Part shown: positions 1 to 64,000 of the stretch, piece after piece
Position numbering within the stretch: the first letter of the stretch is position 1
Layout: every line of letters begins with the position of its first letter
Assembly (NCBI GenBank): GCA_002395385.1
Contig: DGWW01000147.1
Location: forward strand, 1,214-65,213
Direction of reading: 5' to 3'
Source of the DNA: Myxococcales bacterium UBA4248
GTDB lineage: Bacteria; Myxococcota_A; Bradymonadia; UBA4248
Length of the DNA: 64,000 bases
The notes under the pieces: generated by a model
What the model saw: only the letters and a program-made list of their open reading frames with translations
Told to the model about the DNA's origin: nothing
The model's database searches: none
Program-made: the position numbers and the translations under genes

Positions 1-420
1 ATTCTATCGGGAGAATTCCGAAATGAAAACCATGAATACCGACAGTACTCGCGCCTTATACGGTGGCCGATAGACCCAAAGACGCACCGTCTCGTGACGG
101 ATGACAAGGGGATCGTCACAGCTACGGCAGCCTGGTATACAGGAAAAGGCGGTGTTCAGGGGGCAAGTTCACATACAGAAAATGGAAAAACAACATTCTA
201 TCTCAATGGATTTCACAACAAAGACACTAAAACAGATGGTTTGATTGTCGCTGCCGCCGATGCCAAAACCAACACCAAATATTTAAATAAAGAAGGCAAA
301 TGGGGCTACGCACCACAGGGCATGTACATTACAACGACAGACATGATATGGACTGTCTGTGAAAAAAAAGGAGAGCACCGCATTCTCTTTTATGCAGATC
401 GCAAAGCAGTCAAGCCATAA
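1..420 (+). CDS. hypothetical protein, 5' partial. The frame is open from the window edge and the listed ORF 94..420 is its C-terminal part
   Basis: Frame 1 has no stop from base 1 up to the ORF at 94..420. There is no RBS before the internal ATG at 94. No recognisable domain. Confidence 0.3.
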   Translation: MLSGEFRNENHEYRQYSRLIRWPIDPKTHRLVTDDKGIVTATAAWYTGKGGVQGASSHTENGKTTFYLNGFHNKDTKTDGLIVAAADAKTNTKYLNKEGKWGYAPQGMYITTTDMIWTVCEKKGEHRILFYADRKAVKP

Positions 421-661
421 ACCAACAGAACACGTTACTCATTAGTCGGGGCTATGCCCCAGCCCCAGGGTGCACGCAAAGCTCACAGATAGCGCAATAT
501 CTAAAGCACGTAGAAATCTGTCCTAAAAACTCAGTAAATGAGAAGACAGAACGAAGGTGCGCAATTACCCGTAGTTTGAAAATGCACAATAAAAGCCGCC
601 GTATGCAATAGGCGGCTACCGCAAGCGTATTCGCCAAAGGCGAATAGCTGCGGAAAAAAGA

Positions 662-690
662 ACAAAAAAAAGCGCCCCGAGGGGCGCCTC
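662..690 (-). terminator. Rho-independent terminator for the minus-strand gene 706..2730
   Basis: Hairpin GCGCCCC-GAGG-GGGCGC, followed on the minus strand by a run of 7-8 T residues. Confidence 0.6.
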
Positions 691-705
691 TAAACAATCA
701 TCGAA

Positions 706-2730
706 TTAGTTTGCACTTCCGGCTTCGAACACGAACGGGTATTCGATCTGAACGATACCGCCGCCCTTAGGAGCCGGGAATCTCCAGAATTTAATGGAGT
801 TCACGACACAGTTTTCGACGTTTTTATTCTTGATAGTCGATTCTTTTACAAGCGCCTTGGTGACGGCACCCTGTGGTGAAATCAGCCAGACGACGACGAC
901 ACGACCATTAAGACCTTTGATCTTGTTCAATTCTTTTTCGTAGCAGGCACGGAGTTCACCGGAGTGCTGACGGACGACTTTCTGAATAATACGTTTATCG
1001 AGAGCACCGGTAACTTCGGGGTTCTTCATTTTAACCTGAGGACGTGCCTCACCTTTTGCACCGAGGTTAGCGTTGTAGCCCTGGGAAGCGGTACGAATAG
1101 CGCCACCGCCGCCACCGCCGCCGGGGCCGAAGCCGCCAGCACCGAATCCGCCCATACCGGCACCGCCGCCGCCTGTACCGCTGGCACCGAGACCGTAACC
1201 AGCCGATGCAGCCTGAGCAGAAGCATCGAAGCTCGACCAATCGAGGTTATCGAGATCCATCGCATTACCGACAGCCAACATGGAGTTCATGGCGTTGGCC
1301 TGAGCCAAAAGACCGGTTGCCTGAGCAGCGCCGACAGCCTCACCTTTGGACATACCTTTACCCGGTGTAGAAGCATCATTGGCAGCAGTATTTGCAGCAA
1401 AAGGCGTATCGGGAGCATCCTTAGTGAGTTCCTGATCTTCTTCGGGTTCTTCTTCTTCGGGTTCTTCTTCTTCCTGCATTTCTTCTTCGGGTTCTTCGAC
1501 GACGGGTTCTTCAACGACGACAGCAAAACGCGAAGTATTGAGGATACGGTCGACCATCAAAGCATCGACACGGTTTGTAGCGAACAGAATCACGGAGAAG
1601 AGTGCGAAGTGGATGAGGAGGGAGGCGACCAAACCGCCGTAATTGGACGAAGAGAGGCTGAACAGAGGTGCGGCAAAAGGAACGGCATCGACGAAGTGGA
1701 CGAGGATAGAGACTTCACCGAACACAAATTTTGCACGTGTCTCGCCATTTACTTCGCATGCCAGCGATCCCGGAGGAAGTGGCACGGAGCTGCGTGGGGT
1801 ACGGAAATCGGCACTGCTGGCGGATGCGAATGGGATCTTGTTATTGCCAATGAGAACAAACCCTTCATAAGCGTTATTAAAGAGCAGTTCCCATTTTCCG
1901 CCGATGCACTGAGCGACAGCAATTTTACTGGTGTTACCAACAACAACTTTATAATTGCAGGTAGAATCACTGCCTACGGTCACAGTCGTACCGCTCGAAG
2001 CAGGATATTGATCGATACTGAGCACGGTATCGCGCCAAACCATTGCAACTTCCAGTTTACAGTTTGCAGACTTTCCGCGAGCGGAGAGGAAGCGGCGTTC
2101 AAAGCTGACGGGGCGTTTTTTCTTACGAATGATGGTTGTTGCAGGTGCAGATGACTGTGCAAACTTGCCCATACCGGCAGCAGCAGCACCGCCACCGAAG
2201 CCAGCGGCTTTAGCAGCAGGTCTGGCAGCAGCGGGAGCAGTAACCGACGGTGCGGGAGGTGCAGCGGGTGCAGCGGGTGCAGCCGGAGCGGGGGGGGCAA
2301 CGGGAGCAGCCGGAGCCACGGAAGGATCAGCGGCAGCCATTTCCTGCAACACAGGTGTAGGAACGGAGAGCGTCGCATGATCGCCGTCTTCGCCATCCAT
2401 CTCACTCAATTCACTGATGCCCATATTCATCACATCCTCGAGTACGAGACGAACCGAAACCTGACCAAAGCGCAGAATCGCACCATTCGTCACCATGACG
2501 GGTTTTGTCGATTCAACTTTCTGCTGATTGACAAAGGTACCAGTCTGGCTAATGCGATCTGATAATTTATAACCGTTGGAAACTTTCTCGAGTACTGCAT
2601 GTACGCGCGAAACAGAGTCGTCATTCAGGCAGAGTTCGCAGCTCGCATTTTTTCCGATGCGAATGGGATTGGCATTGCTCTCCACTACCTGAAGCACCTC
2701 AAAATTAGGTCCAAGAACCTCAAATTTCAT
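706..2730 (-). CDS. FHA-domain membrane protein with a Pro/Ala-rich linker, an acidic repeat, a Gly-rich region and a C-terminal TonB-C-like domain (GltG/AgmX-like)
   Basis: The N-terminus has an FHA signature (GKNASCELCLNDDSVSRVHAVLEK...). There is one TM helix (GLVASLLIHFALFSVILFA). The C-terminus (...NKNVENCVVNSIKFWRFPAPKGG...EYPFVFE) is TonB_C-like and paralogous to the C-terminus of 63118..63663. Confidence 0.85.
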   Translation of the reverse strand: MKFEVLGPNFEVLQVVESNANPIRIGKNASCELCLNDDSVSRVHAVLEKVSNGYKLSDRISQTGTFVNQQKVESTKPVMVTNGAILRFGQVSVRLVLEDVMNMGISELSEMDGEDGDHATLSVPTPVLQEMAAADPSVAPAAPVAPPAPAAPAAPAAPPAPSVTAPAAARPAAKAAGFGGGAAAAGMGKFAQSSAPATTIIRKKKRPVSFERRFLSARGKSANCKLEVAMVWRDTVLSIDQYPASSGTTVTVGSDSTCNYKVVVGNTSKIAVAQCIGGKWELLFNNAYEGFVLIGNNKIPFASASSADFRTPRSSVPLPPGSLACEVNGETRAKFVFGEVSILVHFVDAVPFAAPLFSLSSSNYGGLVASLLIHFALFSVILFATNRVDALMVDRILNTSRFAVVVEEPVVEEPEEEMQEEEEPEEEEPEEDQELTKDAPDTPFAANTAANDASTPGKGMSKGEAVGAAQATGLLAQANAMNSMLAVGNAMDLDNLDWSSFDASAQAASAGYGLGASGTGGGGAGMGGFGAGGFGPGGGGGGGAIRTASQGYNANLGAKGEARPQVKMKNPEVTGALDKRIIQKVVRQHSGELRACYEKELNKIKGLNGRVVVVWLISPQGAVTKALVKESTIKNKNVENCVVNSIKFWRFPAPKGGGIVQIEYPFVFEAGSAN

Positions 2731-2825
2731 TATTTTATCCTCATCTCTTGCGTCAAAAAAAAGCGCACGCCCACATGATACCTGCTAGGCATTTTTAGTG
2801 GTTTACCAATATTCTTTAATGTCGA

Positions 2826-3062
2826 TTAGAGTTCGTCTACAGTTTTACGCATTTCATCGACGAAATCTTCTCGGGCCTTAATCAGGCTCGACAGCTCATC
2901 GAGTTCTTTGACATTGATGTTCGTCGAATTCGGAACCATCAAGTCACCTTCGATACGGTCATCTTCGAAACTGATTGTCTGCATTTTGGCTTCCTGTGCG
3001 AAAGCTGTACCGCTACCGAAAATGACACCCAAAACGATTGCTGCACCGATTAATTTTTTCAT
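2826..3062 (-). CDS. small secreted protein (about 78 aa) with a signal peptide
   Basis: Internal ATG at 3062 is preceded by an AAGGAG RBS. Signal peptide MKKLIGAAIVLGVIFGSGTAFA. The longer listed ORF 2826..3134 lacks an RBS. Confidence 0.55.
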   Translation of the reverse strand: MKKLIGAAIVLGVIFGSGTAFAQEAKMQTISFEDDRIEGDLMVPNSTNINVKELDELSSLIKAREDFVDEMRKTVDEL

Positions 3063-3179
3063 AATATTTCTCCTTATATGAGACACCCCCAAATATCTCA
3101 TAACATATTTTTGCTCATGTGACAAGACAGACATTTATGGAACCAGAAAGACCAAACAGATGCATGTTCTGGCCCGCCA

Positions 3180-5525
3180 TTATTTGGCTTCGGGCTTTTT
3201 AATGCGATCATAACCGGATTGTTTAAGCGTAAACGTTCCCTTGGCATCGAGTCCAACATCAAATGTGTATTTGCGCGAAGACTGAAGTTCCTGTTCCTGG
3301 CCGCCTCGAACCGGTCGGAGGTTGCCTTCCGTTCCCGTTGCACCGAGAAATTCCCAATCCGGGCCAGAAGGCACGGTGCTTTCCTGCGTCATGTCCGGGC
3401 AAATGAGTTCACCCGCACGGCGAAGGCAAACGCGCAATCCTTCTTCGGAAGAATTGAATTTTACGATCGATTCACCGATCGATTCACGCAAAAGGTTGGT
3501 ATCGAGGTTGAGCGAACCAAAGCCATCGGGAATCACAGAAACCTGGAGCGGCAGACGCTGATCATGGGTAATGTAATACTCGATGATGTCACCAGGCTGA
3601 ACGGTTGCAACAATCGGGCGAACGTAATCCTGACCGCCTGTCGAAATCTTGAGGCCGTAGGGTTTTGAAGAGGGGGCAAACTTTTTGAGTGCACATTTGG
3701 TCCCCATCAGAGCACTGTCTTCCGGGACGAGGGCCGGAATGGTGACCGTCGTGTCCGGATGAACCGGCCAAATGATGTGCATGTGCTTGGCAAAGCCCGG
3801 TTTTTCAATTGTGAGCACGTGCGGCCGGCCGAGCACTACTTCAGAAACGGCCGATGGGAAATTGCCAATGGCACGACCGTCGAGCATGGCTTTGAGGCCC
3901 ACACCCTGATTGCTGATATCCGTCAGACGAAAATCAATCCGGCCTTTGAGATAGAGGGAATCCGGGATCATTTCGATCTCGATGGGACCGGTGACATCGG
4001 TTTTGGAATCGAATGTCTTAAAGAACGGCACCATACCATCCGCATACGCCATAATGGTATTGCGGTGATTGGATACGAATTCAAAACTGCCTGTCGGTGA
4101 AACCTCAACGCCGTTGATGAAAATCGTGCTTGCCCCACCCGTCTTGATATTGACTGGATAGGTGCTGAGATGAACTTTTTCGACGACGGGTTTTGGAACT
4201 TCAACCACCTCTTCCTGTTTTTTCTGCTGCTCAGCCTGAATTTCAGCTTCGGACGGTCCGCTGAACGCCAGGAAATAAAAGCCAACGCCTGCGGCCGCAA
4301 GAACAAGAATAATAATGATCGCCAAAACGGGCCCGCCGGAATTCTTTTGCTGTGTCATACCAGGATTACCGTACATTTCCATCAGCTCCCTTTGTTTTGC
4401 ACGTCGCTGTTCTGCCTCAGCCTGCTGTTGCTGAAGAGAATATTGCTCATATTCAGCTCTTTCTTCGGGGGTCATTGATTCATAAAGTGCCATCAGCTGC
4501 TCTTCATCCGAGAGTTCACGCTGAGGTGCTGCCGGCTGTGCATACCCGGACGGAGTCTGGGGCACCTGAACCGAAGGGGCAGCAGGGGCAGCAGGCGGCA
4601 TCTGGACAGAAGGTGTTGCGGGAGCTGCGGGCGGCATCTGAACAGAAGGTGTTGCGGGAGCTGCAGGCGGCATCTGGACAGAAGGTGTTGCGGGAGCTGC
4701 AGGCGGCATATGAACAGAGGGCGTTGCGGGTGCCGCAGGTGGCATCTGAACCGATGGTGAAGGATGGGGCGCAGACGGCATCTGAGTGGATGGTGTCGCC
4801 GAAGCTGCATTCGAAGCCGCCCCAGTCCCGGGAATCGGAATTGGTTTGGACACCGGCGTTGCTGCAAGTGCCGCTGCCAGTTCTGCATTCATAAACGGGG
4901 ATTCAACCATTTCCGTTTTTGACGAATCGGCAGAAGGCATATCAATCGCCATGGTCTCATCTGTCGCGGCTGCCGCAGGTACGGCCGCTGGTGATGCACC
5001 ACGGATAATGGGTACGCGCTGGGAAGGAATATTAAATTCGGATGCAGGAGTGATCGAAGACGATCGATTGGTCACAGTCGTCATTTCATCATCAAGCGCC
5101 ATCAAATCATCCAGAGACTCCGCAATTGAACGGTTTTCGGATGTCACATACGCTGCACCTGCATCTTCGGGGACATTGTCCCAACCGTCGATCCCTCCCA
5201 CAGCCGCAAGGATATCGTCAGCTGAACGTATATCGGTCGGTTCATCCGATGTCATGAAATCAAGCGATTCCATTTCGGAAATAGCACTCGAGCTTTGATT
5301 GCGATTCAAAGCACCAATTTTAGGAATGCTGGGAAGGCTTGCGCCATGAATACTTGGCATATTCTTACCCGACTTAACTCTATATTCACCCATAATGACT
5401 AACCTTCTGGAAAAATTTACCAATGAACGTGCAAAGCGTCGTCGCATCATGCCACAAAGCATCATTTCATTCAAGTCGAATGCGATCTCAAAAAAAATGG
5501 TTTTGTTGCCGAGGCTATTTGGCAT
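3180..5525 (-). CDS. Pro-rich repeat membrane protein with C-terminal PEGA-like domains. Alternative start near 5395 (MGEYRV...) with a GAAGG RBS
   Basis: Six tandem copies of the repeat PSVQMPPAAPAT. Coiled-coil/Gln-rich segment, one TM (VLAIIIILVLAAAGVGFYFLAF), then PEGA-like beta-rich repeats (VLTIEKPGFAKHMHIIW). Confidence 0.8.
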   Translation of the reverse strand: MPNSLGNKTIFFEIAFDLNEMMLCGMMRRRFARSLVNFSRRLVIMGEYRVKSGKNMPSIHGASLPSIPKIGALNRNQSSSAISEMESLDFMTSDEPTDIRSADDILAAVGGIDGWDNVPEDAGAAYVTSENRSIAESLDDLMALDDEMTTVTNRSSSITPASEFNIPSQRVPIIRGASPAAVPAAAATDETMAIDMPSADSSKTEMVESPFMNAELAAALAATPVSKPIPIPGTGAASNAASATPSTQMPSAPHPSPSVQMPPAAPATPSVHMPPAAPATPSVQMPPAAPATPSVQMPPAAPATPSVQMPPAAPAAPSVQVPQTPSGYAQPAAPQRELSDEEQLMALYESMTPEERAEYEQYSLQQQQAEAEQRRAKQRELMEMYGNPGMTQQKNSGGPVLAIIIILVLAAAGVGFYFLAFSGPSEAEIQAEQQKKQEEVVEVPKPVVEKVHLSTYPVNIKTGGASTIFINGVEVSPTGSFEFVSNHRNTIMAYADGMVPFFKTFDSKTDVTGPIEIEMIPDSLYLKGRIDFRLTDISNQGVGLKAMLDGRAIGNFPSAVSEVVLGRPHVLTIEKPGFAKHMHIIWPVHPDTTVTIPALVPEDSALMGTKCALKKFAPSSKPYGLKISTGGQDYVRPIVATVQPGDIIEYYITHDQRLPLQVSVIPDGFGSLNLDTNLLRESIGESIVKFNSSEEGLRVCLRRAGELICPDMTQESTVPSGPDWEFLGATGTEGNLRPVRGGQEQELQSSRKYTFDVGLDAKGTFTLKQSGYDRIKKPEAK
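4562..4760. repeat. about 5.5 tandem copies of a 36 bp unit inside the CDS (encodes PSVQMPPAAPAT repeats)
   Basis: Unit ctgcaggcggcatctggacagaaggtgttgcgggag, repeated nearly perfectly. Confidence 0.85.
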
Positions 5526-6032
5526 TTGCCAAATACGCCTTCGGCCGCGCCGCTATTGACATACGCGGCGCATACTTTTTTGACACAGGCTATGTCTGAC
5601 CATCGTGGATAAATATTGTTATTTAGTTTTCGGCATTGCATATTTCAAAATTTTGGGATTAGAACTTTGAGCGGCGAATTCTGTCTCGATGCTCCACCAC
5701 CCAAAATTGCAATTTCCCGTATAAAACCCTCACACCAGGCAGAAGACAGATGAAAATATTCTTTTGGGGAATTGTGTTTTTTTAAGCTCTGTTTAACGAG
5801 TGTGGATACACTTGAGCATGTAGCTCATAGCTTATAACTTATAGTTGAGAAATCATTTCATAGGAATCATGCTTTTCCCCACGAGATTTAGATTCCTTCT
5901 ACAAGCTAAAAACGAAAAGCAATAAATAATTGAGTTATCGGAACCAATCATATCCACGGTGGTTAAACACAGCCAAAAAAAAGCCCCGGCAATTGCTTGC
6001 CGAGGCTTTTGAACTCGATTTTTTACACGGTA

Positions 6033-7784
6033 TTAACGACCGCAGCGTGAAGAAATATAGTACCAGTAATATCCGAGCTCATCCTTCCAATACTCGCCAT
6101 CAAATGTCCAGAAGAGATGCTCATCATCGGCACCCATAACTTCATCGACTTGACGTTCGAATTCGAGCAGGGCATTGGGATCCTGTTCCATCAACTCGAC
6201 ACGTGCCGCATATTTCTCGGTTGTTTCAATTTCGATATCGAGTGCACGGTTGGAGAGGTCGCGGAGTTCTTCCTGAAGTCTTTCGAGACGTGATTTACCT
6301 TTTTTACCTGCTTCAACGACGGAGAGCATGCGTGCAGCTTCCAATTCCTGAACCATGGTCTGTCCAAGCGAGGATCCCGAAAGCGCAGGATCTTTCTGAA
6401 TGGTAGCTTTTTCATCATCGAGCATATCGATGTAGGCAAGACCACGTCGGAGTTCACGGTCCTGAACAGAGGCTTCGAGGATCAGCTGCAGTGTAGGATC
6501 GTAGGATTCTCTGTCGGCATTCTGAACCATGTGGAGGAAGTCATAAACTTCTTCGGGCTGGAACAGACGGGAAACGAGCGTGTCAACCTGTTTTTTCATG
6601 GGATCGTAGGTAGCTTTGTAATCCGCAAGAATGTCGACGACGCGATCATAGTGGCAGTTGGTGTAGTAAATGGTAGCCTGAAGAAGACGTGCTTCGGGAT
6701 AATATTTATCGCTGAAGTACGGGCTGTTCAGTGTAAGGAGAAGACCGAGTGCCTTCCCGAAATTATCTACACGATAATAAGCCCAGCTTGCTTCAAAGAG
6801 GGCATCGAGCCACATGCGGCTGTCACGTGAGAAAGCATTGTAATATTTGATGGAAGTAGACCAGCTATTGGCAGCCTTTTCACGTTCACCCATTTTCCAC
6901 AGTGTGGAGCCGACCTGATAGAAGACGCGGGCGAGTGCAGCGTATGTGTATTCGCGAAGACGGGATTCTTCTTTTGTGAGGCCTTCAGCAGAGGTAGATT
7001 TTGTATCGAGCCATCGCAAAACCTCTTTGAATGAATCGAGTGCGGGCTGACCTTTATTCTGACGAACATAGGTCACGCCTTCGAGGTAACGCGATTTGGG
7101 ATACAGCGGGCTATCCTGTGCAACCGAGCCGACGAAGAAAACGACATCATCGAGTTTTGACTCGCGGTATGCGGCCATGGCGAGGAGATATCCCACTTCG
7201 GATGTCAGAGCAGCCGGAACTTCAGCAGGGAATTTATCGAGGTAATTCTCATAAATACGGGCATATCTTCTCGGTTCACCGGGAAGAACACGTCCAATCA
7301 GAACGAGGTAATTGAGTGCCAGGTCGAATTCTTTTGAGCTCGGTCCCTGAGAGACGACCATATCAAAATGGTTCAGAGCTGACTGATAGTACTTGGCTTC
7401 ATAGAGGGCGCGTCCCAATTCATAATGAAGCTGTGCGGACATACCGACAGAAGCACTGTCTCCGGCAGCGATCGTGTCATTCAGGAGCTGAGCAGCCTGA
7501 ATGTAATTACCCGATTCGATCATCGCCTGTGCCTGTGTATAGTTTGCATACGCACCTGAACTTGTATCGATCACGGCCGGGGCTGTCGTGGTGGAAGCAC
7601 CGCCACCTTCAGACCCGAAATCGAGCCCGCTTCCGGAGCCCTCAGCTGCCGCAGAGTTCTCAGTGGACCCCTCATCACCAAAATCCAAACCACCATCCTG
7701 AGCCTGTGCACTCAATGGTGCGAACATCATTGCACCAGCGATTAACACTGCACTTAAGCCTAGCTTCCCACTCTTCAGATGCAT
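6033..7784 (-). CDS. secreted tetratricopeptide (TPR) repeat protein
   Basis: Signal peptide MHLKSGKLGLSAVLIAGAMMFAPLSAQA. Multiple TPR-like Y/A/L-rich helical repeats. Confidence 0.8.
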   Translation of the reverse strand: MHLKSGKLGLSAVLIAGAMMFAPLSAQAQDGGLDFGDEGSTENSAAAEGSGSGLDFGSEGGGASTTTAPAVIDTSSGAYANYTQAQAMIESGNYIQAAQLLNDTIAAGDSASVGMSAQLHYELGRALYEAKYYQSALNHFDMVVSQGPSSKEFDLALNYLVLIGRVLPGEPRRYARIYENYLDKFPAEVPAALTSEVGYLLAMAAYRESKLDDVVFFVGSVAQDSPLYPKSRYLEGVTYVRQNKGQPALDSFKEVLRWLDTKSTSAEGLTKEESRLREYTYAALARVFYQVGSTLWKMGEREKAANSWSTSIKYYNAFSRDSRMWLDALFEASWAYYRVDNFGKALGLLLTLNSPYFSDKYYPEARLLQATIYYTNCHYDRVVDILADYKATYDPMKKQVDTLVSRLFQPEEVYDFLHMVQNADRESYDPTLQLILEASVQDRELRRGLAYIDMLDDEKATIQKDPALSGSSLGQTMVQELEAARMLSVVEAGKKGKSRLERLQEELRDLSNRALDIEIETTEKYAARVELMEQDPNALLEFERQVDEVMGADDEHLFWTFDGEYWKDELGYYWYYISSRCGR

Positions 7785-7903
7785 ACCTATGTCTCCTTAG
7801 CTATCAGCACCATGCTGATGACCTCATTTCAAAAACTGGTATTAAGCTGCCGTAATTGCTACGTCGCAATTTCTTTTAACATGTAAAGACATTGTTTGTC
7901 AAT

Positions 7904-8680
7904 CTATGCCTTAACGAAATTATCCCTTTCATCTTTCCCGGCTGCAATCAGATTTAGACACTCGGACGCGACCCTGAGTCCGAATGTCCCTGTCACAGTT
8001 ATCAGACTGCCCAGTACCGGACGCGCAATTTTCAGACTTCCGTTATGCGACTGCAGGGATCGATGTGTTTCTTTTTGTGCAGGTTCCCGTGAATAGACGC
8101 ATCCAACCCCCTGTGTGACCCCAAACGCGCGCAGGCGCTTGCGTACCTCCCGCGCCAGAGGACAGATTTCTGTCTCCGAAATATCCGCAAAACACACTTC
8201 GGACGGCTTGGTTTTTCTGGCTGCCCCCATGCTCGAAATGACCGGAATCCCAGCCCTGACGCAATGTACGATCAACTCGATTTTTGCATCAATCGTGTCG
8301 ATCGCATCCACAACGACGTCCGGTTGCCTGCCATCCGCAAACGGGGCATCCACCACACTCACATTGGAAGCATCCACGACAGCATCGACGCATTCCACTG
8401 TTATCCCCGGATGAATCGCGCACAAATGGGATTTTGCAACCAATACTTTTGACATTCCCAAAGTGTGTTCATCCGAACCGAGCTGGCGGTTGATGTGATG
8501 AACCGCATAGACGTCGCCATCTACGAGACGAAAAAAGCCCACGCCGCTGCGGGCGAGCGCTTCGGCAGCAAAGCTGCCAACCGCGCCATACCCCACAATA
8601 CACACGTGAGCATTCGAAAAGCGCGCCAGCATTTCATCACCAACCAGCACGCTTACCCGCGAAAATCTTTCGTCACACAT
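7904..8680 (-). CDS. tcdA: ThiF/HesA-family E1-like enzyme, likely tRNA threonylcarbamoyladenosine dehydratase TcdA
   Basis: Rossmann motif VCIVGYGAVGSFAAEALARSGVGFFRLVDGD. About 258 aa. Its start overlaps the upstream stop by 1 nt (TAATG). Confidence 0.65.
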   Translation of the reverse strand: MCDERFSRVSVLVGDEMLARFSNAHVCIVGYGAVGSFAAEALARSGVGFFRLVDGDVYAVHHINRQLGSDEHTLGMSKVLVAKSHLCAIHPGITVECVDAVVDASNVSVVDAPFADGRQPDVVVDAIDTIDAKIELIVHCVRAGIPVISSMGAARKTKPSEVCFADISETEICPLAREVRKRLRAFGVTQGVGCVYSREPAQKETHRSLQSHNGSLKIARPVLGSLITVTGTFGLRVASECLNLIAAGKDERDNFVKA

Positions 8681-9780
8681 TACGGCAGAACGAGGGAGAT
8701 TTCGACGCGATCATTCTTCGCCCTGTTGTCCTTCTGTTTTTCATCATAACGCTGGACATCTTTTCCTTTTGCCGTCGTCATCATGCGTCCGTATTCAACA
8801 CCAAGCGAGACCAGGTAATCACGCGTGGCATCACAGCGCCGCTGGCTGACTTCAAAATAATTTTTCGTGTTTTTCTGTACATGGCCTTCGATCATAACCG
8901 TCTGCACATTATACTTCTTGGCGAGTTCGGCGATGCGCTTTAAAGCCTCCTGTTTGACGGGGAGAATCTCGCTCTTATTCTTTTCGAATGCGCTGGCGAG
9001 TACGATCACGACACTCTTCATATCGGTGAAGACATAGTCAGGTCCAACGATGGCCTGAGCATCGGTAAAGAGTGCTTTTTGACGCTCAGCGGACTGTGCC
9101 TGTGCCTGTTTTTTATCGAAATCGGGCTTAGCCTGTTCATAGGCCTTGGCAAAAAGTTGGCGTGCCTCTTCGGCAGCAGCACCGGCGCCGTCACGGTCAC
9201 CGTGTGAGCTCTTGTCACCGGCTTCTTTCAATTTGGCTTCTGCAGCAGCAAACACATCTTTCTGTGAATCCTGTGCGCCAACACCGGCAGCCTTTTCTCT
9301 TTCTGTCATGGCTGCCTGAATGCGGTTTTCGACATTGGCAATATCTGTATCGGAAATATTTTGTTTAATCAGGCCGACACTCTTGGTCAAGCCTTCATAT
9401 TTTGCATTCAGGGTTTCCATCTGCAATGTGGTTTCTTTGATTTCTTTTTCGGCAGCAGCCTGGCGTTGTTTTGCTTCATTGGCTTTTGCCATAGCACGTG
9501 CCGTCGCATACTGGCGCTGTCCGAGAGCGGCATACGTTTTGGCCTTGCTCTGTTCGCCATCCTGCCATGCATTGAGCGATTTATTCGTCAAATCGGTGCA
9601 AACTTTGTAAGCATCCGGAGCCTGGGTATTGATCTGCGCGGCTTCATCGCTATTGCGGAGCTCTTCGAGCTGTGTCAGCTCGGCGGGTTTATTCTGGGGA
9701 CCACAACCAGACAGAATGCCAAGGGCAGCCACACTACATAATGCCAACTGGAAAATTCTATTCTGTTTCATATTCCGCAC
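8680..9780 (-). CDS. OmpA-family lipoprotein with a long coiled-coil
   Basis: Lipobox LSGC after the signal peptide. C-terminal OmpA-like peptidoglycan-binding domain (...DATRDYLVSLGV...RVEISLV). Confidence 0.8.
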   Translation of the reverse strand: MRNMKQNRIFQLALCSVAALGILSGCGPQNKPAELTQLEELRNSDEAAQINTQAPDAYKVCTDLTNKSLNAWQDGEQSKAKTYAALGQRQYATARAMAKANEAKQRQAAAEKEIKETTLQMETLNAKYEGLTKSVGLIKQNISDTDIANVENRIQAAMTEREKAAGVGAQDSQKDVFAAAEAKLKEAGDKSSHGDRDGAGAAAEEARQLFAKAYEQAKPDFDKKQAQAQSAERQKALFTDAQAIVGPDYVFTDMKSVVIVLASAFEKNKSEILPVKQEALKRIAELAKKYNVQTVMIEGHVQKNTKNYFEVSQRRCDATRDYLVSLGVEYGRMMTTAKGKDVQRYDEKQKDNRAKNDRVEISLVLP

Positions 9781-9782
9781 CC

Positions 9783-10238
9783 CTACTTCTTCATGCTGTC
9801 TGCTTTCGATTTAAGAACATCCTCTTCGGCCGTCAGCTGCTGCACCTGAGCTTCGAGCTTGCCGTATTCCGCCTTCAATGCTTTCAGTTTGGCTTCCGCT
9901 TCCATTGCTTTGCCCATTTCAACATCACGCAGCATGGATGCTTCAACGAAATCAATATAGACACCAAGCTTGAGCACGAGCGAGCTGACTTTTTCTTTCT
10001 CTTCTTTACCAATTAAGATGAGAGCTTCATCGATCCAGCTCGAAATCTGGGACATTTCGCTGTTATATCGTGCCGTATCGCCCGTTTTGATCTTTTCTAC
10101 CCGGAGCTGATACTGACGAACATCATCCCTCAACACCTTAATATCCTGAGCAAACACCTGGGAAACAGGGATGCTCATAAAAATGCCCAATCCCAGAAGG
10201 ACTCCTCGTCCTAAGCGCTTCAAATTCTTCTCAGACAT
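9783..10238 (-). CDS. secreted coiled-coil protein
   Basis: Start MSEKN at 10238 with a GGAGA/AGGAG RBS. Signal peptide ...LLGLGIFMSIPVSQVFA. Heptad-rich sequence. Confidence 0.6.
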   Translation of the reverse strand: MSEKNLKRLGRGVLLGLGIFMSIPVSQVFAQDIKVLRDDVRQYQLRVEKIKTGDTARYNSEMSQISSWIDEALILIGKEEKEKVSSLVLKLGVYIDFVEASMLRDVEMGKAMEAEAKLKALKAEYGKLEAQVQQLTAEEDVLKSKADSMKK

Positions 10239-10582
10239 CACAATCTCCTCTGCATGATTTATCAGCCTCACCATAAGGCTTTAAACAAGAGACACGGATA
10301 CTTAGCGCGAAATATCCCCAATTTCAACATTTCTCTGCGACCTCCGAAAAAACACACAAATAAAAAGTTATGTACAAACACCGCATAGCCCCCATTTATC
10401 CATGATTCAGATTTTGCAATACCCACTTTTTAGCCCCTATCATTATATATATGCAAATGAGCCAAGCCAGGGTGAAGCAGACGCATGCTCATTCTTGCCG
10501 GGGGAGCAGAAGACTGGCGTTTGGCGCATGCATAACCATGAAAGCAAGAGACGTGAGCAGTCACCCCGGATCCCGAGCCGGC

Positions 10583-10640
10583 ACAGGGGGTAGGCGCGTA
10601 TTTGCTTGCAAATAGCGCCGAAGGGGGCTTGCCCCCTACC
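10583..10640. repeat. REP-like nested palindrome
   Basis: GGGGGTAGG...GCGTATTTGC-TT-GCAAATAGCGC...CCCCTACCC. Shares the GCGTATT/AATAGC core with about 12 other intergenic loci. Confidence 0.6.
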
Positions 10641-10900
10641 CAAAACGCAATAAAGCCAAGCTCGTTTGTATGAATCACTGAAAAAAACACGTTCTACCCG
10701 TTCACAGACCATTATTTTTTTGGCATCGCCAAACCCTCATAAAACGAGCATATCATAACGCATTCCCCACATTTCACGCCCTATTGTCCTGTCCCAACGG
10801 GACTTATTCATATTAATTTTGCTTTCGATCATAAAATCACGTATCTTAGAATTAGTTTTTTTGTTTCGGTAACATGTCCGAACCAAGAGGAGCATTTTGA

Positions 10901-11263
10901 ATGCCCAAAGTGATGATTTTAGACAATCAGCTTTCGGATGTTTTCGAGCTGGAAGATATTCTAAAAGCGGCGGGGTACGAAGTATGCTCTCTGACAGGGC
11001 CGTATGGGATTCTTTCGAAATTTGATTTTGAGAAACCCGATATTCTCCTGTTCAACCCGGACATGCCGAACGTCGATACAGATACCGTCCTGTCAACGCT
11101 CATGACGGCTTCAACCATGTCCAAAATGATTGTTGTACTGCTATGCAGCGGTGACGAAGAGGCAATCGAACAGTACTGCAAGCAAATGAACCTTCATGGT
11201 TATTACATGAAGGAGTCAGGCTATGACCAGATCGTCGATTATCTGAAGCTGTTTTATCAATAA
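10901..11263 (+). CDS. stand-alone receiver (REC) domain protein, apparently degenerate (pseudo-receiver)
   Basis: CheY-like fold pattern. ILDNQ replaces the DD pair and LLFNPDMPNVD puts Asn at the phospho-acceptor position (by-eye alignment). The conserved Lys is present (YYMKE). Confidence 0.65.
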   Translation: MPKVMILDNQLSDVFELEDILKAAGYEVCSLTGPYGILSKFDFEKPDILLFNPDMPNVDTDTVLSTLMTASTMSKMIVVLLCSGDEEAIEQYCKQMNLHGYYMKESGYDQIVDYLKLFYQ

Positions 11264-11333
11264 AAGAATTCAGTTATTGGTGCGATCTCCGCTCCGTTTT
11301 TAGTTTACCAGCAAAACGAGGCAACCCTAAGTC

Positions 11334-12404
11334 ATGAATGCGCAACGGCTTGGCCCCTATCTTCTGCTCAAACGTCTTGGCATAGGCGGTATGGCTGAGA
11401 CATGGCTGGCTGCGCGTCAGATTTCGACAGATGTGATCAAATTTGTAGCGCTGAAATGCATTCTGAGTGCATACAATGCCATTCCCGACTATATCCGTTT
11501 ATTCTATCGGGAAGCGGCCATCAGCCTTGCCCTTGATCACTCCAATATCATAAACATCTGGGACTGTGACGTCATAGAGGGACGCCATGTCATGGTCATG
11601 GAGTTTATGGAAGGTGTCACGCTCGATGCATTGCTCAAGCGTGCGCCATGTCATCAGCTTACGCCCGAAATTGCATCGTATATTGCGCTGGAAATTTTGA
11701 ACGCCCTGTCCTACCTTCATTCGCTGCAGCAAAGGGATGGCACGCCTCTTCACATCATTCATCGCGACATCAATCCCCAGAATATTTTTATTTATTACGA
11801 TGGAAGGTGCAAGCTATTCGATTTTGGCGTAGCCCGGACAGGATCCTTTGAAGATGATTTGCAGCAGGGCATGCTCGTTGGCAAGCCTGCTTACATGAGC
11901 CCCGAACAATGTTACGGAAATGCGTTGGATCCCCGAAGTGACTTATTCTCACTCGCCACGGTGTTATATGAAATGTCGACGGGGCATTCTGCTTTTGGCA
12001 GTGACAATGACATCAAAACGCTCAATGCCGTCATGACTCAGAATCCCGTTTCACCGTCAGCGCACAACACCATTTTTCCTTCATTTCTCTCGCGCATCAT
12101 CATGAGAGGGCTTGAAAAAGATCCCAGCCATCGCTACGCGGATGCCAATGCATTTATTCAGGATCTGGCGATGTTCCGAAAAGTGACCGGAAATTCCGGC
12201 GGACAGACGATTCTTCAGGGATGGATGTCTGCACTGTTTGCAGATGAAATCTCGCAGTCCAAGGCTTACCTCACCCAGGTTGCATCCGATTTGTCGCAAA
12301 GTGCCCCCACTCTGGATGAACTCATCGCATCATCCCAAATGCTCGACTCATTCTCGGGCACAGGGGGCAGCCTTCAAATAACAATGTCAAAGCTGCCATC
12401 CTGA
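11334..12404 (+). CDS. Ser/Thr protein kinase (Hanks-type), cytoplasmic, with an atypical catalytic loop
   Basis: Motifs LGIGGMAETW, VALK, HRDINPQN (Lys of HRDLKPxN replaced by Asn), DFG, YMSPEQ. Confidence 0.9.
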   Translation: MNAQRLGPYLLLKRLGIGGMAETWLAARQISTDVIKFVALKCILSAYNAIPDYIRLFYREAAISLALDHSNIINIWDCDVIEGRHVMVMEFMEGVTLDALLKRAPCHQLTPEIASYIALEILNALSYLHSLQQRDGTPLHIIHRDINPQNIFIYYDGRCKLFDFGVARTGSFEDDLQQGMLVGKPAYMSPEQCYGNALDPRSDLFSLATVLYEMSTGHSAFGSDNDIKTLNAVMTQNPVSPSAHNTIFPSFLSRIIMRGLEKDPSHRYADANAFIQDLAMFRKVTGNSGGQTILQGWMSALFADEISQSKAYLTQVASDLSQSAPTLDELIASSQMLDSFSGTGGSLQITMSKLPS

Positions 12405-12476
12405 AAATGAAATACTCGAGGTAACCGTTGAGCCCGTATGCTATTTCTAAAGCCTCGAGGTTGAATCATTATAAGG

Positions 12477-12612
12477 CATGGGGCAGAAGTGGCTCAGACA
12501 CAGAGCTTTAGCGATTGTCGGGATTCATGTTTTTCCCTGAGAATACTTACTGTTGCCTACAGCCTGCTGCCCGGTTGACTCAGCCTCATTCCTTAAGATG
12601 AGATCATAGGGG
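12477..12612. repeat. roughly 120-135 bp repeated element, copy A (copy B at 54199..54337)
   Basis: About 80% identity to 54199..54337 (acacagag..tagcgattgtcgg..catacttactgttgcc..ctgactca..gacatagg). Confidence 0.7.
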
Positions 12613-12724
12613 CTGAACAGAAACCGGGATTGCTTGAATAATTGCCTCATGCGAGTTTAATCGTTACATTATGTTGCCAATGTTTTTATGGCGCGGTAAA
12701 ATAAATAGCCTTTAACTTTTCGTT

Positions 12725-14944
12725 GTGTTGGATAGTCCCGTGATACAGCCTAAAATTTTTGGAAAATTCATTTTACTTGAGCGAGTCAGCGTCGGTGGCA
12801 TGGCAGAGGTCTACCGAGCCAAACTTCTGGATGCTCCGGACTTTGAACGTTTTTTTGCCATCAAGCGCATCCTGCCGCATCTAGCAGCAGACGAAGACTT
12901 TGTCTCCATGTTTATTAACGAGGCAAAGCTGGCAGTAGAACTTGAGCACCCCAATGTATGCCAAATCTATGAGTTGGGACGTCTTGGCGATTCCCACTAC
13001 ATCGCGATGGAATACATTGCAGGCCGTGATGTCAAAGCCATCCAGGAATACTACCGCAAAAAGAAAAAAATCATGAGTGTCAGTCAGGCATGTTTTATCA
13101 TTGCCCAGGCGGCACAGGGGCTGGATTATGCCCATCGTGCGGTGGATAAAGACGGGCAGCCGATGGGAATCGTCCACCGGGATGTGAGCCCGCAAAACCT
13201 GCTCGTCACTTATGATGGCGTCGTCAAGCTCATCGATTTTGGCGTCTCAAAAGCAGCTCGCAAGACATCCCATTCGATGGATGGCGTGCTTAAGGGCAAG
13301 TACAGCTACATGAGCCCCGAACAGGCGATGAATCAGGAAATCGATCATCGATCCGATATTTTTGCACTTGGTGTCATCTTTTGGGAGCTTCTGACAGGGC
13401 GCAGACTTTTTCAGGCAGAAGCAGAAATCGCCATTCTTGAGATGATCTCCGAATGCGACATTACCCCGCCCACCAAATACAACAAGCTCATACCGGATGC
13501 AGTCGAAAAGATCTGCATGAAGGCACTCTCGAAAGACATTTCAAAACGCTACAAATTTGCGAGTGAAATGGTCGTCGACTTGATTGAATTTATCAGCAGC
13601 TGCAAGACACCTTTTACGCAATGGCACCTTCAGACCTGGATGTGCAAAGCATTTGCAAAGGAATTTGAAGAAGAGTGGGAGAAGATTCCCATCTTCAAGC
13701 AGATCAACACAGTCGAAGATGTCGACAGATACAACCGCGAGCATGCCAGCAGTTATACCAGCGACACAGGTTCAAAGCCCAAAGCAATTGATTCTGCCGC
13801 ATTATCCGAGGCATCACTCGATGAGCTTGAGAATGGCACTGCCCCACTGACAGAGGATGAGCTTGCCAAAGCCTCTTCGGCGAAGCTGTCGACAGTTCCC
13901 GCAGAAGTCATACGGGTCGAGGCCCCCGAAGGCGGCAAAGCCATCCCCATTGTCAAGCCACGAACAGTCAAGGCCAAGGTTCCCGAAGGTTCCGGTCCTC
14001 GCCTCGACATATCCGCAGACTCACTCCATTCCGAAGAAGATGTTGAGCTCATTCCCGAAGGGGTCGCCCCCACGGTGTCCGACCCGAACTATGTGCGCAT
14101 GAAGCGCATCGTAAGACGCGCACGAACCCGCACCGGGCTTGCGATTTTTATTATCGTGCTTTGCATTTGCCTGATGGCAAGCCCACTCATCTTCGTTTTT
14201 GACTTAATACAGCTGCCCAAACCGGAACTGAAACTCCCGACATCGGCAGAAGTCACATTTAATATTGCCCCTACCTCAGAAAAATCAGCGGAAACAGAAG
14301 TATTTCTTTATCGTTTTCCGCGGAATGCGACAGACAAGCCGGCCGAAACAGCCAAAGGCGCCAATGTTACATTTTCATCCCTAGAGGCCGGTTCGTATTC
14401 GGTCGATGTCGTGATGCCCGGGTATGAGCGCGAAACCTTCAACATTGATCTCGAAAACGGCAGGTCCCAGGCACGCCTCGAGCTTTTGCGTCCCAAACCC
14501 GTCCTAACCAAATATACGGTGAATATTTCACCGGAGGACGCCCTTCTCTTTCTCGACGGAAAACGCATTCAGGGAGCAGGAAGCACCAGAATTATTGAAG
14601 GCACCGTGGGGAATAGCTACACCCTCCGAGCCTACAAACCAGGATTTCAGCCGAAGCTGCTTGCAGGAACAATCGAAGCCGACATGAAACTCACAATGGC
14701 ACTCGAACCGGGAAGTCCGGTAACGCTCCACGTAGCATCCTCTCCAGAACATTGCACCGTCATCGTCAGCAGCAACGGCAGCCAGATTGCCAAAGGCGAG
14801 ACGCCATATAAGCTAGAAATCAACCCGCAATTGAGCGACATTCATATCGAGGTATCTCATCCCGATTACGAGAAGTGGACTCAAACAGTGTCCATCAAAG
14901 ATCTCGAAGACCCCAATATCAAACTATTTGCAGACCTGAATTAA
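12725..14944 (+). CDS. transmembrane Ser/Thr protein kinase with extracellular PEGA-domain repeats
   Basis: Kinase motifs VGGMAEVY, AIKRI, HRDVSPQN (catalytic-loop Lys replaced by Ser), DFGVSK, YMSPEQ. TM helix LAIFIIVLCICLMASPLIFVF. Three PEGA-like repeats (VVMPGYERETFNI, LRAYKPGFQPK, VSHPDYEKWTQTV). Confidence 0.9.
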   Translation: MLDSPVIQPKIFGKFILLERVSVGGMAEVYRAKLLDAPDFERFFAIKRILPHLAADEDFVSMFINEAKLAVELEHPNVCQIYELGRLGDSHYIAMEYIAGRDVKAIQEYYRKKKKIMSVSQACFIIAQAAQGLDYAHRAVDKDGQPMGIVHRDVSPQNLLVTYDGVVKLIDFGVSKAARKTSHSMDGVLKGKYSYMSPEQAMNQEIDHRSDIFALGVIFWELLTGRRLFQAEAEIAILEMISECDITPPTKYNKLIPDAVEKICMKALSKDISKRYKFASEMVVDLIEFISSCKTPFTQWHLQTWMCKAFAKEFEEEWEKIPIFKQINTVEDVDRYNREHASSYTSDTGSKPKAIDSAALSEASLDELENGTAPLTEDELAKASSAKLSTVPAEVIRVEAPEGGKAIPIVKPRTVKAKVPEGSGPRLDISADSLHSEEDVELIPEGVAPTVSDPNYVRMKRIVRRARTRTGLAIFIIVLCICLMASPLIFVFDLIQLPKPELKLPTSAEVTFNIAPTSEKSAETEVFLYRFPRNATDKPAETAKGANVTFSSLEAGSYSVDVVMPGYERETFNIDLENGRSQARLELLRPKPVLTKYTVNISPEDALLFLDGKRIQGAGSTRIIEGTVGNSYTLRAYKPGFQPKLLAGTIEADMKLTMALEPGSPVTLHVASSPEHCTVIVSSNGSQIAKGETPYKLEINPQLSDIHIEVSHPDYEKWTQTVSIKDLEDPNIKLFADLN

Positions 14945-15156
14945 CCCTTTGGCGATGTTTCATCAGCGTGGACATGAATTCGGCTGAATAGTAAGGATAA
15001 AACATTTCGGACATCTGAATCCACTTGACGCAAGAGATTAAGATGAAGTAAACTACGTAACCGCGTCGGCATCTAAATTTGCCATGTATTTAAAAACAGT
15101 TCGTGCATTTGTAAACAAACAACATGCAAACGACAATTGAGGAAGCTTAGGAGGGG

Positions 15157-16272
15157 ATGTTGAATTCTTTGAACAATAATCCCGGGTATGGAAATTTGGA
15201 CGGTATATCCGAAGAAGAAGTTGTCATCAAGGAAGAGTACGAGCCAGAGCCGGATGACTATAACTATGTACCGCAGATTCACGAAGTAGACGAAGCGGAG
15301 ATTCGCAATCTGTCCGCAATCCGCGAAGAGACCCAGGTAGACACCCGTGTCTACAAAGTCAGTGCGGCATTCCTTGTATTGGCACTCATCGGTGGTGGAA
15401 TTGGTCTTGCTGCGGCATCGCACTCTGCCTCCAAGGCAGACATTCAGCGCAAAGCTTCAATTGCCAAAACAATCAAAAATACGACAGAGACCAAGCTGTC
15501 CGGTTTTGACAAGTTCTATTCAGAATTTTCAAAAGTGGCGCAGGCCAACTACGATGAATCGAGCTTCCAAAGTGTCATTGCACAATACAGCAAGTACAAT
15601 TTTATGCTGGACATGTCGAGCGAGGTCACGTCTGAAGCCGTTTTGCTGGCAGGTGAAGCCCAGAATCCGCTCGAAGGTCTGCGTAAATATTCTGCCGACA
15701 CAATGCTTCTGACGCAGCTTTTGAGTTCCCACGTCAACGAGACACGTGCGGACTCGGATGAAATCCTCGAGCTCCAGAGCAAGAGTGACCATTCGAAAGT
15801 TGTATATGCCATGCAGGTTTTGCCGGATGCCATCCATTATCTTGCAACGGATGCCCCGCGTTCCCAGTATGCCAACGGCGTCATCGGCATCTACACCTAT
15901 CGCAGTGTCATCGAAGACGATGTCGAAGCATCGAGTGCATACAGCCAGTTAAAGGTCGATCAGAGATGGTCAGAGTGGCAGCGTTCGCGCCGCGATTATC
16001 AGCCGGCAAACAAGAAAGAGGCCATTCCAGAAGGTCTCGATCTCCCCAATCACCTGCTGTACCGCGTACTCGACCGACGTGGCAACGAATCCTTGCTTTT
16101 TGCAGACGAAGTCATCCTCGTCGACCGTTCTTTGCTCTTCGGCAAGTCGGCAAATGCCCTCGAACGCTACCAGCAGCGCAATGAGATGATCAAAGCCGTG
16201 CTCGATCGTGCAAAATCAGAAAGTGCAAGCATCGTTTCCCAACTCGAATCGTTTATTCCAAAAGATAAGTAA
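15157..16272 (+). CDS. membrane protein of unknown function, paralog A of a tandem pair
   Basis: AGGAGG RBS. One TM (VYKVSAAFLVLALIGGGIGLAAA). The C-terminal 280 aa are homologous to 16366..17667 (NPLEGLRKY.., FADEVILVDRSLLFGKSANALERY). Confidence 0.8.
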   Translation: MLNSLNNNPGYGNLDGISEEEVVIKEEYEPEPDDYNYVPQIHEVDEAEIRNLSAIREETQVDTRVYKVSAAFLVLALIGGGIGLAAASHSASKADIQRKASIAKTIKNTTETKLSGFDKFYSEFSKVAQANYDESSFQSVIAQYSKYNFMLDMSSEVTSEAVLLAGEAQNPLEGLRKYSADTMLLTQLLSSHVNETRADSDEILELQSKSDHSKVVYAMQVLPDAIHYLATDAPRSQYANGVIGIYTYRSVIEDDVEASSAYSQLKVDQRWSEWQRSRRDYQPANKKEAIPEGLDLPNHLLYRVLDRRGNESLLFADEVILVDRSLLFGKSANALERYQQRNEMIKAVLDRAKSESASIVSQLESFIPKDK

Positions 16273-16365
16273 GACCATACGGCACTTCCGTTGCCGTCAC
16301 TCCCTGATATAATCAATTTATTTAGCATTAGACGGATTCGTCCGCCCTTGTTTGCTTAGGAGGGA

Positions 16366-17667
16366 ATGTTGAATTCTTCCAATAACTCAAAGTTCAAGAA
16401 TATCGATGAACTCAAAGCCCGTATGGCTGCCAAAAATAGCGGCGGCGGTGGCGGATTCGGCGGTGGCGCAGGCGGCTTCGGCGGCGGTGGCGGTTTCGGC
16501 GGCGGATTCAGTGGGAAAGTTCCCAAACAATCCAAAGAAATCGTCATTCATGATGAAGATAAAGGCCCAGGGAAAATGTTCGACTTCGATATGGATCAGG
16601 TCGATAAATCCCTCATGCCACCCAAAGATAATACGAAACCTATCATGGTTTGTTTCGTAGGCGTCATCTGCCTCGTTTTCGGATGCTTCATCGGATGGTG
16701 CTGGCAGGGCGTTCTCGCCGATCGCGCGAGCGTTAACGAACGTATCAAAGTCGCAAATGAAGTTGAGGGTCACGTTCAGCCCAAAATCGATGCCTTCCAA
16801 ACTTTTGCACAGGTCTGGAAACAACGCAGCGAATCCCTCGGTGCCGGCGTCCTCGAATACAATCACGACTTCTACAATAACGTCATTAAAACTTATAAAA
16901 GCAAAAACTTTATCCTCGACGTCAGCTCCGACCTGCCCAAAGGTACCATCTCCATGGCCAGCAACTCCGCTCAAAATCCCCTGAGCGACCTCCGCGGCTT
17001 CGGTGCCGGTACCACACTCCTCGGCGCACTCCTCGATTCCCACATTCAGCAGACCGACGCTGATATGGATGAAATCCAGACCCTCCTCGGACAAAGCAGC
17101 GCCACCGACAGACATATCGTCTATGCTCTCAAAGTCGATGCCGCTCAATTGCTCACCCTCACCGAAATGGGCTCCGACCGTTTCCTCAAAGCCTTTACCT
17201 GCACACAAGTTTATCAGGTAAAACGCGCTATCACCGACGATACCGAAGCTAGCAAGATTTTCCAGCAAATGATCGATTCCGGTAAGGTTCCTGCCGATCA
17301 GGTCAAAGCCAGAACTTATTCCGAAGAAGAAGACGTTCAGAAGAAAAAGGCAAAGGAAAAAGCTGCAAAAGCCGCAAAAGCCGGTAAAAAAGTTGACGAA
17401 GTTGCCGAAATCACGACCGATCCCAACCTCGTACTGCCCAAACGTCTCATCTATGAGATCGTCGATAAATCCGGTGCTTCCCAATATGTCTTCGCCGATG
17501 AAGTCATTCTCATCGGACGCGACAAGCTCTTTGCTGAAAGCGCAAACGCCCTTGAGCGCTATCGTAAACGTATGATTCAGATACTGGCCATCCTCGGCGA
17601 AATCGAAAAAACGACCGATGGACTCCAGAACAGACTCCATATCATCGCTACCGAAGAGCCTCTATAA
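16366..17667 (+). CDS. membrane protein of unknown function, paralog B of a tandem pair, with a Gly-rich N-terminus and a Lys-rich insert
   Basis: Nearly the same RBS/start context as paralog A (gcttaggaggg-ATGTTGAATTCTT). One TM. Conserved C-terminal FADEVILIGRDKLFAESANALERY. The antisense ORF 16387..17640 is rejected. Confidence 0.8.
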   Translation: MLNSSNNSKFKNIDELKARMAAKNSGGGGGFGGGAGGFGGGGGFGGGFSGKVPKQSKEIVIHDEDKGPGKMFDFDMDQVDKSLMPPKDNTKPIMVCFVGVICLVFGCFIGWCWQGVLADRASVNERIKVANEVEGHVQPKIDAFQTFAQVWKQRSESLGAGVLEYNHDFYNNVIKTYKSKNFILDVSSDLPKGTISMASNSAQNPLSDLRGFGAGTTLLGALLDSHIQQTDADMDEIQTLLGQSSATDRHIVYALKVDAAQLLTLTEMGSDRFLKAFTCTQVYQVKRAITDDTEASKIFQQMIDSGKVPADQVKARTYSEEEDVQKKKAKEKAAKAAKAGKKVDEVAEITTDPNLVLPKRLIYEIVDKSGASQYVFADEVILIGRDKLFAESANALERYRKRMIQILAILGEIEKTTDGLQNRLHIIATEEPL

Positions 17668-17678
17668 GCTACCTTAAA

Positions 17679-17703
17679 GCCTCTGGAAACAGAGGCTTTT
17701 TTA
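17679..17703 (+). terminator. Rho-independent terminator
   Basis: GCCTCTG-GAAA-CAGAGGC followed by TTTTTT. Confidence 0.7.
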
Positions 17704-17824
17704 TTGCCTGTTTCACATCTTTCTCCCCCGCTTCATTACCGATGATACACACCTCATCGCTTTTCTATTAAAGAGTGGGGCCGGGTTATTTCGCTGCGCT
17801 CAATACACCACGGCCTTCGACGCT

Positions 17825-18421
17825 ATGATATACGCGTCGAATTTTTTATTTGTACCTCGCTCACAAACGGCCAATGCCATGCGTATTCTGTTTTCTGCTC
17901 TCATTTTCCTTACACTTGCCGCCCTATCCCCCGCTATCGCATCTGCACATCCGGATTCTCACGAAATTATTCAGAAAATTGCGCTCGAAGAACTCGCCAT
18001 CACCAATTCCAAACTCCCCATTGCTTTAAAATTGCCCAAAACCTGGAAATCTCAGCCCACCAATGAAAACACACTGATTTTCTGGGTGCCCTACCACAAT
18101 GGTGTGATGGGACATATCGAAAAGAGAGACAATCCCATGTCCTGGAACGATTCAATCTCGTTTCTCTCCGATTTTTTTAAAACCAAATTCAAAGAGGATT
18201 CGAAAGAAACTTTCCAGTTGGAATCGGGGATTCAAGGGGAAAAAGGTACGATTTCCGGCCCCATCGGTGGCGAGGAATACAGGTTATTTGTGTGCGTCGC
18301 CCAATTAGCGGACAACACGGTAATCTTGTATTACGCTTCTGCGCCGATTCTCTGGTTCCAGGCCTACGAACCTTTATTGAATGACATCCTCAAATCTTTC
18401 CAATTGCCCTCTGCCAATTAA
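17825..18421 (+). CDS. hypothetical secreted protein. The start may be the internal M at 17879
   Basis: Signal-peptide-like MRILFSALIFLTLAALSPAIASA. No known domain recognised. Confidence 0.5.
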   Translation: MIYASNFLFVPRSQTANAMRILFSALIFLTLAALSPAIASAHPDSHEIIQKIALEELAITNSKLPIALKLPKTWKSQPTNENTLIFWVPYHNGVMGHIEKRDNPMSWNDSISFLSDFFKTKFKEDSKETFQLESGIQGEKGTISGPIGGEEYRLFVCVAQLADNTVILYYASAPILWFQAYEPLLNDILKSFQLPSAN

Positions 18422-18435
18422 TCTTCTCTGATCAG

Positions 18436-18535
18436 CTGCGCGTATGCCGCAGGCATAGCGCAGCTGCGCCGGGCGTATTTGGGGCAAAGCCCCAAATAGC
18501 CGGCATGCCGTCGGCGTATGAAATAGCCGCGGCCC
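18436..18535. repeat. cluster of REP-like palindromes
   Basis: cagctgcGCGTATGCC-GCAG-GCATAGCGcagctg, and TATTTGGGGC-AAA-GCCCCAAATA. Confidence 0.6.
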
Positions 18536-19000
18536 CTACCATCCAAACGGCTCTCGCAAGCAGTACGCATTGGGATAATACCGAATTCTCGGCATTTTTT
18601 TTCTGGGTACGATCAGTGCGGCAATATCGCAACGATATACAGCTTTGAGCCTTGCATGGTTACCAATCCACTGTCGGATCGTCGCAGACAATTTGCGTTG
18701 TTTTGCAGCTGTGACATTGAGTTCTGGGGATAGTCCTTCTGCATTTGAACGCGATTTGACCTCGACAAAAACGACAGTCGGATAGCCTTTCAAATCAGCA
18801 TGCATCTTACAGGCAATAATATCGACCTCGCCACGCGGCGTTTCATAATTGCGCGCAAGGATGCTCCAACCGCGATTTTTTAAATAATGTATGACCAAAT
18901 TCTCTGCACTGCGACCAACTCGTCTTGCAGCCGTCAAAAAACGATAATGCGGTGTCCAGAATTGCCTCTGATGTAAGTGTTTGTGAGTTTGTTTGTTCAT
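18536..19000 (-). CDS. yraN: YraN-family (UPF0102) PD-(D/E)xK endonuclease-like protein
   Basis: ...GEVDIIACK...VVFVEVKSRSN... Start MNKQTHK at 19000 with an AGGAGG RBS. The listed ORF extends 14 codons further upstream without an RBS. Confidence 0.65.
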   Translation of the reverse strand: MNKQTHKHLHQRQFWTPHYRFLTAARRVGRSAENLVIHYLKNRGWSILARNYETPRGEVDIIACKMHADLKGYPTVVFVEVKSRSNAEGLSPELNVTAAKQRKLSATIRQWIGNHARLKAVYRCDIAALIVPRKKMPRIRYYPNAYCLREPFGW

Positions 19001-19014
19001 TCTTTTCCTCCTTT

Positions 19015-19205
19015 GTCCACAAGTTATCCACAGGATTATCACCCCCCTTGTGCAAAATCAGGCGAGTCAAGCAGAAAAACTTCTTTCTCTAAAAATATAT
19101 TTTTCCTTTTAAATACAGTAGTTTACGAAAATTGATTCAATTTTATCCTTGACAGGGTTTTCATCCGTTCATCCACAGTTTAAATTGCCATCCTGTGGAT
19201 AAGTT
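19015..19205. promoter_or_regulatory. cluster of DnaA-box-like 9-mers flanking an AT-rich stretch
   Basis: TTATCCACA at about 19024 and, on the reverse strand, at about 19194 (TGTGGATAA). Variants TTATCCTTG (19143), TTCATCCGT and TTCATCCACA (19160-19177). AT-rich block 19081-19150. Hairpin CATCCACAG...CCTGTGGATAAG. Confidence 0.5.
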
Positions 19206-19235
19206 GTGCACATTTGGGGAACTTGTGTACTTTTG

Positions 19236-21173
19236 CTAGGGTAAAAACCGAATATGCAAGCAGGAAATGCCTTGCGACTTCAAAATGGGCGAAGTTTGTT
19301 CAAAGAGTCCCCCGACATCCTCTTCGTGCACCATTTGAGGGAAAACCGCTGCCGTATAAATTTGTCGTACAAAACTGCGCAACACGAGCGAATTGGCTTT
19401 CTTTTTCTTAAGAAGCTCCCACATCCCCGCATAATGTTTTCTCATAGTCGCAACATTGCAGGAAAAAGCAGATTCCATTTTTTGAGAGGTTACAATCACT
19501 CTTGGATTATCCGGAACATCCGCAGGTGAGATGGGCACCCATCTGCCCTGAGTTTTGCCCCATAAATGCGGCATTCCCAATGTTCGACAGATGATCATTT
19601 CGTCCAATCGGAGCACCATTTTGCGCGTTTTCCACGTGTTCTGCAGTTCTTCGCGCGCCTGAATTTTAGATTCAAAATGCGCCTGATAGGTTTCAATTTC
19701 ATCACTCTGATCGCGCGCTCTAAAAGTGACAATTCGTATTTGATCATGCTTCTGCCCCTTTCGAATCAGGCGCCCGTTTCTCTGTTGGATCAGCACCGGA
19801 TTCCATGGCAAATCAAAATGTATGATTGCGCATGCCCTCTGAAAATTTTGTCCGCAGGAAAAGGCATCCGTACAAATCAATATTCGGGCCATTTTCTGCC
19901 CGGTTCTATCCCACCATTCAGGCATCTTCAGGTCGGGGTTGAACATCGCCATGAGCAAATTGGCATCGATTTCGTAATGATTTAACCGTGCAGTTCCCGA
20001 TGTGAGCAGCCCCACACGTCCCAATTCCGAAAGCGACTTCTCTAAAATGCGCGCAGTATCACAGTATTGTGTAAAAATGACGATCTGCTCATCCTCATCC
20101 ATCGTTCGAATCCATGCCTTGAGGCGATGCAGTTTTTCATCCGGTTCATGCTTGCAAATCCATTCCAATTCGTGAACAACAGAACCAATTTGATCCAGAA
20201 TCTCGTTTAGATGAAACTGCCCCGTCTGCACTTCCCGCGTTCCTTTGCCCAAAGGCAAACATAACTGCCTGCCCTCTATGCCCATCATTTTATAAAAAGC
20301 TTTGCGCGTCATCAGACGATCCTCCGGATTGAGCGCACAAATCCTATAAAACCTCGCAATTTTTTTAAGACTGCACAAACAGGCTTCGCGATGACTGAAC
20401 AGACGATGTAACAACAAATTCCGTATGAGATGCAGCTCCACGGCCCCAGTCGATGTCTGAACCAGCCACGGAACGGTCTGGATCTGTTCGATAACCCTTT
20501 GAATTCCTGATTGACATGGGCTGATTGCATACACAATCTCACAATTCTGACATCCGAACAGTCCCTCCGGCATGAGCCTCATCACCAGCGTCTGCGGACG
20601 AATGGCATTGGCAAAACTCCTCAGCCATGCATTATCCTTGATGCAATCGGGAAATCCGCACAATGACATGAGCGCCCTTAGATCTGCCCAGGACAGACTA
20701 ACCGGTGTTGCCGTAATCAGGCACACCCGATGGCGAGCAGTCCAGACGCGCAAATGGCGGTGACGAAGCGTTGCGGGATTTTTTAATAGATGCGCTTCAT
20801 CCAAAATCCATAGGCTGTCCGGCACTTTTGGACAGTCAATCCTCTCAAGACTCACCATCTGATAGGAATAGAATGAAGCTTCAACCCCAAATATCGTCAA
20901 TACCCTGCGCCAGTGATCCTGCAAATGCGCTGGCGCAGCAACGACAATGTGTACGTCCGGATTGGTTTGCATATACCACGCTGCAAGTGCGGACACGACG
21001 AATGTTTTGCCTGTTCCGGTGGACTCATCCACAAGAACTGCACGATGATTGCTCAGGATTTCACAGCATGCCTGTAACGTTCTTTGCTGAGGTACTGTCA
21101 GCAAATCAAGTATTTCTGCCCCAACGGGAGGTGGTGTTTCGCGGTCTTCCAGGTACTGTCGTATGCAATCCAT
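19236..21173 (-). CDS. SNF2-family helicase/ATPase
   Basis: Motif I DESTGTGKT, motif II DEAH, motif III LITATPV. Helicase-C motifs ...ILICTDAFSCGQNFQ...HFDLPWNPVLIQQRNGRLIRKGQ. Begins 8 bp after the methyltransferase stop, so it is in an operon. Confidence 0.9.
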   Translation of the reverse strand: MDCIRQYLEDRETPPPVGAEILDLLTVPQQRTLQACCEILSNHRAVLVDESTGTGKTFVVSALAAWYMQTNPDVHIVVAAPAHLQDHWRRVLTIFGVEASFYSYQMVSLERIDCPKVPDSLWILDEAHLLKNPATLRHRHLRVWTARHRVCLITATPVSLSWADLRALMSLCGFPDCIKDNAWLRSFANAIRPQTLVMRLMPEGLFGCQNCEIVYAISPCQSGIQRVIEQIQTVPWLVQTSTGAVELHLIRNLLLHRLFSHREACLCSLKKIARFYRICALNPEDRLMTRKAFYKMMGIEGRQLCLPLGKGTREVQTGQFHLNEILDQIGSVVHELEWICKHEPDEKLHRLKAWIRTMDEDEQIVIFTQYCDTARILEKSLSELGRVGLLTSGTARLNHYEIDANLLMAMFNPDLKMPEWWDRTGQKMARILICTDAFSCGQNFQRACAIIHFDLPWNPVLIQQRNGRLIRKGQKHDQIRIVTFRARDQSDEIETYQAHFESKIQAREELQNTWKTRKMVLRLDEMIICRTLGMPHLWGKTQGRWVPISPADVPDNPRVIVTSQKMESAFSCNVATMRKHYAGMWELLKKKKANSLVLRSFVRQIYTAAVFPQMVHEEDVGGLFEQTSPILKSQGISCLHIRFLP

Positions 21174-21181
21174 AGCTCACC

Positions 21182-24157
21182 TCATGCACAGCGAAGATGG
21201 GCACTTGCCATGTATTTTTCAATCAGCACATCAATCTGCTGTGTGACTGCGCTGCACTCTGACTTCATGGAGTGACATTGCTTAGAAAGTTCAATCATTT
21301 CCTTCACTTCATCGGATTGTGTGTCTTCCCCAAAACACCAGGGCAGCCCCTCAATGACCCAGGCAAAAAATCTTCGGTAATTGTTCTGGGCATGTTCCGC
21401 GCGACGACTACAATAATCACGGGCAAATGAAGAATTCAGATAGGCTGACAGGAGATACCCGACATCGCGCGATCTGACAGCAATGTAATAAACGGTATTC
21501 AATGGAATAATGCCGGATTCCTCCACGAAACACGCTTCAATCGTGTGTGCAATATCGCGCCAGACCACCTTCGGAAAGGCCAAATGATGCGACACACCAA
21601 ACAAAGAATGACTGCATTTGCGCCCAAGTCCCTTTCGTGCAAGCAATCCCTCCCTGTTCTGTTCAAACCAGCGCTCTGCACAAGGAGGCAATTGCCCAAG
21701 TACCTCCATTCCTCGATCAAATGCATGGGTAAACACAATTTCCCTTTCTGTTCGATACCCATACGCCCGAATATCAGCACCTCTCAACGCGGGATGTATC
21801 AGCATTCGCTCGATCTCAATCGGCTCAGAACGAGTTCTCATCCGCGCCAGCACCAAATGACCTGCAGCCATGGTCTCGGCGGGTATGAAGATGTCATTCG
21901 CCCCGGTACAGACACCTCTTTTCACTGTAAAAAAGTCGCCGATCGTACCATTCAGGGAAGACGGGTTCTTCAAAATGAGCTCCGGACGCGGCGATGGCTT
22001 TGTCTTCTGAGATACAAATGTCGGCTGTATTTCGGTCCTGCACAAAATCAAAGTTGTCGGATATGCAGCAGCCGCAAATGTATTGCATTTCGAATGAGAC
22101 AAATCCTGAATGGACATAATCACAGTATGCGAAGCAATATGGTTTCTGAAACTCTCATAGGACGGAGCATTGAATAATTTGTTCGGAACGATCATGGCAA
22201 TCAGTCCATTCGATCGCGCACATCGAATCGCTTTTTCAATAAAAAGCGCACTCACATCGGAGGATTGCGCTTTCGTCCCCCGAATGGGAATCGCCGTCTG
22301 ATAAAGCACACGAAGGGCATTTTGTGCAGAATCGGGCATGGTGTGCAGCGAAAACCACGGAGGATTCCCCAAAACCATATCAAAACCACCCTGCTCGAGA
22401 ATGTCCCCAAAATGAATTTCAAAACTGAATCCCGGAACAAGCCCAAACTCCAGATAATTCCTGAACTTAACCTTTTGTGCTTCGAGTACCGCCAGATGCT
22501 TCTGGTCCCGGACCGAAATCTGTGCTTTTCCAAACAACGCCCCTTGCACACTTCGGTACTGCCGGCATGCATCATCACACTGCGCAATCATCTGCGACAT
22601 CATCTGTGCGCTCATTCGCTGCAGATTCAGTTCGATCTGTTTGGCTAGTTTTTTCTTAGTTGGCCCCGACGAAAGCCGATAACGATGTTTCAGGTGACTG
22701 ATCTCCTGAATACATGGCAAATCGCGTTTAGGTACCCCCAGTATTTTTGCCAGCTGGCCACATTCGACCAGTGCATCACCACACTGAATGTTGACATCGA
22801 GATTTGGTAGTGAAGGAATATCCTCAGTCTTGTCAAAATATTGCATCAGCTCAAGCCATAGCCGCAGTTCACAGATTTGCCTGGCCGCTGGCACAATATC
22901 CACGCCGTACAAATTCCTCGATAAAATCTGCCTGGCTAAACTCCCCGCAGATTCCGCATGAGAATAGCGATTTTGCAATCCCGTTCGAATACGATGCAAA
23001 AGGCTCAGTGAACACTGCAAAAAAGAGCCGCTGCCAGCTGCCGGATCGAGAATCGATAGCTTCGAGAGCCGTTCTTCAATCTTTTGGGCTGCTTCCGGCC
23101 CAATATCACCATACGCATCCCTCAACAGAATCCCATCAATTTGTGCCTCCGACAACGCCGTTTCATTCCGGAACCATTGACGAAAGACATCCAGCACCAC
23201 CTTCCTCGCCATTGGAATCGGCGTATAGTAAGACCCTGTCGCATTTCGATTATCTTTGCGCATCAGGGTCTCAAACACATGACCGAGCATGAGCGGATCG
23301 AGCGACAAAGCATGATTCGACTGTGAATGATGGGTTGTCAGTGCATAACGGCCAAATAATTCCCCCAAAATTTCAATCCAAATCTCATTGGGCGCCGTCA
23401 AATGCGGAGAACGCAATTCATGCCCACCCGGCGTGAACAAACCGCCATTTAAAAATGGGATTTTTCCAAACTTGCGAACGCGCTGGGTACGCCTGTGTGG
23501 GGCACGATTGAGCGTCTCGAAAAAGAGCGGCTGCAAAAAATCACCATAGATGGATCCACCGCCATCCCGGCATTTGCGCGCCTCTGCAACCAAAAAATCC
23601 GATCGATTATCCAAAATCCCGCGAGCCTCAAGGAATGCCGTAAAAAACAACCTCAAAAGGGTATCCAATGCAAGCTGATGCCGGATTTCATGCGTATCAT
23701 TTGTAATATTCTGCCAACTTTCAGCGAGTTTGTGACAATAATGCTTAAAAGAAGCAACAAATTTCTGTTCCAAACGCCGTTTCCCAAATTTGCGATCGAG
23801 CTCAAACACAAATTCCAGATAGGTTGACAAATCTCCTAGTTCAGCCAATTCCTCATTATTTTCCCACGCCACATCGTTGGCCACAATGGGGGATGCATCA
23901 AACACTGACTGTGCATAGATATCGATGACACATTTACCCGGGTAATCGATGATCACAACCGAATCTGGGTGCGTTTGCAGAAATCGGTGAATTCGACTTA
24001 TGACTGGCGCCGCCTCAGCACCAAAGACATAGATCTCCATACACGTCCCAACGGCCTTAAATGCACTGACGACATTCGTAATTTCAGCCTCTGCCAACTC
24101 AACAATACTGGCATGCCATGCATTGCGGACAAAATCGACGAGCCCCTTGTGTTCCAT
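21182..24157 (-). CDS. large N6-adenine DNA methyltransferase of the Eco57I/MmeI/PglX-like gamma class, with a helical N-domain and a C-terminal TRD
   Basis: FLNGGLF and GSYYTP motifs, SAM motif I LDPAAGSGSFL, motif IV NPPW, C-terminal TaqI_C-like specificity region. 991 aa. Confidence 0.9.
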   Translation of the reverse strand: MEHKGLVDFVRNAWHASIVELAEAEITNVVSAFKAVGTCMEIYVFGAEAAPVISRIHRFLQTHPDSVVIIDYPGKCVIDIYAQSVFDASPIVANDVAWENNEELAELGDLSTYLEFVFELDRKFGKRRLEQKFVASFKHYCHKLAESWQNITNDTHEIRHQLALDTLLRLFFTAFLEARGILDNRSDFLVAEARKCRDGGGSIYGDFLQPLFFETLNRAPHRRTQRVRKFGKIPFLNGGLFTPGGHELRSPHLTAPNEIWIEILGELFGRYALTTHHSQSNHALSLDPLMLGHVFETLMRKDNRNATGSYYTPIPMARKVVLDVFRQWFRNETALSEAQIDGILLRDAYGDIGPEAAQKIEERLSKLSILDPAAGSGSFLQCSLSLLHRIRTGLQNRYSHAESAGSLARQILSRNLYGVDIVPAARQICELRLWLELMQYFDKTEDIPSLPNLDVNIQCGDALVECGQLAKILGVPKRDLPCIQEISHLKHRYRLSSGPTKKKLAKQIELNLQRMSAQMMSQMIAQCDDACRQYRSVQGALFGKAQISVRDQKHLAVLEAQKVKFRNYLEFGLVPGFSFEIHFGDILEQGGFDMVLGNPPWFSLHTMPDSAQNALRVLYQTAIPIRGTKAQSSDVSALFIEKAIRCARSNGLIAMIVPNKLFNAPSYESFRNHIASHTVIMSIQDLSHSKCNTFAAAAYPTTLILCRTEIQPTFVSQKTKPSPRPELILKNPSSLNGTIGDFFTVKRGVCTGANDIFIPAETMAAGHLVLARMRTRSEPIEIERMLIHPALRGADIRAYGYRTEREIVFTHAFDRGMEVLGQLPPCAERWFEQNREGLLARKGLGRKCSHSLFGVSHHLAFPKVVWRDIAHTIEACFVEESGIIPLNTVYYIAVRSRDVGYLLSAYLNSSFARDYCSRRAEHAQNNYRRFFAWVIEGLPWCFGEDTQSDEVKEMIELSKQCHSMKSECSAVTQQIDVLIEKYMASAHLRCA

Positions 24158-24190
24158 GGTTCATTCTCCCTGATGTGTTTTGAGTCACAC

Positions 24191-24236
24191 TCATTATATG
24201 GGCAATTTTTGACAAAAACGGCCAAAAAAAATGCAT
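24191..24236. promoter_or_regulatory. 45 bp dyad-symmetric promoter-region element, copy 1 of 3
   Basis: TATATGGGCAATTTTTGACAAAAACGGCCAAAAAAAATGCAT, 35-80 bp upstream of the methyltransferase start codon. On the minus strand it carries TATAAT. Copies 2 and 3 are at 47300 and 55841. Confidence 0.6.
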
Positions 24237-24261
24237 CAGGGTACTTTTTTTTATTTGCCGG

Positions 24262-24335
24262 GCTTTTCGGCTTTGCCTCAATACGCCCGGCCGCGTCCGC
24301 TATTGCCGTGGGCAATACGCGTCCGCCACCTTTTT
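24262..24335. repeat. REP-like palindromic repeat
   Basis: ..CAATACGCCCGGCC..GCTATTGCC-GTG-GGCAATACGCG.. Confidence 0.55.
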
Positions 24336-24371
24336 GACTCACAGTTCACGATTTTTAGCCCGGAACAAAAT

Positions 24372-24398
24372 AAAAAAAACGCCCCGATTTGGGGCGTC
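24372..24398 (-). terminator. Rho-independent terminator for the minus-strand gene 24416..26179
   Basis: CGCCCCG-ATTT-GGGGCG followed by an 8 nt T-run on the minus strand. Confidence 0.7.
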
Positions 24399-24415
24399 TT
24401 CTCATTCTATTGCGT

Positions 24416-26179
24416 CTAATGAATGGGCTTTTCGGCGACAAAAATATTTTTAGGACTGGTCGCACCAAAGTAAGCACCTGGGAGTGAATAATCACCGCTC
24501 AATTCGACGACGCTAAATCCGGCTCGCATCAGTAATGCACGCATTTCAGTAATCGAGTAGAGCCTGATTTGAATCTTCTGTTCCCAGGGTGGACGCTTAG
24601 GATCATCAAATACGAAGGATCTCTGAACATTGAGGAAACCAGTCAATTGTTCAATATCAATTTCCTCGAGCAGCATGCACTCTTTGCCTTTCCACCATAA
24701 CCGCAAGGGAAGATCATCGACGATGAAATCGCGGTTCATGGTTTCAATGAGAAAGACACCACCCGGTTTAAGTGCATTAAAGATCCCCTGAAGGACTTTA
24801 AAGTTACTCAATTCGTCGAAATAGCCGAAGCTTGTATCGACATTGTAAATTGCATCAAAAATAGCCTTAAACGTCAGCTTTCTCATATCGCCGTGGACAA
24901 ACTTAATGGCTTGTCCTCTTGCCTGAGCATCGGCAAGTGCTTTTTTGAGCATGACCATCGAAAGATCGAGGCCGACCATATCAAACCCCTTCGAAGCCAG
25001 TTCAATGGTATGGCGACCATACCCACAGCACAGGTCGAGGACGCGCGCCCCCGATTCGATACCGAGACGATCGATGATAAATCTGGCTTCCCGGGCCGAC
25101 TGACGCGGCATACTCTTGGGAATAGTCCTGAAGTAGTCTTCATTAAATACTTTAGAATACCAATTATTATCGGGATGCTTAAAGGCAGCGAGATCTTTGC
25201 CTTCATCCAGTTTGCCGCCCGGTAGCAGATCGTTGATCGCATCCACGGTCATGACAAACTCGCCATCCTTAAGTACCCTGGCATTGGGCGCGGGTGCAGC
25301 TGCGACAGGAGGCATCGGCGGAAGCCCGGGCGGGCGTTTATTGGGCCCCGACTGAGGCGCGGCACTCACAGGAACGGACGTTCTTTCGGAAGAAGTTTCG
25401 GCCTCCAAAGCAGGCTTTTCAGAGGGAGCCGCAGGAACCTCAGGTAATCTTTCTGGTTTTTCTACTGGAATCGGTCTGAGTCCAGAATCCGTCTTTGCCT
25501 TTTCTTTCTCTGGCTTCGTTTTTTCCGATTTCGCCTTTTCCTTCAGCGTCTTATCGGTAAATTTCGTATCAAATGGTTTAATGGACGCTATCGGTTTGGC
25601 ATTCGAAATCGGTGTCGTTTCAGGAGCTTTATCGTCAGATGCTGTCGATTGGACTACCTCTTTTGCAGGTGCAGCTTCTTTCGCAGCGACGGGTTCTCTA
25701 ACCTGAATCTCTTTAGCCGTAGCAGCTTCTTCAGGTGTATCCGCCACAGGTTCTGTTTCTGCAAGTACAGTAGCTCTATCGAATCTCTGCGTGACTTCTT
25801 CTTCGATATCCGTATCGTCTTCCTCTTCATCCTCGATCGCAGCTTCGTCAGAGGTATCAGCCAAATCCCGATCGTCGGCTTCAGCTAGGGAGATCTCTTC
25901 CTTATCTGTCTCATTCCCCTTCGAAGCGTAATCCGATGCGCTGGCTGGTTCAAACCCCGGAGGCGGAGCGACAGCAGGAAGCGACGGATACGTTGCCAAT
26001 GCTTCAAAATTACTCGACGAAGTCAATATGTTGACCAGAGAGCGATTGACTGGTGACGAAGCCGTAGGAGGTGGCACAAAATCGTCGTCATCATCCTCAA
26101 GATCTTTAAGCAATTCTGCGGCATCTGGATCGTAAGAAGCATTGCCGGTATTAGCCATATCTTTGTTTTCCTTATCCAT
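24416..26179 (-). CDS. class I SAM-dependent methyltransferase with a long acidic/Pro-rich disordered N-terminal region
   Basis: C-terminal motif I VLDLCCGYGRHTIELASKGFDMVGLDLS (Methyltransf_11/25-like). The N-terminal 350 aa are low-complexity D/E/P/A-rich. Confidence 0.8.
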   Translation of the reverse strand: MDKENKDMANTGNASYDPDAAELLKDLEDDDDDFVPPPTASSPVNRSLVNILTSSSNFEALATYPSLPAVAPPPGFEPASASDYASKGNETDKEEISLAEADDRDLADTSDEAAIEDEEEDDTDIEEEVTQRFDRATVLAETEPVADTPEEAATAKEIQVREPVAAKEAAPAKEVVQSTASDDKAPETTPISNAKPIASIKPFDTKFTDKTLKEKAKSEKTKPEKEKAKTDSGLRPIPVEKPERLPEVPAAPSEKPALEAETSSERTSVPVSAAPQSGPNKRPPGLPPMPPVAAAPAPNARVLKDGEFVMTVDAINDLLPGGKLDEGKDLAAFKHPDNNWYSKVFNEDYFRTIPKSMPRQSAREARFIIDRLGIESGARVLDLCCGYGRHTIELASKGFDMVGLDLSMVMLKKALADAQARGQAIKFVHGDMRKLTFKAIFDAIYNVDTSFGYFDELSNFKVLQGIFNALKPGGVFLIETMNRDFIVDDLPLRLWWKGKECMLLEEIDIEQLTGFLNVQRSFVFDDPKRPPWEQKIQIRLYSITEMRALLMRAGFSVVELSGDYSLPGAYFGATSPKNIFVAEKPIH

Positions 26180-26329
26180 GTCGTAAGCCTATTTGAGCAT
26201 GACGTCGATACGAGAAGTTACGCGAGACACGCACATCCATTCTAATGTGCTTTGGTAATCTAATCCAAAATCGAAAAAGAGAAAATAAATATATGAAAAA
26301 AGAAGGTTTAGCAGTCTTGCGAGCTTACC

Positions 26330-27175
26330 TTATTCCCAATTTCCCAAGGGACTTCCGTACTTGACCGACTCATTGGTATAGAGTTCTGAATTCGGCACAA
26401 AACCATCACTCTCGACCAAAATCACCACCGTGCTGCCAAGTTCAAAACATCCAATCTGATCGCCGGCAGAAATTTGCCACGGCGTAGACAGTTTGCGCAC
26501 AAACGGCGTTTTAAAGAGCGAACAGTTGGATTTGAACTCATCATAGAGAATGGAAATTTTACCCACGCAGGTTGCACCCACTTTGACGAGTGCACAACGC
26601 TTTCCCTTTGCTGTCAGCATAAACGAAGTCAGTCTTTCATTTGCAGGAAGGAGATCTTCTGCAAGCCAATAACCGAGCTTGTTAACGGGCAAAAGCCGCC
26701 CGGGTGCATAGCTCATATGTGTGATACACCCGGATGCAGGTGCATGAATGCGGTGATAGTTGGATGGAGACAGGTAAATGGTAAAGGCATAAGCATCCCT
26801 GAGCCACCCCGTCAATTCCTTGTCCTGAGTTGCCACGAGTTTATTCACATCATAAACCTGGCCCTTGGCCTCCAAAAGAGTGCCCTCACAAATACGGCCG
26901 CAATACGAAAGCGTTCCGTCAACCGGAGACACGAGATCATCCCCCGAGACAAGGCGCGCATGTTCCTTTAAAGGACGAGTAAAAAGCGCATTGAGCGTCC
27001 GGCAGTCCTTAAGAGAAAGTTGTGACTCTTCCATATTGAGCCTTGCGAAACTTGCAAAAGCTGAATTGACCGCATTTTGAATGGGGGCCGGGAAAGCATG
27101 CTCTGCAACGACCCCGAATGCCCTGCTTGCAATGGCAGATGGCAAAATATCCAATAATTTTTGGGCAAATCCCAT
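26330..27175 (-). CDS. psd: phosphatidylserine decarboxylase proenzyme
   Basis: YHRIHAPASGCI...LPVN, and the LGST self-cleavage motif near the C-terminus. Confidence 0.9.
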   Translation of the reverse strand: MGFAQKLLDILPSAIASRAFGVVAEHAFPAPIQNAVNSAFASFARLNMEESQLSLKDCRTLNALFTRPLKEHARLVSGDDLVSPVDGTLSYCGRICEGTLLEAKGQVYDVNKLVATQDKELTGWLRDAYAFTIYLSPSNYHRIHAPASGCITHMSYAPGRLLPVNKLGYWLAEDLLPANERLTSFMLTAKGKRCALVKVGATCVGKISILYDEFKSNCSLFKTPFVRKLSTPWQISAGDQIGCFELGSTVVILVESDGFVPNSELYTNESVKYGSPLGNWE

Positions 27176-27702
27176 TTTCGACTCCTGAAGGTATTATACA
27201 TGAACAACATGCCAATACGTAAATTGCAGTTTAATGCGATTTGCATGCAAGTGCAAATTCGTGGACTCACCCTAGCCCAACGAAACAGTTCGGCTGAATG
27301 GTTACCCCGATCATCGTTACTAATCAGCCGGGGCTCTGCCCATGGTGTACGCAAAGTTCGCAGATAATGCATTATATAAAGCCCGCAGAAAAAGAATGCG
27401 ACGGCCCTGAGCACCTCCCCCATCTCTCTACGGTATTTGTAGTGACTTTAGCCTCAGCCCTTACAAACCAGCTAACATTCGTACTAAAAAGTGAGCATCG
27501 ATAGATGCGAACAAATCCGTTTGTTAAAACCTACAAGGCTGGCGGCTGAGTAGTAATCGATCATCAACGACTGTTCTCAGACACCTTTACAACCCTGTAA
27601 AAGCATGCTATAAAGGGTTGAGTTGGCGTGTGTAGAGCCTGACACACATAAAGTCATTACCAGCAATGAACAGCGAGAATAAAGGTCATTGAGGGAGTCA
27701 AT

Positions 27703-29517
27703 ATGCAGTTAAAGAATAAGTTTTTGGCAGTGGGTTGTATGGCAATTGCAACGATGGCGCTTGTGATTGGCAGTGCATGTAATGAGCATGAGATTGAGCC
27801 TTTTTCAAAATCTCTGAGCTCTGGTAAAAAACAAAGCACGAGCTCCGGTTCTGCCCGAAAGGTCGATATTCTATTCGTGGTTGACGATTCCAGTTCGATG
27901 CGTGAAGAGCAGAAGAGTCTCGACACAAACTTCGGACTTTTCCTTGAGAGGTTGGACGAAGCAGGTGCCGACTATCGTCTGGCCACAGTTTCGACCAGCT
28001 GGAACGGCACCGCAACCATGCCTTTCGTCACCAAAGCCCTCGACACTGGTAAAGACGTTTTGATGACTCCTTCAGCCGATCCCAATGCAGAAGTCATCAC
28101 CGAAGAGATGGTCAATCAAATCAAAAGTGATTGTGCGACCTATTTCAGCGGCGGCGGTAAGAATAAATCCCAAAAACCCAAGAACTGGATTGATTCGTCC
28201 GACTTTGATTCAGTCGATGATATCAAGAATATGTTCCGCTGCGAAGCCATTCTGGGTATTAATGGTAAAGCAACAGAAAAAGGCCTCGCGACGATGAGAA
28301 GTGCACTCGCCGGTGCACGTAATGTCGACAATGTCACGGACGAACTTACAAACTTTAAACGTCCCGGCTCGATTTTGACGATCGTGTTCGTCACCGACGA
28401 AAACGACTGCAGTGCCCTCCCCGGCGCCAACCTCGAACTCGATCTCTGCGAAAGCGATCGCAACATCACGGATAGTTGCGCCATGACCCGTGAAGACCGC
28501 GTCCGCGCAGATACCTCTACCCCCAACGTAACCAGAAGCGAATTGGTCCTGTCCGAAGGCCAGGTGCTTAGCTATAATGGTCAACAAAAGACACTGCGTG
28601 AATGGTGTGTCCAGGGCGACGAAGAAGCTTCCCAAGCCCTGCACGACTGCCTCGAAAAAGGCGAAGAATGCAGCGCAGCCCCTTACATTCTTTGCCCGCC
28701 AATTGAAGGCGATCCAGACGGCAAAACGAATTGCAAAGATAGACTCGAACCTCGAAAATCATTCTATGATTTCCTCATCGATTACGTCTCGACCAGCAAT
28801 GCTACTTATTACTATTCAGAGAATACCAATTCCTTCGCCTCACTGACAACCGGCCAGGAACACAAAGATCTCCTTACCTCAATGGCAAAATCCGATATCA
28901 TTATTGCCTCCATCATCAATCGTGACCAGGGCGTCCGATATAATGCGAAATTGGCTGAAAACTGGTGCGGTATCGGTACACAGGGCTATCGTTACCAGCT
29001 CTTCGCTGAAATGTTTGACAATGAACCCATCTACGCACCTATCTGCTGCAAAAATGAAGAATTCTCTGCAGAAAAGAAAGGTGATGTCTGCGATGCAAAA
29101 GCCAAAATCGGCGAAAACGGCGAATTCGGTCCCGTGCTCTCTGCTATCGGTAAACGAATCGGTGAAGCTGTCAATACCTTGTGTGCTGATGCCATCCCCG
29201 TTACCTGCGAACCCAGCCAATGCAAAGATAACTCCAAATCCTGCCCATGCCTCTATGGATGCAGCGAAAAAGGCTATTTCGCAAATACCGCCAACGAATA
29301 CCATCTCTGCAATGAATTCCAGTTCCTCGTCGGGACGGTTGACAAAGACGGTAACAATTACACAGCGTATCAGGAAGGTACCGAATATACCATCAACTAC
29401 GAATCGGCTTACTGTAAAACACGTACCGGTGCTCCCATTCAGATTAACATGATTAAAACCGAACCCGGCAAAGACCTCGTTTTCGAATATCCGAAACAAA
29501 CAACCGGTGGTAATTAA
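27703..29517 (+). CDS. lipoprotein with an N-terminal vWA-like (MIDAS) domain and a Cys-rich C-terminal region
   Basis: Lipobox VIGSAC. MIDAS motif DILFVVDDSSSM. More than 25 Cys in the C-terminal half. GAGGGAG RBS. Confidence 0.8.
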   Translation: MQLKNKFLAVGCMAIATMALVIGSACNEHEIEPFSKSLSSGKKQSTSSGSARKVDILFVVDDSSSMREEQKSLDTNFGLFLERLDEAGADYRLATVSTSWNGTATMPFVTKALDTGKDVLMTPSADPNAEVITEEMVNQIKSDCATYFSGGGKNKSQKPKNWIDSSDFDSVDDIKNMFRCEAILGINGKATEKGLATMRSALAGARNVDNVTDELTNFKRPGSILTIVFVTDENDCSALPGANLELDLCESDRNITDSCAMTREDRVRADTSTPNVTRSELVLSEGQVLSYNGQQKTLREWCVQGDEEASQALHDCLEKGEECSAAPYILCPPIEGDPDGKTNCKDRLEPRKSFYDFLIDYVSTSNATYYYSENTNSFASLTTGQEHKDLLTSMAKSDIIIASIINRDQGVRYNAKLAENWCGIGTQGYRYQLFAEMFDNEPIYAPICCKNEEFSAEKKGDVCDAKAKIGENGEFGPVLSAIGKRIGEAVNTLCADAIPVTCEPSQCKDNSKSCPCLYGCSEKGYFANTANEYHLCNEFQFLVGTVDKDGNNYTAYQEGTEYTINYESAYCKTRTGAPIQINMIKTEPGKDLVFEYPKQTTGGN

Positions 29518-29534
29518 TCTTTCACTCGCATGAA

Positions 29535-29568
29535 AAGCCGCACTTTTTAAGTGCGGCTTTTTTTTTTC
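29535..29568 (+). terminator. Rho-independent terminator
   Basis: AAGCCGCAC-TTTTTAA-GTGCGGCTT followed by T10. Confidence 0.75.
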
Positions 29569-29615
29569 AAAAAAAATCTTGCATCTGATCTCGAAAATAC
29601 TTAATAACACCTCTC

Positions 29616-29702
29616 GGAGGTGTGGCTGAGTGGTCGATAGCGGCGGTCTTGAAAACCGTTGAACCTTTACGGGTTCCGGGGGTTCGAATCCCTCTGCCTC
29701 CG
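29616..29702 (+). tRNA. tRNA-Ser (anticodon UGA), with a long variable arm
   Basis: Acceptor GGAGGTG/TGCCTCC. Anticodon stem GCGGT/ACCGT with loop CTTGAAA. Variable arm GAACC-TTTAC-GGTTC. T-loop GTTCGAATC. 87 nt. Confidence 0.9.
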
Positions 29703-29711
29703 CTCAAAAAA

Positions 29712-29740
29712 CCGGCATGTCAAATGTCGGTTTTTTTTTG
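29712..29740 (+). terminator. Rho-independent terminator after tRNA-Ser
   Basis: CCGGCAT-GTCAA-ATGTCGG followed by T9. Confidence 0.65.
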
Positions 29741-29835
29741 CCCTGCTCATTTCCTGCAAAAAGATGAGGCGGATACAGTCGCATCGTGAATTCCTCTCAT
29801 CTGACATACGATGCTTCATCAGGCGGGTAATTCTC

Positions 29836-30705
29836 ATGGATAGTATTAATCACGCTTTTAGTGCCTCTAAAGAACTGCGCCGCATGGCCTTCGAACAATC
29901 GTTGCGGCTCACGGGAAAACAACGTTTTGATTGCGTTGTTGCAATGCTTGCTGCGCCCTATAAAGATATCCGTGAAGCCATTCTCGATAGCTGCAGTGAG
30001 CAGGATATTCGCAGCTGGAAACCAAATTTAATCGAATTCCTGAAATCCTTTGTGCCTCAGGAACACACGCTTCAGACGCAGGGAATTCTCGTCCTCATGC
30101 AGCGACTCGATGAAGATTTCCCAACAGAATTTATCGAGTTTTACCAAAAATGCCTCAAAATACAGGATCCGGATATCCAATATCAGGCTTTTTGCCTGGC
30201 TGAACTTCGGGAAGAATCAACCCCGGATTACCTCAATGATGTCCGTAGCTTTCTTCATTCCGACGACGTTGATTTCAGAATTGTTGCAATTCAGGCTCTG
30301 ACGCGTCTCAAACCGGATTTTGCTTTTGCTGAAATCGAAAAACGGTCCCAATCTGCCAACAGCCTTGAGGCTTTTCATATCCTGTTGGCACTCATCCGCT
30401 TGGGCAATTGTGAACAAAGAACCACACATGTGGTTAAATTGTCGCAATATTTAGAAGATGAACGCTACTGTTTTGCCGCGGCACAGTGCATTTTTGATTA
30501 CGGCATACAGGACAATATTCCTGCACTTTTGCAAGTTGCAAAGAGCTTTTTTGCAGAACCTACCAATCGCGTCATTGCTGCGGCTGCCGCAGCAAAGCTC
30601 GGTTCCGATGAGGGGAAATCACTTTTGCAAAAATTTTCTCAATCTCGGCACGGCAATCCCAATTACGCACGTGAGCTGCTTGAGAAACTCAATCAGCTCA
30701 GTTAG
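29836..30705 (+). CDS. HEAT/ARM-like repeat protein. The listed ORF start at 29659 overlaps the tRNA and is rejected
   Basis: Start MDSINHAF at 29836. Repetitive helical Leu-rich content. Confidence 0.55.
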   Translation: MDSINHAFSASKELRRMAFEQSLRLTGKQRFDCVVAMLAAPYKDIREAILDSCSEQDIRSWKPNLIEFLKSFVPQEHTLQTQGILVLMQRLDEDFPTEFIEFYQKCLKIQDPDIQYQAFCLAELREESTPDYLNDVRSFLHSDDVDFRIVAIQALTRLKPDFAFAEIEKRSQSANSLEAFHILLALIRLGNCEQRTTHVVKLSQYLEDERYCFAAAQCIFDYGIQDNIPALLQVAKSFFAEPTNRVIAAAAAAKLGSDEGKSLLQKFSQSRHGNPNYARELLEKLNQLS

Positions 30706-30801
30706 ATGATTTGCGACTTCATCGGAAATCATGTATGTTATTATAGTAATTGTCTCTTCTTTGAGTATTCGTTTACTCGACAGCCAATGGAGGAAATTCA
30801 T

Positions 30802-31791
30802 ATGAGAAAGAGCTTAGTTACCATTCTTGCCATTGTTTTCGCCACGACATGCGGCTCTTCTGTTCTGCTGACTTCAAACATCGCCAATGCGGCTCCGCCC
30901 AGCAAGGAAAAAGCAGCCAAGTCCGATGCAAAACCAAGCCTCAACAGTGTGCTTGGCTCTTTAAAATGGGGTATGTCCGCCGATAAAGCCAAATCCATCA
31001 TTGCCGACAAGATTATGGGCGATTTCCGTTCAAAATCCGAAGGAAACTCCGACCTTTCCTACGTCGACAAACTCCGCAGACAGCATACGGATCGCGTCGA
31101 AAACATGCAGAAATCACTCATCAATCTGACCCGTGACAACTCTGCAAGCATGGGCGTTTCCATCATCGGCGAAGAATTTATGCCCGATGCCGGTGAATCA
31201 GTCCTCACTTCACGTGAAGATAATGCAACAAAATATTATTTCTTCAAGAACGATAAACTCTACAAAGTCGCCGTTGTCTATGATTCCGCCTATCTCGGCC
31301 CGGTCGCATTCGACACCTTCTGTGCCACTACCGAAAAGAAATACGGCAAAGCCAATAATGAAGTCTGGGACGACGACGGCAACTTCCTGGCCTCCGTATG
31401 GACCGAAGGCGATACCAAACTGACTGTCAAAAATAAATATGCGGCCTTTAATACCGTTCTGATGGTCTTTGCAAAAGACTCTGTCGAAAAAGAACTGGCA
31501 GCAAAACACAAGGAATATGCGGCTTCTCTCAACCAAGGCCCCGAAGTCAGCTCCGCAATCGATGCTCTGACGGCAGACAGCGGCGGTGGCGAGACGAGCA
31601 GTGTCGATGCCATGCTCGGTAAAACCACAAAAGTTGACCTTCTGGCCGGCCTTTCTCAGGAAGATATCGACATCATCAACGGTGTAACCACCGAGAAAGA
31701 AATCGAAAAGAAGAAAAAAGCAAAAGCCAAGAAAGCTGCCAAAGATCACAAGAAAGACGCCAAAGCCAAAGCTGGTCTGGAAATCTTCTAA
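30802..31791 (+). CDS. secreted hypothetical protein with a Lys-rich C-terminus
   Basis: GGAGG RBS before ATG at 30802. Signal peptide MRKSLVTILAIVFATTCGSSVLLTSNIANA. Confidence 0.7.
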   Translation: MRKSLVTILAIVFATTCGSSVLLTSNIANAAPPSKEKAAKSDAKPSLNSVLGSLKWGMSADKAKSIIADKIMGDFRSKSEGNSDLSYVDKLRRQHTDRVENMQKSLINLTRDNSASMGVSIIGEEFMPDAGESVLTSREDNATKYYFFKNDKLYKVAVVYDSAYLGPVAFDTFCATTEKKYGKANNEVWDDDGNFLASVWTEGDTKLTVKNKYAAFNTVLMVFAKDSVEKELAAKHKEYAASLNQGPEVSSAIDALTADSGGGETSSVDAMLGKTTKVDLLAGLSQEDIDIINGVTTEKEIEKKKKAKAKKAAKDHKKDAKAKAGLEIF

Positions 31792-31826
31792 TTCCCATCT
31801 GGCTTACACCAACAGCGAACAAGATA

Positions 31827-31851
31827 CCGGCCATTCAGGCCGGTTTTTTTG
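31827..31851 (+). terminator. Rho-independent terminator
   Basis: CCGGCC-ATTCA-GGCCGG followed by T7. Confidence 0.75.
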
Positions 31852-31867
31852 TATGCACATCCCCCAA

Positions 31868-31985
31868 AAAATGCGCGTCGTATGGCATCGGCAAACGCCG
31901 TCTGCCGATGCCATAGACGCGCAGCCGCAATGCGTATGCCACATGCAAATTGATACAATTTGCACGTGGCATAGCTGCGGCCCGT
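31868..31985. repeat. two adjacent REP-like palindromes
   Basis: GCGCGTCGTATGGCATCGGCA-N8-TGCCGATGCCATAGACGCGC is perfect. The second is GCGTATGCCACATGCAAATTG-ATA-CAATTTGCACGTGGCATAGC. Confidence 0.7.
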
Positions 31986-31989
31986 AAAA

Positions 31990-34212
31990 TCACCCACCAA
32001 GTGCACAATTCAATCGATAGGCAAGCCGCGTATAACGCATCGCAGGCCGATCATTCTCAATCGCCATTTTGAGTGTGTAAGAATCCGTAATAAAGACGGC
32101 CGTTTTCCGTGCACGGGTCAGCGCCGTATAAATGAGGTTACGCTGCAGCATAAAGCTCTGACTGCGCAAAAAACAACAAATGACCGCAGGATATTCGCTT
32201 CCCTGCGATTTATGAACCGTGCAGGCATAGGCGAGTGCCAGATTCTCGAGATTCTTTTTCGTATATTCGACCAAGCGTCCGTCGAAATCGACGATAGCCT
32301 TGCCGGATGATTCGGCGACGATTTTTCCGATATCGCCGTTAAAAACGTCATGTTCATAATCGTTTTTAAGCTGCATGACGCGATCACCAATGCGAAAACC
32401 GGCATACGAAAATGCGATGGGATTGCCGGACGGATTGAGCTTATCCTGTAAAATCTGATTGAGATGCTCGACACCGCCTGCGTTCTGTCGCATTGGGCAC
32501 AGTACCTGAATCTCATTCATCGGATCGAGCCCATACCGTTGAGGAAGCTTTTCACAAACGAGCTGCTCAATGAGATGTTCGGCATGCTCTGGCGTTGCGG
32601 CATTAAAAAGGTAAAACTCGCATCCCGGAGAAGCCATTTCTTCACGACTCGGAACAATGGGGTAAGCTCCCTCGTTAATGCGATGCGCATTCTTGACGAT
32701 CAGACTCTGCTCGGCCTGCCGGAAAACCGTCTTTAACCGAATAACCGGCAAACAGTTCGATGAAATCAAGTCTTTAAGTACAGTTCCCGTCCCGACACTC
32801 GGTAGCTGATCGACATCCCCGACGAGAATGATCCGCGCATCGTTGGGCAGAGCAACGAGCAGAGACCGCATCAGTGTCAAATCGATCATCGAGGATTCAT
32901 CGACAATATAAATCCCGGCCGGAAGCGGATTATCTTCATTTCGCGTAAATGCCCCGCGCGAATCTGTGACGTATGCATATTCGAGCAGACGGTGAATTGT
33001 CTTGGCCTCGATGCCCGTCGTCTCATTCAGCCGTTTGGAGGCACGCCCCGTCGGAGCTGCCAAAAAAACGGGAATATCCTGTTCCTGGGCGGCAGCAACA
33101 AAAACTTTGACAAGCGTCGTCTTGCCGGTGCCTGGTCCGCCCGTAATGACCATGAATTTTTCGTAAAGCCCCGTCAAAACTGCCTCTCGCTGCTGAGGGG
33201 CCAACTCAATCCCGAGCCGCGTTTCAATGCGTCGCACGGCCGCCATATCATCTTCATTCGGCTTGCCGTGGGAAGAGGCTTTCACCATGCGTGCAATTTC
33301 ATTGGCCACCGAATGCTCCAGATTCCACATAAACGCACGATAGACGAGCGTCTCACCGGTTTCATCCCGGTCCGTCCGAATCGAACGCCGTTCGATGAGC
33401 GCATCGATATGCTCCTCGATCCGGGCCGGATCGACCTGCAGAAGACGAGCTGCCGTCTCGATCAGCACCTGACGCGGCAAATAACAATGGCCATCCGTAT
33501 TCTCCGCCTCATACAACGCATAATCGATCCCCGCTTCGATGCGCATCGGATTATCCGGCGCAATTCCCATCTGAGCAGCAATCTGATCGGCACGTTTAAA
33601 CCCAATCCCAGTCACCTCTTTCGATAAAAGATAAGGCTGCTGATTCAAAATCGGAATAATCTTTTTGCCATAAAGGCCAATCAGTTTCGAAGACAGTTCA
33701 AAGGACAGACCATGCCCCTGCAGATAAACAAACAGCTGACGATTGCCTTGTTTTTCCGACCATTCTTCCAGGATCAAATCGAGTTTCTTACGCGAAATCC
33801 CCTTCACTTCCAGCAGTTTTTCGGGATCATGATCCAACACATTGACCGTATTCTCGCCAAATTTCTGGATGATCCGTTCTGCCATGCGCAGCCCGATCCC
33901 CGTGAGCTGGGATGACAAAAAACGCGCCAGCCCCACACTCGAAGTCGGCATCGCAATCTCGCACGACTCGACCTTGAGCTGAACACCATATTTCGAATCC
34001 ACCCAAGTCCCTTTGACGCGGATTTCATCGTCTACCTTGAACGCAGCGAGCGTCCCTACGAGCGTAAACGGATGATTTCTGCGCGTCACGGCATCGAGAA
34101 TTGCATAGGAATTCTCGGGATTGACGTAACGCACACGCGTGATCCGAGCCGTCGTCTGGACGGTTTCACCCACTTTTTTTTCAAAAGACGGAAGCTGAAT
34201 CTGAGATGACAT
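31990..34212 (-). CDS. recD2: ATP-dependent RecD-like DNA helicase (RecD2)
   Basis: N-terminal HhH/OB region. SF1 motifs GGPGTGKTT, AAPTGRASKRL, DESSMID. C-terminal helicase motifs. Confidence 0.85.
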   Translation of the reverse strand: MSSQIQLPSFEKKVGETVQTTARITRVRYVNPENSYAILDAVTRRNHPFTLVGTLAAFKVDDEIRVKGTWVDSKYGVQLKVESCEIAMPTSSVGLARFLSSQLTGIGLRMAERIIQKFGENTVNVLDHDPEKLLEVKGISRKKLDLILEEWSEKQGNRQLFVYLQGHGLSFELSSKLIGLYGKKIIPILNQQPYLLSKEVTGIGFKRADQIAAQMGIAPDNPMRIEAGIDYALYEAENTDGHCYLPRQVLIETAARLLQVDPARIEEHIDALIERRSIRTDRDETGETLVYRAFMWNLEHSVANEIARMVKASSHGKPNEDDMAAVRRIETRLGIELAPQQREAVLTGLYEKFMVITGGPGTGKTTLVKVFVAAAQEQDIPVFLAAPTGRASKRLNETTGIEAKTIHRLLEYAYVTDSRGAFTRNEDNPLPAGIYIVDESSMIDLTLMRSLLVALPNDARIILVGDVDQLPSVGTGTVLKDLISSNCLPVIRLKTVFRQAEQSLIVKNAHRINEGAYPIVPSREEMASPGCEFYLFNAATPEHAEHLIEQLVCEKLPQRYGLDPMNEIQVLCPMRQNAGGVEHLNQILQDKLNPSGNPIAFSYAGFRIGDRVMQLKNDYEHDVFNGDIGKIVAESSGKAIVDFDGRLVEYTKKNLENLALAYACTVHKSQGSEYPAVICCFLRSQSFMLQRNLIYTALTRARKTAVFITDSYTLKMAIENDRPAMRYTRLAYRLNCALGG

Positions 34213-34437
34213 CTGTAAACAACAGGTTGGAGTGATGTTTAAACGTAATTAGGAATTCTAAAGGTATTATCTAATGTATCGAGTTGCTTTAGCTCTGAGA
34301 ATCATTGAACGATTTGTTCTTCAAATCTGCTCACATTATATATTGGCAAAAAATCAAAAAAACGGCCGATTTTTTTTATTCAATATCATTTTTTTTTGGC
34401 TGAATTCATCGTTAGCCAAAACATAGCCTTTTTTGTG

Positions 34438-34520
34438 ATGTATGATCAATCGCGCCCGCTATCGCCTGACGGCGATACGCCCGGCGCGCAGCGGCTATTG
34501 CATACGCCGCTGCCTGCTTA
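34438..34520. repeat. REP-like palindromes
   Basis: GCTATCGCC-TGAC-GGCGATACGC, and GCAGCGGCTATTGC-ATACGCCGCTGC. Confidence 0.6.
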
Positions 34521-34530
34521 TGGTTTTACC

Positions 34531-35088
34531 TTACGGACGGCAAAGGTTGCATCCATCGTGTACGCGGCCATCCTTGAGCTCATCCTGCGTAGCCTTGCGA
34601 ATGGAAAGTACTTCGACATCAAAGTGAAGTGTCTGACCGGCAAGAGGATGATTCGAATCGACGTAGACATTTTCTTCATCGATAGAAACGATCCAAAGGG
34701 GAAAAGGCTTTCCATCCTCCGATTTGGCAGTCATGCCCGCCCCCACGCGAAACATCGTCCCCTCAGGAAATATCGACTTGGGTACTCTCTGAGGCTCTCC
34801 CTCACGCTCGCCATAGGCATCCTCAGGAGCGACGTCTACATGGAACTGCTTGCCAATCGTCATGCCATCGAGCGCCTTCTCAAGCCCACGAAGTATCGTA
34901 TTATGACCATGCAAATACCGCATGGGATTATCCCGTGTAGCAAGATCGAGAACTTCACCCGCATCATTACTCATGACAAAAATGACCGAGGGCACTGTAT
35001 CCTTTGCAACGACATCTGTTTTCAATGATTCCGGCGTTTCTTCTATCATGGTATCAACTCTCATTTGATTTTGCTTAAAACTCCACAA
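34531..35088 (-). CDS. slyD: FKBP-type peptidyl-prolyl cis-trans isomerase (SlyD-like). The true start is uncertain
   Basis: ...YLHGHNTILRGLEKALDGMTIGKQFHVDV...LAGQTLHFDVEVLSIRKAT... None of the candidate starts has a strong RBS. Confidence 0.75.
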   Translation of the reverse strand: MWSFKQNQMRVDTMIEETPESLKTDVVAKDTVPSVIFVMSNDAGEVLDLATRDNPMRYLHGHNTILRGLEKALDGMTIGKQFHVDVAPEDAYGEREGEPQRVPKSIFPEGTMFRVGAGMTAKSEDGKPFPLWIVSIDEENVYVDSNHPLAGQTLHFDVEVLSIRKATQDELKDGRVHDGCNLCRP

Positions 35089-35242
35089 CGGAGCGTGGAA
35101 CTTCTAATCCCTGAACCACAAAATTCAAGCGTTTTATGCCTATTAAAATATAAATCCCATCCACAAATCTTGAAGAATCGTGTTTCAGGGTGTAAACTAA
35201 AAGGGGAAATATTATGAATTATTCCCCCTTTTGGAGGTTATC

Positions 35243-37312
35243 ATGAAAAAAATGAATCCATACCTAAGATTATTTCTTACCTCGATAATGGCATGCTCGT
35301 TGGCAGCATGCAGTGATGACGCCGGTGAAAAGAATCATGAAGATCCACCAGCCGAGAACCCGGACGATCCCGGCGGGAATCCCGACGAACATGGTGGCAA
35401 ACAAGACGAACCAGGCAAAAACGATCCCATCGTGGAGCCCGAAAAGCCCGAACAGGGATGGGAAGGACTACTGCTCCCGGCAGGCCCAACCGAAATTGAA
35501 ATTCCCAATTCCGGGTTTTCAAAAATTAGTGCACAGCTCATTTCAACCAAAGAAGGTAATTACGGACTTGGTTTTGTCGGCGAAAAAATAGAATGGGGCG
35601 TCGAAACCGGAGCCGAATCGGTTTCTCTTTCAGCCAAAAAATCGAGCACTTCAGACAATGGTGTCGCCAACATCACGGTCAATGCAACCGATGTTTCGGG
35701 GGATGCGGTTGTGGTGGCCAAAAGCAATATTGCGCCCCAGTTAGTCAGATACAAAATTCATGTGCTCGACAAGCCGACCAGCAATCTCAATGTCAAAACC
35801 GAATACTCAGGAAATGCCCCTGTCCAGAATTATTCCATAAAAATCTACGATGGTTCGGAAGTTCAGTGCGCCCGCATCGATCTCGAATCCGGTGAGATTA
35901 TCAATTCGAAAACAGAAACGCCTGCAGAACCGCTGCTTCCTGCTGTCGATTCTTCAACCGCGCTCTTCGAGAATCTCTCGCTGGAACAGGATTATACCCT
36001 CATCGCTTATGGTTTCTCGCCAGATGGTGCTCGCGTAGCCGCCGGATGCCTCGATTCGGGGATCAATCTCATTGCCAGTCAAACCGTCGATGCTACAATT
36101 CATCTCAATGCGATTGACCTCGATCCCGTGACCACCTACCACGTCCGCAGCTATTTCGACCTCGGCGATGTCGCTTCTGCCCTGGGCAGTGTCGGCAAAT
36201 TCATCGTAACGGTCACTGATTTCGCAAACAATCCTGGCCAATCCCTCTATTCCGCCATCATGGACCTCATTACAGCATCTGTCGGTGGGGCCATCAGTAA
36301 GATTGCCGATGTTGTTCTTTCTGCCACATTTAAGAACGATTTAATCAATAAAATAAATGAATTGGCCAGAGAAAACGATACGGTCAACAAAGTCGGCCTC
36401 TTTGCCTGCCAGTTCAGAAATATCGTCCGCACCATGGAATTCATGGGCGAGCTTGGCGTCGAAAAAGTTGGAGCCGTCGAGCTCAAAGGCACCGATCAAT
36501 ACGATGGTGTAGCCGCCTATTGGCGACTCGATTGCGCAGACAGTAGCGACCCCAATTGCGGACGAATCCCATTGTCCTCGAAACAGCTCGGGCTCGACGA
36601 TACACTCTATTTCCTCGAAGGTACATGGAACGGCTCTATCGCGAATGGCTACGATAAACTCGCCATCGAAGCCCATGAGATGAACCTCTATTACGGCAAA
36701 ATTATCGTTTACCTCATTAACAATTACCTGCTGCCCAAACTCGCCGATGGTGCAACCAGCTTCGATCAGGCACTTATCAATTGGGTGAACTGCAATTCTG
36801 TTGGCAACTGGCTTTCGAATACACTTTCGAGATGCTATGGTGTATCAGTTGCAGGTTCCTGTGTTGGTTTTGAATGGAATGTTGGCAAATCCCAAGCTGC
36901 TGGCTGGTGTGAAACTGCCATTGGTGGACTCGGATCTATCCTCAATTTCGTAGCAGCCTACGAGGAACTCCAAAAAACCGGCTCCGATATCAACATCAGC
37001 GGTACCGCAATGTTTAAAGATACCAATGCCGATAATGTCGTCGATATTATTCATGATGGCGAATGGTCTGGCTATATGACCGTCACAACATCCTCCACAG
37101 ACAGTGATGGCAAAACGACCAAAAACTCCACTTCGACCGGTATCAAAGGTATTTGGAGCGCGTACAACATGAAAAATGTCGATACCGGCAACGGCATGTA
37201 TTGCACTTATCCCAAAACAGAAACCGATTCGAGTGACCAGCAATGCCATTATCCCGAAATTGACTTCCAAAAACTCGCCGGTGATGGCCTGTGCAGTGAG
37301 TATAAAAAATAA
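35243..37312 (+). CDS. large lipoprotein of unknown function
   Basis: GGAGG RBS. Signal and lipobox MKKMNPYLRLFLTSIMACSLAACS. Cys-containing extracellular domain. Confidence 0.8.
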   Translation: MKKMNPYLRLFLTSIMACSLAACSDDAGEKNHEDPPAENPDDPGGNPDEHGGKQDEPGKNDPIVEPEKPEQGWEGLLLPAGPTEIEIPNSGFSKISAQLISTKEGNYGLGFVGEKIEWGVETGAESVSLSAKKSSTSDNGVANITVNATDVSGDAVVVAKSNIAPQLVRYKIHVLDKPTSNLNVKTEYSGNAPVQNYSIKIYDGSEVQCARIDLESGEIINSKTETPAEPLLPAVDSSTALFENLSLEQDYTLIAYGFSPDGARVAAGCLDSGINLIASQTVDATIHLNAIDLDPVTTYHVRSYFDLGDVASALGSVGKFIVTVTDFANNPGQSLYSAIMDLITASVGGAISKIADVVLSATFKNDLINKINELARENDTVNKVGLFACQFRNIVRTMEFMGELGVEKVGAVELKGTDQYDGVAAYWRLDCADSSDPNCGRIPLSSKQLGLDDTLYFLEGTWNGSIANGYDKLAIEAHEMNLYYGKIIVYLINNYLLPKLADGATSFDQALINWVNCNSVGNWLSNTLSRCYGVSVAGSCVGFEWNVGKSQAAGWCETAIGGLGSILNFVAAYEELQKTGSDINISGTAMFKDTNADNVVDIIHDGEWSGYMTVTTSSTDSDGKTTKNSTSTGIKGIWSAYNMKNVDTGNGMYCTYPKTETDSSDQQCHYPEIDFQKLAGDGLCSEYKK

Positions 37313-37511
37313 TTAGCAATAAGCTGTGTGCAATGAGCAATTCAATGACATACACCAATCTATTCCTAAAGAACAGAGTAACAAACACTACCTTAGGCGT
37401 TTATTTGGGTATTGCCATTTCAATTTCAAATTGCTAATTGCACATTGCTAATTCTGAATTACGAGCGCTAATTGAAATAACCACCTGACACTCGGACAGC
37501 TAATTCATTCC

Positions 37512-39640
<2,129 letters not shown>

Positions 39641-39644
<4 letters not shown>

Positions 39645-39970
39645 GTAAAGTTGTTAAAAACACCGGTTTGAATCAGATTCTCTCCCAGGCTCAGAAACTT
39701 CAGGGCCGTCTTGGTCGTCTTGAAGAAGACATGAAAGCCAAAGTCGTGGAAGCCTCCGCTGGCGACGGCAAAGTCACCGCCGTAGTCAATGGCAATCGTG
39801 AACTCATTGCCCTCAATATCGCCCCCGAACTTCTCAATGGCGAAAATCCAGAGCTCCTCGAAAACCTGATCATCAGCGCAGTCAATACAGCTCTCAACAA
39901 TGTCCGTGAAATGGTCAATTACGAAATGAACCGCGCCACAGGCGGCTTCTCCATCCCCGGTTTGATGTAA
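39641..39970 (+). CDS. ybaB: nucleoid-associated protein YbaB/EbfC
   Basis: Its ATG overlaps the dnaX stop (ATGA). Typical YbaB sequence ...VTAVVNGNRELIALNIAPELL.... Confidence 0.9.
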
Positions 39971-40125
39971 TGAACGCAGAATGCGGAATTGAGTGCCATA
40001 AAGTTCAAGAATAATCCTGAAGGTAAAATGAATATCTGATTTAGGATAGTACTTGAGCACACATGGTTAATTACGCATAACTGTTCAGCCCCTATGTTTA
40101 TTTTCCTCGAAAGCTCAAATCATTC

Positions 40126-49239: not shown

Positions 49240-51408
49240 ATGGCAAAGAAAAAATCAGTTTCAAAAGCAGAAGCTTCAAAAACCCCTAATGTTCAAACAG
49301 AATCAACTGAACAAGCCCCAATCGTTCAGGCAGAAACGACTGAACAAGCTCCGATCGGCCAGGCAGAATGCACTGAACAGACGACAGACATCCAGACAGA
49401 AATATCAGCACCCGTTGAATTAGAGAAAACAGAAATTCTCAGTCCTTTGGACACGCTAACAGAAAATACGCCACACGAAGAATCCGGGCACCTTCATTCG
49501 ACGGGGGAATTTTCAGTCGAAGGAGAACTGGAAGATTCCCAGGTATTGGCGCGCCTGAGAGCAGTTGCTTTAACACCATCCGAAATCTATCGGGAAGCGC
49601 AGCTGTTTCAAGCACAGAAATTGGATATTTGCGCACTTTTACAAAGCAGCGAACCCATTCTCGTACAAAATGTGGTGGATATTCTGAGAATGCTCGGCAT
49701 CTGGAACAGCATGGCTTTCAGGCATATTGCCGATGATGATTCCCGGACTGTCGAATGTGTAACGCGCTATATTTCTCATTGTTTTAAAAACGGCCTTGTC
49801 AGTGCCATGGATGTCGCCGATGCACTGTCCCCCATCAAAGATGACAATGCGGCAGCGGTATCTTCATTTGCAGAAAAATTCTCTTCCGTACTTCTGAATG
49901 CCATCTCACAGACCCAAAGACCAGACCAACTTGCGGATGTCATGCCGGCTTTCACCCGACTGTGTGTATATTTGGATGGCAAGACGATCAGCCGTTTGCT
50001 CTACGATCCATTGCCAAGTGTACGCATTGCCGTTCTTCGCAGCTTTGTACTTCGGGGCACGATTGATACCAATGACCTGAGTGTTGCGCTCATATTGCTC
50101 AAAGACAAAGACGAGCAGGTCAATATTGCAGTCATGCGCATGATTTCCCGTTTTGCGGTTTACCCGGAACTCGTCATTCCACAGATTCTTCCCTATGTTC
50201 CAGAAGCCTGCGAAGAATTCCTGAACGAAATTCTGGACGTATTCCGCAGCTACGGCAATGCTGCCGTCGAGCCACTCATCATGTCACTTGCCGACCCACG
50301 GGAAGAAATTTTCCAGGCAGCACGCATCATCATAGCGCAAATGCCGCAGCGTTTTACCGAAGGTTTGTTAAAAGCCTTTATCAGTGTGCGGACGAGAGAG
50401 CTCGTCAAAGAGCGAATTATCCAAATTTTGCGGGAGCATCGCGATCCAGGGCGTCGCGAAGAAATTCTTCAGACGCTGAGTGCCTATCTGGATGCCCCAA
50501 ACGATGACTATCCCGAATGGAAGGCACCGGACACGCGCGTCAAATTCATTCCCAAAGCAGTCGATAATGATGATGTTTATCAGCGTATTTTGGGCGAGGA
50601 TGAACTTCCTGCACTTTCGGAAGTCTGTACCGATGAGGTGCTTGGCCGTCTGCTCGGGGATGCGGAAGATTTTGCGAGAATCAATGCATTGAATGTCATT
50701 CGTTACCGGAAAGAGGCTTCACCGGCAATTCAGTTTGAAATGCTCGTCTGGCTCAAATCTTCATCGCCCGACCTTGCCAGAGCCGCACTCGATGCCTATC
50801 TTTCGGTCGAAAAAGACACCGATAAATCGATCGCCGTCATTCTGGGTGCATTCGAGCATGGAGAAAACGACGAAATCAAGAAAAGCTATTTCAATATATT
50901 GCTCCAACATCAGGATGCCATTGATGCACTGATACGTGCCTACTACCAAACCCCAAAGAAATGCGCCAATTTCATCATAAAATTCCTGGCCATTGGTCCG
51001 AGCGAGGCCACCTTTAAGGGTATTTTAGCAGGCATTGAACGCGACAAATCGGTTGCTTGTATCTCAGAGACCCTGAACGCACTCATGCGGACGAAACACC
51101 AGTTCAATGACAAGGCAATCCGTCCCGATTTAATTCGGCTCATTCGGGAACCCCTTTCCTATGGTCATTATGGTTTTATGACGCGTTTGCTCAGTCTCAA
51201 ACTCCTGCAGCTCTATCTCACCCGGGATGAAGAGAGGGACCAGGAAACCATCAGCCAACTGCAGGCTTTTTACAAAGAATGCAAGAATTCAGACCTTAAG
51301 ACATTAACCAAGACTATTCTTAAGGATATGGGCGAAGAAATCTTTGATTTCGACGATGAAGAGGATGATTTTGAAGATTTAAGAGAAGAAGACGAGGATG
51401 ACGAATAA
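49240..51408 (+). CDS. HEAT-repeat protein with N-terminal 11-aa repeats and an acidic C-terminal tail
   Basis: TEQAPIVQAETTEQAPIGQAE repeats. Many Leu-rich helical repeats. C-terminus DFDDEEDDFEDLREEDEDDE. Confidence 0.75.
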   Translation: MAKKKSVSKAEASKTPNVQTESTEQAPIVQAETTEQAPIGQAECTEQTTDIQTEISAPVELEKTEILSPLDTLTENTPHEESGHLHSTGEFSVEGELEDSQVLARLRAVALTPSEIYREAQLFQAQKLDICALLQSSEPILVQNVVDILRMLGIWNSMAFRHIADDDSRTVECVTRYISHCFKNGLVSAMDVADALSPIKDDNAAAVSSFAEKFSSVLLNAISQTQRPDQLADVMPAFTRLCVYLDGKTISRLLYDPLPSVRIAVLRSFVLRGTIDTNDLSVALILLKDKDEQVNIAVMRMISRFAVYPELVIPQILPYVPEACEEFLNEILDVFRSYGNAAVEPLIMSLADPREEIFQAARIIIAQMPQRFTEGLLKAFISVRTRELVKERIIQILREHRDPGRREEILQTLSAYLDAPNDDYPEWKAPDTRVKFIPKAVDNDDVYQRILGEDELPALSEVCTDEVLGRLLGDAEDFARINALNVIRYRKEASPAIQFEMLVWLKSSSPDLARAALDAYLSVEKDTDKSIAVILGAFEHGENDEIKKSYFNILLQHQDAIDALIRAYYQTPKKCANFIIKFLAIGPSEATFKGILAGIERDKSVACISETLNALMRTKHQFNDKAIRPDLIRLIREPLSYGHYGFMTRLLSLKLLQLYLTRDEERDQETISQLQAFYKECKNSDLKTLTKTILKDMGEEIFDFDDEEDDFEDLREEDEDDE

Positions 51409-51422
51409 AGGAGTGATATGTC

Positions 51423-51824
51423 ATGACAACATTGGATGAGCTCAAGGAACTGGCCATAGAAGCACAAAAAAAAGCCTACTGTCCCTACTCAAATTTTCCG
51501 GTAGGAGCGGCCCTTGAATGCAACGACGGTACTGTATTTACAGGATGTAATATTGAAAATGCATCCTATCCCATCGGTATCTGTGCCGAAAGGACCGCCA
51601 TGTCCAAAGCGATCAGTGAAGGGCACTACGATTTTAAACGCATCGTCATTGTTGCCAATACAGCGGATTATTGCTCGCCATGCGGCATGTGCCGTCAGTT
51701 CATGTTCGAATTTTCGCCGGAGTTAGAACTGATCTGCCTCAATGCAAACCACGATGCCAAATCATTTTCACTCAATGAACTGCTCGTCCATGGTTTTAAC
51801 GGGAGCAGCATGAGCAACCGATAA
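51423..51824 (+). CDS. cdd: cytidine deaminase
   Basis: Zinc-binding motifs CAERTAM and CSPCGMCRQ. Confidence 0.9.
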   Translation: MTTLDELKELAIEAQKKAYCPYSNFPVGAALECNDGTVFTGCNIENASYPIGICAERTAMSKAISEGHYDFKRIVIVANTADYCSPCGMCRQFMFEFSPELELICLNANHDAKSFSLNELLVHGFNGSSMSNR

Positions 51825-51831
51825 GTAAGTC

Positions 51832-51905
51832 CGGTGCGTATTGTGGCAACGCCACAATAGCACCGGCAAATGACGCGTATTTGGCATCGCCAAAAAGCGG
51901 CATTT
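51832..51905. repeat. REP-like palindrome
   Basis: CCGGTGCGTATTGTGGC-AAC-GCCACAATAGCACCGG. Confidence 0.65.
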
Positions 51906-51984
51906 CCAAACAAAGATCTTGACAGGCAACGATATTTTAAGTACAAGCCGCGCTCGACATCGATAGTAGTTATCGGGTCGTTAC

Positions 51985-52056
<72 letters not shown>

Positions 52057-52060
52057 TTCA

Positions 52061-52086
52061 AGCAGCCCAAATGGCTGCTTTTTTTG
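52061..52086 (+). terminator. Rho-independent terminator after tRNA-Val
   Basis: AGCAGCC-CAAAT-GGCTGCT followed by T7. Confidence 0.7.
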
Positions 52087-52111
52087 TTTCAGCCAAAAGC
52101 AAAGGAGGAAA

Positions 52112-54131
52112 AATGGGACGTGCGCTCACGATTGACGATCTTTTTCACATTGAGCGGCTCTCTCAGATGGCGATTTCTCCAAACGGGCGCTATGCCTGGC
52201 TGACAACCAAAAAAATTGAACTCGCCGAAAACCTTACGACGACACATAATTATAAAATAGATTTGGAAAGCGGCGTTTCTTCAGAGATCGCTTTGCATGA
52301 AAAAGGCGCAAGTGATTTCGCTTTTTCAAACGACGGCAAATGGATATTTTTTGTCGCCGACGGACAGATTTATTGTGCCAATAGCGACGGCTCATGTGTC
52401 AAGGCCATTACGAAGGGACCGGGAGGTGCATCACGTCCGGTCGTTTCTCCCGATGGCAACCGTGTGCTGTTTTCGCGCTCGGTTTATATCGATCCCAACG
52501 TCCAGAGCATTTTTGAAAAAGACGAAAAACAACCCGATTTGGCCACCCTATATCGCGCCAGCCACCCCAAAGCTCAGGTACGCATTGCCGACAGACTCAT
52601 GTACCGTCATTGGGACAGCTGGTGTGAAAACAAACGAAACCACCTGTTTATCGTCGATGTTTCAACAGGCCAAATGACCGATTTGACGCCCATAGATGCC
52701 GATGTTCCGCCGATTGCGCTTGAGTCTGCATGTGATTACGATTTTTCGCCCGATGGGAAGCATGTTGCTTTCGTCATGAATCCGGATCCGGTTGTCGCAC
52801 GTTCGACCAACAACAGCATCTATCTCATGCCGATCGATGGAACAGTCCCCGGCGAAGCCGTCAGAATTTCCGATACCGACGGCTGCGATACTGCCCCACA
52901 ATTCCTGAGTGATACAGAAATTGCCTATTGTACGCTCGTCACGCCCGGATACGAAGCCGATGCCACCCGACTCAAGGTTTTCGATCTCAAAACCCGTCAT
53001 ACCCGCATTTATCTCGAAGATTTCGAACGTTCCATCGATTCATTTGTCCAGACACAGCCGGGTAAACTGCTCTTTAAAGCACAGGATTTTGCACATAGTG
53101 GTCTGTTTGTCCTCGATTTAAAGTCTGGCCATGTACAACAGCTCACTTCGGGGCGCACCTATTCGAAATTTGTGTACGGCGGCGGTAAAATTTTAGTCGG
53201 CCTCGAAGCCCTCAATGCACCGCTCGAATGCGTCGAAATCACAAATCTGCAGGCTTTTGATCCGCTCATTACAATGGGCAGTGAGCGTGTTTCGAACGAA
53301 GAACTCCATTATCTGACACATTTTGGCGATGTTTTGGCTGACGTGGATCTCGACCGCGGCCGGTGTATGCATTACCATTATAAGGAAGATACACTCGAAG
53401 GTTATGTCGTTCTTCCGCCGGGATTCGACGCTAACAAAAAATATCCTTTCATTCTTTTGATCCATGGTGGTCCACAGGGCGCTTTTCTCGACCAGTTCCA
53501 TTACCGCTGGAATGTCGCCATGTTTGCTTCGCAAGGCGCTATTGTCGGTTTTTGCAATCCCCATGGTTCGACCGGTTATGGACATGCCCTGACCAGAGCT
53601 ATCAGCAAACACTGGGGCGATGATTGCCCCGATGCCATCATGGCATTTGTAGATCATGTCCTTGAGGAAATACCGCAGATCGATGAGAACAGGATGTCTG
53701 CCGCCGGCGCCTCTTTTGGCGGATTCATGATCAACTGGCTCATGGGACATACCGACCGATTTAAAGCATTCGTCAGCCATGATGGTATTTTTAATACCGA
53801 AATGTCCGGATATCTCACCGATGAGCTGTGGTTTAATGAATATGAATTCGGCGGCAAACCGTTTGATGAGGATGCTGCAGCACTTTGTCGTAAGTTTTCA
53901 CCACATCATTTTGTTAAAAACTTTAAAACACCGACGCTCGTCATCCAGGGTGAACAGGATTTTAGATGTTATACATCCGAAGGCATTGCGCTCTTCACTG
54001 CACTCCAATACATGGGCGTCAAAAGTCGTTTAATCTATTTCCCAAACGAAGGGCACTGGGTACTCGATCCTGCCGACAGTTATGTCTGGTACACCGAAGT
54101 TTTAAACTGGCTCATGACCGAAATGGGGTAA
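52112..54131 (+). CDS. S9-family serine peptidase (prolyl oligopeptidase / acylaminoacyl-peptidase-like) with a beta-propeller N-domain
   Basis: AAAGGAGG RBS before ATG 52112. The listed ORF start 51870 overlaps the tRNA. Nucleophile GASFGGFM, with Asp/His downstream. Confidence 0.9.
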
Positions 54132-54198
54132 ATAGGCCCAAATTGGTAGCTATTCAGCCGCAAGCTGCTGACTTGTTTCCATGTTTTTTTTGCACAGT

Positions 54199-54337
54199 CA
54201 GGCATTAGGCCTCAGGCAGGAGTTTATCAAACACAGAGGTTAGGCGATTGTCGGAAGTCATGTCTTTTTTCAGAGCATACTTACTGTTGCCTTCTGCCTG
54301 GGCTGACTCATCCTTAGTCCTTTAGATGCGACATAGG
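54199..54337. repeat. roughly 120-135 bp repeated element, copy B (copy A at 12477..12612)
   Basis: Aligns with 12477..12612 at about 80% identity. Confidence 0.7.
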
Positions 54338-54352
54338 TACATGAAACATGGC

Positions 54353-55798
54353 CTAAAGCATAAATGTGCAAATAAACAATACAGCATTTAACAAAACAAT
54401 GCCGACAACGATGGCAAGCCATGAAGTGAGACGTGACTTGCCATCGTTATTTTTTGGCTCATATCGTCCGCTGTTTTGTAAATCCAAATGCATTCCGGTT
54501 TCAATTCTTTGGATATCAGCAATCATATCGGTCGCATTTTTATAACGAAAATCCGGATCTTTATTGAGTGCACGCCGCAGCATATCTCCCATCGGGGATT
54601 GCAGTATCCATTGCGGAATTGGAATCGGTTCAGGTGAGGTCGATAATTTAACAATGGATACGGGAGATTTCGGCAACAATGCCTTCCCCGTCAGCATTTC
54701 GACGAGAATGAGTGCAATCGAATAGAGATCAGTCGAATGCGTTGCTTCATCCCCATAAAGCAATTCCGGCGCCAGATATTGCGGCGTACCCAATATTTTT
54801 CCATTCTCTGTCAGACGAGGCATACCTCTGTATTGAACTTTGGCAATGCCAAAATCGAGAACTTTTACAAAATCCTGTTCACCAATAATATTTCGAATCA
54901 GAATATTCGAGGGCTTGAGATCCCGATGTATAATTCCTCGCTCATGCGCTTCGTGAATGCTTTTAAGTATTTGTTTGGCAATATTAAGAGAACGCAGAGG
55001 ATCGAGTGAGTGCTCGATATCAATGAGCTCCCTGAGGGACTTGCCTTCAATATATTCCATGACATAATATAGGTGATTGTCATCCATACCGGCATCGATC
55101 AATTGTATGGTATTGGGATGCACCAGGTCTTTGATGATATTGGCTTCGAGAAAGAATCGTTTAACATTTGAACAATCATTCTGTGCATGAAGCCGCTTGA
55201 GCGCAACAACGCGATCGAGGCCGATTTGCCTTGCCCGATAAACGATACCAAAACCGCCGCGGGATATTTCGGACAAGATTTCATATCGGTTTCCAATGAC
55301 TTTTCCAATATCGACTTCTCTCGAATCAAGCCTGGTCGATTCTTTGGATGGAGACAATAGCTTATCCTCCGTGAGTTCAACGGTCTCGTCGGCCTGTTTG
55401 CTGGCGAGCGGAAGCATGTGCCGGCAAGTCGGCGTAGCCAATTCGTTGGAAATCGTTCTGTCATCGGTATTGGTCTTTTCATCTGCAGTATTTGAGGATA
55501 TCGCAAAGACCCTCGTTTTTTTATCATTCCCTTTGGGCGCATCCACAAATTGAACCGTTTTTTGATTGCGCCCCGGAACAGATTTAAAACAGGTTTCACA
55601 CTCAGGGTCTATTTTGTCGATATAGCGTGTTACAGCCGTATCCCCAATTCCGTCGCGAATTTCAGAGGCCAAAGAATGCTGTCTGGTTGTTCCTTCTTTA
55701 AGATTCATGCAGCCACTTACGGTATCTGCAAGCCCAATGGAATAACCAGAAATGGTAGTGCGAGCTGTCAAAAGACTAATCGATGCTGAATAATTCAT
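54353..55798 (-). CDS. Ser/Thr protein kinase with a canonical catalytic loop, an N-terminal extension and a C-terminal TM anchor
   Basis: Motifs GRGGFGIVYRA, VALKRL, HRDLKPSN, DFGIAK, PQYLAPE. C-terminal TM LAIVVGIVLLNAVLFICTFML. AAGGAG RBS. Confidence 0.9.
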   Translation of the reverse strand: MNYSASISLLTARTTISGYSIGLADTVSGCMNLKEGTTRQHSLASEIRDGIGDTAVTRYIDKIDPECETCFKSVPGRNQKTVQFVDAPKGNDKKTRVFAISSNTADEKTNTDDRTISNELATPTCRHMLPLASKQADETVELTEDKLLSPSKESTRLDSREVDIGKVIGNRYEILSEISRGGFGIVYRARQIGLDRVVALKRLHAQNDCSNVKRFFLEANIIKDLVHPNTIQLIDAGMDDNHLYYVMEYIEGKSLRELIDIEHSLDPLRSLNIAKQILKSIHEAHERGIIHRDLKPSNILIRNIIGEQDFVKVLDFGIAKVQYRGMPRLTENGKILGTPQYLAPELLYGDEATHSTDLYSIALILVEMLTGKALLPKSPVSIVKLSTSPEPIPIPQWILQSPMGDMLRRALNKDPDFRYKNATDMIADIQRIETGMHLDLQNSGRYEPKNNDGKSRLTSWLAIVVGIVLLNAVLFICTFML

Positions 55799-55840
55799 GG
55801 GTCACTCCTTGACGATACGGGTTATCGAAAATGTGGATAT

Positions 55841-55884
55841 CTATAATATGGGCAATTTTTTCAAAAAAAGGCCAAAAAATTGAG
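55841..55884. promoter_or_regulatory. 45 bp dyad-symmetric element, copy 3 of 3, in the promoter region of the kinase gene
   Basis: CTATAATATGGGCAATTTTTTCAAAAAAAGGCCAAAAAATTGAG, 40-90 bp upstream of the kinase ATG. Confidence 0.6.
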
Positions 55885-55965
55885 AAAAAATAAAAAAAAT
55901 ATACAATAGCTCATTCTAACCGTGAGAAACCGATGGTTTCTTGCGACGATGAAGTGAGGACCGGA

Positions 55966-58104
55966 ATGAAATACAAGGATGTATGCCGCCAATTAAAAAA
56001 TTTTTCCTGGATGCTTGCATGTTTATGGATGGCTTCCGGACACACAGCCGATGCCCAGGAAAGTGAAATCAATGGCGAAACAGAGCCCAGTCAGATACAG
56101 GAAATCCCCGCAGACACTTCAGAATTGCCAACACCAGATCAAAATCTTCAAGCAGAAGAAGGCAGCTCCGAAATCGAACAAACAGACACTTCAGAATTGC
56201 CAACACCAGCTCAAAATCTTCAAGCAGAAGAAGGCAACTCCGAAATCGAACCATCCGATTCCCCAATCAAAACCATTGCAGCTCAAACACAACCATCAGA
56301 CGCAAAAGCACAGAATCAGGCGATCCCGCAACCTCAACCGTCTGCCAAAGGTTCAATCTGCATCGAAGCCGATCTGTCCGATGCTACCCAAAATGCAGAA
56401 TGGATGACGCTGATTGGCCTTGCCCCGACGGAAGAAGAGAATACCTTTGTATCGACCGACAGCACGCACAAGACCATCCATGCATTGTCTAACGATCCTA
56501 AACTCGATCAACTGCTGACGCTGTATGAACAGTATCTCGAACATTCATTCGTAGCAGAACCGTCGATCCTGAATGATGCAATGGATGCCCTGTTCAGTCA
56601 TCCCGATCTGAATCAGAAGGAAAAAATTGCTGTTTTCCTTACGATGAGTCCTTATCTCATAGAACATGCCAGAAGCTCTGGAGATATGGTAACCTGTCGC
56701 AAACTCCAGCAAAATGCCCAATCTATGCAACGGTTGTGGCCAAAGCAATTAAACATCGTATGTGCGGATGATTCGCGCGAAATACGTTTTTCGCTCTCTC
56801 ATCTCGTCCGTGGGCATATTTCACAGGCGAATATGATCAAAGCCTTGCCTTGTATGCCAAATCAGTCCTCCAAACCGCTGAGTTGTCAATCCTATGTCAC
56901 AGATCTATCGAATTGGGGCGCCTCCCTCGATCATCTGCTAGAAGATGCCCTCTGGGCGCTCAACCAAAAAGACAACGAATTTACGATTCAGGCCATGGCC
57001 AACCTCGGACGTGAGCTTAAGCGACTCAATGCTTCTAACGCACAAACGGTGCAGGACGGCAACGCTGCAGACGATGAAAACATTCAAAAAATGCTGTGTC
57101 AAAGTCAGGTCATAGAAATCCTCGCACTCGAGCAGACGCGCTTTGCAGAACTGGCTGCGTTCGAAGCTGACCTTCAAAAAATGACGGGAACGTCCTTTTA
57201 TGATCGACTGAAAAGCCAGAAATCCTGTCAGCTTTCGGGCAACTTTGCGAGTACTTTTGCGCGTCTAAAAACCGATCATGCCAGCACCATAAAATGGTTA
57301 ACGGACAATTTCGATCCCAAGAAGCGAAAAAAACTCGACAAAGCCCTGACCGCCTGGACAAAAAAAGGCACCAAATATGTTCGTTCACAGCGACGTTTAT
57401 GGGCTTCGTGGACAGCCTGGAGCCTAGGAGAATACAACCTGGCAGCCAAAGCAGCCGGCGACGTCATGGACGGCAAAAGCAGGCTCGTCCATCCTCAGCT
57501 GTACTCCTACGATTTGATGCTCAAAGCCATCAAAAGGGAATTTCCTGCCCTTGAGAATCTCCAAACTTACGCGCGACTGATGAACCTCAAGAGTCCGGCG
57601 CTCGTCTACCAAACACTGACTCAATGTGCACGCTGGCTCTCATCATCCGAAAAGAAGGATGTCGTCGAAGCCGTTCGTCCCTATTCGCCAAGCCAGGCCT
57701 CGTATGAAGCTGCCGAATTCTTTATGGCATACAGCGATGAACTTCGTACAAACATGAATGCGGCCCACCGTGTGGCCGTCGACAGCTGGCTCGAAACAGA
57801 GGTCGCCTCGACCGAATCCACCGAGGCCAAACAACAGCGCCGTTTAATCTGGTTAAACGATGCCGTCGAAGCCCAAACCTGGGACGACGCACTTCAAGTC
57901 TCAGAAACTTCAATTGCTTCAGCATCGACCCAAAAAGACGAAGTTTTCTGGTGCCTTTCGGCCAACAACGCACTGCAGGCACTGGGGCGCGACACAGCCT
58001 ACCATTGCGAATCCTGCCCTGATTTAACGGCCTGTGCCACAGAAACCGGAAAATCCTGGTTCAAGGATGCCGTCCAATGTTACGATAAAATTGAATGCCA
58101 ATAG
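55966..58104 (+). CDS. secreted protein with two 24-aa tandem repeats near the N-terminus
   Basis: Start MKYKD at 55966 with a GTGAGGA RBS. Signal peptide ..WMLACLWMASGHTADA. A 72 bp unit repeated twice (56111-56254). Confidence 0.75.
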   Translation: MKYKDVCRQLKNFSWMLACLWMASGHTADAQESEINGETEPSQIQEIPADTSELPTPDQNLQAEEGSSEIEQTDTSELPTPAQNLQAEEGNSEIEPSDSPIKTIAAQTQPSDAKAQNQAIPQPQPSAKGSICIEADLSDATQNAEWMTLIGLAPTEEENTFVSTDSTHKTIHALSNDPKLDQLLTLYEQYLEHSFVAEPSILNDAMDALFSHPDLNQKEKIAVFLTMSPYLIEHARSSGDMVTCRKLQQNAQSMQRLWPKQLNIVCADDSREIRFSLSHLVRGHISQANMIKALPCMPNQSSKPLSCQSYVTDLSNWGASLDHLLEDALWALNQKDNEFTIQAMANLGRELKRLNASNAQTVQDGNAADDENIQKMLCQSQVIEILALEQTRFAELAAFEADLQKMTGTSFYDRLKSQKSCQLSGNFASTFARLKTDHASTIKWLTDNFDPKKRKKLDKALTAWTKKGTKYVRSQRRLWASWTAWSLGEYNLAAKAAGDVMDGKSRLVHPQLYSYDLMLKAIKREFPALENLQTYARLMNLKSPALVYQTLTQCARWLSSSEKKDVVEAVRPYSPSQASYEAAEFFMAYSDELRTNMNAAHRVAVDSWLETEVASTESTEAKQQRRLIWLNDAVEAQTWDDALQVSETSIASASTQKDEVFWCLSANNALQALGRDTAYHCESCPDLTACATETGKSWFKDAVQCYDKIECQ

Positions 58105-58206
58105 GTCTTTGGATTTGCCCCAGGCCTACAGCATTTCACTTTGACATGATTCTGTCGAAAGCCTGTAGGGCTTTTATCGCAACTTTTTAAATGCTGTAAC
58201 CCTGGT

Positions 58207-58345
58207 TAATGCATAATGCATAATCATGAATGCATAATGAAATGCAGCACTGAGAGGATTTGAATGATTCCTTTGGTTTTGCACACGCATTCAGAATTAT
58301 GAATTCAGAATTATGAATTAAAGATATTTTAAGTATTTTGTGAAA
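58207..58345. repeat. MITE-like palindromic element, copy B
   Basis: See 40126..40270. Confidence 0.75.
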
Positions 58346-58397
58346 CGGCTCTTACTCCAGGGCAGAAACGTTGCTTTTATCCAGACTTTTAGCTTCT

Positions 58398-58480
58398 TTG
58401 GCGCGTGCTATTTGGTTCCAAACGTGAACACGTTTGAAACCAAATACGCCCTGCGCGCGCTGCTATTTTTTCAAAAAAAA
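58398..58480. repeat. REP-like palindrome
   Basis: GGCGCGTGCTATTTGGTTCCAAACGTG-AACA-CGTTTGAAACCAAATACGCCCTGCGCGC. Confidence 0.65.
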
Positions 58481-58489
58481 TACGCAGCG

Positions 58490-60082
58490 CTAATCCCATT
58501 CGGGCATGCGATGGCCCAAATACAGAATACCCATTTTGGGATACTTCTCCCGAATGCGCTCAAAGATTTGCCTGCAGAGTTCCGGTTCGAGCTCGCTGGC
58601 CATTTGATCGATGACGAGCAGCTTCGGATGCGTGACCAAAGATCTGGCGAGCATCACTCTGCGCTGTTCCCCGCCACTCAGGCGTGAGCCCTGATCGCCG
58701 ATAGATTCGGTGCCAAAACGGCGGTCTACTTCTTCGAGTGCGCACACATAGAGGAGTTCATGGTACTGTTCGTCCGTGAGTGTATCCCCCAAAAGTGCAA
58801 CATTATCCCGAACACTGCCATCGAACAGGACATTTTCCTGACAAACAAAGCCAATATTTTTGACATCACCCTCAGGAACATCAATTGCTCCCTGCGCGAT
58901 GGGATAAAGTCCCAGGATACACCTGGCCAATGTGGTTTTTCCCGAACCGGATGGCAGCAAAATCGCTTTCCGCTCTCCCTCAGAGAGTGAAAGATTTTCA
59001 TCTTCCCAGATGACATGATCGCCAAAAGAGAAAGAAAGATGATCGACCAGGAGCAGTCTTGGAGACTGTGCTTTCCCGAAATGGACTTCGGGAGCAGCCG
59101 GAAGGCGCTCAATATCGCAAGATCTGGCGCGGCCTTCGAGGTATTGCTGCCACGCGCTGAAGAGAGAGGTACTGCTCTTTAAAATTGCAAAAAGGCGCGC
59201 CAAATAAACCTGAAAAGCGACCACTGCACCGAGCGTCAAAGCATCCGACATGACAAGATAACCGCCGTACCCAAAGACCGCCACGAGCACAAAAGCTTGT
59301 AAAATATCGAAAAATGGGCCCTGTACAGCCAATCTTTTTTGAAGTGTATAACCGGCCTGGCAACATTGTTCACTCGTCGTTTCGAATTTTGAAGTGAACT
59401 GTGATTCGCGATGAAGCGCACGAATCGAGGTCAAAGCCGTAAAATAATCCGTAAATTCGCGGAACAGAGATTCATGCGTCTCGAATTCTCGCCGTGCAGC
59501 AGGCCGAATCTTGTGTTTGATCCAAAGCCACAAAGCAGCAGAAAAAGGGCATAAGATGAGGCTCAGAATGGCTGTCTGCCAGGAGAGATAAAGCAAAGCC
59601 ACGACTGTGCCCAATCCCGTCACAAGCAGCGCAGCCCCCTGTGTATAGAGTACCTCCATAAAATAGCTTTCGCTCGAGGATGCAAAGAGGATCTGGCCCA
59701 TGGCCTGGCCTCGCACCTGATCGGGCAGTGCACGCATATCGGCATACATGACACGCCTGAACAATGCATTCATGCGCGCCATCTGCAGATTGAGGCGAAG
59801 TTTTGCGATTTGGCAGACGCCCAGATAACGCAATATCCCCGACAGGATCTGAGCCAGCGTGACGATACCAAGCCAGATGGCCAGAATTTGTATATCCCGG
59901 TTTACAATGCCGACATCGACGATTTTGGCAATTCCCCACGGAACGACGAGGGAAAGCAGCGATGCCACAGCAATCCAAATCCCTGCCAGGATCCATCTGG
60001 CACGAGCGAGTTCCTGCAGATGGGGATGGGACGGCTCAAATTGTTCTTCAGATGGAATGGAATGTCCGCCATTGAAAGGCAT
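58490..60082 (-). CDS. fused ABC transporter permease/ATP-binding protein (exporter type) with a degenerate nucleotide-binding site
   Basis: Six-TM N-domain. Walker A LPSGSGKTT, signature LSGGE (Q changed to E), Walker B LLVIDQ (catalytic E changed to Q), H-loop GHR. Confidence 0.85.
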   Translation of the reverse strand: MPFNGGHSIPSEEQFEPSHPHLQELARARWILAGIWIAVASLLSLVVPWGIAKIVDVGIVNRDIQILAIWLGIVTLAQILSGILRYLGVCQIAKLRLNLQMARMNALFRRVMYADMRALPDQVRGQAMGQILFASSSESYFMEVLYTQGAALLVTGLGTVVALLYLSWQTAILSLILCPFSAALWLWIKHKIRPAARREFETHESLFREFTDYFTALTSIRALHRESQFTSKFETTSEQCCQAGYTLQKRLAVQGPFFDILQAFVLVAVFGYGGYLVMSDALTLGAVVAFQVYLARLFAILKSSTSLFSAWQQYLEGRARSCDIERLPAAPEVHFGKAQSPRLLLVDHLSFSFGDHVIWEDENLSLSEGERKAILLPSGSGKTTLARCILGLYPIAQGAIDVPEGDVKNIGFVCQENVLFDGSVRDNVALLGDTLTDEQYHELLYVCALEEVDRRFGTESIGDQGSRLSGGEQRRVMLARSLVTHPKLLVIDQMASELEPELCRQIFERIREKYPKMGILYLGHRMPEWD

Positions 60083-60097
60083 GCATCACCCATGTAT

Positions 60098-60182
60098 GTG
60101 CTGTGCATCAAAAAAAGGCCGCGACGTATGCAATAGGCGCGGCGCGCATCCTGCAGCGGCCATGCCGCAAAGGTGCGCACAA
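60098..60182. repeat. REP-like palindromes
   Basis: GGCCGCGACGTATGC-AATAGGCGCGGC. Confidence 0.6.
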
Positions 60183-60389
60183 ATAAAAAAACATCCGAAG
60201 CGATGTCGGATGTTTGAAAAAAACAACGTTCAATTGTGTTACGGACGTGTCGAACTCGTATTTGGAAATGAATCTTTGCGCGTACCGGTCGAGCCCTGAA
60301 TCAGGGTACCGAGTTTGCCAAGATGTTCAACTTTCGGTGTTTCGTATATTTTTTTGGATTTTTTAGATGTATCGTTCATAAGTGTCTCC

Positions 60390-61223
60390 TTAAACCACAG
60401 ACCGACAGATACTATGGCAGAATTCCGACCAGTCTTCAACAAGTTTTGAGGGAAAAAGTCGCGGATCTGTGCCGGATAACAGTTCCGGATGGTTCCAGAC
60501 AGCATTTTGAGCTTCGAAATAAGTCTCGGGAGTCCCGATATCGGCAAAGAAAGCATCGGTCATGCATGCGTTGATTGGGCGATTTTGCTCAAGCATGCGA
60601 CGATAGATTTCAGTGACGAGACAGATATTTTTGCCGAGTTCGAGTGTTTCGAGGAGGCGATGTTCGATGATGTGAATGCCTGTAAAACAGGCCGGCACTG
60701 GCAATTGGGAAACATCGTAATCCGCCCGGAACCAATCGCGAATCTGGACGATATGATGATTCGAATCGAGGCCAATCATACCGAGTTTTGAGTTCTGGGG
60801 TCGGGGCGCGACGACGAGTGTCACATCACATCCCGACGAATCATGCGACTTTAATGCCGCCCGAAGATCGGCATTACACAAGACATCGCCATGATAAATG
60901 ATATAGCGATCGGCATCGGGAATGAGCGAAAGACACGATCGTGCCCCGCCCCCCGTACCTAGAATTTCACCGTTTTCCCTAAAGATATGCACTTCGGGGA
61001 GCCCAAGATTCTGAGCACATTTTTGCAGGCAATCGGCCATGATGTCGGGCAGGTGATGCACATTGGCAGCAAGCGTCGCAACGCCGGTCTGTTTAAGTGC
61101 GTACATGGCATACCACGCCATCGGCCGCCCCAAAAAAGGAACTGCCGGTTTTGGGATTTTGTCGGTCAAAGGTTTGAGTCTCGTTCCAAAACCCGCAGAC
61201 AGGAGAATGCCATACGTCTTCAT
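60390..61223 (-). CDS. sugar-1-phosphate nucleotidyltransferase (MurU/GlmU-N-like NTP_transferase)
   Basis: N-terminal LSAGFGTRLKPLTDKIPKPAVPF signature. Confidence 0.8.
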   Translation of the reverse strand: MKTYGILLSAGFGTRLKPLTDKIPKPAVPFLGRPMAWYAMYALKQTGVATLAANVHHLPDIMADCLQKCAQNLGLPEVHIFRENGEILGTGGGARSCLSLIPDADRYIIYHGDVLCNADLRAALKSHDSSGCDVTLVVAPRPQNSKLGMIGLDSNHHIVQIRDWFRADYDVSQLPVPACFTGIHIIEHRLLETLELGKNICLVTEIYRRMLEQNRPINACMTDAFFADIGTPETYFEAQNAVWNHPELLSGTDPRLFPSKLVEDWSEFCHSICRSVV

Positions 61224-61231
61224 CGTGCTGT

Positions 61232-62866
61232 TTAGACCTTTACGAACATGAGGGTGATGTCATCATTCTGAGGTGCAGAGCCGCAGAAGTTTACGAAATC
61301 ATTCCACAGGAAACTCATCGCTTCATTGACATCAGAATCGCCGCATTGCCCGATGATTCTGCGCAAACGTTTTTCGCCATATTCCACGCCATTTTCATTG
61401 GCATATTCCGTCAGACCGTCAGTAAAGAGGAAGAACATATCGCCTCTGGAAAGATTAATCTGAATCTTTTCATATCTGACAAATTCCTGATCGCCGAGAC
61501 GTTCCCCGCGGACGACCTGACTGCGTACTTCCCTGTTGTGGATGAGCAGCGGGAAATTGTGACCGGCATTGACGATTTCAGCAAAGCGTCCGTCAGGGCT
61601 AATGCGTATCGCTTGAAATGTCATAAAGAGGGTACGTTTTGCGGCCTGGTAAATCGATGCATTTAAGCTCGACATCAATTGTGTCAGTTCGATGGCGCCC
61701 CCCGAGATATTGAGCAATGTATCGAGTGCACTCTTGGCGCAGGCAGTGATCATGGCAGAGGGAACGCCATGTCCCGTCACATCACCGATGGTGAGCAGGA
61801 CCGAGCCGTCGGCGAGCTGATGATAACTCCAGAAGTCGCCCCCGCATTCGCTGGCCGGTTGGAAAAATCCTGTGAGCTGGACCGGGCCGCATTGCGCATA
61901 GCCCTGTGGCGGCATGAGCGTAGCCTGAATGTCACGGGCGATATCCACTTCCTTTTGGAGCATGGCTTTTTGCTCTGTTTCTGCCATCAATTCCTGGACG
62001 CGGTCAGCCATGACGTTGAACTGTTCACCGAGCTGCCCGATTTCGTCGCTCGATTTGATATCGGAACGAACCTGGAGGTCGCCCCCTGCAATCATATAGG
62101 TAACTTTTGATAGTTTCTTGATATTGCGCGTCACCAATACCGCCTGTATACCGGCGATGACAATTCCGACGATAACGGCGATTAATGCCAGCCAAATCGA
62201 ACGTTGAATGGCTTCTTCCTGTCTGACTTCCCCCTGGGCCCTCACCGAGTCTATCTCCTGCTTGAGCCCCTCGAGCGAGTAACCGACGATCAAAAAGCCC
62301 TGCAATTCGCCATTGCCTTCAATTTTCTGCATGTACTGCCGAATCATGAGGTCAGTTTCTTCACCGGACTTGGTGACGACTTTTTGCAAACCATCTGCGG
62401 TAACGGGCATGCGGCGATCGGCAATATTCTTTTTAAACCAGTTTTCATCGACAGATTCTATGGTCTGCTTTTCCTTACTGCGATCAAAGAATGGCTTATC
62501 CCCCAGTTCGAGCTGCGTATACTCACTATTGACCGTAGCCACCCATACTCTGGCATTGGCATCGATGATGGTCGCAAAGACAGCATAATAGCTGCTTTGC
62601 CCATTCTTATTTTCGACGACGGGATTCAGGAGGCTGGTCAGATCACTGATAGCATTGTCAAACATGAGGCTGGATGCCGGCAAGCTCGTATAATATGTCG
62701 TCTGAGCCCCCAAATGATCGAGCGCCTCATATTGGATTTGCGTAATTCTTCCTGTTTCGCGTTCGACAGACTGCTGTGTATCCGAAATCGTAAACCACGC
62801 ATATACGACGACGACAAGGATAACAATGAGAACCGCGCTGAACGTCCATTTAATACTAATACGCAT
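61232..62866 (-). CDS. membrane sensor with a HAMP domain and a C-terminal PP2C/SpoIIE-type Ser/Thr phosphatase
   Basis: N-terminal TM, periplasmic region, second TM, HAMP domain. PPM motifs GDVTGHGVPSA, FLFTDGLTE. Begins 9 bp after the upstream stop. Confidence 0.85.
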   Translation of the reverse strand: MRISIKWTFSAVLIVILVVVVYAWFTISDTQQSVERETGRITQIQYEALDHLGAQTTYYTSLPASSLMFDNAISDLTSLLNPVVENKNGQSSYYAVFATIIDANARVWVATVNSEYTQLELGDKPFFDRSKEKQTIESVDENWFKKNIADRRMPVTADGLQKVVTKSGEETDLMIRQYMQKIEGNGELQGFLIVGYSLEGLKQEIDSVRAQGEVRQEEAIQRSIWLALIAVIVGIVIAGIQAVLVTRNIKKLSKVTYMIAGGDLQVRSDIKSSDEIGQLGEQFNVMADRVQELMAETEQKAMLQKEVDIARDIQATLMPPQGYAQCGPVQLTGFFQPASECGGDFWSYHQLADGSVLLTIGDVTGHGVPSAMITACAKSALDTLLNISGGAIELTQLMSSLNASIYQAAKRTLFMTFQAIRISPDGRFAEIVNAGHNFPLLIHNREVRSQVVRGERLGDQEFVRYEKIQINLSRGDMFFLFTDGLTEYANENGVEYGEKRLRRIIGQCGDSDVNEAMSFLWNDFVNFCGSAPQNDDITLMFVKV

Positions 62867-63117
62867 AAACCACCCCTCCGTTAGACAGGCTATGGTGGGT
62901 AAATACTAACACGAGATGCAGTTGTTGCCTAATAAATTGGTTATTTTCCCGTAGAATGTCTATCTATAAAAACTTGAAGCCCAGATATTTCATGGTTATA
63001 TTAATGAATTATGCATACACAGGAAAGCGTTCTCAAAGCTCTCCCGTCGTATCGTCACATGGGATTTGCAATCTTATTGCATAGAATCCAAAGATTTTCC
63101 AACATGGAGGTAGTCAT

Positions 63118-63663
63118 ATGAAGCACTTACACCAAATCATGTCATTGTTGTTGGTTTTTCTTATTTCTGTTTATGCATACGGATGCGCCAATTCATCAAA
63201 AACTACCAGACATGCCGTTCCTCCAGTTGAGACGGCTCCCGCCTCTGCGGCTGCAGAAGCGAATGCAGCCAATGAACTTCGGGAAGTCGAGAATATCATG
63301 GCCCAACAGCAAAAGGAACGAGAGGCCAGACAAGAGAAAGCCAGTGAGCAGGAAGACACTGGGGTGACTTACATCCTGGATAAGGAAATCATACATGCAG
63401 CAGTTGCAGAAAACACAGAAGATCTAAGCAACTGCTATGCAAATGAACTGGAAAATACCAAAGGACTTAAGGGAACAATCACGGTCTCATGGAATGTCAT
63501 GGGGGATGGCAGGGTCTCGGACGCCAAAGTCACCGATACGACCATGAAGAATAAGAATGTCGAAAACTGCATCGTGGAATGTATCAGCAAATGGAGATTC
63601 CCGGCTACCGGAACAAAAGCATCTGTCGACTATCCATTTGAATTTGAATCATCCAAAAAATAG
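63118..63663 (+). CDS. lipoprotein with a TonB-C-like C-terminal domain, paralogous to the C-terminus of 706..2730
   Basis: GGAGG RBS. Lipobox VYAYGCAN. ..NKNVENCIVECISKWRFPATG..DYPFEFE is about 50% identical to the C-terminal 95 aa of the FHA protein. Confidence 0.75.
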   Translation: MKHLHQIMSLLLVFLISVYAYGCANSSKTTRHAVPPVETAPASAAAEANAANELREVENIMAQQQKEREARQEKASEQEDTGVTYILDKEIIHAAVAENTEDLSNCYANELENTKGLKGTITVSWNVMGDGRVSDAKVTDTTMKNKNVENCIVECISKWRFPATGTKASVDYPFEFESSKK

Positions 63664-63801
63664 GTTCTGTATAACGAGAGTGTGGATAAGCTCTGAGCTT
63701 AGAGCTTAGAGCTTAGAGTGATGAACCCCTTCTCCAAGCGCCAAGCCAGAATGGGGTTATTCGACAGTAAAAAACTCCACACTCGTTAAACCGGGCCAAG
63801 C

Positions 63802-63999
63802 CTAAAGTTTAATCGCATATCCCACAGCAGACTCTGTCGTCTGCCCTTCACAATTGGGATCCGCAGAAATGAAGTGTGACCCTGTACTTGGGACATAGCA
63901 GCGGTAAACAGCGGATGTACCAGGTTTTTGTGATTTATAGAGATATCCCATGGGCCCCATATTAAACTGACCTTCACAGTTTACATCCGGGGATATCAT
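63802..63999 (-). CDS. hypothetical Cys-repeat protein, possibly 5' partial at the window edge
   Basis: Internal repeat (S/A)DPNCEGQ appears twice. No RBS context is visible. Low support. Confidence 0.25.
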   Translation of the reverse strand: MISPDVNCEGQFNMGPMGYLYKSQKPGTSAVYRCYVPSTGSHFISADPNCEGQTTESAVGYAIKL

Positions 64000-64000
64000 G

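Follow-up and report, generated by a model that had tools for sequence, protein, structure and literature searches.

The gene block described here probably encodes (at roughly 60%) the transducer part of an Agl/Glt-type trans-envelope machine, derived from TolQRA and made up of a GltG-GltF-GltC chain and a further protein that we call X. The window (the whole 64-kb stretch of DNA that was analysed) comes from a gut-associated bacterium of the Myxococcota, not yet cultured and with kinship to the Bradymonadia, and the relatives are MAGs from the gut that carry the labels Myxococcota, Myxococcales or Bradymonadales. The whole block lies on the minus strand, in the order cc163, OmpA lipoprotein, TcdA, TPR protein, X, 78-aa protein and 674-aa protein, and all the genes originally described between 706 and 9780 are present at their coordinates on that strand. 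The features are as follows.

668..691, minus: terminator-like hairpin with T-run behind the GltG-like gene, which is followed by a convergent gene
706..2730, minus: GltG-like bitopic inner-membrane transducer, 674 aa (NCBIfam gliding_GltG, Pfam FHA, AF2, Foldseek, alignments)
709-1008, minus: its C-terminal AgmX/PglI TonB-CTD-like domain, residues 575-674 (NCBIfam myxo_SS_tail, Pfam TonB_C)
1579-1650, minus: its single TM helix, residues ~361-384 (sequence and AF2)
1681-2103, minus: its second beta-rich domain, residues 210-350 (AF2, confident)
2437-2730, minus: its N-terminal FHA domain, residues 1-98 (AF2, pLDDT ~95)
2826..3062, minus: GltF/CglF-like small secreted protein, 78 aa (NCBIfam gliding_CglF, 2.2e-12)
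3180..5393, minus: protein X, clade-restricted bitopic inner-membrane protein, 737 aa from M45 (homologues, AF2)
3183-4208, minus: periplasmic array of X, about four tandem beta-sandwich domains (AF2, pLDDT 93.8)
4272-4328, minus: TM helix of X
4561-4759, minus: PPAAPATPSVQM tandem repeats of X
5450..5475, minus: conserved promoter-like block CTTGAA...TTGTGGCA, some 60 nt before the start of X (window, L020, L005)
5979..6010, minus: strong terminator-like hairpin, 14 pairs and T-run, immediately after the GltC-like gene
6033..7784, minus: GltC-like secreted TPR protein, 583 aa (NCBIfam gliding_GltC)
7904..8680, minus: ThiF-family TcdA-like gene, its start overlapping the OmpA stop as TAATG
8680..9780, minus: OmpA-C-domain lipoprotein with an LSGC lipobox (Pfam OmpA, 4.5e-14)
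9783..10274, minus: small secreted, probably coiled-coil protein (cc163), called start 10238; it opens the conserved block
63118..63663, plus: stand-alone AgmX/PglI TonB-CTD-like protein, 181 aa (myxo_SS_tail, 92.8 bits vs cut-off 40)

The best family match of the 674-aa protein is NCBIfam GltG (NF033760), which it matches over its full length (243.7 bits, E 4.1e-72, profile positions 23-647 of 650) with a score under the equivalog cut-off of 650 bits; this agrees with the original prediction, which had read the succession of FHA, TM and TonB-C-like domains as the architecture of GltG/AgmX(PglI). The FHA domain is recognised by Pfam (1.4e-15, residues 23-89), is matched to other FHA domains by Foldseek (target-normalised TM <=0.86) and carries Lys27 in place of the canonical Arg of the GR dyad. 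The Pro/Ala linker is disordered (residues ~100-200) and, since it is N-terminal to the TM helix, must be cytoplasmic; the predicted N-terminal FHA, single TM and TonB-C-like C-terminus thus hold, but not the placement of this linker after the TM. The actual periplasmic linker is also disordered, first Glu-rich and then Gly-rich. In the AF2 model, the beta-rich domain abuts the TM helix in the same position as the second (FHA-like) domain of M. xanthus GltG, and the model as a whole matches the published GltG layout of FHA, pre-TM beta domain, disordered linker and TonB-CTD (PMC11761067). The tail is above the cut-off of NF033768 (myxo_SS_tail, 107.9 bits vs 40), falls just short of the Pfam TonB_C gathering score (24.4 vs 24.6 bits), and its C596/C641 pair is invariant in the alignment.

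The 78-aa protein is encoded behind a strong Shine-Dalgarno site and has a signal peptide that ends in AFA before QE, as expected from its earlier description as a secreted protein. It matches CglF (NF033764; 46.9 bits, short of the equivalog cut-off of 90; E 2.2e-12, profile positions 32-88 of 88), which is the same protein as GltF (PMC4488436) and has been reported to be restricted to Myxococcales and Bdellovibrionales. Its FxxDxxEG strand motif and its C-terminal helix SSLIKAREDFVDEMRKTVDEL are nearly invariant in the alignment across loci with GltD/E or with X, and gltF is directly upstream of gltG in every locus, L022 and L023 with their canonical order among them. The TPR protein, whose predicted secretion is borne out by a signal peptide and whose TPR is confirmed, matches GltC (NF033756) over its full length (297 bits, under the equivalog cut-off of 450; E 3.3e-88, profile positions 80-619 of 622). 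Its identity is 68-82% across dozens of clusters, and 50% (L022) and 34% (the Bradymonadia locus L023) to the GltC homologues that head canonical clusters. The small secreted protein and the TPR protein had been proposed as GltF and GltC/E; the best matches uphold GltF and GltC, but no GltE is present at the locus. Three of the four proteins therefore have Glt-specific NCBIfam models (GltG, CglF, GltC) as their best matches, and the alternative of merely generic TonB/TolA homologues fails for that reason. Homology of the locus to the Glt machinery is supported by these profiles. The locus is a variant of the known Glt system in which the clade-specific X stands in for the usual GltD/GltE pair; gliding is a plausible, putative function.

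X sits where GltD/GltE would be in canonical clusters and is not a known Glt component. Its homologues place the start at M45 (5393) rather than at 5525 as called, and the family, conserved among its homologues, is limited to 37 clusters in a set of 1.84 billion representative proteins. The cytoplasmic part holds a disordered Pro-rich tail and the conserved motif DDILAAVGGIDGWD. The predicted Pro-rich and TM character of this protein stands but its PEGA-like domains do not: PEGA (PF08308) remains at 15 bits (E 0.023), under the Pfam gathering score of 20.8, the model shows generic beta-sandwiches, and Foldseek returns only generic Ig-like/adhesin matches (TM <0.3). The conserved block upstream of X is a putative promoter.

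The synteny cc-OmpA-ThiF-GltC-X-(X')-GltF-GltG is kept in L005 and L020 (at least two species-level relatives), and a chance arrangement is dismissed because the same gene order is seen again in independent MAGs. The X' paralogue of these relatives has been lost from the window. The more distant relatives L022 and L023 show the canonical order gltC-gltD-gltE-gltF-gltG, with a giant GltI-like TPR gene after it, and the order GltD-GltE-GltF-GltG is also found in L013 and L014. Like the window, L022 and L023 have orthologous GltC (34-50% identity), GltF (35-55%) and GltG; contrary to it, they retain GltD (1082-1150 aa) and GltE (433-497 aa, NF033758 matches) and then a TPR protein of 3.7-4.0 kaa, whereas the clade of the window carries X (and X') in their stead and, downstream, a disintegrin-repeat gene in convergent orientation. 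An FHA-less GltG paralogue is near the locus in both L022 and L023. The two locus types, with X and with GltD/E, occur together in none of the 13 MAGs matched. The four genes of the original cluster are co-oriented and syntenic, as predicted, but a single transcript is improbable, since the hairpin at 6010-5979 is followed by a gap of ~590-640 nt; the terminator after gltC rather suggests two transcripts.

Upstream, the OmpA lipoprotein, whose long N-terminal region is rich in Ala/Glu/Lys/Gln, has the LSGC lipobox, and its TAA stop overlaps the tcdA ATG, in keeping with the coupling to tcdA that had been described. The TcdA-like gene is syntenic with the cluster, and its functional tie to it is putative.

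By analogy with M. xanthus, a proton-driven TolQR-like motor encoded elsewhere would grip the TM helix of GltG and the adjacent beta domain (PMC3169522, PMC11761067), and the long disordered linker would take the TonB-CTD-like head across the periplasm. There, the GltF beta-strand may pair with the GltG head like a soluble TonB box while its C-terminal helix plugs into GltC, which would dock under an outer-membrane platform. To judge from its position, X may serve as a scaffold in place of the GltD/GltE pillar, with the difference that its anchor is in the inner membrane. The genes for cc163, the OmpA lipoprotein and TcdA are transcribed together with gltC, and the lipoprotein possibly fastens the assembly to peptidoglycan. 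The most likely output would be surface gliding or the trafficking of a surface adhesin or polymer; gliding proper is proposed only tentatively. It is unlikely, though worth considering, that the GltD/GltE pillar was lost genome-wide in the gut clade and functionally replaced by the inner-membrane Ig-like array of X. GltD/E belong to the conserved core complex of every other described Glt-like system. In that case, the GltG-GltF-GltC force chain would be bridged in a structurally distinct way, and this would speak for gliding or for predatory movement on surfaces by an anaerobe of the animal gut. No homologue of the L022, L023 or L014 GltD/GltE proteins was found in the window or in any locus of the same type; they could be encoded elsewhere in the genome.

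The architecture of GltG, the small secreted GltF immediately upstream of gltG with its conserved strand and C-terminal helix, the GltC-type TPR protein and a presumed motor unlinked to the cluster are all shared with the M. xanthus Agl-Glt system (GltA-K and AglRQS; GltG = PglI, GltF = CglF, GltC = AgnA). The differences are that the window lacks gltD/gltE at the locus and has the novel bitopic Ig-like-array protein X instead, that gltC is linked to gltF-gltG whereas it is separate in M. xanthus, in cluster G2, and that the OmpA lipoprotein and tcdA are transcribed with gltC. The outer-membrane platform GltA/B/H/K, the adhesin CglB and the cytoplasmic GltI, GltJ, AglZ and MglA have no matches in the 64-kb window, and neither the AglRQS motor nor outer-membrane Glt proteins, GltI/J or an adhesin were seen in the sampled flanks of related loci. 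A scan of those window ORFs that reach 150 aa or more shows no AglRQS/TolQR motor, and a tblastn search over 352 kb of window and related loci gave no motor matches, a weak test with E. coli TolQ/ExbB/TolR/ExbD as probes.

The same type of machine could have an output other than motility, acting on a surface polymer or on the envelope to move or arrange it, as in Nfs, the sporulation system that transports the spore-coat polymer, or in G4/G5. Several M. xanthus Glt-like clusters have no effect on motility (Nfs, G4, G5), Nfs lacks GltI/J/K (PMC3169522), and the locus in the window also lacks GltI-like, GltJ, GltA/B/H/K and CglB genes. Nfs and the widespread core complex have the same contiguous C...F-G order without GltI/J/K and functions that are non-motility or unassigned. 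Both Nfs and the core complex (aglRQS and gltC/D/E/G, Luciano et al. 2011) contain D and E homologues that are absent from this locus, and the core-complex cluster includes aglRQS (Luciano et al. 2011), none of which was seen in the window. Against a non-motility output, the nearest canonical relatives retain the giant GltI-like TPR gene beside gltG, and in M. xanthus the giant GltI gene is part of the gliding set and not of the Nfs set. Since Nfs, the closest Glt paralogue, is described as a recent one in Myxococcus-type genomes, this deep-branching clade is unlikely to have Nfs proper, and a non-motility output as a whole seems somewhat unlikely.

A generic Tol-Pal/TonB cluster for envelope integrity (TolA-like, YbgF/CpoB-like and Pal-like proteins without specific Glt kinship) is a further rival reading. 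Tol-Pal (TolQRA-TolB-Pal-CpoB) and TonB-ExbBD work on the same principle, in which the PMF energises a bitopic transducer that ends in a TonB/TolA-type domain. Tol-Pal has a TPR protein as partner and a lipoprotein of the OmpA type that binds peptidoglycan, and a Tol-like origin has been proposed for the Glt core (PMC3169522). Secondary matches in this direction are weak: tol_pal_ybgF for the TPR protein (3.9e-08; 33.9 bits vs 90), Pal_lipo for the OmpA lipoprotein (4.8e-09; 36.3 bits, missing the cut-off of 125) and tonB_Cterm at threshold. Scores of the Glt-specific models are far higher and their alignments span the full length, the window scan found no TolQ/R/B genes nearby, and the transducer, unlike Tol/TonB, has a cytoplasmic FHA domain, a putative second one and the Cys-pair AgmX/PglI tail. 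As the locus is also orthologous by synteny to canonical gltC-D-E-F-G loci, this explanation is highly improbable and largely refuted. Finally, the absence of GltD, GltE and the GltI-like gene from the locus, together with the loss of X', could indicate a Glt remnant decaying in a host-associated lineage without a working machine, GltD being described as the pillar at the centre of the complex in the periplasm (PMC11761067). Yet no ORF is broken, all are conserved in many MAGs at species level, the C-terminus of GltF does not vary, X is conserved and well folded in its model, and ribosome-binding sites and terminators are present, all of which makes decay barely credible.

Two observations concern the rest of the window. 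For the outer-membrane, adhesin and cytoplasmic components of the gliding machinery, the sole related match is a weak 57-residue CglD/MIDAS-like one, in 27703-29517. At the other end, the second TonB-C-like paralogue that had been predicted is confirmed by the score of its AgmX/PglI tail; this 181-aa protein carries a signal at its N-terminus and may have a lipoprotein Cys.

The window, which has a G+C content of about 48% and derives from a rumen sample, recurs unchanged within a 109-kb scaffold from a metagenome (ENA ERZ28612963 scaffold_270). From 706 to 10274 it carries seven co-oriented genes on the minus strand, accompanied by two hairpins:

Features of the gene block (window coordinates, strand)
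9783-10274, minus: cc163, a small secreted, probably coiled-coil protein
8680-9780, minus: OmpA-C-domain lipoprotein (LSGC lipobox; Pfam OmpA, 4.5e-14)
7904-8680, minus: ThiF/TcdA-like gene (Pfam ThiF)
6033-7784, minus: secreted TPR protein, GltC-like (NCBIfam gliding_GltC)
6010-5979, minus: terminator-like hairpin, 14 pairs and a T-run, directly 3' of the TPR gene
3180-5525 (ORF), minus: X, Pro-rich bitopic protein, true start at nt 5393
2826-3062, minus: 78-aa secreted protein, GltF-like (NCBIfam gliding_CglF)
706-2730, minus: 674-aa FHA/TM/TonB-C protein, GltG-like (NCBIfam gliding_GltG)
691-668, minus: hairpin and T-run, 3' of the last gene (GltG-like)

The next gene, 3' of the GltG-like gene, runs convergently. 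The genes described in the original prediction were confirmed with small corrections, and the translational coupling that it proposed for the OmpA gene and tcdA is visible in the TAATG overlap of their stop and start codons. Because a hairpin follows the TPR gene, a gap of about 590-640 nt lies beyond it and a conserved block precedes X, the genes are probably expressed as two transcripts, cc163-ompA-tcdA-TPR and X-small protein-FHA protein. The block in question (CTTGAA...TTGTGGCA, 5450-5475, minus strand) lies about 60 nt 5' of the X start and is kept in two related loci, L020 and L005, where the rest of the intergenic DNA has diverged; judged from sequence, it is promoter-like and possibly the target of an alternative sigma factor. 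On inspection, the spacing of the conserved TGGCA block 5' of X did not fit a sigma-54 promoter, and that reading was rejected. The Rfam scan returned two tRNAs only and nothing in the 640-nt gap. The first tRNA (51985-52056, plus strand, 66 bits) falls inside the 5' end of ORF 51870-54131, a Dpp5-like peptidase gene whose true start is therefore probably downstream; the second lies at 29616-29702.

The resemblance to the Myxococcus Glt/Agm gliding cluster previously noticed at 706-9780 is borne out by specific HMM matches and by synteny with canonical clusters. Pfam matches in the block are limited to FHA, a borderline TonB_C, TPRs, OmpA and ThiF, and the top NCBIfam matches of three proteins are Myxococcus gliding models: the 674-aa protein matches gliding_GltG (4.1e-72, profile positions 23-647 of 650), the TPR protein gliding_GltC (3.3e-88, positions 80-619 of 622) and the 78-aa protein gliding_CglF (2.2e-12), CglF being GltF (PMC4488436). 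None of the three scores reaches its equivalog cut-off, which is unsurprising in a distant lineage. The tail of the 674-aa protein exceeds the cut-off of 40 for the AgmX/PglI C-terminal domain model (107.9 bits), and so does the 181-aa protein at 63118-63663 (92.8 bits), in agreement with its earlier description as a second TonB-C-like paralogue. Counting these two, the 109-kb contig encodes five such tails: just past the window start (15943-21626 of L001, which shares the window's contig) lie two FHA-less GltG paralogues (527 aa with 60% and 526 aa with 83% identity to GltG residues ~180-674), and between them a 744-aa VWA and YfbK_C protein ending in an AgmX/PglI tail.

An AlphaFold2 (AF2) model of the GltG-like protein, built from 49 homologues, shows an FHA domain at residues 1-98 (the fold being confirmed by Foldseek), a disordered stretch rich in Pro and Ala at 100-200, another confidently modelled beta domain at 210-350 abutting the TM helix (361-384), a long disordered periplasmic linker, Glu-rich then Gly-rich, and a folded C-terminal domain at 565-670. 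The order of these parts follows the published layout of M. xanthus GltG, in which an N-terminal FHA domain and a central one (at the position of the second beta domain here) precede the TM helix, and a disordered linker leads on to the TonB-CTD (PMC11761067). The domains initially proposed thus stand, but the Pro/Ala linker does not lie between the TM helix and the TonB-C domain: it is cytoplasmic, since residues 100-200 precede the helix.

The gene between those for the GltC-like and GltF-like proteins is of another kind. According to its homologues, X starts at M45 (MGEYRVKSG). Its cytoplasmic part includes the conserved motif DDILAAVGGIDGWD and a tail in which a 36-nt tandem repeat (5.5 copies, 85% matches, window 4561-4759) encodes PPAAPATPSVQM; the copy number is lower in close homologues. 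The protein further has a conserved EEQ...MTPEERxEYE segment, a single TM helix and a periplasmic region of 340 aa. When 1.84 billion representative proteins were searched exhaustively by HMMER with the C-terminal domain, only 37 clusters of homologues were retrieved (the full-length query, dominated by low-complexity words, gave 5 matches); in one homologue, P0003 (81% identity), an XRE-type helix-turn-helix domain replaces the usual N-terminus. The periplasmic part is confidently modelled (AF2, pLDDT 93.8, pTM 0.90) as all-beta, with about four tandem sandwiches. The predicted Pro-rich TM protein is thus recovered, but its domains are PEGA-like at best loosely, because the Pfam E-value is 0.023 and the Foldseek matches in the PDB are generic Ig-like, adhesin or pilin folds with TM below 0.3. 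A divergent GltD, GltE or GltJ was also considered and rejected: X has no NCBIfam or Pfam match, is all-beta rather than TPR and lacks a TonB-CTD. X is not among the known Glt components.

A search with 8 close sequences found close GltG-like relatives in 13 species-level genomes, 12 of them MAGs labelled Myxococcota, Myxococcales or Proteobacteria bacterium and one labelled Bacteroidaceae; several come from ruminant gastrointestinal samples. Homologues of the GltC-like protein are labelled Bradymonadales (62% identity), Myxococcota (50%), Bradymonadia (34%), Kofleriaceae and Sandaracinaceae. From these depositor labels, the host belongs to uncultured gut-associated Myxococcota, probably near Bradymonadia. 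A Fibrobacter host, suggested by the 48% G+C, the rumen sample and the fact that Fibrobacter is known to carry the Glt-type core complex, was rejected on the same labels. Two of the loci, L005 and L020, conserve the order cc-OmpA-ThiF-GltC-X-X'-GltF-GltG, with GltG about 55% identical to that of the window; X' is a paralogue of X, shorter than it and absent from the window. The more distant gut MAGs L013 and L014 (GltG 46%, GltF 69-74% identity) encode a TPR protein of 1141-1182 aa together with a GltE-like protein (NF033758, ~1e-30), GltF and GltG. The canonical clusters are GltC-GltD(1150 aa)-GltE(497)-GltF(80)-GltG(695)-TPR-3679-aa TPR in L022, a 1.09-Mb contig, and GltC-GltD(1082)-GltE(433)-GltF(109)-GltG(607)-FHA-less GltG paralogue(486)-TPR-3997-aa TPR in L023, a Bradymonadia assembly; their giant TPR proteins are GltI-like in size and position. 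The GltD/E homologues of L013, L014, L022 and L023 recognise each other, and none occurs in the window or any locus of its type, nor did any of the 13 genomes yield the two locus types together. Where canonical clusters have GltD/GltE, window-type loci have X, with X' in L005 and L020. The simplest reading is that an ancestral gltC-D-E-F-G cluster was remodelled in the window clade, X (and X') taking the D/E slot and the adjacency of the GltI-like gene being lost.

In the M. xanthus machine as modelled with AlphaFold, the AglR5QS motor is bound by the GltG TM helix and the FHA domain beside it, the sheet of the GltG TonB-CTD gains a strand from GltF, a GltC crevice holds the GltF C-terminal helix, and GltD is a central pillar wrapped by GltG (PMC11761067). 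Window GltG and GltC are full-length homologues, and GltF hardly varies in its strand motif FxxDxxEG and its C-terminal helix SSLIKAREDFVDEM..., whether a locus has D/E or X. The G-F-C chain would then be kept in the window clade, energised by a TolQR-type motor encoded elsewhere, and X may provide the scaffold from the inner membrane in place of GltD/E. The M. xanthus motor is likewise encoded away from the cluster. No motor genes were found within the window and none credible in 352 kb of window and related loci, a weak negative obtained with E. coli TolQ/ExbB/TolR/ExbD probes. The 261-, 180- and 161-aa ORFs 3' of gltG in the related locus L004 are a HEAT, an FG-GAP-like and an unassigned-family protein and were rejected as motor genes. 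A lone receiver-domain protein and three Hanks-type Ser/Thr kinases (10901-14944, plus; 54353-55798, minus) could speculatively be FHA-domain partners.

What such a machine would do is a separate matter, as Glt homology is insufficient to establish gliding. The Glt-type core complex is present in bacteria not known as gliders, and M. xanthus itself has Glt-like clusters acting in sporulation (Nfs) or of unknown function (G4 and G5) (PMC3169522). Such precedents suit a non-motility surface or envelope function, and the lack of GltI/J, outer-membrane GltA/B/H/K and CglB in the window locus also counts against gliding; the GltI-like gene kept in the nearest canonical relatives nevertheless favours a Glt-type ancestry. 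On balance, gliding proper falls somewhat short of even odds (roughly 0.35-0.4), and the non-motility alternative seems about equally probable. Literature searches turned up no account of Glt systems in gut Myxococcota, nor of any in Bradymonadia.

The Agl-Glt machine serves as the model of focal-adhesion gliding in bacteria; its force transfer across the periplasm has so far been inferred mainly from AlphaFold models. A natural variant retaining the G-F-C chain, with the GltD/E pillar swapped for an unrelated membrane-anchored protein, would reveal which contacts the machine cannot do without and the degree of its modularity. It would also place Glt-type machinery in uncultured Myxococcota from the guts of ruminants and other animals, possibly together with surface motility or predation; to our knowledge, myxobacterial biology is essentially unstudied in that habitat. 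The variant concerns specialists of myxobacterial motility and envelope machines, and a wider readership if genome-wide GltD/E loss and a functional X were shown.

Elsewhere in the window, a 604-aa protein (27703-29517, plus) without Pfam match has a ~57-residue match to MIDAS adhesin (4.9e-10) and CglD (7.6e-07) models and may contain an adhesin-like repeat. Several long ORFs (198-723 aa) in 15157-18421, 30706-37312, 47478-51408 and 55933-58104 lack significant Pfam or NCBIfam matches, apart from a HEAT_2 match below threshold in one of them; orphan proteins abound in the lineage. At 19236-24157 (minus), a SNF2/DrmD-like helicase (4.5e-28) adjoins a PglX-like N6-adenine methyltransferase (8.2e-22), a pair that by sequence looks like a DISARM/BREX-like defence system. 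In the gut MAG L014, a full-length serpin (13940-15211, minus; Pfam 3.2e-91) adjoins the gltD-E-F-G cluster. Finally, the convergent neighbour of the GltG-like gene (window 1-420, plus; full gene L001 12311-14452, minus, 713 aa) encodes six Disintegrin repeats (Pfam PF00200, 1.7e-33), a domain typical of snake-venom and ADAM proteins and unusual in bacteria.

Follow-up and report, generated by a model that had tools for sequence, protein, structure and literature searches.

The tandem genes and their start codons

Two open reading frames on the forward strand, termed A (15157-16272, 371 aa) and B (16366-17667, 433 aa), were located as originally predicted in the 64 kb stretch of DNA analysed here (the window). 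The prediction had described them as paralogues with one transmembrane (TM) helix each, and both statements hold. BLASTP aligned the two proteins over 324 aa with 30% identity (E=2e-37), and the motifs FADEVIL..R..LF..SANALERY and NPL..LR lie within this alignment. Each protein has a single strong hydrophobic segment, located at residues 68-86 in A (15358-15414, forward strand; the sole segment above 1.6 in a Kyte-Doolittle scan) and at residues 93-111 in B (16642-16698, forward strand).

A total of 57 homologues were found for A, all of them hypothetical or without a name, and 52 were found for B. Both genes are intact in 13 GTDB species, and their dN/dS values (0.075-0.29 for A and 0.05-0.30 for B) indicate that purifying selection acts on the two alike, which argues against the suggestion that one copy is a pseudogenising duplicate. 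Adjacency and the order A-then-B were retained at every clade locus examined, these loci coming from ruminant- and termite-gut Myxococcota, and the pair is an old tandem duplicate that has been stably retained. In an NJ tree, A forms a separate clade apart from B and the single-copy relatives while B clusters with the latter, which suggests that A is the divergent paralogue and that B is nearer to the ancestral form.

The genes had also been noted to share near-identical ribosome-binding and start contexts giving MLNSxNN. The similarity was borne out, as the context gcttaggagggGATGTTGAATTCTT of A (15146-15169) and the context gcttaggagggAATGTTGAATTCTT of B (16355-16378) are identical in 24 of 25 bases and their flanks otherwise do not align. 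In the block of A, on the forward strand, the Shine-Dalgarno sequence AGGAGGGG (15149-15156) is followed by ATG at 15157, a conserved TTG at 15160 and then AAT TCT; the block of B, on the same strand, has the Shine-Dalgarno sequence AGGAGGGA, ATG at 16366 and the conserved TTG at 16369. Common to both is AGGAGGG-N-ATG-TTG-AATTC. The window contains exactly two occurrences of AGGAGGGNNNNTTGAATTC, with 0.24 expected when up to two mismatches are allowed. The assignment of ATG as the start has to be revised. The arrangement yAGGAGGG-nnnn-TTG-AAT-TC is kept in both paralogues and at every clade locus where the block was found. Across the clade the triplet preceding TTG varies (atg, gag, gcg, gtg or gaa) and TTG-AAT-TC does not, so the conserved start codon is most probably this TTG, located 5 nt downstream of AGGAGG. 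Only the sub-lineage of the window has the ATG, and initiation at TTG would give a protein A of 370 aa.

The domain following the membrane helix

The post-TM domain spans residues 91-371 of A (15427-16269, forward strand; 280 aa) and residues 118-433 of B (16717-17664, forward strand; 315 aa). The AF2 model of the A ectodomain, built with 98 sequences, has a pLDDT of 94.1 and a pTM of 0.80 and consists of three long helices carrying a five-stranded alpha/beta head. The full-length model of B has a lower pLDDT of 74; in it the TM helix runs unbroken to residue 157, forming a 68-residue helix. The Lys-rich insert reported for B is present at about residues 320-350 (17323-17415, forward strand) in a head loop of low model confidence. 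This loop varies in length and charge across the family, with acidic inserts occurring in distant relatives.

Three residues are invariant throughout the family (H192, R337 and R341 in A numbering) and two more, T196 and Y338, are retained in at least 90% of members. All of these polar residues sit on the stalk helices outside the head, with the His and the near-invariant Thr on stalk helix 2 and the Arg-Tyr-x-x-Arg on the C-terminal helix.

The domain resembles nothing in Pfam, NCBIfam or PDB, and its description as uncharacterised is thus upheld. No Pfam family scored above its cut-off, the best matches of A and B having E-values of 0.036 or worse and lying far below the cut-offs, and when 21 ectodomains were scanned one by one no Pfam family was common to more than three of them. 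In NCBIfam there was no match for A and one for B, scoring 16 bits where the cut-off is 89, and PADLOC and PHROGs gave no match for A, B or C. When PDB was searched by sequence, neither single queries nor profiles gave a significant match. The best profile match, the RagA roadblock domain, has a non-significant E-value of 0.14 and no Pfam or Foldseek support, and was taken as a lead only. Foldseek searches with the full-length B and A ectodomain models against PDB, and of BFVD, returned nothing below E=0.04; for the A ectodomain the best E-values were 0.05 in PDB, with TM-scores of at most 0.27, and 0.11 in BFVD. The top-ranked matches are SipD of the type III secretion needle tip, the ClyA-family proteins NheA and MakE, and flagellin, which are likewise elongated bundles of helices topped by a small head, either mixed or beta. 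With E-values of 0.05 or worse, TM-scores of no more than 0.27 and rmsd values of 15-24 Å, they give no evidence of homology, and all of these proteins are secreted whereas A and B are membrane-anchored. A search of the literature on the Lujinxingia accession given below and on gut Bradymonadia found no published account of the protein.

A profile of the domain retrieved 62 relatives at E<1e-3 among 1.84 billion representative proteins. The named relatives come from the cultured Lujinxingia sediminis and from genomes labelled Bradymonadales, Bradymonadia or Bradymonadaceae. The clade of the window comprises the 13 GTDB species mentioned above, which are gut Myxococcota MAGs. Comparison by hhalign of this gut clade with the distant Bradymonadia branch (probability 99.6%, E=7.6e-24) indicates that the two form one family, which is restricted to the class Bradymonadia and gut-associated Myxococcota relatives; one partial member is labelled Flavobacteriales. 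Membership was defined by an N-terminal peptide followed by a disordered linker, a single TM helix and, after it, a domain of about 280 aa carrying the invariant H, R-Y-x-x-R and the near-invariant Thr, the reference example being WP_127779328.1 of L. sediminis. Both A and B have the TM helix and the domain, complete with H, T, R, Y and R.

The position of the invariant residues on the stalk and not on the head would suit a stand-alone periplasmic sensor that has the His/Thr/Arg-Tyr-Arg cluster as its binding site for a small molecule or lipid head group and passes the signal through the TM helix to the tail. PDC/Cache sensors, like single-pass anti-sigma factors, share with A and B a TM-continuous helix leading into a five-stranded alpha/beta module and the inferred arrangement of a cytoplasmic N-terminus, one TM helix and an outer domain; the beta-beta-alpha-beta-beta-beta order of the head is loosely PDC/PAS-like, and the PilJ ligand-binding domain is among the weak Foldseek matches in PDB (E=0.55, TM 0.21). 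However, no sensor domain was among the top 50 matches of the high-confidence model, and the Pfam scans gave nothing for sensor domains (Cache, PAS, 4HB_MCP and others) but a 4HB_MCP_1 match in one of 21 members (E=0.23). The Foldseek matches are non-significant, and A and B have neither a second TM helix nor an output or anti-sigma domain. In addition, the gene tables examined show neither a sigma factor nor a histidine kinase gene called next to the family. We regard a ligand sensor as improbable.

N-terminal tails, topology and the companion gene C

The N-termini of the two proteins had been described as completely diverged, acidic in one and Gly-rich in the other. The difference in composition is real: the tail of A holds 17 D/E against 4 K/R, and that of B, with its 21 Gly and 7 Phe residues, includes the stretch GGGGGFGGGAGGFGGGGGFGGGF (residues 26-48; 16441-16509, forward strand), a low-complexity linker that AF2 predicts to be disordered. 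The divergence is nevertheless incomplete, as M(L)NSxxN, the acidic stretch IIEE and the motifs D-[YF]-[ND]-[YF] and VD are common to both. The Gly/Phe linker differs in length between B orthologues and is replaced by a P/A/G-rich linker in distant relatives.

Ahead of this linker, B carries the motif NIDELKARMAAKN at residues 12-24 (16399-16437, forward strand). Its NLDELKARM portion corresponds in alignments to DLDDLKARLGL of the Bradymonadia relatives, and residues 11-25 form a helix in the AF2 prediction, the remainder of the N-tail being disordered. The motif is missing from A of this window and some A orthologues retain ELKA, so that the alignments point to an ancestral N-terminal motif kept by B and lost from this A. 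In six-frame translations of all examined loci, where a sign of a shared partner was sought, all 11 matches to the motif are N-termini of family genes and none falls in a protein outside the family.

Across the family the N-tails are 64-220 aa long and acidic or Pro-rich, and they have no signal peptide. Members that seem shorter have mis-called starts; the L027 reading frame, for example, extends upstream to take in the N-terminal motif. Because such tails are unlikely to be exported and the companion protein described below is secreted, we infer an N-in/C-out topology with a periplasmic C-terminal domain. The positive-inside rule does not favour this orientation, as the charges are balanced (TM-flanking K/R of 3.0 versus 2.5 in the gut clade and 1.2 versus 1.6 in distant relatives). 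The opposite topology would make the C-terminal domain a cytoplasmic, membrane-anchored regulatory alpha/beta module, for example a Roadblock/LC7-like one. In our reading of the model the head order beta-beta-alpha-beta-beta-beta-alpha fits Roadblock-like folds, and the RagA match is the top PDB sequence match of the profile, but Pfam gave no Robl_LC7 match. In view also of the long tails, the mis-called starts and the Sec signal peptide of the companion, an inverted orientation is very unlikely.

The companion, gene C, lies downstream of B (17825-18421, forward strand) and encodes a small protein with a probable start at M19 (17879) and the Sec signal peptide MRILFSALIFLTLAALSPAIASA. Between B and C, 9 nt past the B stop codon, is a hairpin resembling an intrinsic terminator, AAAGCCTCTG-GAAA-CAGAGGCTTT followed by TTTATT (17676-17705, forward strand), which has a 10-bp stem; it is a pattern match only and the strongest such site in the 10.2-18.6 kb scanned. 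According to tblastn, C comes after B in most loci of the clade. The single-copy relatives in L001, L010, L029 and L030 are likewise followed by genes equivalent to C in position and, weakly, in sequence. C was not directly downstream in L004/L005, L019 and L021, nor in three loci of Bradymonadia type (L009, L025 and L027). By its position and sequence C is a conserved companion of the family. It has no Pfam or PDB match. LPxxW is invariant among the C proteins and prompted the idea of a PsbP/DcrB-like protein; this identity is not established, as just one of 14 members matches PsbP (E=0.12).

Gene context and a proposed role

The pair lies on the same strand as an STK-PEGA gene, 212 bp downstream of it and with no terminator-like site in between. 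A and B had been suggested to be possible signalling partners of the kinases in the REC-STK-STK(PEGA) unit directly upstream, for instance as proteins that sense the periplasm and signal to this unit or are phosphorylated by it. The tail of A contains TQVD, an instance of T-x-x-D, the sequence type preferred by FHA domains, and an FHA protein is encoded at 706-2730. Comparison between loci speaks against such a coupling. The REC-kinase-kinase unit stands upstream of the pair in this window only: tblastn found no homologue of REC, STK1 or STK2-PEGA adjoining the pair in L001-L024, the other loci covered by the search, of which no fewer than ten include 4-9 kb upstream of A, so that the proposed conserved neighbourhood with Ser/Thr kinases is absent across these loci. 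Synteny ends exactly at the 5' side of A and is conserved downstream, and the upstream neighbours vary by locus, being a TPR protein with an HtrA-like protease, genes without a Pfam match or genes on the opposite strand. The sole kinase match in L001-L024 lies 9 kb upstream in L009, the locus of a distant relative. Kinase genes do lie about 3-10 kb away in L009, L027 and L029, but Ser/Thr kinases are numerous in Myxococcota and one within 10 kb is therefore expected by chance. Furthermore, B lacks the TQVD motif. A specific tie of A and B to the neighbouring kinases is not supported, and we consider it highly improbable.

Downstream, SNF2 and Eco57I-like genes (19236-24157) that match DrmD and type IIG models in PADLOC are syntenic in most clade loci. 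The idea that A and B belong to a defence island with this SNF2 helicase and type IIG-like methyltransferase, or that they are anti-sigma-like regulators, as first suggested and as their overall shape (cytoplasmic N-terminus, TM helix and outer domain) recalls, is extremely improbable and already largely refuted by gene context. The SNF2/methyltransferase genes lie past yraN on the other strand and do not accompany the family in seven loci (L001, L004, L009, L010, L025, L029 and L030). Neither an anti-sigma nor a PADLOC match was obtained for A, B or C (Pfam found no zf-HC2, RskA or FecR in A, B or the ectodomains), what is conserved on the cytoplasmic side is a roughly 13-residue helix within a disordered tail, and no sigma factor gene was called or Pfam-annotated in the loci with gene tables.

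The reading we prefer, to which we assign a probability of roughly 40%, is that A and B form an N-in/C-out hetero-oligomer that works with periplasmic C and tethers a partner through a disordered tail, and that the module acts neither as a sensor specific to kinases nor as a mobile system. Both proteins would insert N-in/C-out, and their long juxtamembrane helices would pair A with B in the inner membrane. The periplasmic domains may then cooperate with C, the small secreted product of the gene that follows, with the invariant polar cluster serving as a functional or interface site. The hairpin between B and C and the loci in which C does not directly follow speak against this part of the reading. 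On the cytoplasmic side, the ancestral amphipathic N-terminal helix (DLxDLKxRLG) at the end of the flexible linker would capture a partner. Since only B keeps this helix in the duplicated clade, the copies may have divided the work, with B tethering the partner and A acting as an obligate partner subunit. The module could be a housekeeping envelope scaffold of the lineage, a setting suggested by dnaX, yidC, recD2 and psd in the window and by coaX, murJ and a PBP among the neighbours of distant relatives.

In a more far-reaching form, A, B and C would constitute a previously unrecognised, Bradymonadia-specific envelope module with a new-fold periplasmic domain, whose DLxDLKxRLG peptide recruits a cytoplasmic machine, such as a cytoskeletal or ParA/MinD-type protein, to a periplasmic assembly and whose duplication in the gut lineage created an obligate heterodimer of one tethering and one non-tethering subunit. 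We think this unlikely to be correct in full. If the proposed role is right, the module would be a lineage-defining envelope component of the little-studied predatory Bradymonadia and their ruminant- and termite-gut relatives, and the loss of the ancestral cytoplasmic motif from one copy of a tandem pair would be a clean case in which to study subfunctionalisation in a membrane scaffold. The confidently predicted domain, absent from Pfam, NCBIfam and PDB, would merit a new domain-family entry, and the homologue EA187_04665 in cultured L. sediminis makes the family experimentally approachable. Its significance is limited by the small size and narrow distribution of the family, which has no tie to a long-standing open question.

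The proposed scaffold has parallels in known systems in how it may work, but not in membership. PilN/PilO and GspL/GspM are encoded by side-by-side genes and are paired bitopic inner-membrane proteins that have a short cytoplasmic N-terminus and a single TM helix; in the periplasm, a coiled-coil leads into a small alpha/beta domain. They form heterodimers, and PilN has a conserved partner-binding peptide at its N-terminus. A and B gave no PilN, PilO or GspM/T2SSM match in Pfam at E<=1 and no such match in Foldseek, and no pil/gsp, pilus or secretion gene was called beside the family in the loci with gene tables. Their ectodomain is larger (about 280 aa) with a three-helix stalk, and their disordered cytoplasmic tail is long. 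The cytoplasmic peptide of FtsN, ZipA and the C-terminal linker and peptide of FtsZ have no sequence relationship with the family, differ in orientation and ectodomain, and no link to division genes was found. They share with it the layout of a short conserved terminal peptide, a variable low-complexity linker and a membrane anchor, the linker being Gly/Phe-rich in B and Pro/Ala-rich in Bradymonadia.

Paralogy, distribution and predicted fold of the A/B family

Genes A (15157-16272, +; 371 aa) and B (16366-17667, +; 433 aa) are arranged head to tail; as proposed in the original prediction, they are tandem paralogues with 30% identity across 324 aa in BLASTP (E=2e-37). The alignment spans all of the sequence after the membrane segment, including the motifs quoted in that prediction. 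Each product has the one expected transmembrane (TM) segment, a single hydrophobic stretch at residues 68-86 in A and 93-111 in B, followed by a domain of 280 aa in A and 315 aa in B, and the Lys-rich insert described for B was located in a loop of variable length and charge throughout the family. The N-terminal tails, acidic in A and containing a Gly/Phe-rich run (residues 26-48) in B, had been described as completely diverged. This was not borne out, as M(L)NSxxN, an acidic IIEE stretch, D-[YF]-[ND]-[YF] and a VD before the TM helix are common to both paralogues across orthologues. An ELKA motif is also retained in some A orthologues.

Neither protein matches Pfam, NCBIfam, PADLOC or PHROGs, searches of PDB sequences with single sequences and profiles found no match, and no recurrent weak family emerged when 21 ectodomains were scanned singly. 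Word-indexed searches returned 52 B-type and 57 A-type homologues from 'Proteobacteria/Myxococcota bacterium' metagenome-assembled genomes (MAGs), all of them unnamed or 'hypothetical' except for a single JGI label that is evidently spurious. When 1.84 billion cluster representatives were searched exhaustively with an HMM of the post-TM domain, only 62 proteins matched at E<1e-3, and 21 at E<1e-10. The weaker matches group together coherently and share the architecture, and profile-profile comparison establishes their homology to the gut clade, the close relatives carrying the A-B pair (probability 99.6%, E=7.6e-24). Named relatives are found in Lujinxingia sediminis (WP_127779328.1, annotated as a hypothetical protein), Bradymonadaceae TMQ3, Bradymonadales TMQ1 and Bradymonadia and Bradymonadales MAGs; one partial member is labelled Flavobacteriales. 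Thirteen GTDB species, all MAGs, make up the close clade; their sources are goat and roe-deer omasum, buffalo rectum, cattle colon, the sample 'Cu122P3bin5' (presumed to come from termite gut) and further metagenome bins without a stated source. One Myxococcota-type pair (L021, CAVGZQ010000018.1) lies on a contig labelled 'Bacteroidaceae bacterium', which is probably mis-binned or mislabelled.

The ectodomain of A was modelled confidently (pLDDT 94.1, pTM 0.80; 98 sequences) as three long helices (3-39, 81-118 and 244-266) together with clustered short helices and an alpha/beta head of five strands. In the full-length model of B, residues 1-73 are disordered save for a helix at 11-25, and the TM helix continues unbroken to residue 157. 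Foldseek gave nothing significant against PDB (best E 0.05, TM at most 0.27) or BFVD (best E 0.11); the top PDB entries were SipD, flagellin, NheA and MakE, and the likeness to SipD, the ClyA family and flagellin is not significant. Three residues are invariant family-wide, a His in helix 2 and both Arg of the C-terminal helix motif NAL-x-R-Y-x-x-R, and at least 90% of members retain the Tyr of that motif and the Thr four residues past the His, so that the strongest conservation is in the stalk and not the head. The suggestion that the domain is uncharacterised is supported, and our results show a lineage-restricted bitopic family with an unannotated, confidently modelled domain. Since it falls outside every family and solved structure tested, we regard it as far removed from known kinds, and its significance as moderate given the narrow distribution and the lack of a major open question hinging on it.

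Evolution of the pair and its translation-initiation block

In a neighbour-joining tree, the single-copy relatives cluster with B and A forms a separate clade with longer branches. B retains the N-terminal motif NLDELKARM(A), the counterpart of DLDDLKARLG(L) in Bradymonadia, which has been lost from A in the window. In six-frame translations of all the loci compared, the motif is confined to N-termini of the family (11 of 11 matches), and the scan also revealed mis-called starts in some 'short' members. Calls of this kind, 274-290 aa long, begin at the TM helix, an example being P0156 (L027 9677-10825), where the reading frame extends upstream of the call and encodes DLADLKARLGL; such members are probably truncated calls. 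In comparisons with unsaturated dS, dN/dS was 0.075 for A and 0.066 for B (L014/L017) and 0.148 for A and 0.049 for B (L004/L021). Both copies are under purifying selection, A evolving somewhat faster, and neither is decaying; the pair is a stable tandem duplication.

The near-identical start contexts reported for the two genes were confirmed, with 24 of 25 bases shared (gcttaggaggg[g/a]ATGTTGAATTCTT) between flanks that are otherwise unalignable; the conserved start, however, appears to be TTG and not ATG. The exact AGGAGGGNNNNTTGAATTC pattern occurs only twice in the 64 kb, at the starts of A and B (blocks at 15149-15169 and 16358-16378), against a chance expectation of 0.24 matches with up to two mismatches permitted. 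The same block is found in L002-L023, and yAGGAGGG-nnnn-TTG-AAT-TC is kept in both genes of all clade loci in which it was located, with AGGAGGG-nnnn-TTG-AAT-TC(T) retained even between genomes with only ~50% protein identity. The three bases before TTG vary across the clade (atg, gag, gcg, gtg, gaa) and TTG, 5 nt after AGGAGG, is constant, which points to TTG as the clade's conserved start codon and to ATG as specific to the window's sub-lineage. The Asn codon that follows is AAT in all instances listed, and the block contains GAATTC. The likeness is thus clade-wide, comprising a strong Shine-Dalgarno, initiation at TTG and a conserved N-S-S peptide, and may stem from selection on translation initiation or on matched expression of the two subunits.

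Gene neighbourhood, companion C and proposed mechanism

When the window's proteins were compared with L001-L024 by tblastn, A and B were found adjoining and in fixed order in every clade locus. C, a small secreted protein gene (17825-18421, +), follows B in most loci, and then, on the opposite strand, yraN (UPF0102), a SNF2 helicase and an Eco57I-like methyltransferase. In three distant relatives (L001, L010 and L029), a gene for a small secreted C-like protein and coaX come after a single family gene. The same layout follows a separate tandem pair of the family in L030 (1-2779), where the order is reversed with the Gly-rich-tail copy upstream, which suggests that duplication either happened more than once or is older and was followed by losses. 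The gut-clade C profile detects the L030 (E=2e-12) and L001 (E=2e-5) proteins, to which the L010 protein connects by BLAST. All C proteins contain an invariant LPxxW, and all those with a recovered N-terminus have a Sec-type signal peptide; no Pfam or PDB match was found. C is thus shown to be a recurrent secreted companion of the family. The Bradymonadia-type loci L009, L025 and L027 are without C and share a divergently transcribed PKD/CARDB/PPC protein with a metallophosphatase upstream. This very large secreted protein (866-1415 aa; L009 5429-9523, L025 5591-9679, L027 5117-9364, L001 6710-9310) adjoins the metallophosphatase in three of the four loci.

Our leading reading, tentative at a probability of about 0.4, is an N-in/C-out A/B hetero-oligomer working with periplasmic C, in which a cytoplasmic peptide would capture a partner. 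The N-in/C-out topology is suggested by the absence of a signal peptide, the acidic, Gly-rich or Pro-rich tails of 64-220 aa and the secretion of C; the charges flanking the TM helix are ambiguous. A and B would associate through their long juxtamembrane helices, C would cooperate with them in the periplasm and the terminal peptide would capture its partner on a flexible linker, a task that, after duplication, would fall to B alone. PilN/PilO and GspL/GspM, as paired bitopic periplasmic-stalk proteins, and FtsN and ZipA, as peptide-linker-anchor tethers, may be nearest in working logic; membership in each of the known systems compared failed by profile, fold and context.

A periplasmic ligand sensor acting on its own is a doubtful alternative. 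An inverted topology that places a regulatory domain in the cytoplasm is improbable. Equally improbable is a kinase-coupled module specific to the window's genome. The pair lies directly downstream of a REC-STK-STK(PEGA) kinase unit, and a role as signalling partners of the kinases had been proposed, but REC, STK, STK-PEGA, OmpA-like, ThiF, TPR and FHA-TonB homologues are all absent beside the pair in L001-L024. At least ten loci contain 4-9 kb upstream of A, where neighbours vary by locus, and the kinase adjacency is therefore peculiar to this genome with no conserved linkage. The anti-sigma-like role also proposed was not supported, and an anti-sigma or defence role is very improbable.

Other features of the window

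The window is ordinary chromosome with dnaX, yidC, recD2 and psd. The SNF2-family helicase (644 aa) and the Eco57I/MmeI-like N6-methyltransferase (990 aa) are neighbours (19236-24157, -) and match PADLOC models for DISARM DrmD/DrmMI and type IIG; their position is constant in most clade species, which is unusual for a defence system. Very high scores were also obtained for both Ser/Thr kinases (11334-14944) with the PADLOC kinase models 'PD-T4-6' and 'mad6' (E values as low as 1e-68), most likely through generic Hanks-kinase similarity and not a defence role. Four large ORFs of 600-780 aa (3180-5525, -; 27703-29517, +; 35231-37312, +; 49240-51408, +) have no Pfam match. Between the kinase unit and thiF are genes for an OmpA-family protein with a long coiled-coil N-terminal part and, immediately upstream on the same strand, a 163-aa coiled-coil protein (together 8680-10274, -); the OmpA domain of the former gives a weak match to the TraB outer-membrane-exchange model. 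Finally, a 673-aa protein (706-2730, -) carries the uncommon combination of an N-terminal FHA domain, which also matches the YscD cytoplasmic domain, and a C-terminal TonB_C, and is possibly a phospho-threonine-responsive TonB-like protein.

What the first reader, a model, noticed from the sequence alone, without database searches (positions are those of the whole stretch)
19015..19205. Cluster of DnaA-box-like 9-mers around an AT-rich block between yraN and the methyltransferase-helicase operon
Within about 190 bp there are:
- two perfect TTATCCACA boxes in opposite orientation, at about 19024 and 19194;
- at least three one- or two-mismatch boxes (TTATCCTTG, TTCATCCGT, TTCATCCACA);
- a roughly 70 bp run that is more than 75% AT (19081-19150).

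The expected chance density of such 9-mers is far lower. This layout resembles an origin or DUE, a DnaA-titration locus, or a DnaA-regulated promoter for yraN. A weaker cluster (cgTGGATAA, TGTGGATAc, TATCCACgg) lies at 5600-5960. dnaA itself is not in the window. Still, rpmH-rnpA-yidD-yidC-jag, which is normally next to dnaA and oriC, lies 21 kb away. The region may therefore be origin-proximal.
Basis: seen in the sequence. Interest (0 to 1): 0.55.

Follow-up and report, generated by a model that had tools for sequence, protein, structure and literature searches.

The report
Conserved DnaA-box cluster upstream of yraN
A real and evolutionarily conserved cluster of binding sites for the replication initiator DnaA lies in front of the nuclease gene yraN, but strand-composition evidence says it is not the chromosome's replication origin, so it most likely lets DnaA control yraN.

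Summary
Perfect TTATCCACA boxes lie at 19024 (+) and 19194 (-), one-mismatch boxes at 19013 and 19169, and an 80% AT block lies between them. None of 300 simulated windows reached this density.

The element fills the 235-bp spacer between an SNF2-helicase gene and yraN. In the window it is a ~217-bp imperfect palindrome: inward-facing box pairs, inner inverted GTCAAG-N3-AAAA motifs, and an AT-rich core.

Nine of ten lineages examined (YraN down to 49% identity, helicase down to 33%) keep a box cluster at this junction. Five closer relatives keep the box-to-box distance at 170-173 bp (158 bp in a sixth), and the proximal boxes mostly abut the yraN ribosome-binding site.

It is not oriC by the tests available:
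- GC skew keeps one sign across the site in six lineages.
- The module occurs in both orientations relative to the skew.
- There is no DnaA-trio run.
- No dnaA or dnaN lies within the 77 kb available.

The best reading is a non-origin DnaA operator that controls yraN and may also titrate DnaA. In 1.68 Mb of control loci, the only two clusters of three or more boxes also sit directly upstream of yraN (Bifidobacterium reuteri and L104).

It is a new member of a known kind, of moderate interest.

The parts
18536..19000 (-). yraN (UPF0102 / YraN family PD-(D/E)xK nuclease), 154 aa. This is the gene immediately downstream of the element.
   Evidence: PF02021 E=9e-22; NCBIfam YraN models; ATG at 19000 preceded by AGGAGG; the same 154-aa gene call is found on 12 public contigs.
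19007..19012 (-). Shine-Dalgarno sequence AGGAGG of yraN, directly abutted by the proximal DnaA box.
   Evidence: Sequence read. The unit TGTGGATAACTTGTGGACAAAGGAG is conserved in L190, L099 and L188.
19013..19021 (+). Proximal arm, box 2: TTGTCCACA (1 mismatch). It lies 11 bp in phase with the perfect box.
   Evidence: conserved in L190 and L188, and as TTATGCACA in L099.
19024..19032 (+). Proximal arm, box 1: perfect TTATCCACA, pointing towards the AT-rich core.
   Evidence: A perfect box sits at the equivalent position in L190, L099, L102, L188 and L098; in L098 it has the opposite orientation.
19066..19078 (.). Inner inverted-repeat arm GTCAAGCAGAAAA. On the yraN strand it reads TTTTCTGCTTGAC.
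   Evidence: Inverted repeat I4, 13 nt, 85% complementary. The TTTTnTGCTTGAC block is conserved in six lineages. It is 38-41 bp from the proximal box in five lineages and 28 bp in L098.
19079..19140 (.). AT-rich core (77% AT between the inner motifs). It contains the conserved T-rich block at about 19088-19102 (TATTTATTTTT in relatives). The yraN promoter is presumed to lie here (inferred).
   Evidence: The core is 77-78 bp long and 67-77% AT in five lineages. No sigma-70 consensus hit was found.
19141..19153 (.). Inner inverted-repeat arm TTTTATCCTTGAC. On the yraN strand it reads GTCAAGGATAAAA, and TGTCAA is invariant.
   Evidence: Inverted repeat I4; TGTCAA is invariant in 7 of 7 aligned lineages; it is 48-50 bp from the distal perfect box.
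19169..19177 (+). Extra one-mismatch box TCATCCACA, specific to the window's species.
   Evidence: absent at this position in relatives.
19194..19202 (-). Distal arm, box 1: perfect TTATCCACA on the yraN strand, pointing towards the AT-rich core. It lies 170 bp from the proximal perfect box.
   Evidence: invariant columns in alignment A2; box-to-box distance is 170-173 bp in five lineages.
19204..19212 (.). Degenerate partner of the distal box (TTGTGCACA, palindromic core). It sits where relatives carry a second tandem box 11 bp away.
   Evidence: L190 has TTATACACA and L099 has TTATCCACA at this position.
19005..19221 (.). The whole element: a ~217-bp imperfect palindrome with outer arms at 19005-19036 and 19190-19221.
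   Evidence: Inverted repeat I1, 32 nt, 81% complementary. An nhmmer profile built from seven lineages matches its own reverse complement at E=4e-12, and occurs once per locus.
19236..21173 (-). SNF2-family helicase gene whose 3' end borders the element. In some relatives it contains the distal boxes.
   Evidence: Pfam SNF2-rel_dom and Helicase_C. The family is confined to this lineage. In L098, L102 and L188 the distal boxes lie inside the last codons.
21182..24157 (-). Eco57I/MmeI-like N6-adenine DNA methyltransferase, the first gene of the conserved methyltransferase-helicase-yraN trio.
   Evidence: synteny.

Best explanation
The element is a lineage-conserved DnaA-box cluster that is not an origin. 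It works as a dyad-symmetric 'DnaA operator' built around the yraN promoter region.

Two inward-facing sets of DnaA boxes lie about 170 bp apart. They flank an AT-rich core and a pair of inner inverted GTCAAG-N3-AAAA motifs. The proximal boxes touch the yraN ribosome-binding site.

Proposed mechanism (inferred, not shown): DnaA occupies both arms. It may be bridged or looped with the help of an unknown protein bound to the inner motifs. In this way it sets transcription of yraN according to the amount or nucleotide state of DnaA. Given that the proximal boxes lie between the AT-rich core and the start codon, repression is the most likely direction.

YraN is an ssDNA / D-loop endonuclease, so this would couple a recombination nuclease to replication status. 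As a side effect the site would also titrate some DnaA.

Shown here: the boxes, their conservation, their geometry, and the absence of origin signatures. Inferred: DnaA binding, the position of the promoter, and the direction of regulation.
For: - The cluster is real and non-random.
- Nine of ten lineages examined keep at least 3 boxes in the helicase-yraN spacer. This holds down to 49% YraN identity and 33% helicase identity, and even where the outer neighbours differ.
- In alignment A2 the boxes and two inner motifs are the invariant columns of an otherwise variable spacer.
- The spacings are fixed: box to TGTCAA 48-50 bp, TGTCAA to TTGAC 81-84 bp, and TTGAC to box 38-41 bp in five lineages (28 bp in L098). 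The total is 170-173 bp in those five.
- The unit of proximal box pair plus Shine-Dalgarno sequence is conserved. In L188 it is duplicated, so that both the 172-bp geometry and the adjacency of box and Shine-Dalgarno sequence are kept.
- In L098, L102 and L188 the distal boxes persist inside the helicase coding sequence. This argues for selection at the DNA level.
- The link is to yraN. In 160 unrelated yraN loci (1.68 Mb), the only two clusters of 3 or more boxes both lie directly upstream of yraN. They are in Bifidobacterium reuteri (yraN-comM-dprA) and L104, and neither locus has the helicase.
- Origin signatures are absent.
- DnaA is an established transcription factor that acts through boxes in promoters (PMC13438810 introduction; PMC3245932).
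- YraN is an ssDNA endonuclease that acts with the ComM helicase on transformation D-loops (bioRxiv 10.1101/2024.02.06.579203).
Against: - No promoter could be identified. The sigma-70 consensus scan found nothing on the yraN strand, and the conserved TTGAC has no conserved -10 element at 16-19 nt.
- A simple repressed promoter does not need a second box set at a fixed 170 bp, nor the inner inverted motifs.
- One relative (L191) has yraN without any boxes.
- Most distant yraN loci carry no boxes: a mean of 0.14 against a background of 0.10 per 450 bp.
- DnaA binding itself is untested, and this organism's DnaA has not been seen.
- A second subclade (L095, L184) has 5-6 direct, helically phased boxes and none of the inner motifs, so the palindromic layout is not universal.
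Confidence: 0.55

Rival explanations
1. The element is a locus that controls DnaA activity or titrates DnaA, comparable to E. coli datA or DARS or the B. subtilis DnaA-box clusters. Two DnaA arms would be brought together by an architectural protein bound at the inner GTCAAG-N3-AAAA repeats. The complex would sequester DnaA or change its nucleotide state. The adjacency to yraN would be secondary.
For: - The rigid 170-173 bp geometry, inward-facing arms and conserved inner inverted motifs point to a defined higher-order nucleoprotein complex rather than a plain operator.
- Clusters of this kind exist outside oriC and can also regulate neighbouring genes (PMC3245932; PMC13438810 introduction).
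- This reading does not exclude the best explanation.
Against: - There are only 4-6 boxes.
- The proximal boxes are tied to the yraN Shine-Dalgarno sequence, and L188 keeps this link by duplication.
- Independent box clusters upstream of yraN in two unrelated lineages point to the gene, not to a chromosomal position.
- The module sits in either orientation relative to replication in different lineages.
- The inner motif does not fit the IHF consensus as I recall it (WATCAANNNNTTR; from my own knowledge).
Confidence: 0.2
2. The element is a chromosomal replication origin. It could be the primary oriC, or a cryptic or secondary origin-like sequence of the Pseudomonas oriCII type, with the AT-rich core serving as the DUE.
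For: - Inward-facing DnaA-box arrays with 11-bp phasing flank an 80% AT block.
- It is the strongest box cluster in 77 kb.
- Its position is conserved.
- Replication genes lie in the neighbourhood (dnaX-ybaB, recD2, ssb, and the rpmH cluster 21 kb away).
- Origin-like regions that are not the in-vivo origin are known (oriCII, PMC13438810).
Against: - There is no GC-skew sign change at the site in the window. Third-position skew on the + strand is -0.27 for + strand genes and -0.17 for - strand genes over 7-58 kb.
- There is no sign change in L095, L098, L099, L102 or L192 either, where skew is -0.1 to -0.5 on both sides.
- The yraN strand is G-rich in two lineages and C-rich in four. A fixed origin would not allow this.
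- The longest DnaA-trio run next to either arm is 2 or less, the same as random sequence.
- No dnaA or dnaN lies within -9 to +68 kb.
- The sequence between the boxes and the core is not conserved.
Confidence: 0.08
3. The element acts mainly on the upstream operon. DnaA bound at the distal boxes would block or terminate read-through from the methyltransferase-helicase genes. Alternatively, the outward-facing TTGACA at 19149-19154 would drive an antisense transcript into the helicase 3' end.
For: - The distal boxes overlap or directly follow the helicase stop codon in all lineages.
- No intrinsic terminator was found after the helicase gene.
- A perfect TTGACA hexamer faces the helicase and is invariant.
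- DnaA has been proposed to act as a transcription terminator (PMC13438810 introduction).
Against: - No conserved -10 element follows either TTGAC hexamer.
- This does not explain the proximal boxes at the yraN Shine-Dalgarno sequence.
- It does not explain the box clusters in front of yraN in lineages that lack the helicase.
Confidence: 0.07
4. The 9-mers are recognised by a protein other than DnaA, or they are a repeat family with no binding role.
For: DnaA binding has not been tested, and this organism's DnaA has not been seen. The inner motifs show that at least one other factor probably binds here.
Against: - The exact canonical DnaA consensus TTATCCACA is kept as a perfect copy in every lineage that has a cluster.
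- The 11/21/22-bp helical phasing is typical of DnaA arrays.
- The element occurs once per locus and is not a dispersed repeat.
Confidence: 0.05

Closest known systems
[quoted passage not shown]
   Same: Both are intergenic clusters of consensus DnaA boxes that are not origins. They sit in front of a gene that DnaA can regulate (sda, ywlC, yydA), and together they can also restrain initiation (PMC3245932).
   Different: - Here there are only 4-6 boxes.
- The layout is a rigid palindrome with extra inner motifs.
- The target gene is yraN.
- The host is an uncultivated lineage whose MAGs are labelled 'Proteobacteria bacterium' or 'Bradymonadales'.
- Neither DnaA binding nor any effect on initiation has been tested.
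Pseudomonas aeruginosa oriCII (gidA promoter region)
   Same: Both are origin-like DnaA-box regions that are not the chromosome's working origin. In oriCII, DnaA binding to five boxes regulates the adjacent operon (PMC13438810).
   Different: oriCII can drive plasmid replication and lies in the classical origin neighbourhood (gidAB-parAB). Here autonomous replication is untested, no origin-indicator gene is adjacent, and there is no sequence relationship.
E. coli datA and DARS1/DARS2
   Same: Both are non-origin DnaA-box clusters whose function depends on box orientation and spacing. In datA and DARS2 it also depends on an architectural protein bound between the boxes (established knowledge; summarised in the abstracts of PMC4585315, PMC5010248 and PMC5742627).
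   Different: No IHF- or Fis-like consensus was recognised. The element here is tied to the translation start of a gene. Its effect on DnaA-ATP and DnaA-ADP is unknown.
oriC DnaA-oligomerisation region with flanking DUE (E. coli type) and the basal unwinding system (box pair + DnaA-trios + AT-rich region)
   Same: Both have oppositely oriented DnaA-box arrays facing each other, 11-bp phasing and an AT-rich segment.
   Different: - There is no skew switch.
- There are no DnaA-trios.
- No dnaA or dnaN linkage exists.
- The AT-rich block lies between the two arms rather than outside them.
- The element lies in either replication orientation in different lineages.

Membership tests
oriC (chromosomal replication origin) | Cluster of DnaA boxes | tested here: met
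   There are 2 perfect and 2 one-mismatch boxes in 190 bp; 0 of 300 simulations reach this density.
oriC (chromosomal replication origin) | AT-rich DNA-unwinding element next to the boxes | tested here: inconclusive
   Positions 19081-19150 are 80% AT, and the core is 67-77% AT in relatives. Unwinding itself cannot be tested here, and the composition is equally expected for a promoter.
oriC (chromosomal replication origin) | Run of DnaA-trios (3'-[G/A]A[T/A]-5', three or more in phase) adjoining a box pair (basal unwinding system) | tested here: not met
   The longest run is 0-2 next to either arm in 7 lineages. This is the same as random 66% AT sequence.
oriC (chromosomal replication origin) | GC-skew polarity switch (cumulative-skew minimum) at the site | tested here: not met
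   The sign is the same on both sides in the window (77 kb, including third codon positions of genes on both strands) and in L095, L098, L099, L102 and L192.
oriC (chromosomal replication origin) | Linkage to dnaA/dnaN or other origin-indicator genes | tested here: not met
   Neighbours are a methyltransferase, an SNF2 helicase, yraN and three unknown genes. No Bac_DnaA hit was found in the window. The rpmH cluster is 21 kb away and has no boxes upstream of it.
oriC (chromosomal replication origin) | Marker-frequency peak or autonomous replication | not testable with these tools
   This needs read-depth profiles of a closed genome or a plasmid assay.
DnaA-regulated promoter (DnaA acting as transcription factor) | DnaA boxes within or next to the 5' regulatory region of the gene | tested here: met
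   Boxes end 13 and 24 nt upstream of the yraN ATG and abut the Shine-Dalgarno sequence. A second set lies 170 bp further upstream.
DnaA-regulated promoter (DnaA acting as transcription factor) | Boxes are conserved together with the gene in relatives | tested here: met
   This holds in 9 of 10 lineages. Independent clusters lie upstream of yraN in B. reuteri and L104.
DnaA-regulated promoter (DnaA acting as transcription factor) | Identified promoter or transcription start overlapping the boxes | tested here: inconclusive
   No sigma-70 consensus site was found on the yraN strand. The conserved TTGAC lacks a conserved -10 element.
DnaA-regulated promoter (DnaA acting as transcription factor) | DnaA binding and DnaA-dependent expression | not testable with these tools
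   This needs EMSA, footprinting, ChIP or reporter assays.
Non-origin loci that control DnaA (datA, DARS, B. subtilis DnaA-box clusters) | Several DnaA boxes outside oriC in a fixed arrangement | tested here: met
Non-origin loci that control DnaA (datA, DARS, B. subtilis DnaA-box clusters) | Architectural-protein site (IHF or Fis) between the boxes | tested here: inconclusive
   Conserved inverted GTCAAG-N3-AAAA motifs are present. They do not match the IHF consensus as I recall it, and the protein that binds them is unknown.
Non-origin loci that control DnaA (datA, DARS, B. subtilis DnaA-box clusters) | Effect on initiation frequency or on the DnaA nucleotide state | not testable with these tools
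   This needs genetics or biochemistry.

The most novel reading that the evidence does not exclude
The element is a looped nucleoprotein switch. DnaA sits on two inward-facing arms, and an unknown partner sits on the inner GTCAAG-N3-AAAA repeats. The switch couples the state of the replication initiator to expression of the D-loop / ssDNA nuclease YraN.

[quoted passage not shown] In this lineage YraN may work with the adjacent lineage-specific SNF2 helicase, as it does with ComM elsewhere.
Probability: 0.2. Interest if true: 0.6.

Novelty: new member of a known kind. Interest (0 to 1): 0.4.

Why it matters
- It shows that a textbook-looking 'origin signature' (consensus DnaA boxes around an AT-rich block) can be a conserved non-origin element. 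Box-based origin predictors would mis-call it in genomes of this uncultivated lineage.
- It gives a concrete, testable case of DnaA acting away from the origin outside the few model organisms.
- It nominates yraN as a DnaA target. YraN was recently shown to be the ComM-partnered nuclease that processes transformation D-loops. The link would connect replication status with recombination.
- The fixed palindromic geometry and the unassigned inner motif suggest a defined complex worth reconstituting.

Tried and rejected
- Source genome and close relatives. The one genome-contig scan and the one metagenome-contig scan with YraN returned only distant YraNs, 42% identity or less. I reused them as a control set. 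Relatives came instead from the protein search plus exact-protein contig look-ups.
- oriC reading. Rejected on skew, DnaA-trios and gene linkage.
- The cluster at 5600-5960. It is at chance level. The 10275-10900 spacer, where gene orientation diverges, has only 2-mismatch boxes.
- Promoter and terminator consensus scan. Nothing was found on the yraN strand. My manual search for a -10 element after the conserved TTGAC hexamers failed in both directions.
- Structured RNA. There was no Rfam match at E up to 1 in 18800-19400.
- General association of DnaA boxes with yraN. There is no overall enrichment (0.14 against 0.10 boxes per 450 bp), only two strong outliers.
- Defence-island reading of the methyltransferase-helicase pair. 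Scores are far below the DISARM and BREX cut-offs, and the block is core synteny across the lineage.
- GTCAAG as a possible methyltransferase target. It is only mildly under-represented (16 against 29 +/- 5.8), which is not conclusive.
- Literature. No paper links yraN with DnaA.

Full report
OBSERVATION

Perfect TTATCCACA boxes lie at 19024-19032 (+) and 19194-19202 (-). One-mismatch boxes lie at 19013-19021 and 19169-19177. Positions 19081-19150 are 80% AT, against 52% for the window. Four boxes within 200 bp were never reached in 300 Markov simulations of the window. This is by far the strongest box cluster in the 77 kb I could reconstruct from the window plus overlapping public contigs.

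TTATCCTTG belongs to another conserved motif, and TTCATCCGT is not a box. The 'weaker cluster' at 5600-5960 is at chance level.

ANATOMY

- yraN (PF02021) is 18536-19000 on the minus strand, with its ATG at 19000 and an AGGAGG at 19007-19012.
- Upstream on the same strand lie an SNF2-family helicase gene (19236-21173) and an Eco57I/MmeI-like methyltransferase gene (21182-24157).
- The element fills the 235-bp spacer between the helicase gene and yraN.
- It is an imperfect palindrome. The outer arms are 19005-19036 and 19190-19221 (32 nt, 81% complementary), and each carries a box pair that points inwards.
- The inner arms are GTCAAGCAGAAAA (19066-19078) and TTTTATCCTTGAC (19141-19153).
- A 77% AT core lies between the inner arms.

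CONSERVATION

The organism is known only from metagenomes. The window is the reverse complement of a 109-kb ENA scaffold. NCBI labels related MAGs 'Proteobacteria bacterium' or 'Bradymonadales'. The nearest named YidC relatives are Bradymonadales, Desulfobacterota and Bdellovibrio.

YraN relatives of 49-88% identity and helicase relatives down to 33% identity were traced to their contigs. Nine of the ten lineages examined have methyltransferase, SNF2 helicase, DnaA-box cluster and yraN in that order, even where the outer neighbours differ.

In the alignment of seven lineages, the invariant columns of an otherwise variable spacer are the boxes, TGTCAA, a T-rich block (TATTTATTTTT) and TTTTnTGCTTGAC. 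The spacings are fixed:
- distal box to TGTCAA: 48-50 bp;
- TGTCAA to TTGAC: 81-84 bp;
- TTGAC to proximal box: 38-41 bp in five lineages, 28 bp in L098;
- box to box: 170-173 bp in those five lineages, 158 bp in L098.

The most divergent lineage, L192, is looser (61, 92 and about 26 bp).

A profile of the element matches its own reverse complement (E=4e-12) and occurs once per locus. In L098, L102 and L188 the distal boxes lie inside the last helicase codons. In L188 the proximal pair is duplicated, so that both the 172-bp geometry and the adjacency of the box to the Shine-Dalgarno sequence are kept.

A second subclade (L095, L184) instead has 5-6 direct boxes in 11/21/22-bp phase. One relative (L191) has none.

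IS IT THE ORIGIN?

The available tests say no.
- GC skew is negative on both sides of 19.1 kb, and the cumulative skew falls steadily from about 7 to 58 kb.
- Third-codon-position skew on the + strand is -0.27 for + strand genes and -0.17 for - strand genes. The asymmetry therefore reflects replication, not transcription.
- In five relatives there is again no sign change at the cluster, and in four of them (L095, L098, L102, L192) local skew reaches -0.2 to -0.5.
- The yraN strand is G-rich in two lineages and C-rich in four.
- No run of DnaA-trios adjoins either arm.
- No DnaA domain was found among the window's genes.
- The spacer upstream of rpmH (40483-40635) carries no boxes.

A cryptic origin-like sequence of the Pseudomonas oriCII type (PMC13438810) cannot be excluded without experiments.

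WHAT IT MOST LIKELY IS

It is most likely a non-origin DnaA-binding element tied to yraN. The proximal boxes sit 13-32 nt before the ATG and touch the Shine-Dalgarno sequence.

The link to yraN recurs independently. In 160 unrelated yraN loci (1.68 Mb) fetched as by-products, the only two clusters of three or more boxes both lie directly upstream of yraN. One is in Bifidobacterium reuteri DSM 23975, before yraN-comM-dprA. The other is on contig L104, where a NUDIX gene replaces the helicase. Overall box density upstream of yraN is not enriched, so this is a recurrent theme and not a universal one.

DnaA is an established transcription factor that acts through promoter boxes. Box clusters outside oriC both regulate neighbouring genes and restrain initiation in B. 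subtilis (PMC3245932; PMC13438810 introduction). YraN has recently been shown to be an ssDNA endonuclease that works with the ComM helicase to resolve transformation D-loops (bioRxiv 10.1101/2024.02.06.579203). No paper in the library links yraN with DnaA.

MECHANISM (INFERRED)

DnaA occupies both arms. The fixed spacing of about 16 helical turns and the inner inverted motifs suggest a bridged or looped complex with a second, unknown protein. That complex would enclose the AT-rich core, where the promoter presumably lies. Occupancy of the proximal boxes would then hinder transcription of yraN. The site would also soak up some DnaA.

Weak points:
- No promoter could be identified.
- DnaA binding is untested.
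- The palindromic layout is not shared by all subclades.

RIVALS

The rivals are a datA/DARS/DBC-type locus that controls DnaA (0.2), an origin or cryptic origin (0.08), a roadblock or antisense promoter acting on the helicase operon (0.07), and a factor other than DnaA (0.05).

VERDICT

The origin reading is rejected on present evidence. The readings as a DnaA-regulated promoter or a DnaA-binding locus are supported. This is a new member of the known class of non-origin DnaA-box clusters. It has an unusually rigid symmetric architecture and a plausible new target gene. Interest is moderate.

Noticed in passing
window 18536-24157; L095, L098, L099, L102, L184, L192: The Eco57I/MmeI-like methyltransferase, the SNF2 helicase and yraN form an invariant trio in all relatives, although the outer neighbours change. 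The helicase family is confined to this lineage (24 members at E<1e-78, the next at 1e-26). Scores are far below the DISARM and BREX cut-offs. This may be a helicase/nuclease pair analogous to ComM/YraN; that is untested.
   Followed up: partly
L057 9705-9770 (Bifidobacterium reuteri DSM 23975, NZ_JGZK01000003.1) and L104 2160-2247: These are the only two clusters of three or more DnaA boxes in 1.68 Mb of unrelated yraN loci. Both lie directly upstream of yraN: before yraN-comM-dprA in B. reuteri, and next to a NUDIX gene in L104.
   Followed up: partly
window about 6700-10900, and 40483-44958: GC skew is about 0 or slightly positive left of about 6.7 kb and negative to the right. Gene orientation diverges at the 10275-10900 spacer. 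rpmH-rnpA-yidD-yidC-jag and dnaX-ybaB lie on the C-rich strand. Either these core genes are head-on to replication, or the skew polarity or local history is unusual.
   Followed up: partly
window 19066-19078 and 19141-19153: The inverted motif GTCAAG-N3-AAAA is conserved in relatives and is found at no other place in the window. GTCAAG/CTTGAC is mildly under-represented in the window (16 against 29 +/- 5.8). The binding protein is unknown. A link to the adjacent methyltransferase is pure speculation.
   Followed up: partly
window 63681-63720: A third perfect TTATCCACA (63681-63689, -) stands alone in a convergent spacer, directly followed by a short (GAGCTTA)n tandem repeat.
   Followed up: no
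window 16366-17667 (+) and 16387-17640 (-): Two long ORFs (433 and 417 aa) overlap almost fully on opposite strands. The + strand gene is the one called in public contigs and has an extreme third-position skew of -0.58.
   Followed up: no
L095 9868-9901: In the subclade with direct box arrays, a perfect 15-bp inverted repeat (CCCTTAGGATAACTC / GAGTTATCCTAAGGG) containing TTATCCTAA half-sites follows the last box.
   Followed up: no
window 15157-18421, conserved in L098 and L192: Three genes with no Pfam or NCBIfam match (371, 433 and 198 aa) converge on yraN. They are syntenic in relatives with only 33% helicase identity.
   Followed up: no

What the first reader, a model, noticed from the sequence alone, without database searches (positions are those of the whole stretch)
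19236..24240. Two-gene operon: Eco57I/MmeI-like N6-adenine methyltransferase plus SNF2 helicase, a candidate non-canonical defence system
A 991-aa gamma-class adenine methyltransferase is followed 8 bp later by a bare SNF2 ATPase. The methyltransferase carries FLNGGLF, YYTP, LDPAAGSGSFL and NPPW motifs plus a TaqI_C-like TRD. The helicase carries DESTGTGKT, DEAH and helicase-C motifs.

This pairing fits none of the systems I can compare it to:
- Type I-III R-M systems: it has no HsdS/HsdR and no Res.
- BREX: it has no PglZ, BrxC or BrxL.
- DISARM: it has no DrmA, DrmB or DrmC.
- Type ISP enzymes: these have the same domains, but fused into one polypeptide.

Methyltransferase-plus-SNF2 is the minimal shared core of DISARM class 1 (DrmMI plus DrmD). 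It could therefore be a split ISP-like restriction enzyme or a reduced DISARM-like module. The N-terminal 140 aa of the methyltransferase are unassigned. An MmeI-type nuclease would sit there, but no clear PD-ExK motif is seen.
Basis: partly seen in the sequence, partly recalled or inferred. Interest (0 to 1): 0.78.

Follow-up and report, generated by a model that had tools for sequence, protein, structure and literature searches.

The report
Methyltransferase plus SNF2 motor gene pair
A large DNA adenine methyltransferase whose nuclease domain appears to be dead is always encoded just before an SNF2 DNA motor (and, in this bacterial lineage, a small YraN nuclease), a little-studied relative of restriction-modification systems that here looks vertically inherited rather than mobile.

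Summary
A 991-aa gamma-class N6-adenine methyltransferase (21182-24157, minus strand) is followed 8 bp later by a 645-aa SNF2 ATPase (19236-21173). All catalytic motifs are intact in both.

The pairing is not chance. 76 of 88 related loci have an SNF2 gene. In most it lies directly 3' of the methyltransferase; in four distant loci it is separated or upstream. Ten of the other twelve loci simply run out of DNA. No BREX, DISARM, ARMADA or Type I/III partner is nearby.

- **Precedent.** Nuclease-less MmeI-like methyltransferases flanked by a helicase and a small nuclease were described in 2009 (B. subtilis YeeA/DnmA-YeeB-YeeC). In Vibrio, yeeAB protects against phage.
- **A nuclease gene.** A distinct YraN/UPF0102 subfamily with an intact PD-(D/E)xK site follows the SNF2 gene in every member of this clade. 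A conserved DnaA-box cluster separates the two genes.
- **Context.** The genes sit among housekeeping genes. They keep their position and diverge in step with their neighbours, which is unlike a mobile defence island.

The methyltransferase N-terminus models as an Hjc-like nuclease fold with no conserved catalytic residues.

Best reading: a split, Type I-like methyltransferase/motor/nuclease module. Whether it defends the cell or serves host DNA metabolism is open. I class it as a new variant of a known kind.

The parts
24373..24403 (-). Intrinsic terminator of the upstream 587-aa gene. It marks the 5' boundary of the methyltransferase-SNF2 transcription unit.
   Evidence: 13-bp stem with 6 GC pairs followed by a T-run.
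24158..24372 (-). Leader/promoter region of the operon. It contains a perfect TATAAT at about 24192-24197 and a GGGAGA ribosome-binding site before the ATG at 24157.
   Evidence: Read from the sequence. The promoter is inferred; the scanner did not call it.
23783..24157 (-). Methyltransferase residues 1-125: a fast-evolving alpha/beta N-terminal domain with a weak Hjc/restriction-endonuclease-like fold and no conserved catalytic residues. Presumed docking domain.
23108..23782 (-). Methyltransferase residues 126-350: MmeI-like helical spacer, including the PFLNGGLF and GSYYTP (motif X) elements.
   Evidence: Pfam MmeI_hel/DUF7814, weak. The PDB profile aligns MmeI 189-429 to residues 170-440, E 7e-17. 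Invariant residues R168 to P312.
21998..23107 (-). Methyltransferase residues 351-720: gamma-class N6-adenine methyltransferase catalytic domain. Motif I is LDPAAGSG and motif IV is NPPW. A variable insert spans 471-585.
   Evidence: Pfam Eco57I 6e-24 and MmeI_Mtase 3e-9. D370, G374, S375, G376 and N597, P598, P599, W600 are invariant in 34 sequences.
21182..21997 (-). Methyltransferase residues 721-991: a single TaqI/BseCI/CamA-type target-recognition domain plus C-terminal tail.
   Evidence: The profile match to M.BseCI covers 600-996 at 4.6e-32; CamA scores 6e-24. Pfam TaqI_C is weak.
21174..21181 (-). 8-nt spacer (GGTGAGCT) carrying a Shine-Dalgarno-like sequence, consistent with translational coupling. 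Homologues often overlap by 1-4 nt instead.
   Evidence: Overlapping stop/start codons are seen in L003, L005, L008, L172 and L177.
19236..21173 (-). SNF2-family dsDNA translocase, 645 aa. Lobe 1 is about aa 28-200 (GxGKT, DEAH), lobe 2 about aa 345-500 (QRxGRxxRxGQ). A clade-specific, non-catalytic C-terminal domain spans about 510-645.
   Evidence: Pfam. Invariant helicase motifs in 25 sequences. PDB profile best hit RapA at 3e-34. AlphaFold2 pLDDT 84, with Foldseek hits to ISW1, Chd1, CSB, Ino80, ZorD and RapA.
19001..19235 (.). Conserved DnaA-box cluster between SNF2 and yraN. Two double boxes form a 32-nt inverted repeat (19005-19036 and 19190-19221) around a 153-nt AT-rich spacer. Perfect TTATCCACA boxes lie at 19024-19032 and 19194-19202.
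   Evidence: The same junction carries 20 of the 22 perfect boxes in 10 trio loci. GC skew does not flip here.
18536..19000 (-). YraN/UPF0102 PD-(D/E)xK endonuclease, 154 aa from the ATG at 19000. It belongs to a specialised subfamily strictly linked to the methyltransferase-SNF2 pair in this clade. It is the candidate nuclease partner; membership in the system is inferred.
   Evidence: Pfam UPF0102 9e-22. Catalytic E58, D60 and E80-V-K82 are intact, with a clade-specific N-extension, a 6-aa insert and a C-terminal FGW. Linkage is shown.

Best explanation
This is a split, Type I-like (YeeA/YeeB/YeeC-like) methyltransferase-motor module.

**Proposed mechanism**
1. The 991-aa protein is a single-chain gamma-class m6A methyltransferase with one TRD. 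It probably reads one short, possibly asymmetric, site and methylates adenine there.
2. Its N-terminal domain is a catalytically dead relic of the Type IIG/IIL nuclease domain. I infer that it now serves as the docking surface for the SNF2 ATPase, which is co-translated from the same mRNA.
3. On unmodified sites the methyltransferase-bound SNF2 motor would hydrolyse ATP and translocate dsDNA.
4. In the window's clade, the strictly co-inherited YraN-type PD-(D/E)xK endonuclease (canonical YraN is an ssDNA endonuclease that works with a helicase) would supply cleavage. In the wider family (Gemmatimonadota, Acidobacteriota and others) no nuclease is linked, so there the output would be non-nucleolytic or use an unlinked nuclease.

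**Shown here**
- Gene structure.
- Intact catalytic motifs in all three proteins.
- A fold-level nuclease relic without catalytic residues.
- Near-universal methyltransferase-SNF2 linkage.
- Clade-wide YraN linkage.

**Inferred**
- Physical complex formation.
- Coupling of methylation state to translocation.
- Cleavage by YraN.
- The biological target, phage DNA versus host DNA.
For: - **Linkage.** SNF2 was detected in 76 of 88 methyltransferase-relative loci, directly 3' on the same strand in most. Ten of the 12 without it lack downstream DNA.
- **Coupling.** There is an 8-nt gap or overlapping stop/start codons.
- **Own operon.** The pair is bounded by a strong terminator upstream.
- **Catalytic motifs.** They are invariant in the methyltransferase and in SNF2.
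- **N-domain.** It has an Hjc/RE-like fold but no conserved D/E/K. This matches Morgan et al. [quoted passage not shown]
- **YraN subfamily.** It has an intact E-x-D...E-V-K site and clade-specific insertions. It is found behind methyltransferase-SNF2 in every locus with context, in at least three different flanking contexts.
- **YraN biochemistry.** Canonical YraN is an ssDNA endonuclease that acts with a helicase (bioRxiv 10.1101/2024.02.06.579203).
- **Analogue.** A yeeAB pair confers phage resistance in Vibrio crassostreae (bioRxiv 10.1101/2021.05.05.442762).
Against: - **Context looks housekeeping, not defence.** Neighbours include PS decarboxylase, kinases, PNPase/S15, PhoU and P-type ATPases. 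No integrase, no other defence genes and no compositional anomaly were seen.
- **Position and divergence track the neighbours.** Methyltransferase identity is 85/48/41%, against PSD 90/57/48%. The same holds within Gemmatimonadales. This points to long vertical inheritance.
- **No close relative on plasmids or viral contigs**.
- **The TRD is no more divergent than the rest of the protein**, so there is no specificity swapping.
- **yraN may be the genome's ordinary housekeeping copy.** It is separated from SNF2 by a 235-nt spacer holding a DnaA-box cluster.
- **Most of the family has no linked nuclease.**
- **The B. subtilis analogue shows no restriction or phage defence** (PMC7261158, PMC9973331).
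- **No interaction, methylation motif or phenotype could be tested here.**
Confidence: 0.45

Rival explanations
1. Domesticated epigenetic or chromosome-maintenance module. The methyltransferase acts as an orphan chromosomal m6A writer. The SNF2 motor gives it access to, or processivity on, protein-covered DNA, a bacterial analogue of DDM1/LSH helping DNA methyltransferases. It could alternatively clear proteins at marked sites. In the window's clade this would be tied to DnaA- and YraN-dependent replication or recombination transactions rather than to defence.
For: - Conserved position and co-divergence with housekeeping neighbours across deep splits.
- No linked nuclease in most of the family.
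- Uniform TRD conservation.
- Absence from plasmids and viruses.
- A conserved DnaA-box cluster at the SNF2 3' end, even in L005/L006, which lack yraN.
- B. subtilis DnmA works as an orphan regulator and localises near the replisome (PMC7261158, PMC9973331).
- YraN's known role is in recombination (bioRxiv 10.1101/2024.02.06.579203).
Against: - Both proteins evolve faster than their neighbours. SNF2 is 38% identical where PSD is 57% and d433 is 67%. This is more typical of conflict genes.
- Architecture and closest HMMs are restriction-type: Type IIG 5e-39.
- A related yeeAB pair is phage-protective.
- The trio is absent from some related lineages that keep the PSD-587-aa gene synteny, L092 and L093. 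It is therefore dispensable.
Confidence: 0.3
2. BREX-like non-nucleolytic exclusion. Methyltransferase plus SNF2 alone block replication of unmethylated invading DNA without cutting it. The yraN adjacency would be incidental.
For: - The two-gene form is the conserved core across phyla.
- PglX/BrxHII-type proteins are the nearest defence relatives after Type IIG.
- Neither protein has a catalytic nuclease residue set.
Against: - No PglZ or BrxC is present.
- PglX HMM scores are far below cut-off, 77 against 500.
- The strict yraN linkage and the specialised YraN subfamily in this clade are left unexplained.
- The same context arguments apply as against any defence role.
Confidence: 0.12
3. Remnant of a larger DISARM class 1 or ARMADA system that lost its YprA/DrmAB helicase. 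The pair would be decaying or only methylating.
For: - The SNF2 plus PglX-like methyltransferase pair is the module shared by DISARM I and ARMADA (bioRxiv 10.1101/2025.09.15.676423).
- DrmD is the best PADLOC hit for the helicase, 8.5e-25.
Against: - Scores are far below family cut-offs.
- Similarity to ArmA/ArmB is at motif level only.
- Gene order is opposite to that of the distant relatives found in viral contigs, most of which have SNF2 upstream of the methyltransferase.
- The pair is intact, under purifying selection and conserved as a pair across several phyla, with no YprA or DUF1998 gene nearby. That is not the pattern of a recent remnant.
Confidence: 0.06

Closest known systems
B. subtilis DnmA(YeeA)-YeeB-YeeC and Vibrio yeeAB: MmeI homologues lacking the nuclease motif, flanked by a helicase and a small nuclease-like protein (PMC2731913, PMC7261158, PMC9973331, bioRxiv 10.1101/2021.05.05.442762)
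   Same: - The gene order is the same: methyltransferase, then SF2 helicase, then a small nuclease-fold protein.
- The methyltransferase keeps the MmeI-like helical spacer and the N-terminal part of the catalytic domain but lacks PD-ExK catalytic residues.
- It is a single-chain methyltransferase with its own TRD and no second methyltransferase.
- Function is ambiguous in both: phage-protective in Vibrio, orphan-like in B. subtilis.
   Different: - The C-terminal half is BseCI/CamA/TaqI-type, not the MmeI TRD plus C-domain.
- The third gene is a YraN PD-(D/E)xK protein rather than a GIY-YIG/T5orf172 YeeC, and it is absent outside this clade.
- The locus is chromosomally fixed among housekeeping genes, not on a horizontally acquired island.
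- Direct sequence comparison with YeeA/YeeB was not possible with the collections available.
DISARM class 1 DrmD + DrmMI, and ARMADA ArmA + ArmB
   Same: An SNF2-family ATPase is encoded next to a large PglX/Eco57I-like adenine methyltransferase. NPPW and the Walker motifs are essential in ARMADA (bioRxiv 10.1101/2025.09.15.676423).
   Different: - No DrmA/DrmB/DrmC or YprA-like ArmC, and no ArmD.
- Proteins are much smaller: 991 aa against 1300-1640, and 645 aa against about 950-1040.
- HMM scores are far below cut-offs.
- BLASTP to ArmA/ArmB aligns only the helicase lobe 2 and the methyltransferase motifs.
- The gene order is reversed relative to ArmA-ArmB.
Type ISP (LlaGI/LlaBIII) and Type IIL/IIG (MmeI, BpuSI) restriction-modification enzymes
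   Same: The domain logic is the same: nuclease-fold N-terminus, helical spacer, gamma-class methyltransferase and a single TRD. Type ISP adds an ATP motor. The best PADLOC hit is the Type IIG family.
   Different: - Here the motor is a separate SNF2-family protein, whereas Type ISP uses a fused Type I-like helicase (from my own knowledge, not tested).
- The nuclease-fold domain has lost its catalytic residues.
- Any cleavage would have to be supplied in trans.
ComM-YraN helicase/nuclease pair of natural transformation (bioRxiv 10.1101/2024.02.06.579203)
   Same: A YraN-family PD-(D/E)xK endonuclease is genetically coupled to a DNA motor protein.
   Different: - The motor is an SNF2 ATPase, not ComM.
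- A methyltransferase is part of the unit.
- This YraN is a divergent subfamily with an N-terminal extension, an internal insert and a C-terminal FGW.

Membership tests
YeeA/DnmA-YeeB-YeeC-type system | MmeI-homologous methyltransferase that lacks the N-terminal PD-ExK catalytic motif | tested here: met
   MmeI aligns to residues 170-440 at E 7e-17. Pfam MmeI_Mtase scores 3e-9. The N-domain has no conserved D/E/K despite an Hjc-like fold.
YeeA/DnmA-YeeB-YeeC-type system | MmeI-type TRD and C-terminal domain (DnmA is 38% identical to MmeI, PMC7261158) | tested here: not met
   The C-terminal half matches M.BseCI (4.6e-32) and CamA (6e-24), not MmeI. Pfam gives TaqI_C, not MmeI_TRD or MmeI_C.
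YeeA/DnmA-YeeB-YeeC-type system | SF2 helicase gene immediately downstream of the methyltransferase | tested here: met
   8-nt gap in the window. An SNF2 gene was detected in 76 of 88 loci, directly downstream on the same strand in most.
YeeA/DnmA-YeeB-YeeC-type system | Third gene encoding a GIY-YIG/T5orf172 YeeC protein | tested here: not met
   The third gene is UPF0102/YraN with a PD-(D/E)xK site. There is no third gene in the Gemmatimonadota, Planctomycetota or CG2_30 loci.
YeeA/DnmA-YeeB-YeeC-type system | Direct sequence homology to B. subtilis YeeA and YeeB | not testable with these tools
DISARM class 1 | DrmA helicase plus DrmB (DUF1998) core genes, with or without DrmC (PLD) | tested here: not met
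   None were found among the ORFs of the 64-kb window scanned with Pfam or PADLOC: the nine ORFs around the pair plus twenty of the other ORFs of at least 250 aa. None were found in the homologue neighbourhoods.
DISARM class 1 | DrmD and DrmMI equivalog-level similarity | tested here: not met
   NCBIfam DISARM_DrmD scores 98 bits against a cut-off of 610. PADLOC DrmMI scores 5e-20 over the catalytic core only.
ARMADA I/II | YprA-family helicase (ArmC) in the operon; ArmA/ArmB orthology | tested here: not met
   No YprA or DUF1998 gene in the window. BLASTP to EDL933 ArmA gives 35% over 138 aa only, and to ArmB 26% over 176 aa only.
BREX | PglZ and BrxC/PglY present; PglX-family methyltransferase | tested here: not met
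   No PglZ or BrxC. BREX_1_MTaseX scores 77 bits against a cut-off of 500.
Type IIG/IIL (MmeI, Eco57I) restriction-modification enzyme | Catalytic PD-(D/E)xK nuclease domain fused N-terminal to the methyltransferase | tested here: not met
   The fold is retained only weakly, and the catalytic residues are not conserved in either the close clade or the Gemmatimonadota.
Type ISP | Nuclease, helicase, methyltransferase and TRD in one polypeptide | tested here: not met
   Two separate ORFs in all loci.
Type I / Type III R-M | HsdS and HsdR, or Mod and Res | tested here: not met
   No such genes in the window or in homologue loci. ResIII is only a weak sub-threshold hit to the SNF2 lobe 1.
SNF2-family ATPase | Two RecA-like lobes with SNF2 motifs I, II (DEAH), III, V and VI, and SNF2-type helical insertions | tested here: met
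   Pfam SNF2-rel_dom and Helicase_C. Motifs are invariant. RapA scores 3e-34. Foldseek prob 1.00 to ISW1, Chd1, CSB, Ino80, ZorD and RapA.
YraN/UPF0102 | PF02021 match above threshold and PD-(D/E)xK catalytic residues | tested here: met
   77.7 bits against a cut-off of 23.6. E58, D60 and E80-V-K82 are conserved. The NCBIfam YraN equivalogs are below cut-off, 82.9 against 109, which fits a divergent subfamily.

The most novel reading that the evidence does not exclude
The methyltransferase-SNF2 pair is not a defence system. In this reading it is an anciently fixed bacterial chromatin-style epigenetic module: a DNA methyltransferase served by its own SNF2 remodeler.

In the Myxococcota-like clade it would be physically and functionally coupled to a DnaA-box cluster and to a specialised YraN nuclease. 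That would link adenine methylation to DnaA-controlled replication or recombination transactions.
Probability: 0.2. Interest if true: 0.8.

Novelty: new variant of a known kind. Interest (0 to 1): 0.5.

Why it matters
- **An understudied class.** Nuclease-less MmeI-like methyltransferases with a helicase partner were flagged in 2009 as frequent but uncharacterised. The only tested cases give contradictory answers: defence in Vibrio, orphan regulator in B. subtilis.
- **A clean minimal form.** This family is a methyltransferase plus a bona fide SNF2 motor. It recurs in many Gemmatimonadota and Acidobacteriota MAGs and in Myxococcota-like MAGs. It is vertically inherited, and one clade adds a dedicated YraN nuclease and a DnaA-box cluster.
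- **A useful test case.** It could show how an SNF2 motor is coupled to methylation state. That mechanistic gap is shared with DISARM, ARMADA and BREX.
- **A broader question.** It could also show whether such modules have been domesticated for host DNA transactions.

Tried and rejected
1. **oriC at the DnaA-box cluster.** Rejected. GC skew does not change sign across it in the window or in the other loci tested.
2. **The upstream 587-aa class-I SAM methyltransferase (PADLOC mad2 4e-21) as part of the system.** Rejected. A strong terminator separates it. It stays next to PS decarboxylase in relatives that lack the trio.
3. **A mobile element.** No integrase, no flanking direct repeats, no GC anomaly, and no close relatives in plasmids or viral contigs.
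4. **A nuclease hidden in the SNF2 C-terminal domain.** No invariant residue occurs after R471. The model could not be searched by domain.
5. **An active variant nuclease in the methyltransferase N-domain.** D79 and D/E95 are only semi-conserved, and no lysine is present. The Gemmatimonadota N-domains have no conserved polar residues.
6. **A sigma-70 promoter for yraN.** My hand-picked TTGACT/GATAAT pair has a 24-nt spacer and the scanner found nothing, so no promoter is claimed.
7. **The afdb50 fold library** was unavailable.
8. **Rfam and tandem-repeat scans** found nothing relevant.
9. **Direct comparison with YeeA/YeeB** was not possible because the sequences were not retrievable.
Full report
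**1. Observation**

The two ORFs are exactly as reported: 21182..24157(-) of 991 aa and 19236..21173(-) of 645 aa. They are 8 nt apart, TGA-GGTGAGCT-ATG, with a Shine-Dalgarno-like GAGGTGA.

Every quoted motif is present. Pfam gives Eco57I (6e-24), MmeI_Mtase (3e-9) and weak MmeI_hel, DUF7814 and TaqI_C for the first protein. It gives SNF2-rel_dom and Helicase_C for the second.

A 13-bp-stem intrinsic terminator at 24403-24373(-) closes the upstream gene. The pair is therefore its own transcription unit.

**2. Surroundings**

The window is ordinary bacterial chromosome. It carries PS decarboxylase, several Ser/Thr kinases, RecD2, DnaX, YidC, an ABC exporter, a prolyl oligopeptidase and two tRNAs.

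- There is no integrase, no YprA/DUF1998, PglZ, BrxC, HsdR/S or Res gene, and no GC anomaly.
- Of the neighbouring proteins, only the generic SAM-methyltransferase domain of the upstream 587-aa protein hits PADLOC.
- The nearest public relative is a 'Proteobacteria bacterium' MAG at 85% methyltransferase identity. The next genome hit is a 'Myxococcales' MAG at 36%.

**3. The pairing is real and widespread**

I examined neighbourhoods of homologues at 85, 48, 41, 36, 33, 30 and 28% identity. All show methyltransferase then SNF2, often with overlapping stop and start codons, and always among housekeeping genes.

A scan of one genome per species returned at least 575 relatives. Among the best 80 plus the earlier loci:

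- 76 of 88 have an SNF2 gene, directly 3' on the same strand in most.
- 10 of the 12 without it have no DNA left downstream.
- The list is dominated by Gemmatimonadota, with Thermoanaerobaculia/Acidobacteriota and delta/Myxococcota-like MAGs.
- In the most distant hits (cyanobacteria, CPR) extra genes intervene, or the helicase lies upstream.
- A Nostoc plasmid example sits in a true defence island, as methyltransferase + 2 hypotheticals + a 1097-aa helicase.

In viral-contig relatives (22-30% identity) the order is mostly SNF2 then methyltransferase.

**4. The proteins**

*Methyltransferase*
- Motif X (GSYYTP), motif I (DPAAGSG) and motif IV (NPPW) are invariant across 34 sequences from several phyla.
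- A profile search of the PDB aligns MmeI only to residues 170-440 (7e-17).
- Residues 600-996 match M.BseCI (4.6e-32) and CamA.
- The protein is therefore a hybrid: an MmeI-like front half with a BseCI/CamA/TaqI-type TRD.

*Methyltransferase N-terminus (residues 1-125)*
- This is the fastest-evolving part.
- AlphaFold2 (pLDDT 87) gives an alpha/beta domain followed by helices.
- Foldseek's top hits are all Hjc resolvases (prob 0.85-0.97, E about 7e-3).
- No acidic or lysine residue is invariant, either in the close clade or in the Gemmatimonadota.
- I read this as a degenerate nuclease domain, as Morgan et al. described for YeeA-type MmeI homologues (PMC2731913).

*SNF2*
- All helicase motifs are invariant.
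- The best solved relative is RapA (3e-34).
- The AlphaFold2 model (pLDDT 84) matches ISW1, Chd1, CSB, Ino80, ZorD and RapA motors.
- The C-terminal 135 aa are clade-specific and have no invariant residues.

**5. A third gene and a DnaA-box cluster**

Downstream lies a UPF0102/YraN gene. Its real start is the ATG at 19000, giving 154 aa. Its relatives form a tight subfamily:

- 49-88% identity among themselves and 135-177 aa long.
- An N-terminal extension, a 6-aa insert and a C-terminal FGW.
- An intact E-x-D...E-V-K site.
- Canonical 112-123-aa YraNs are at most 43% identical.

Every member with known context follows a methyltransferase-SNF2 pair. This holds in at least three different flanking contexts. 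Relatives that keep the PS-decarboxylase/587-aa gene synteny but lack the pair also lack yraN at that position.

Canonical YraN is an ssDNA endonuclease that co-evolved with, and works with, the ComM helicase (bioRxiv 10.1101/2024.02.06.579203). A motor-nuclease partnership is therefore plausible. It is also possible that this is simply the lineage's housekeeping yraN.

The 235-nt SNF2-yraN spacer holds two double DnaA boxes. They form a 32-nt inverted repeat around a 153-nt AT-rich stretch.

- Across ten trio loci (about five independent lineages), 20 of 22 perfect TTATCCACA boxes lie in this junction.
- In 1 Mb of other loci, the only two perfect boxes sit at the SNF2 3' end of L005/L006, which lack yraN.
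- GC skew does not flip, so this is not oriC.

**6. Evolutionary mode**

Methyltransferase, SNF2 and YraN identities fall in step with those of flanking genes. For example, in L002/L090 the values are methyltransferase 48%, SNF2 38%, YraN 58%, PSD 57% and d433 67%. Within Gemmatimonadales the pair also stays between the same neighbours at 54% and 44-47% identity.

The TRD is not hypervariable. No close relative is on a plasmid. This pattern is vertical inheritance with somewhat accelerated evolution, which is unusual for defence islands.

**7. Comparison with known systems**

- HMMs for DrmD (98 bits against 610), PglX (77 against 500), DpdE, ZorD and RapA are all far below cut-off. PADLOC's best hit is generic Type IIG.
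- I retrieved the experimentally validated ARMADA II pair from E. coli EDL933. It shares only the helicase lobe 2 and the methyltransferase motifs with this pair.
- The closest architectural precedent is DnmA(YeeA)-YeeB-YeeC. That system shows no restriction in B. subtilis (PMC7261158, PMC9973331), but yeeAB is protective in Vibrio (bioRxiv 10.1101/2021.05.05.442762).
- This family differs from that precedent in TRD type, in the third gene and in genomic context.

**8. Verdict**

This is a real, conserved methyltransferase-SNF2 module, with YraN added in this clade. It is best explained as a split Type I-like/YeeAB-like system (confidence 0.45). A serious rival is that it has been domesticated for host DNA transactions (0.30).

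It is a new variant of a known kind. Interest is moderate (0.5). The DnaA-box/YraN linkage is its most unexpected feature.

Noticed in passing
window 19001-19235 (also L001, L002, L004, L008, L009, L090, L095, L172, L175 and L005/L006): A conserved DnaA-box cluster lies at the 3' end of the SNF2 gene. The core is a tandem double box, TTGTGCACAAC-TTATCCACAGG. In the window two such double boxes form a 32-nt inverted repeat around a 153-nt AT-rich spacer. There is no GC-skew switch, so it is probably a DnaA-regulated or DnaA-titrating site rather than oriC.
   Followed up: partly
SNF2 homologues P0124-P0137 (alignment A3, C-termini): Many SNF2 homologues end in ...(I/V)HKLSTG. This is simply the translation of CAYAAGTTATCCACAGG. 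In those genomes the ORF runs through the conserved DnaA box, whereas in the window the box lies about 35 nt after the stop codon.
   Followed up: yes
window 24416-26179 (-): A 587-aa protein has a C-terminal class-I SAM methyltransferase domain (Methyltransf_25 5e-19) and an unassigned N-terminal region of about 360 aa. It is always next to PS decarboxylase in this lineage, including in relatives that lack the methyltransferase-SNF2-YraN trio. The N-terminal part varies in length (466-590 aa proteins).
   Followed up: partly
window 15157-18421 (+): Three lineage-specific genes (371, 433 and 198 aa) have no Pfam, NCBIfam or PADLOC hit. They are conserved downstream of yraN in L001, L002, L008, L090 and L095. 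The 433-aa ORF is fully overlapped by a 417-aa antisense ORF (16387-17640), which is presumably spurious.
   Followed up: no
window 1-64000: GC skew of the + strand is negative from about 7 kb to 58 kb and turns slightly positive around 59-62 kb. A third perfect DnaA box is at 63681-63689, and yidC and dnaX are nearby. The true origin may lie near or beyond the right end of the window.
   Followed up: no
L177 6060-7000 (Planctomycetota MAG): Downstream of the SNF2 gene is an array of long repeats rich in GTTCAACGT/TTCAACTTTGAAGT. No DnaA boxes are present there.
   Followed up: no
L005 14330-14450 (Deltaproteobacteria CG2_30_63_29): Three tandem copies of about 44 bp (CACACGCCATAGGGTAGGCACGGGGCCTGCCCGAT) lie in the non-coding stretch after the SNF2/DnaA-box region.
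   Followed up: no
L171 (Nostoc sp. UHCC 0926 plasmid pn2) 7987-16635: A distant relative (24.5% identity) sits in an HTH + 1095-aa methyltransferase + two hypotheticals + 1097-aa helicase cluster. It lies inside an obvious defence island containing viperin, EVE, NucS and UvrD genes. This may be a larger sister system.
   Followed up: no
L116-L170 (viral contigs): In almost all viral-contig loci, methyltransferases 22-30% identical to this one have an SNF2 gene about 1.4-3.5 kb upstream. That order (SNF2 then methyltransferase) is the reverse of the order in this family.
   Followed up: partly

Follow-up and report, generated by a model that had tools for sequence, protein, structure and literature searches.

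Background

Promoters of the sigma-32 (RpoH) class follow the consensus CTTGAAA-N13-15-CCCCATNT and those of the sigma-28/SigD class the consensus TAAAGTTT-N11-GCCGATAA(T). In MerR-type promoters a dyad operator is placed inside a spacer of 19-20 bp, so that the dyad spans the interval from the -35 to the -10 element, and at mycobacterial DNA-damage promoters PafBC replaces the -35. The regulons of autoregulated ECF-type sigma factors are marked by two short conserved blocks, at -35 and -10, held at a fixed spacing, and by a high information content and an all-or-none distribution of the motif.

The DNA analyzed here, a stretch of 64,000 nucleotides referred to as the window, is ordinary chromosome carrying rnpA-yidC-jag, dnaX-ybaB, recD2, psd, two tRNAs, several Ser/Thr kinases and FHA proteins. 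An identical contig is present in a sheep-rumen metagenome assembly, and the closest named relatives are rumen metagenome-assembled genomes labelled 'Proteobacteria bacterium'. A preliminary description of the window reported a dyad-symmetric element of about 45 bp in three promoter regions and regarded it as a transcription-factor operator or a mobile promoter cassette, which would link a putative defence operon to a signalling kinase.

In this work we have analyzed the copies of this element, their relatives in the clade and the genes below them. The reading that fits the repeat best is that of a promoter type peculiar to this lineage, serving four genes or operons of the window.

Results and discussion

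Copies of the module in the window

A 21-nt core searched with up to three mismatches matched only three sites in the 64 kb (0.01 expected by chance). These are the three copies already described, at 24191-24236 (copy 1), 47300-47343 (copy 2) and 55841-55885 (copy 3), which share one orientation and stand where they had been placed relative to the methyltransferase gene (ATG at 24157), the kinase gene (ATG at 55798) and the gap between ssb and gene 47478. The count of three was nevertheless incomplete: a fourth, more diverged copy at 34335-34377 on the minus strand (GGCCGTTTTTTTGATTTTTTGCCAATATATAAT), 5' of recD2, surfaced when clade intergenic regions were scanned for the right-hand block of the motif. 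The pattern GGCC-N17-CCMATAT has four exact matches in the window versus 0.02 expected, and all four copies are intergenic, lie on the minus strand and point toward the adjacent minus-strand gene.

Copy 1 (24188..24231, minus strand) consists of T8 (24231-24224), the -35-like GGCCGT (24223-24218), a 17-bp A/T spacer ending in GCC and the -10-like CATATA (24200-24195), which overlaps a TATAAT (24198-24193). We infer a transcription start at about 24188; it would be followed by the Shine-Dalgarno sequence (SD) GGGAGAA and the ATG at 24157, 36 nt after TATAAT. The transcription unit below (18536..24157, minus) encodes a 991-aa Eco57I/MmeI-type N6-methyltransferase (21182-24157), a SNF2-type helicase (19236-21173) and a UPF0102/YraN protein (18536-19042), all on the minus strand. 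Copy 3 (55838..55879, minus) is built in the same manner from T6 (55879-55874), GGCCTT (55873-55868), CATATT (55850-55845) and TATTAT (55848-55843), with a predicted start at about 55838, the SD AAGGAG and the ATG of a 481-aa Ser/Thr protein kinase (54353..55798, minus) 45 nt after TATTAT. The 9-mer GATATCCACA (55835-55843, minus), directly after the -10-like block of copy 3 and kept in the contig of an 84% relative (L075), fits the DnaA-box consensus TTATCCACA at 8 of 9 positions, which may be coincidence. PADLOC matches for the kinase, the methyltransferase and the helicase were set aside as generic domain matches.

Copy 4 (34332..34377, minus) has GGCCGT at 34367-34362, the spacer TTTTTTGATTTTTTGCC, AATATA at 34344-34339 and TATAAT at 34340-34335; its predicted start, at about 34332, precedes the ATG of recD2 helicase (31990..34212, minus) at 34212 by about 120 nt. 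As this spacer has no A-run, the recD2 copy forms no dyad. Copy 2 (47296..47339, minus) carries T8 (47339-47332), GGCCGT (47331-47326) and CATATA (47308-47303), with a start predicted at about 47296. Further along the minus strand, the first credible gene is ssb (46523-46897), which begins about 390 nt on with the ATG at 46897 and has 124 codons' worth of protein (124 aa) in the annotation of the identical public contig; ssb and the YhgA/Rpn-like gene after it (45224-46129, minus) are possible targets of this copy. The roughly 390 nt between copy 2 and the ssb start codon (46898-47295, minus) hold no convincing ORF and could be a long ssb leader or a separate small transcript; no Rfam match was obtained on the window or on this leader. 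A frame of 45-75 aa overlaps the module in this region, and in the annotation of the public contig a plus-strand gene of 83 aa crosses it.

A second intergenic element, a REP-like palindrome family, was encountered at 24255-24325, 43130-43190, 48250-48320 and 51830-51865 of the window and in contigs L038, L041, L086, L088, L091 and L092. Its conserved core is GCGTATTG...CAATAGC and its outer stems are variable and mutually complementary, e.g. CCGGTGCGTATTGTGGCAACGCCACAATAGCACCGG; six occurrences of GCGTATTG in the window compare with 1.7 expected. The copies of this family are intergenic without exception and often sit just upstream of the promoter module.

Anatomy of the module

Read on the gene strand, copies 1-3 have the form T6-8 GGCC(G/T) TTTTT NNN AAAAA TT GCCC ATAT (A/T)(A/T)(T/A). 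We aligned 17 instances, comprising the window copies, metagenome contigs found by pattern and orthologous promoters fetched through their proteins. Common to them are a T-run followed by GGCC(G/T)T, a 17-bp spacer of almost purely A/T composition and CC-(C/A)ATAT(A/T). The distance from GGCC to CC(C/A)ATAT, start to start, is 21 nt in all 13 close instances. The T-run, GGCC, T5, CC and ATAT are near-invariant, an invariance that is partly built in because in the metagenome instances the search pattern itself forces several of these positions; the spacer centre and positions -17 to -15 vary. If (C/A)ATAT(A/T) is set as -12 to -7, CC falls at -14/-13, GGCC(G/T)T at -35 to -30 with a 17-bp spacer, and the T-run at -43 to -36. 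In 8 of the 13 close copies an ATG with its SD follows the -10-like hexamer by 31-46 nt, that is, 25-40 nt past the predicted start.

The proposal that the element be read on the gene strand with a -10-like hexamer is supported. Its spacing to the -35, said earlier to be non-canonical, depends on the register: this holds if TATAAT or TATTAT is the -10, but with (C/A)ATAT(A/T) in that role GGCC(G/T)T stands exactly 17 bp upstream. The true -10 could also be a TATAAT/TATAAG-like hexamer that lies 2-4 bp further downstream than the invariant ATAT; GGCC, then 19-21 bp away, would not serve as a -35 hexamer. The spacer reads T5-N3-A5 in 11 of the 13 close copies, and such a conserved spacer sequence is unusual for recognition by sigma alone.

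Ordinary promoters of the window look different. Those of the tRNAs are canonical (tRNA-Ser TTGCAT-17-TAATAA; tRNA-Val TTGACA-17-TACAAG) and lack the motif. Back to back with copy 3 lies a sigma-70-type promoter, TTGAGA-16-TACAAT (55880..55907, plus strand), for a divergent 723-aa gene, and a similar one, TTGAGA-16-CACAAT (47373-47400), lies beside copy 2 for the divergent gene there. These observations bear on the idea that the module serves the primary sigma factor as a constitutive promoter of unusual strength, with the T-run as an UP element, the A/T spacer as a source of curvature and no dedicated regulator. The A/T tracts upstream of and inside the promoter would suit it, as would TATAAT in copies 1 and 4 and TATTAT in copy 3. 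Yet no TTGACA-like hexamer is found 16-18 bp from any -10 candidate, most copies lack the T at -7 in every register, the tRNA promoters do without the motif, and the class is discrete rather than graded, so we regard this explanation as improbable.

The palindrome

Each of the three copies had been said to contain an imperfect palindrome, and this is borne out: in GGC-NN-TTTTT-NNN-AAAAA-NN-GCC two imperfectly matching 10-nt arms enclose a 3-nt loop, and 11 of the 13 close copies have this dyad. Counted pair by pair over the 13 instances, the arms are complementary at pairs 1-3 and 6-10 in 11-13 of them, at pair 4 in none and at pair 5 in one. The internal 2x2 mismatch is constant and no compensatory changes were seen. 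Two instances have largely lost the symmetry with both outer blocks in register: the recD2 copy keeps 4 of 10 pairs, because T6 has replaced A5, and L092 keeps 5 of 10. The right-arm G is gone in L091, L092 and L081, again with both outer blocks in place. As a single-stranded DNA hairpin the repeat folds with -3 to -5 kcal/mol and z-scores of -1.7 to +0.3, no more stable than shuffled sequences. From this decay with both blocks retained, and from folding that is no better than that of shuffles, it follows that the palindrome is real but is not the conserved feature; the dyad operator proposed for these sites is not supported.

The main rival to an alternative sigma factor would be a housekeeping sigma-70 holoenzyme assisted by a dimeric transcription factor bound to a 23-bp dyad, GGC-N17-GCC. 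This factor might be a MerR-type activator compensating for an over-long spacer (TTGGCC-19-CATATW), an activator that replaces the -35 in the manner of PafBC, or a LexA/DdrO-like repressor over the promoters of a DNA-transaction regulon (recD2, ssb, SNF2/methyltransferase, nuclease). The eight pairs complementary in 11 of 13 copies, the span of the dyad from the -35-like to the -10-like block, the conserved spacer sequence and the several targets that act on DNA all agree with it. It is opposed by pairs 4 and 5, by the two copies with 4-5 of 10 pairs and blocks in register, by the three losses of the right-arm G and by the gene content of the window, in which no MerR-family or other helix-turn-helix regulator was detected among the ORFs tested against Pfam or by tblastn with CueR and MerR. 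On balance this reading is somewhat unlikely. The comparison with MerR-type promoters in particular is mixed: TTGGCC-19-CATATW can be read, with a dyad from inside the -35 to the -10 edge, whereas here 2 of 13 copies do without the dyad, orthologues show its decay, and the GGCCKT reading gives a normal 17-bp spacer. The same searches of the 64 kb detected no merR gene nearby, the divergent neighbours encoding proteins of 253 and 723 aa without a family match.

An element acting through the hairpin itself, as a terminator, an RNA structure or a cruciform/N4-type hairpin promoter, is suggested by the 10-nt inverted repeat with its 3-nt loop. The T-run precedes the hairpin on the gene strand and the A-run follows it on the other, so terminator geometry exists on neither strand; together with the constant 2x2 mismatch without compensatory change, the shuffle-like z-scores and the lack of an Rfam match, this makes a hairpin-based function very improbable. 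An intrinsic terminator was rejected on the position of the T-run and the folding energy.

Instead, the palindrome would have arisen incidentally from a T-run/A-run spacer with a G/C-rich block on either side.

Conservation at orthologous promoters

The promoters of orthologues were fetched through the encoded proteins and are therefore independent of the DNA pattern. The kinase gene is syntenic in relatives whose kinases are 84%, 63%, 49%, 47% and 46% identical, standing between a gene for an uncharacterized protein of about 700 aa and one for an S9 peptidase. The cluster of psd, methyltransferase, N6-methyltransferase, SNF2 and YraN genes is likewise syntenic in relatives at 85%, 48% and 46%. 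The kinase gene and the methyltransferase cluster are core genes and not islands. The full module is kept in the 84% (kinase) and 85% (methyltransferase) relatives, and both blocks are in register upstream of the kinase orthologues in L075 (84%), L081 (63%) and L084 (46%) and of the methyltransferase orthologues in L086 (85%), L088 (46%) and L087 (48%). The distant orthologues read GGCC..aCAATAa (L081), GACC..CCAATAa (L084), cGCC..aCAATAT (L087) and aGgC..CaCATAT (L088). Two further distant kinase promoters, those of L077 and L079, have their upstream block displaced from the register by 2-3 bp.

This conservation decides against the idea that a mobile promoter cassette, or a MITE-like repeat, has reached unrelated genes in recent times. 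Near-identical copies of 40-45 bp before non-homologous genes do resemble such a spread. When copies 1-3 are aligned with 100-bp flanks, however, the similarity is restricted to about 45 bp and ends at the module edges, with no extended homology, flanking or terminal repeats or target duplications; the differences between copies fall at variable positions and fit selection, not recent copying; and no copies were found in the viral collection. The genes below the module belong to the syntenic core in relatives with identities as low as about 46%, and their orthologues have retained the motif in their promoters. The cassette offered in the preliminary description is for these reasons scarcely credible. 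The label of a putative defence operon has also become doubtful, since relatives throughout the clade have the methyltransferase-SNF2-YraN cluster at the same place. What stands of the proposed link is a shared promoter-region module joining the methyltransferase-helicase operon to the kinase, now with recD2 and the ssb region included.

When about 250 kb of clade DNA was scanned with a profile and a PWM, the scores were bimodal: members reached 37-60 bits, and beyond them there were only reverse-strand self-hits and two or three marginal matches at 12-17 bits. The marginal matches are the out-of-register kinase promoters of L077 and L079 and one site in L087, of the 48% relative (22845-22885; TTGCCCATATATCC), 25 nt before the SD/ATG of a DJ-1/PfpI gene. 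This last site has the right-hand block without the upstream GGCC block and may be a degenerate member or a chance match.

A relaxed scan of metagenome contigs yielded 69 loci, mostly chance hairpins. The module was found there at a methyltransferase orthologue (L038), upstream of an Rpn-like nuclease gene (L041), upstream of a gene for a 183-aa sigma-like protein (L006/L029) and upstream of a conserved region of about 400 nt (L050, L065). In the 84% relative (L074/L075, 11471 onward) an Rpn-like nuclease gene whose product is about 60% identical to that of L041 starts 16 bp after the kinase gene; in the window the kinase gene is followed by the S9 peptidase gene, a variation of gene content beside a regulon member. 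The 400-nt region (L065 8330-8760, plus; L050 about 1000-1436, minus) comes directly after the module in two different genomic contexts, contains a G-rich stretch (GGTGGAGGCGGCGGGCGGGTGGGGGCCC) and a terminal hairpin (AGCGGCGTATCG..CAGATAGCCGCT), and is absent from the window. It cannot be coding, because indels break every reading frame, and an Rfam search up to E<=1 gave no match to it; we take it for a probable non-coding RNA that has not been described so far.

Two apparent relatives of the module were discarded, the L009-type family as a long multi-copy repeat of another organism and L018 as a eukaryote-like contig. An exact scan of species-representative genomes for GGCCNTTTTNNNNNAAAATTGCCCATA returned a single Legionella site, probably a chance occurrence; the assemblies of the relatives are evidently not among the representatives. 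Two scans of viral collections gave nothing or chance matches only.

A candidate sigma factor

The 183-aa protein encoded below the L006 copy has only four relatives in the protein collection searched. All four (P0241-P0244) match Sigma70_r2, the best at 2.6e-5, just under the Pfam cut-off, and one of them matches TIGR02937 (sigma70-ECF) at 9.6e-5. A profile search of the PDB with this family returned region 2 of RpoS or sigma-K in 8 of 9 matches. In an AF2 model the N-terminal domain has a pLDDT of about 80 and the C-terminal half is poorly modelled; Foldseek matches were almost all sigma factors, at weak E-values, with the N-terminal domain of SigE at a TM-score of 0.64 and an rmsd of 3.4 A. 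The module precedes the ATG of the sigma-like gene by 31-36 nt in every lineage for which upstream sequence is present (L006, L090/L091, L092).

The sigma-like gene lies outside the window and is tied to the organism of the window by sample co-occurrence only: L090/L091 come from the same sample as the 84% relative and L092 from the run that also gave the 63% kinase orthologue. In the window itself no regulator or sigma gene was detected by Pfam on about 40 ORFs or by tblastn with CueR and MerR. We consider the 183-aa protein a candidate autoregulated cognate sigma, for which the observed pattern is the expected one without amounting to proof; its gene may simply be another member of the regulon. 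At the sigma-like locus (L006 941-1861; L090 770-1689; L091 1958-2877) DUF2505 and YjbQ-family genes always follow, and the sigma-like gene faces a gene for a 450-aa double-FHA protein. The DUF2505 protein could be a partner or an anti-sigma of the sigma-like protein. L077/L079 also have a Sigma70_r4 gene close to that of the kinase; it bears no relation to the 183-aa protein, and its promoter is of the ordinary kind.

Comparison with described promoter classes

The position and orientation of the module, its distance to the SD and its conservation at orthologous promoters make us confident that it is a promoter. That the class is read by an alternative sigma factor of the sigma-70 family seems to us somewhat the better bet, given a -35-like block unlike TTGACA, ordinary window promoters that are canonical and an all-or-none class; two invariant blocks at canonical spacing, the C-rich extended -10 and a sigma-like gene that bears the motif add to this preference. 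To our knowledge GGCCKT as a -35 and CC-MATATW as a -10 match no described consensus.

With ECF-type autoregulated regulons the module shares the two short blocks at fixed spacing, the high information content, the all-or-none distribution and the small sigma-like gene with the motif upstream. It differs in a compositionally constrained spacer, of A/T only and usually T5-N3-A5, in a candidate sigma below family thresholds and in having no identified anti-sigma. The -10 block resembles those of group-3 sigma factors, namely the CCCCATNT of sigma-32 and the GCCGATAA/T of sigma-28/SigD. The (G)CC(C/A)ATAT of all close copies fits the sigma-32 element, with A at -11 and a C-rich extended -10, but GGCC(G/T)T stands where CTTGAAA is expected, 13-15 bp upstream of CCCCAT, and the targets seen are not chaperones or proteases. 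In the case of sigma-28/SigD, GCC-N-ATAT resembles GCCGATAT, and the layout GGCCGTTT-N12-GCCCATAT is nearly identical, GTTT being in common, whereas the module has GGCC for TAAA, C or A for the key G of CGA, and no flagellar or chemotaxis targets. A sigma-54 promoter (TGGCAC-N5-TTGC, GG and GC 12 bp apart) was rejected, TGGC and TTGC being present but 20 bp apart. The Bacteroidetes consensus TTTG/TAnnTTTG, TTGCCC as a -35, and the CodY, Fis and LexA boxes were also rejected as readings of the motif.

In the composition of its regulon the system recalls those of competence sigma factors (ComX/SigH, cin-box) and the non-LexA damage regulons (PafBC, RecA-NDp; DdrO, RDRM), in which a small divergent sigma or special factor serves targets that include ssb, helicases, a DNA methyltransferase and a nuclease from promoters without a canonical -35. 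The cin-box, RecA-NDp and RDRM have no sequence similarity to the motif, and the kinase and non-coding RNA targets do not fit. One may still imagine a small divergent sigma that autoregulates and switches on a DNA-transaction set (recD2, ssb, the SNF2 helicase, N6-methyltransferase and YraN cluster, and the Rpn-like nuclease), the kinase and the 400-nt RNA in a competence-like or SOS-substitute programme, in which the T5-N3-A5 dyad could be a second layer of control, for a repressor; we consider a programme of this composition quite unlikely.

Under the preferred reading, that of a promoter recognized by an alternative sigma, the minus-strand module would comprise the T-run (about -43 to -36), GGCC(G/T)T as the -35-like block, the A/T spacer, CC as the extended -10 and (C/A)ATAT(A/T), with transcription predicted to start about 7 nt downstream of the -10-like block. 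The mRNAs of the methyltransferase-SNF2-YraN operon and of the kinase would then have leaders of 25-40 nt and that of recD2 one of about 120 nt, and the ssb leader would reach about 390 nt if copy 2 drives ssb. The divergent 183-aa sigma-like protein would be the best candidate for the reader, with positive autoregulation as in ECF sigma factors.

Conclusions

The module is a new promoter motif, and it probably marks a new sigma regulon of an uncultured lineage. It also illustrates how conspicuous dyad symmetry within a promoter can be incidental. T-run-GGCCKT-N17(A/T)-CC-MATATW provides a concrete regulon marker for this uncultured rumen lineage, and it comes with four targets in one window, predicted start sites and a candidate sigma factor. 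For the organism, the methyltransferase-helicase cluster would be read as a conserved core operon co-controlled with recD2, ssb and the kinase, and not as a mobile defence island.
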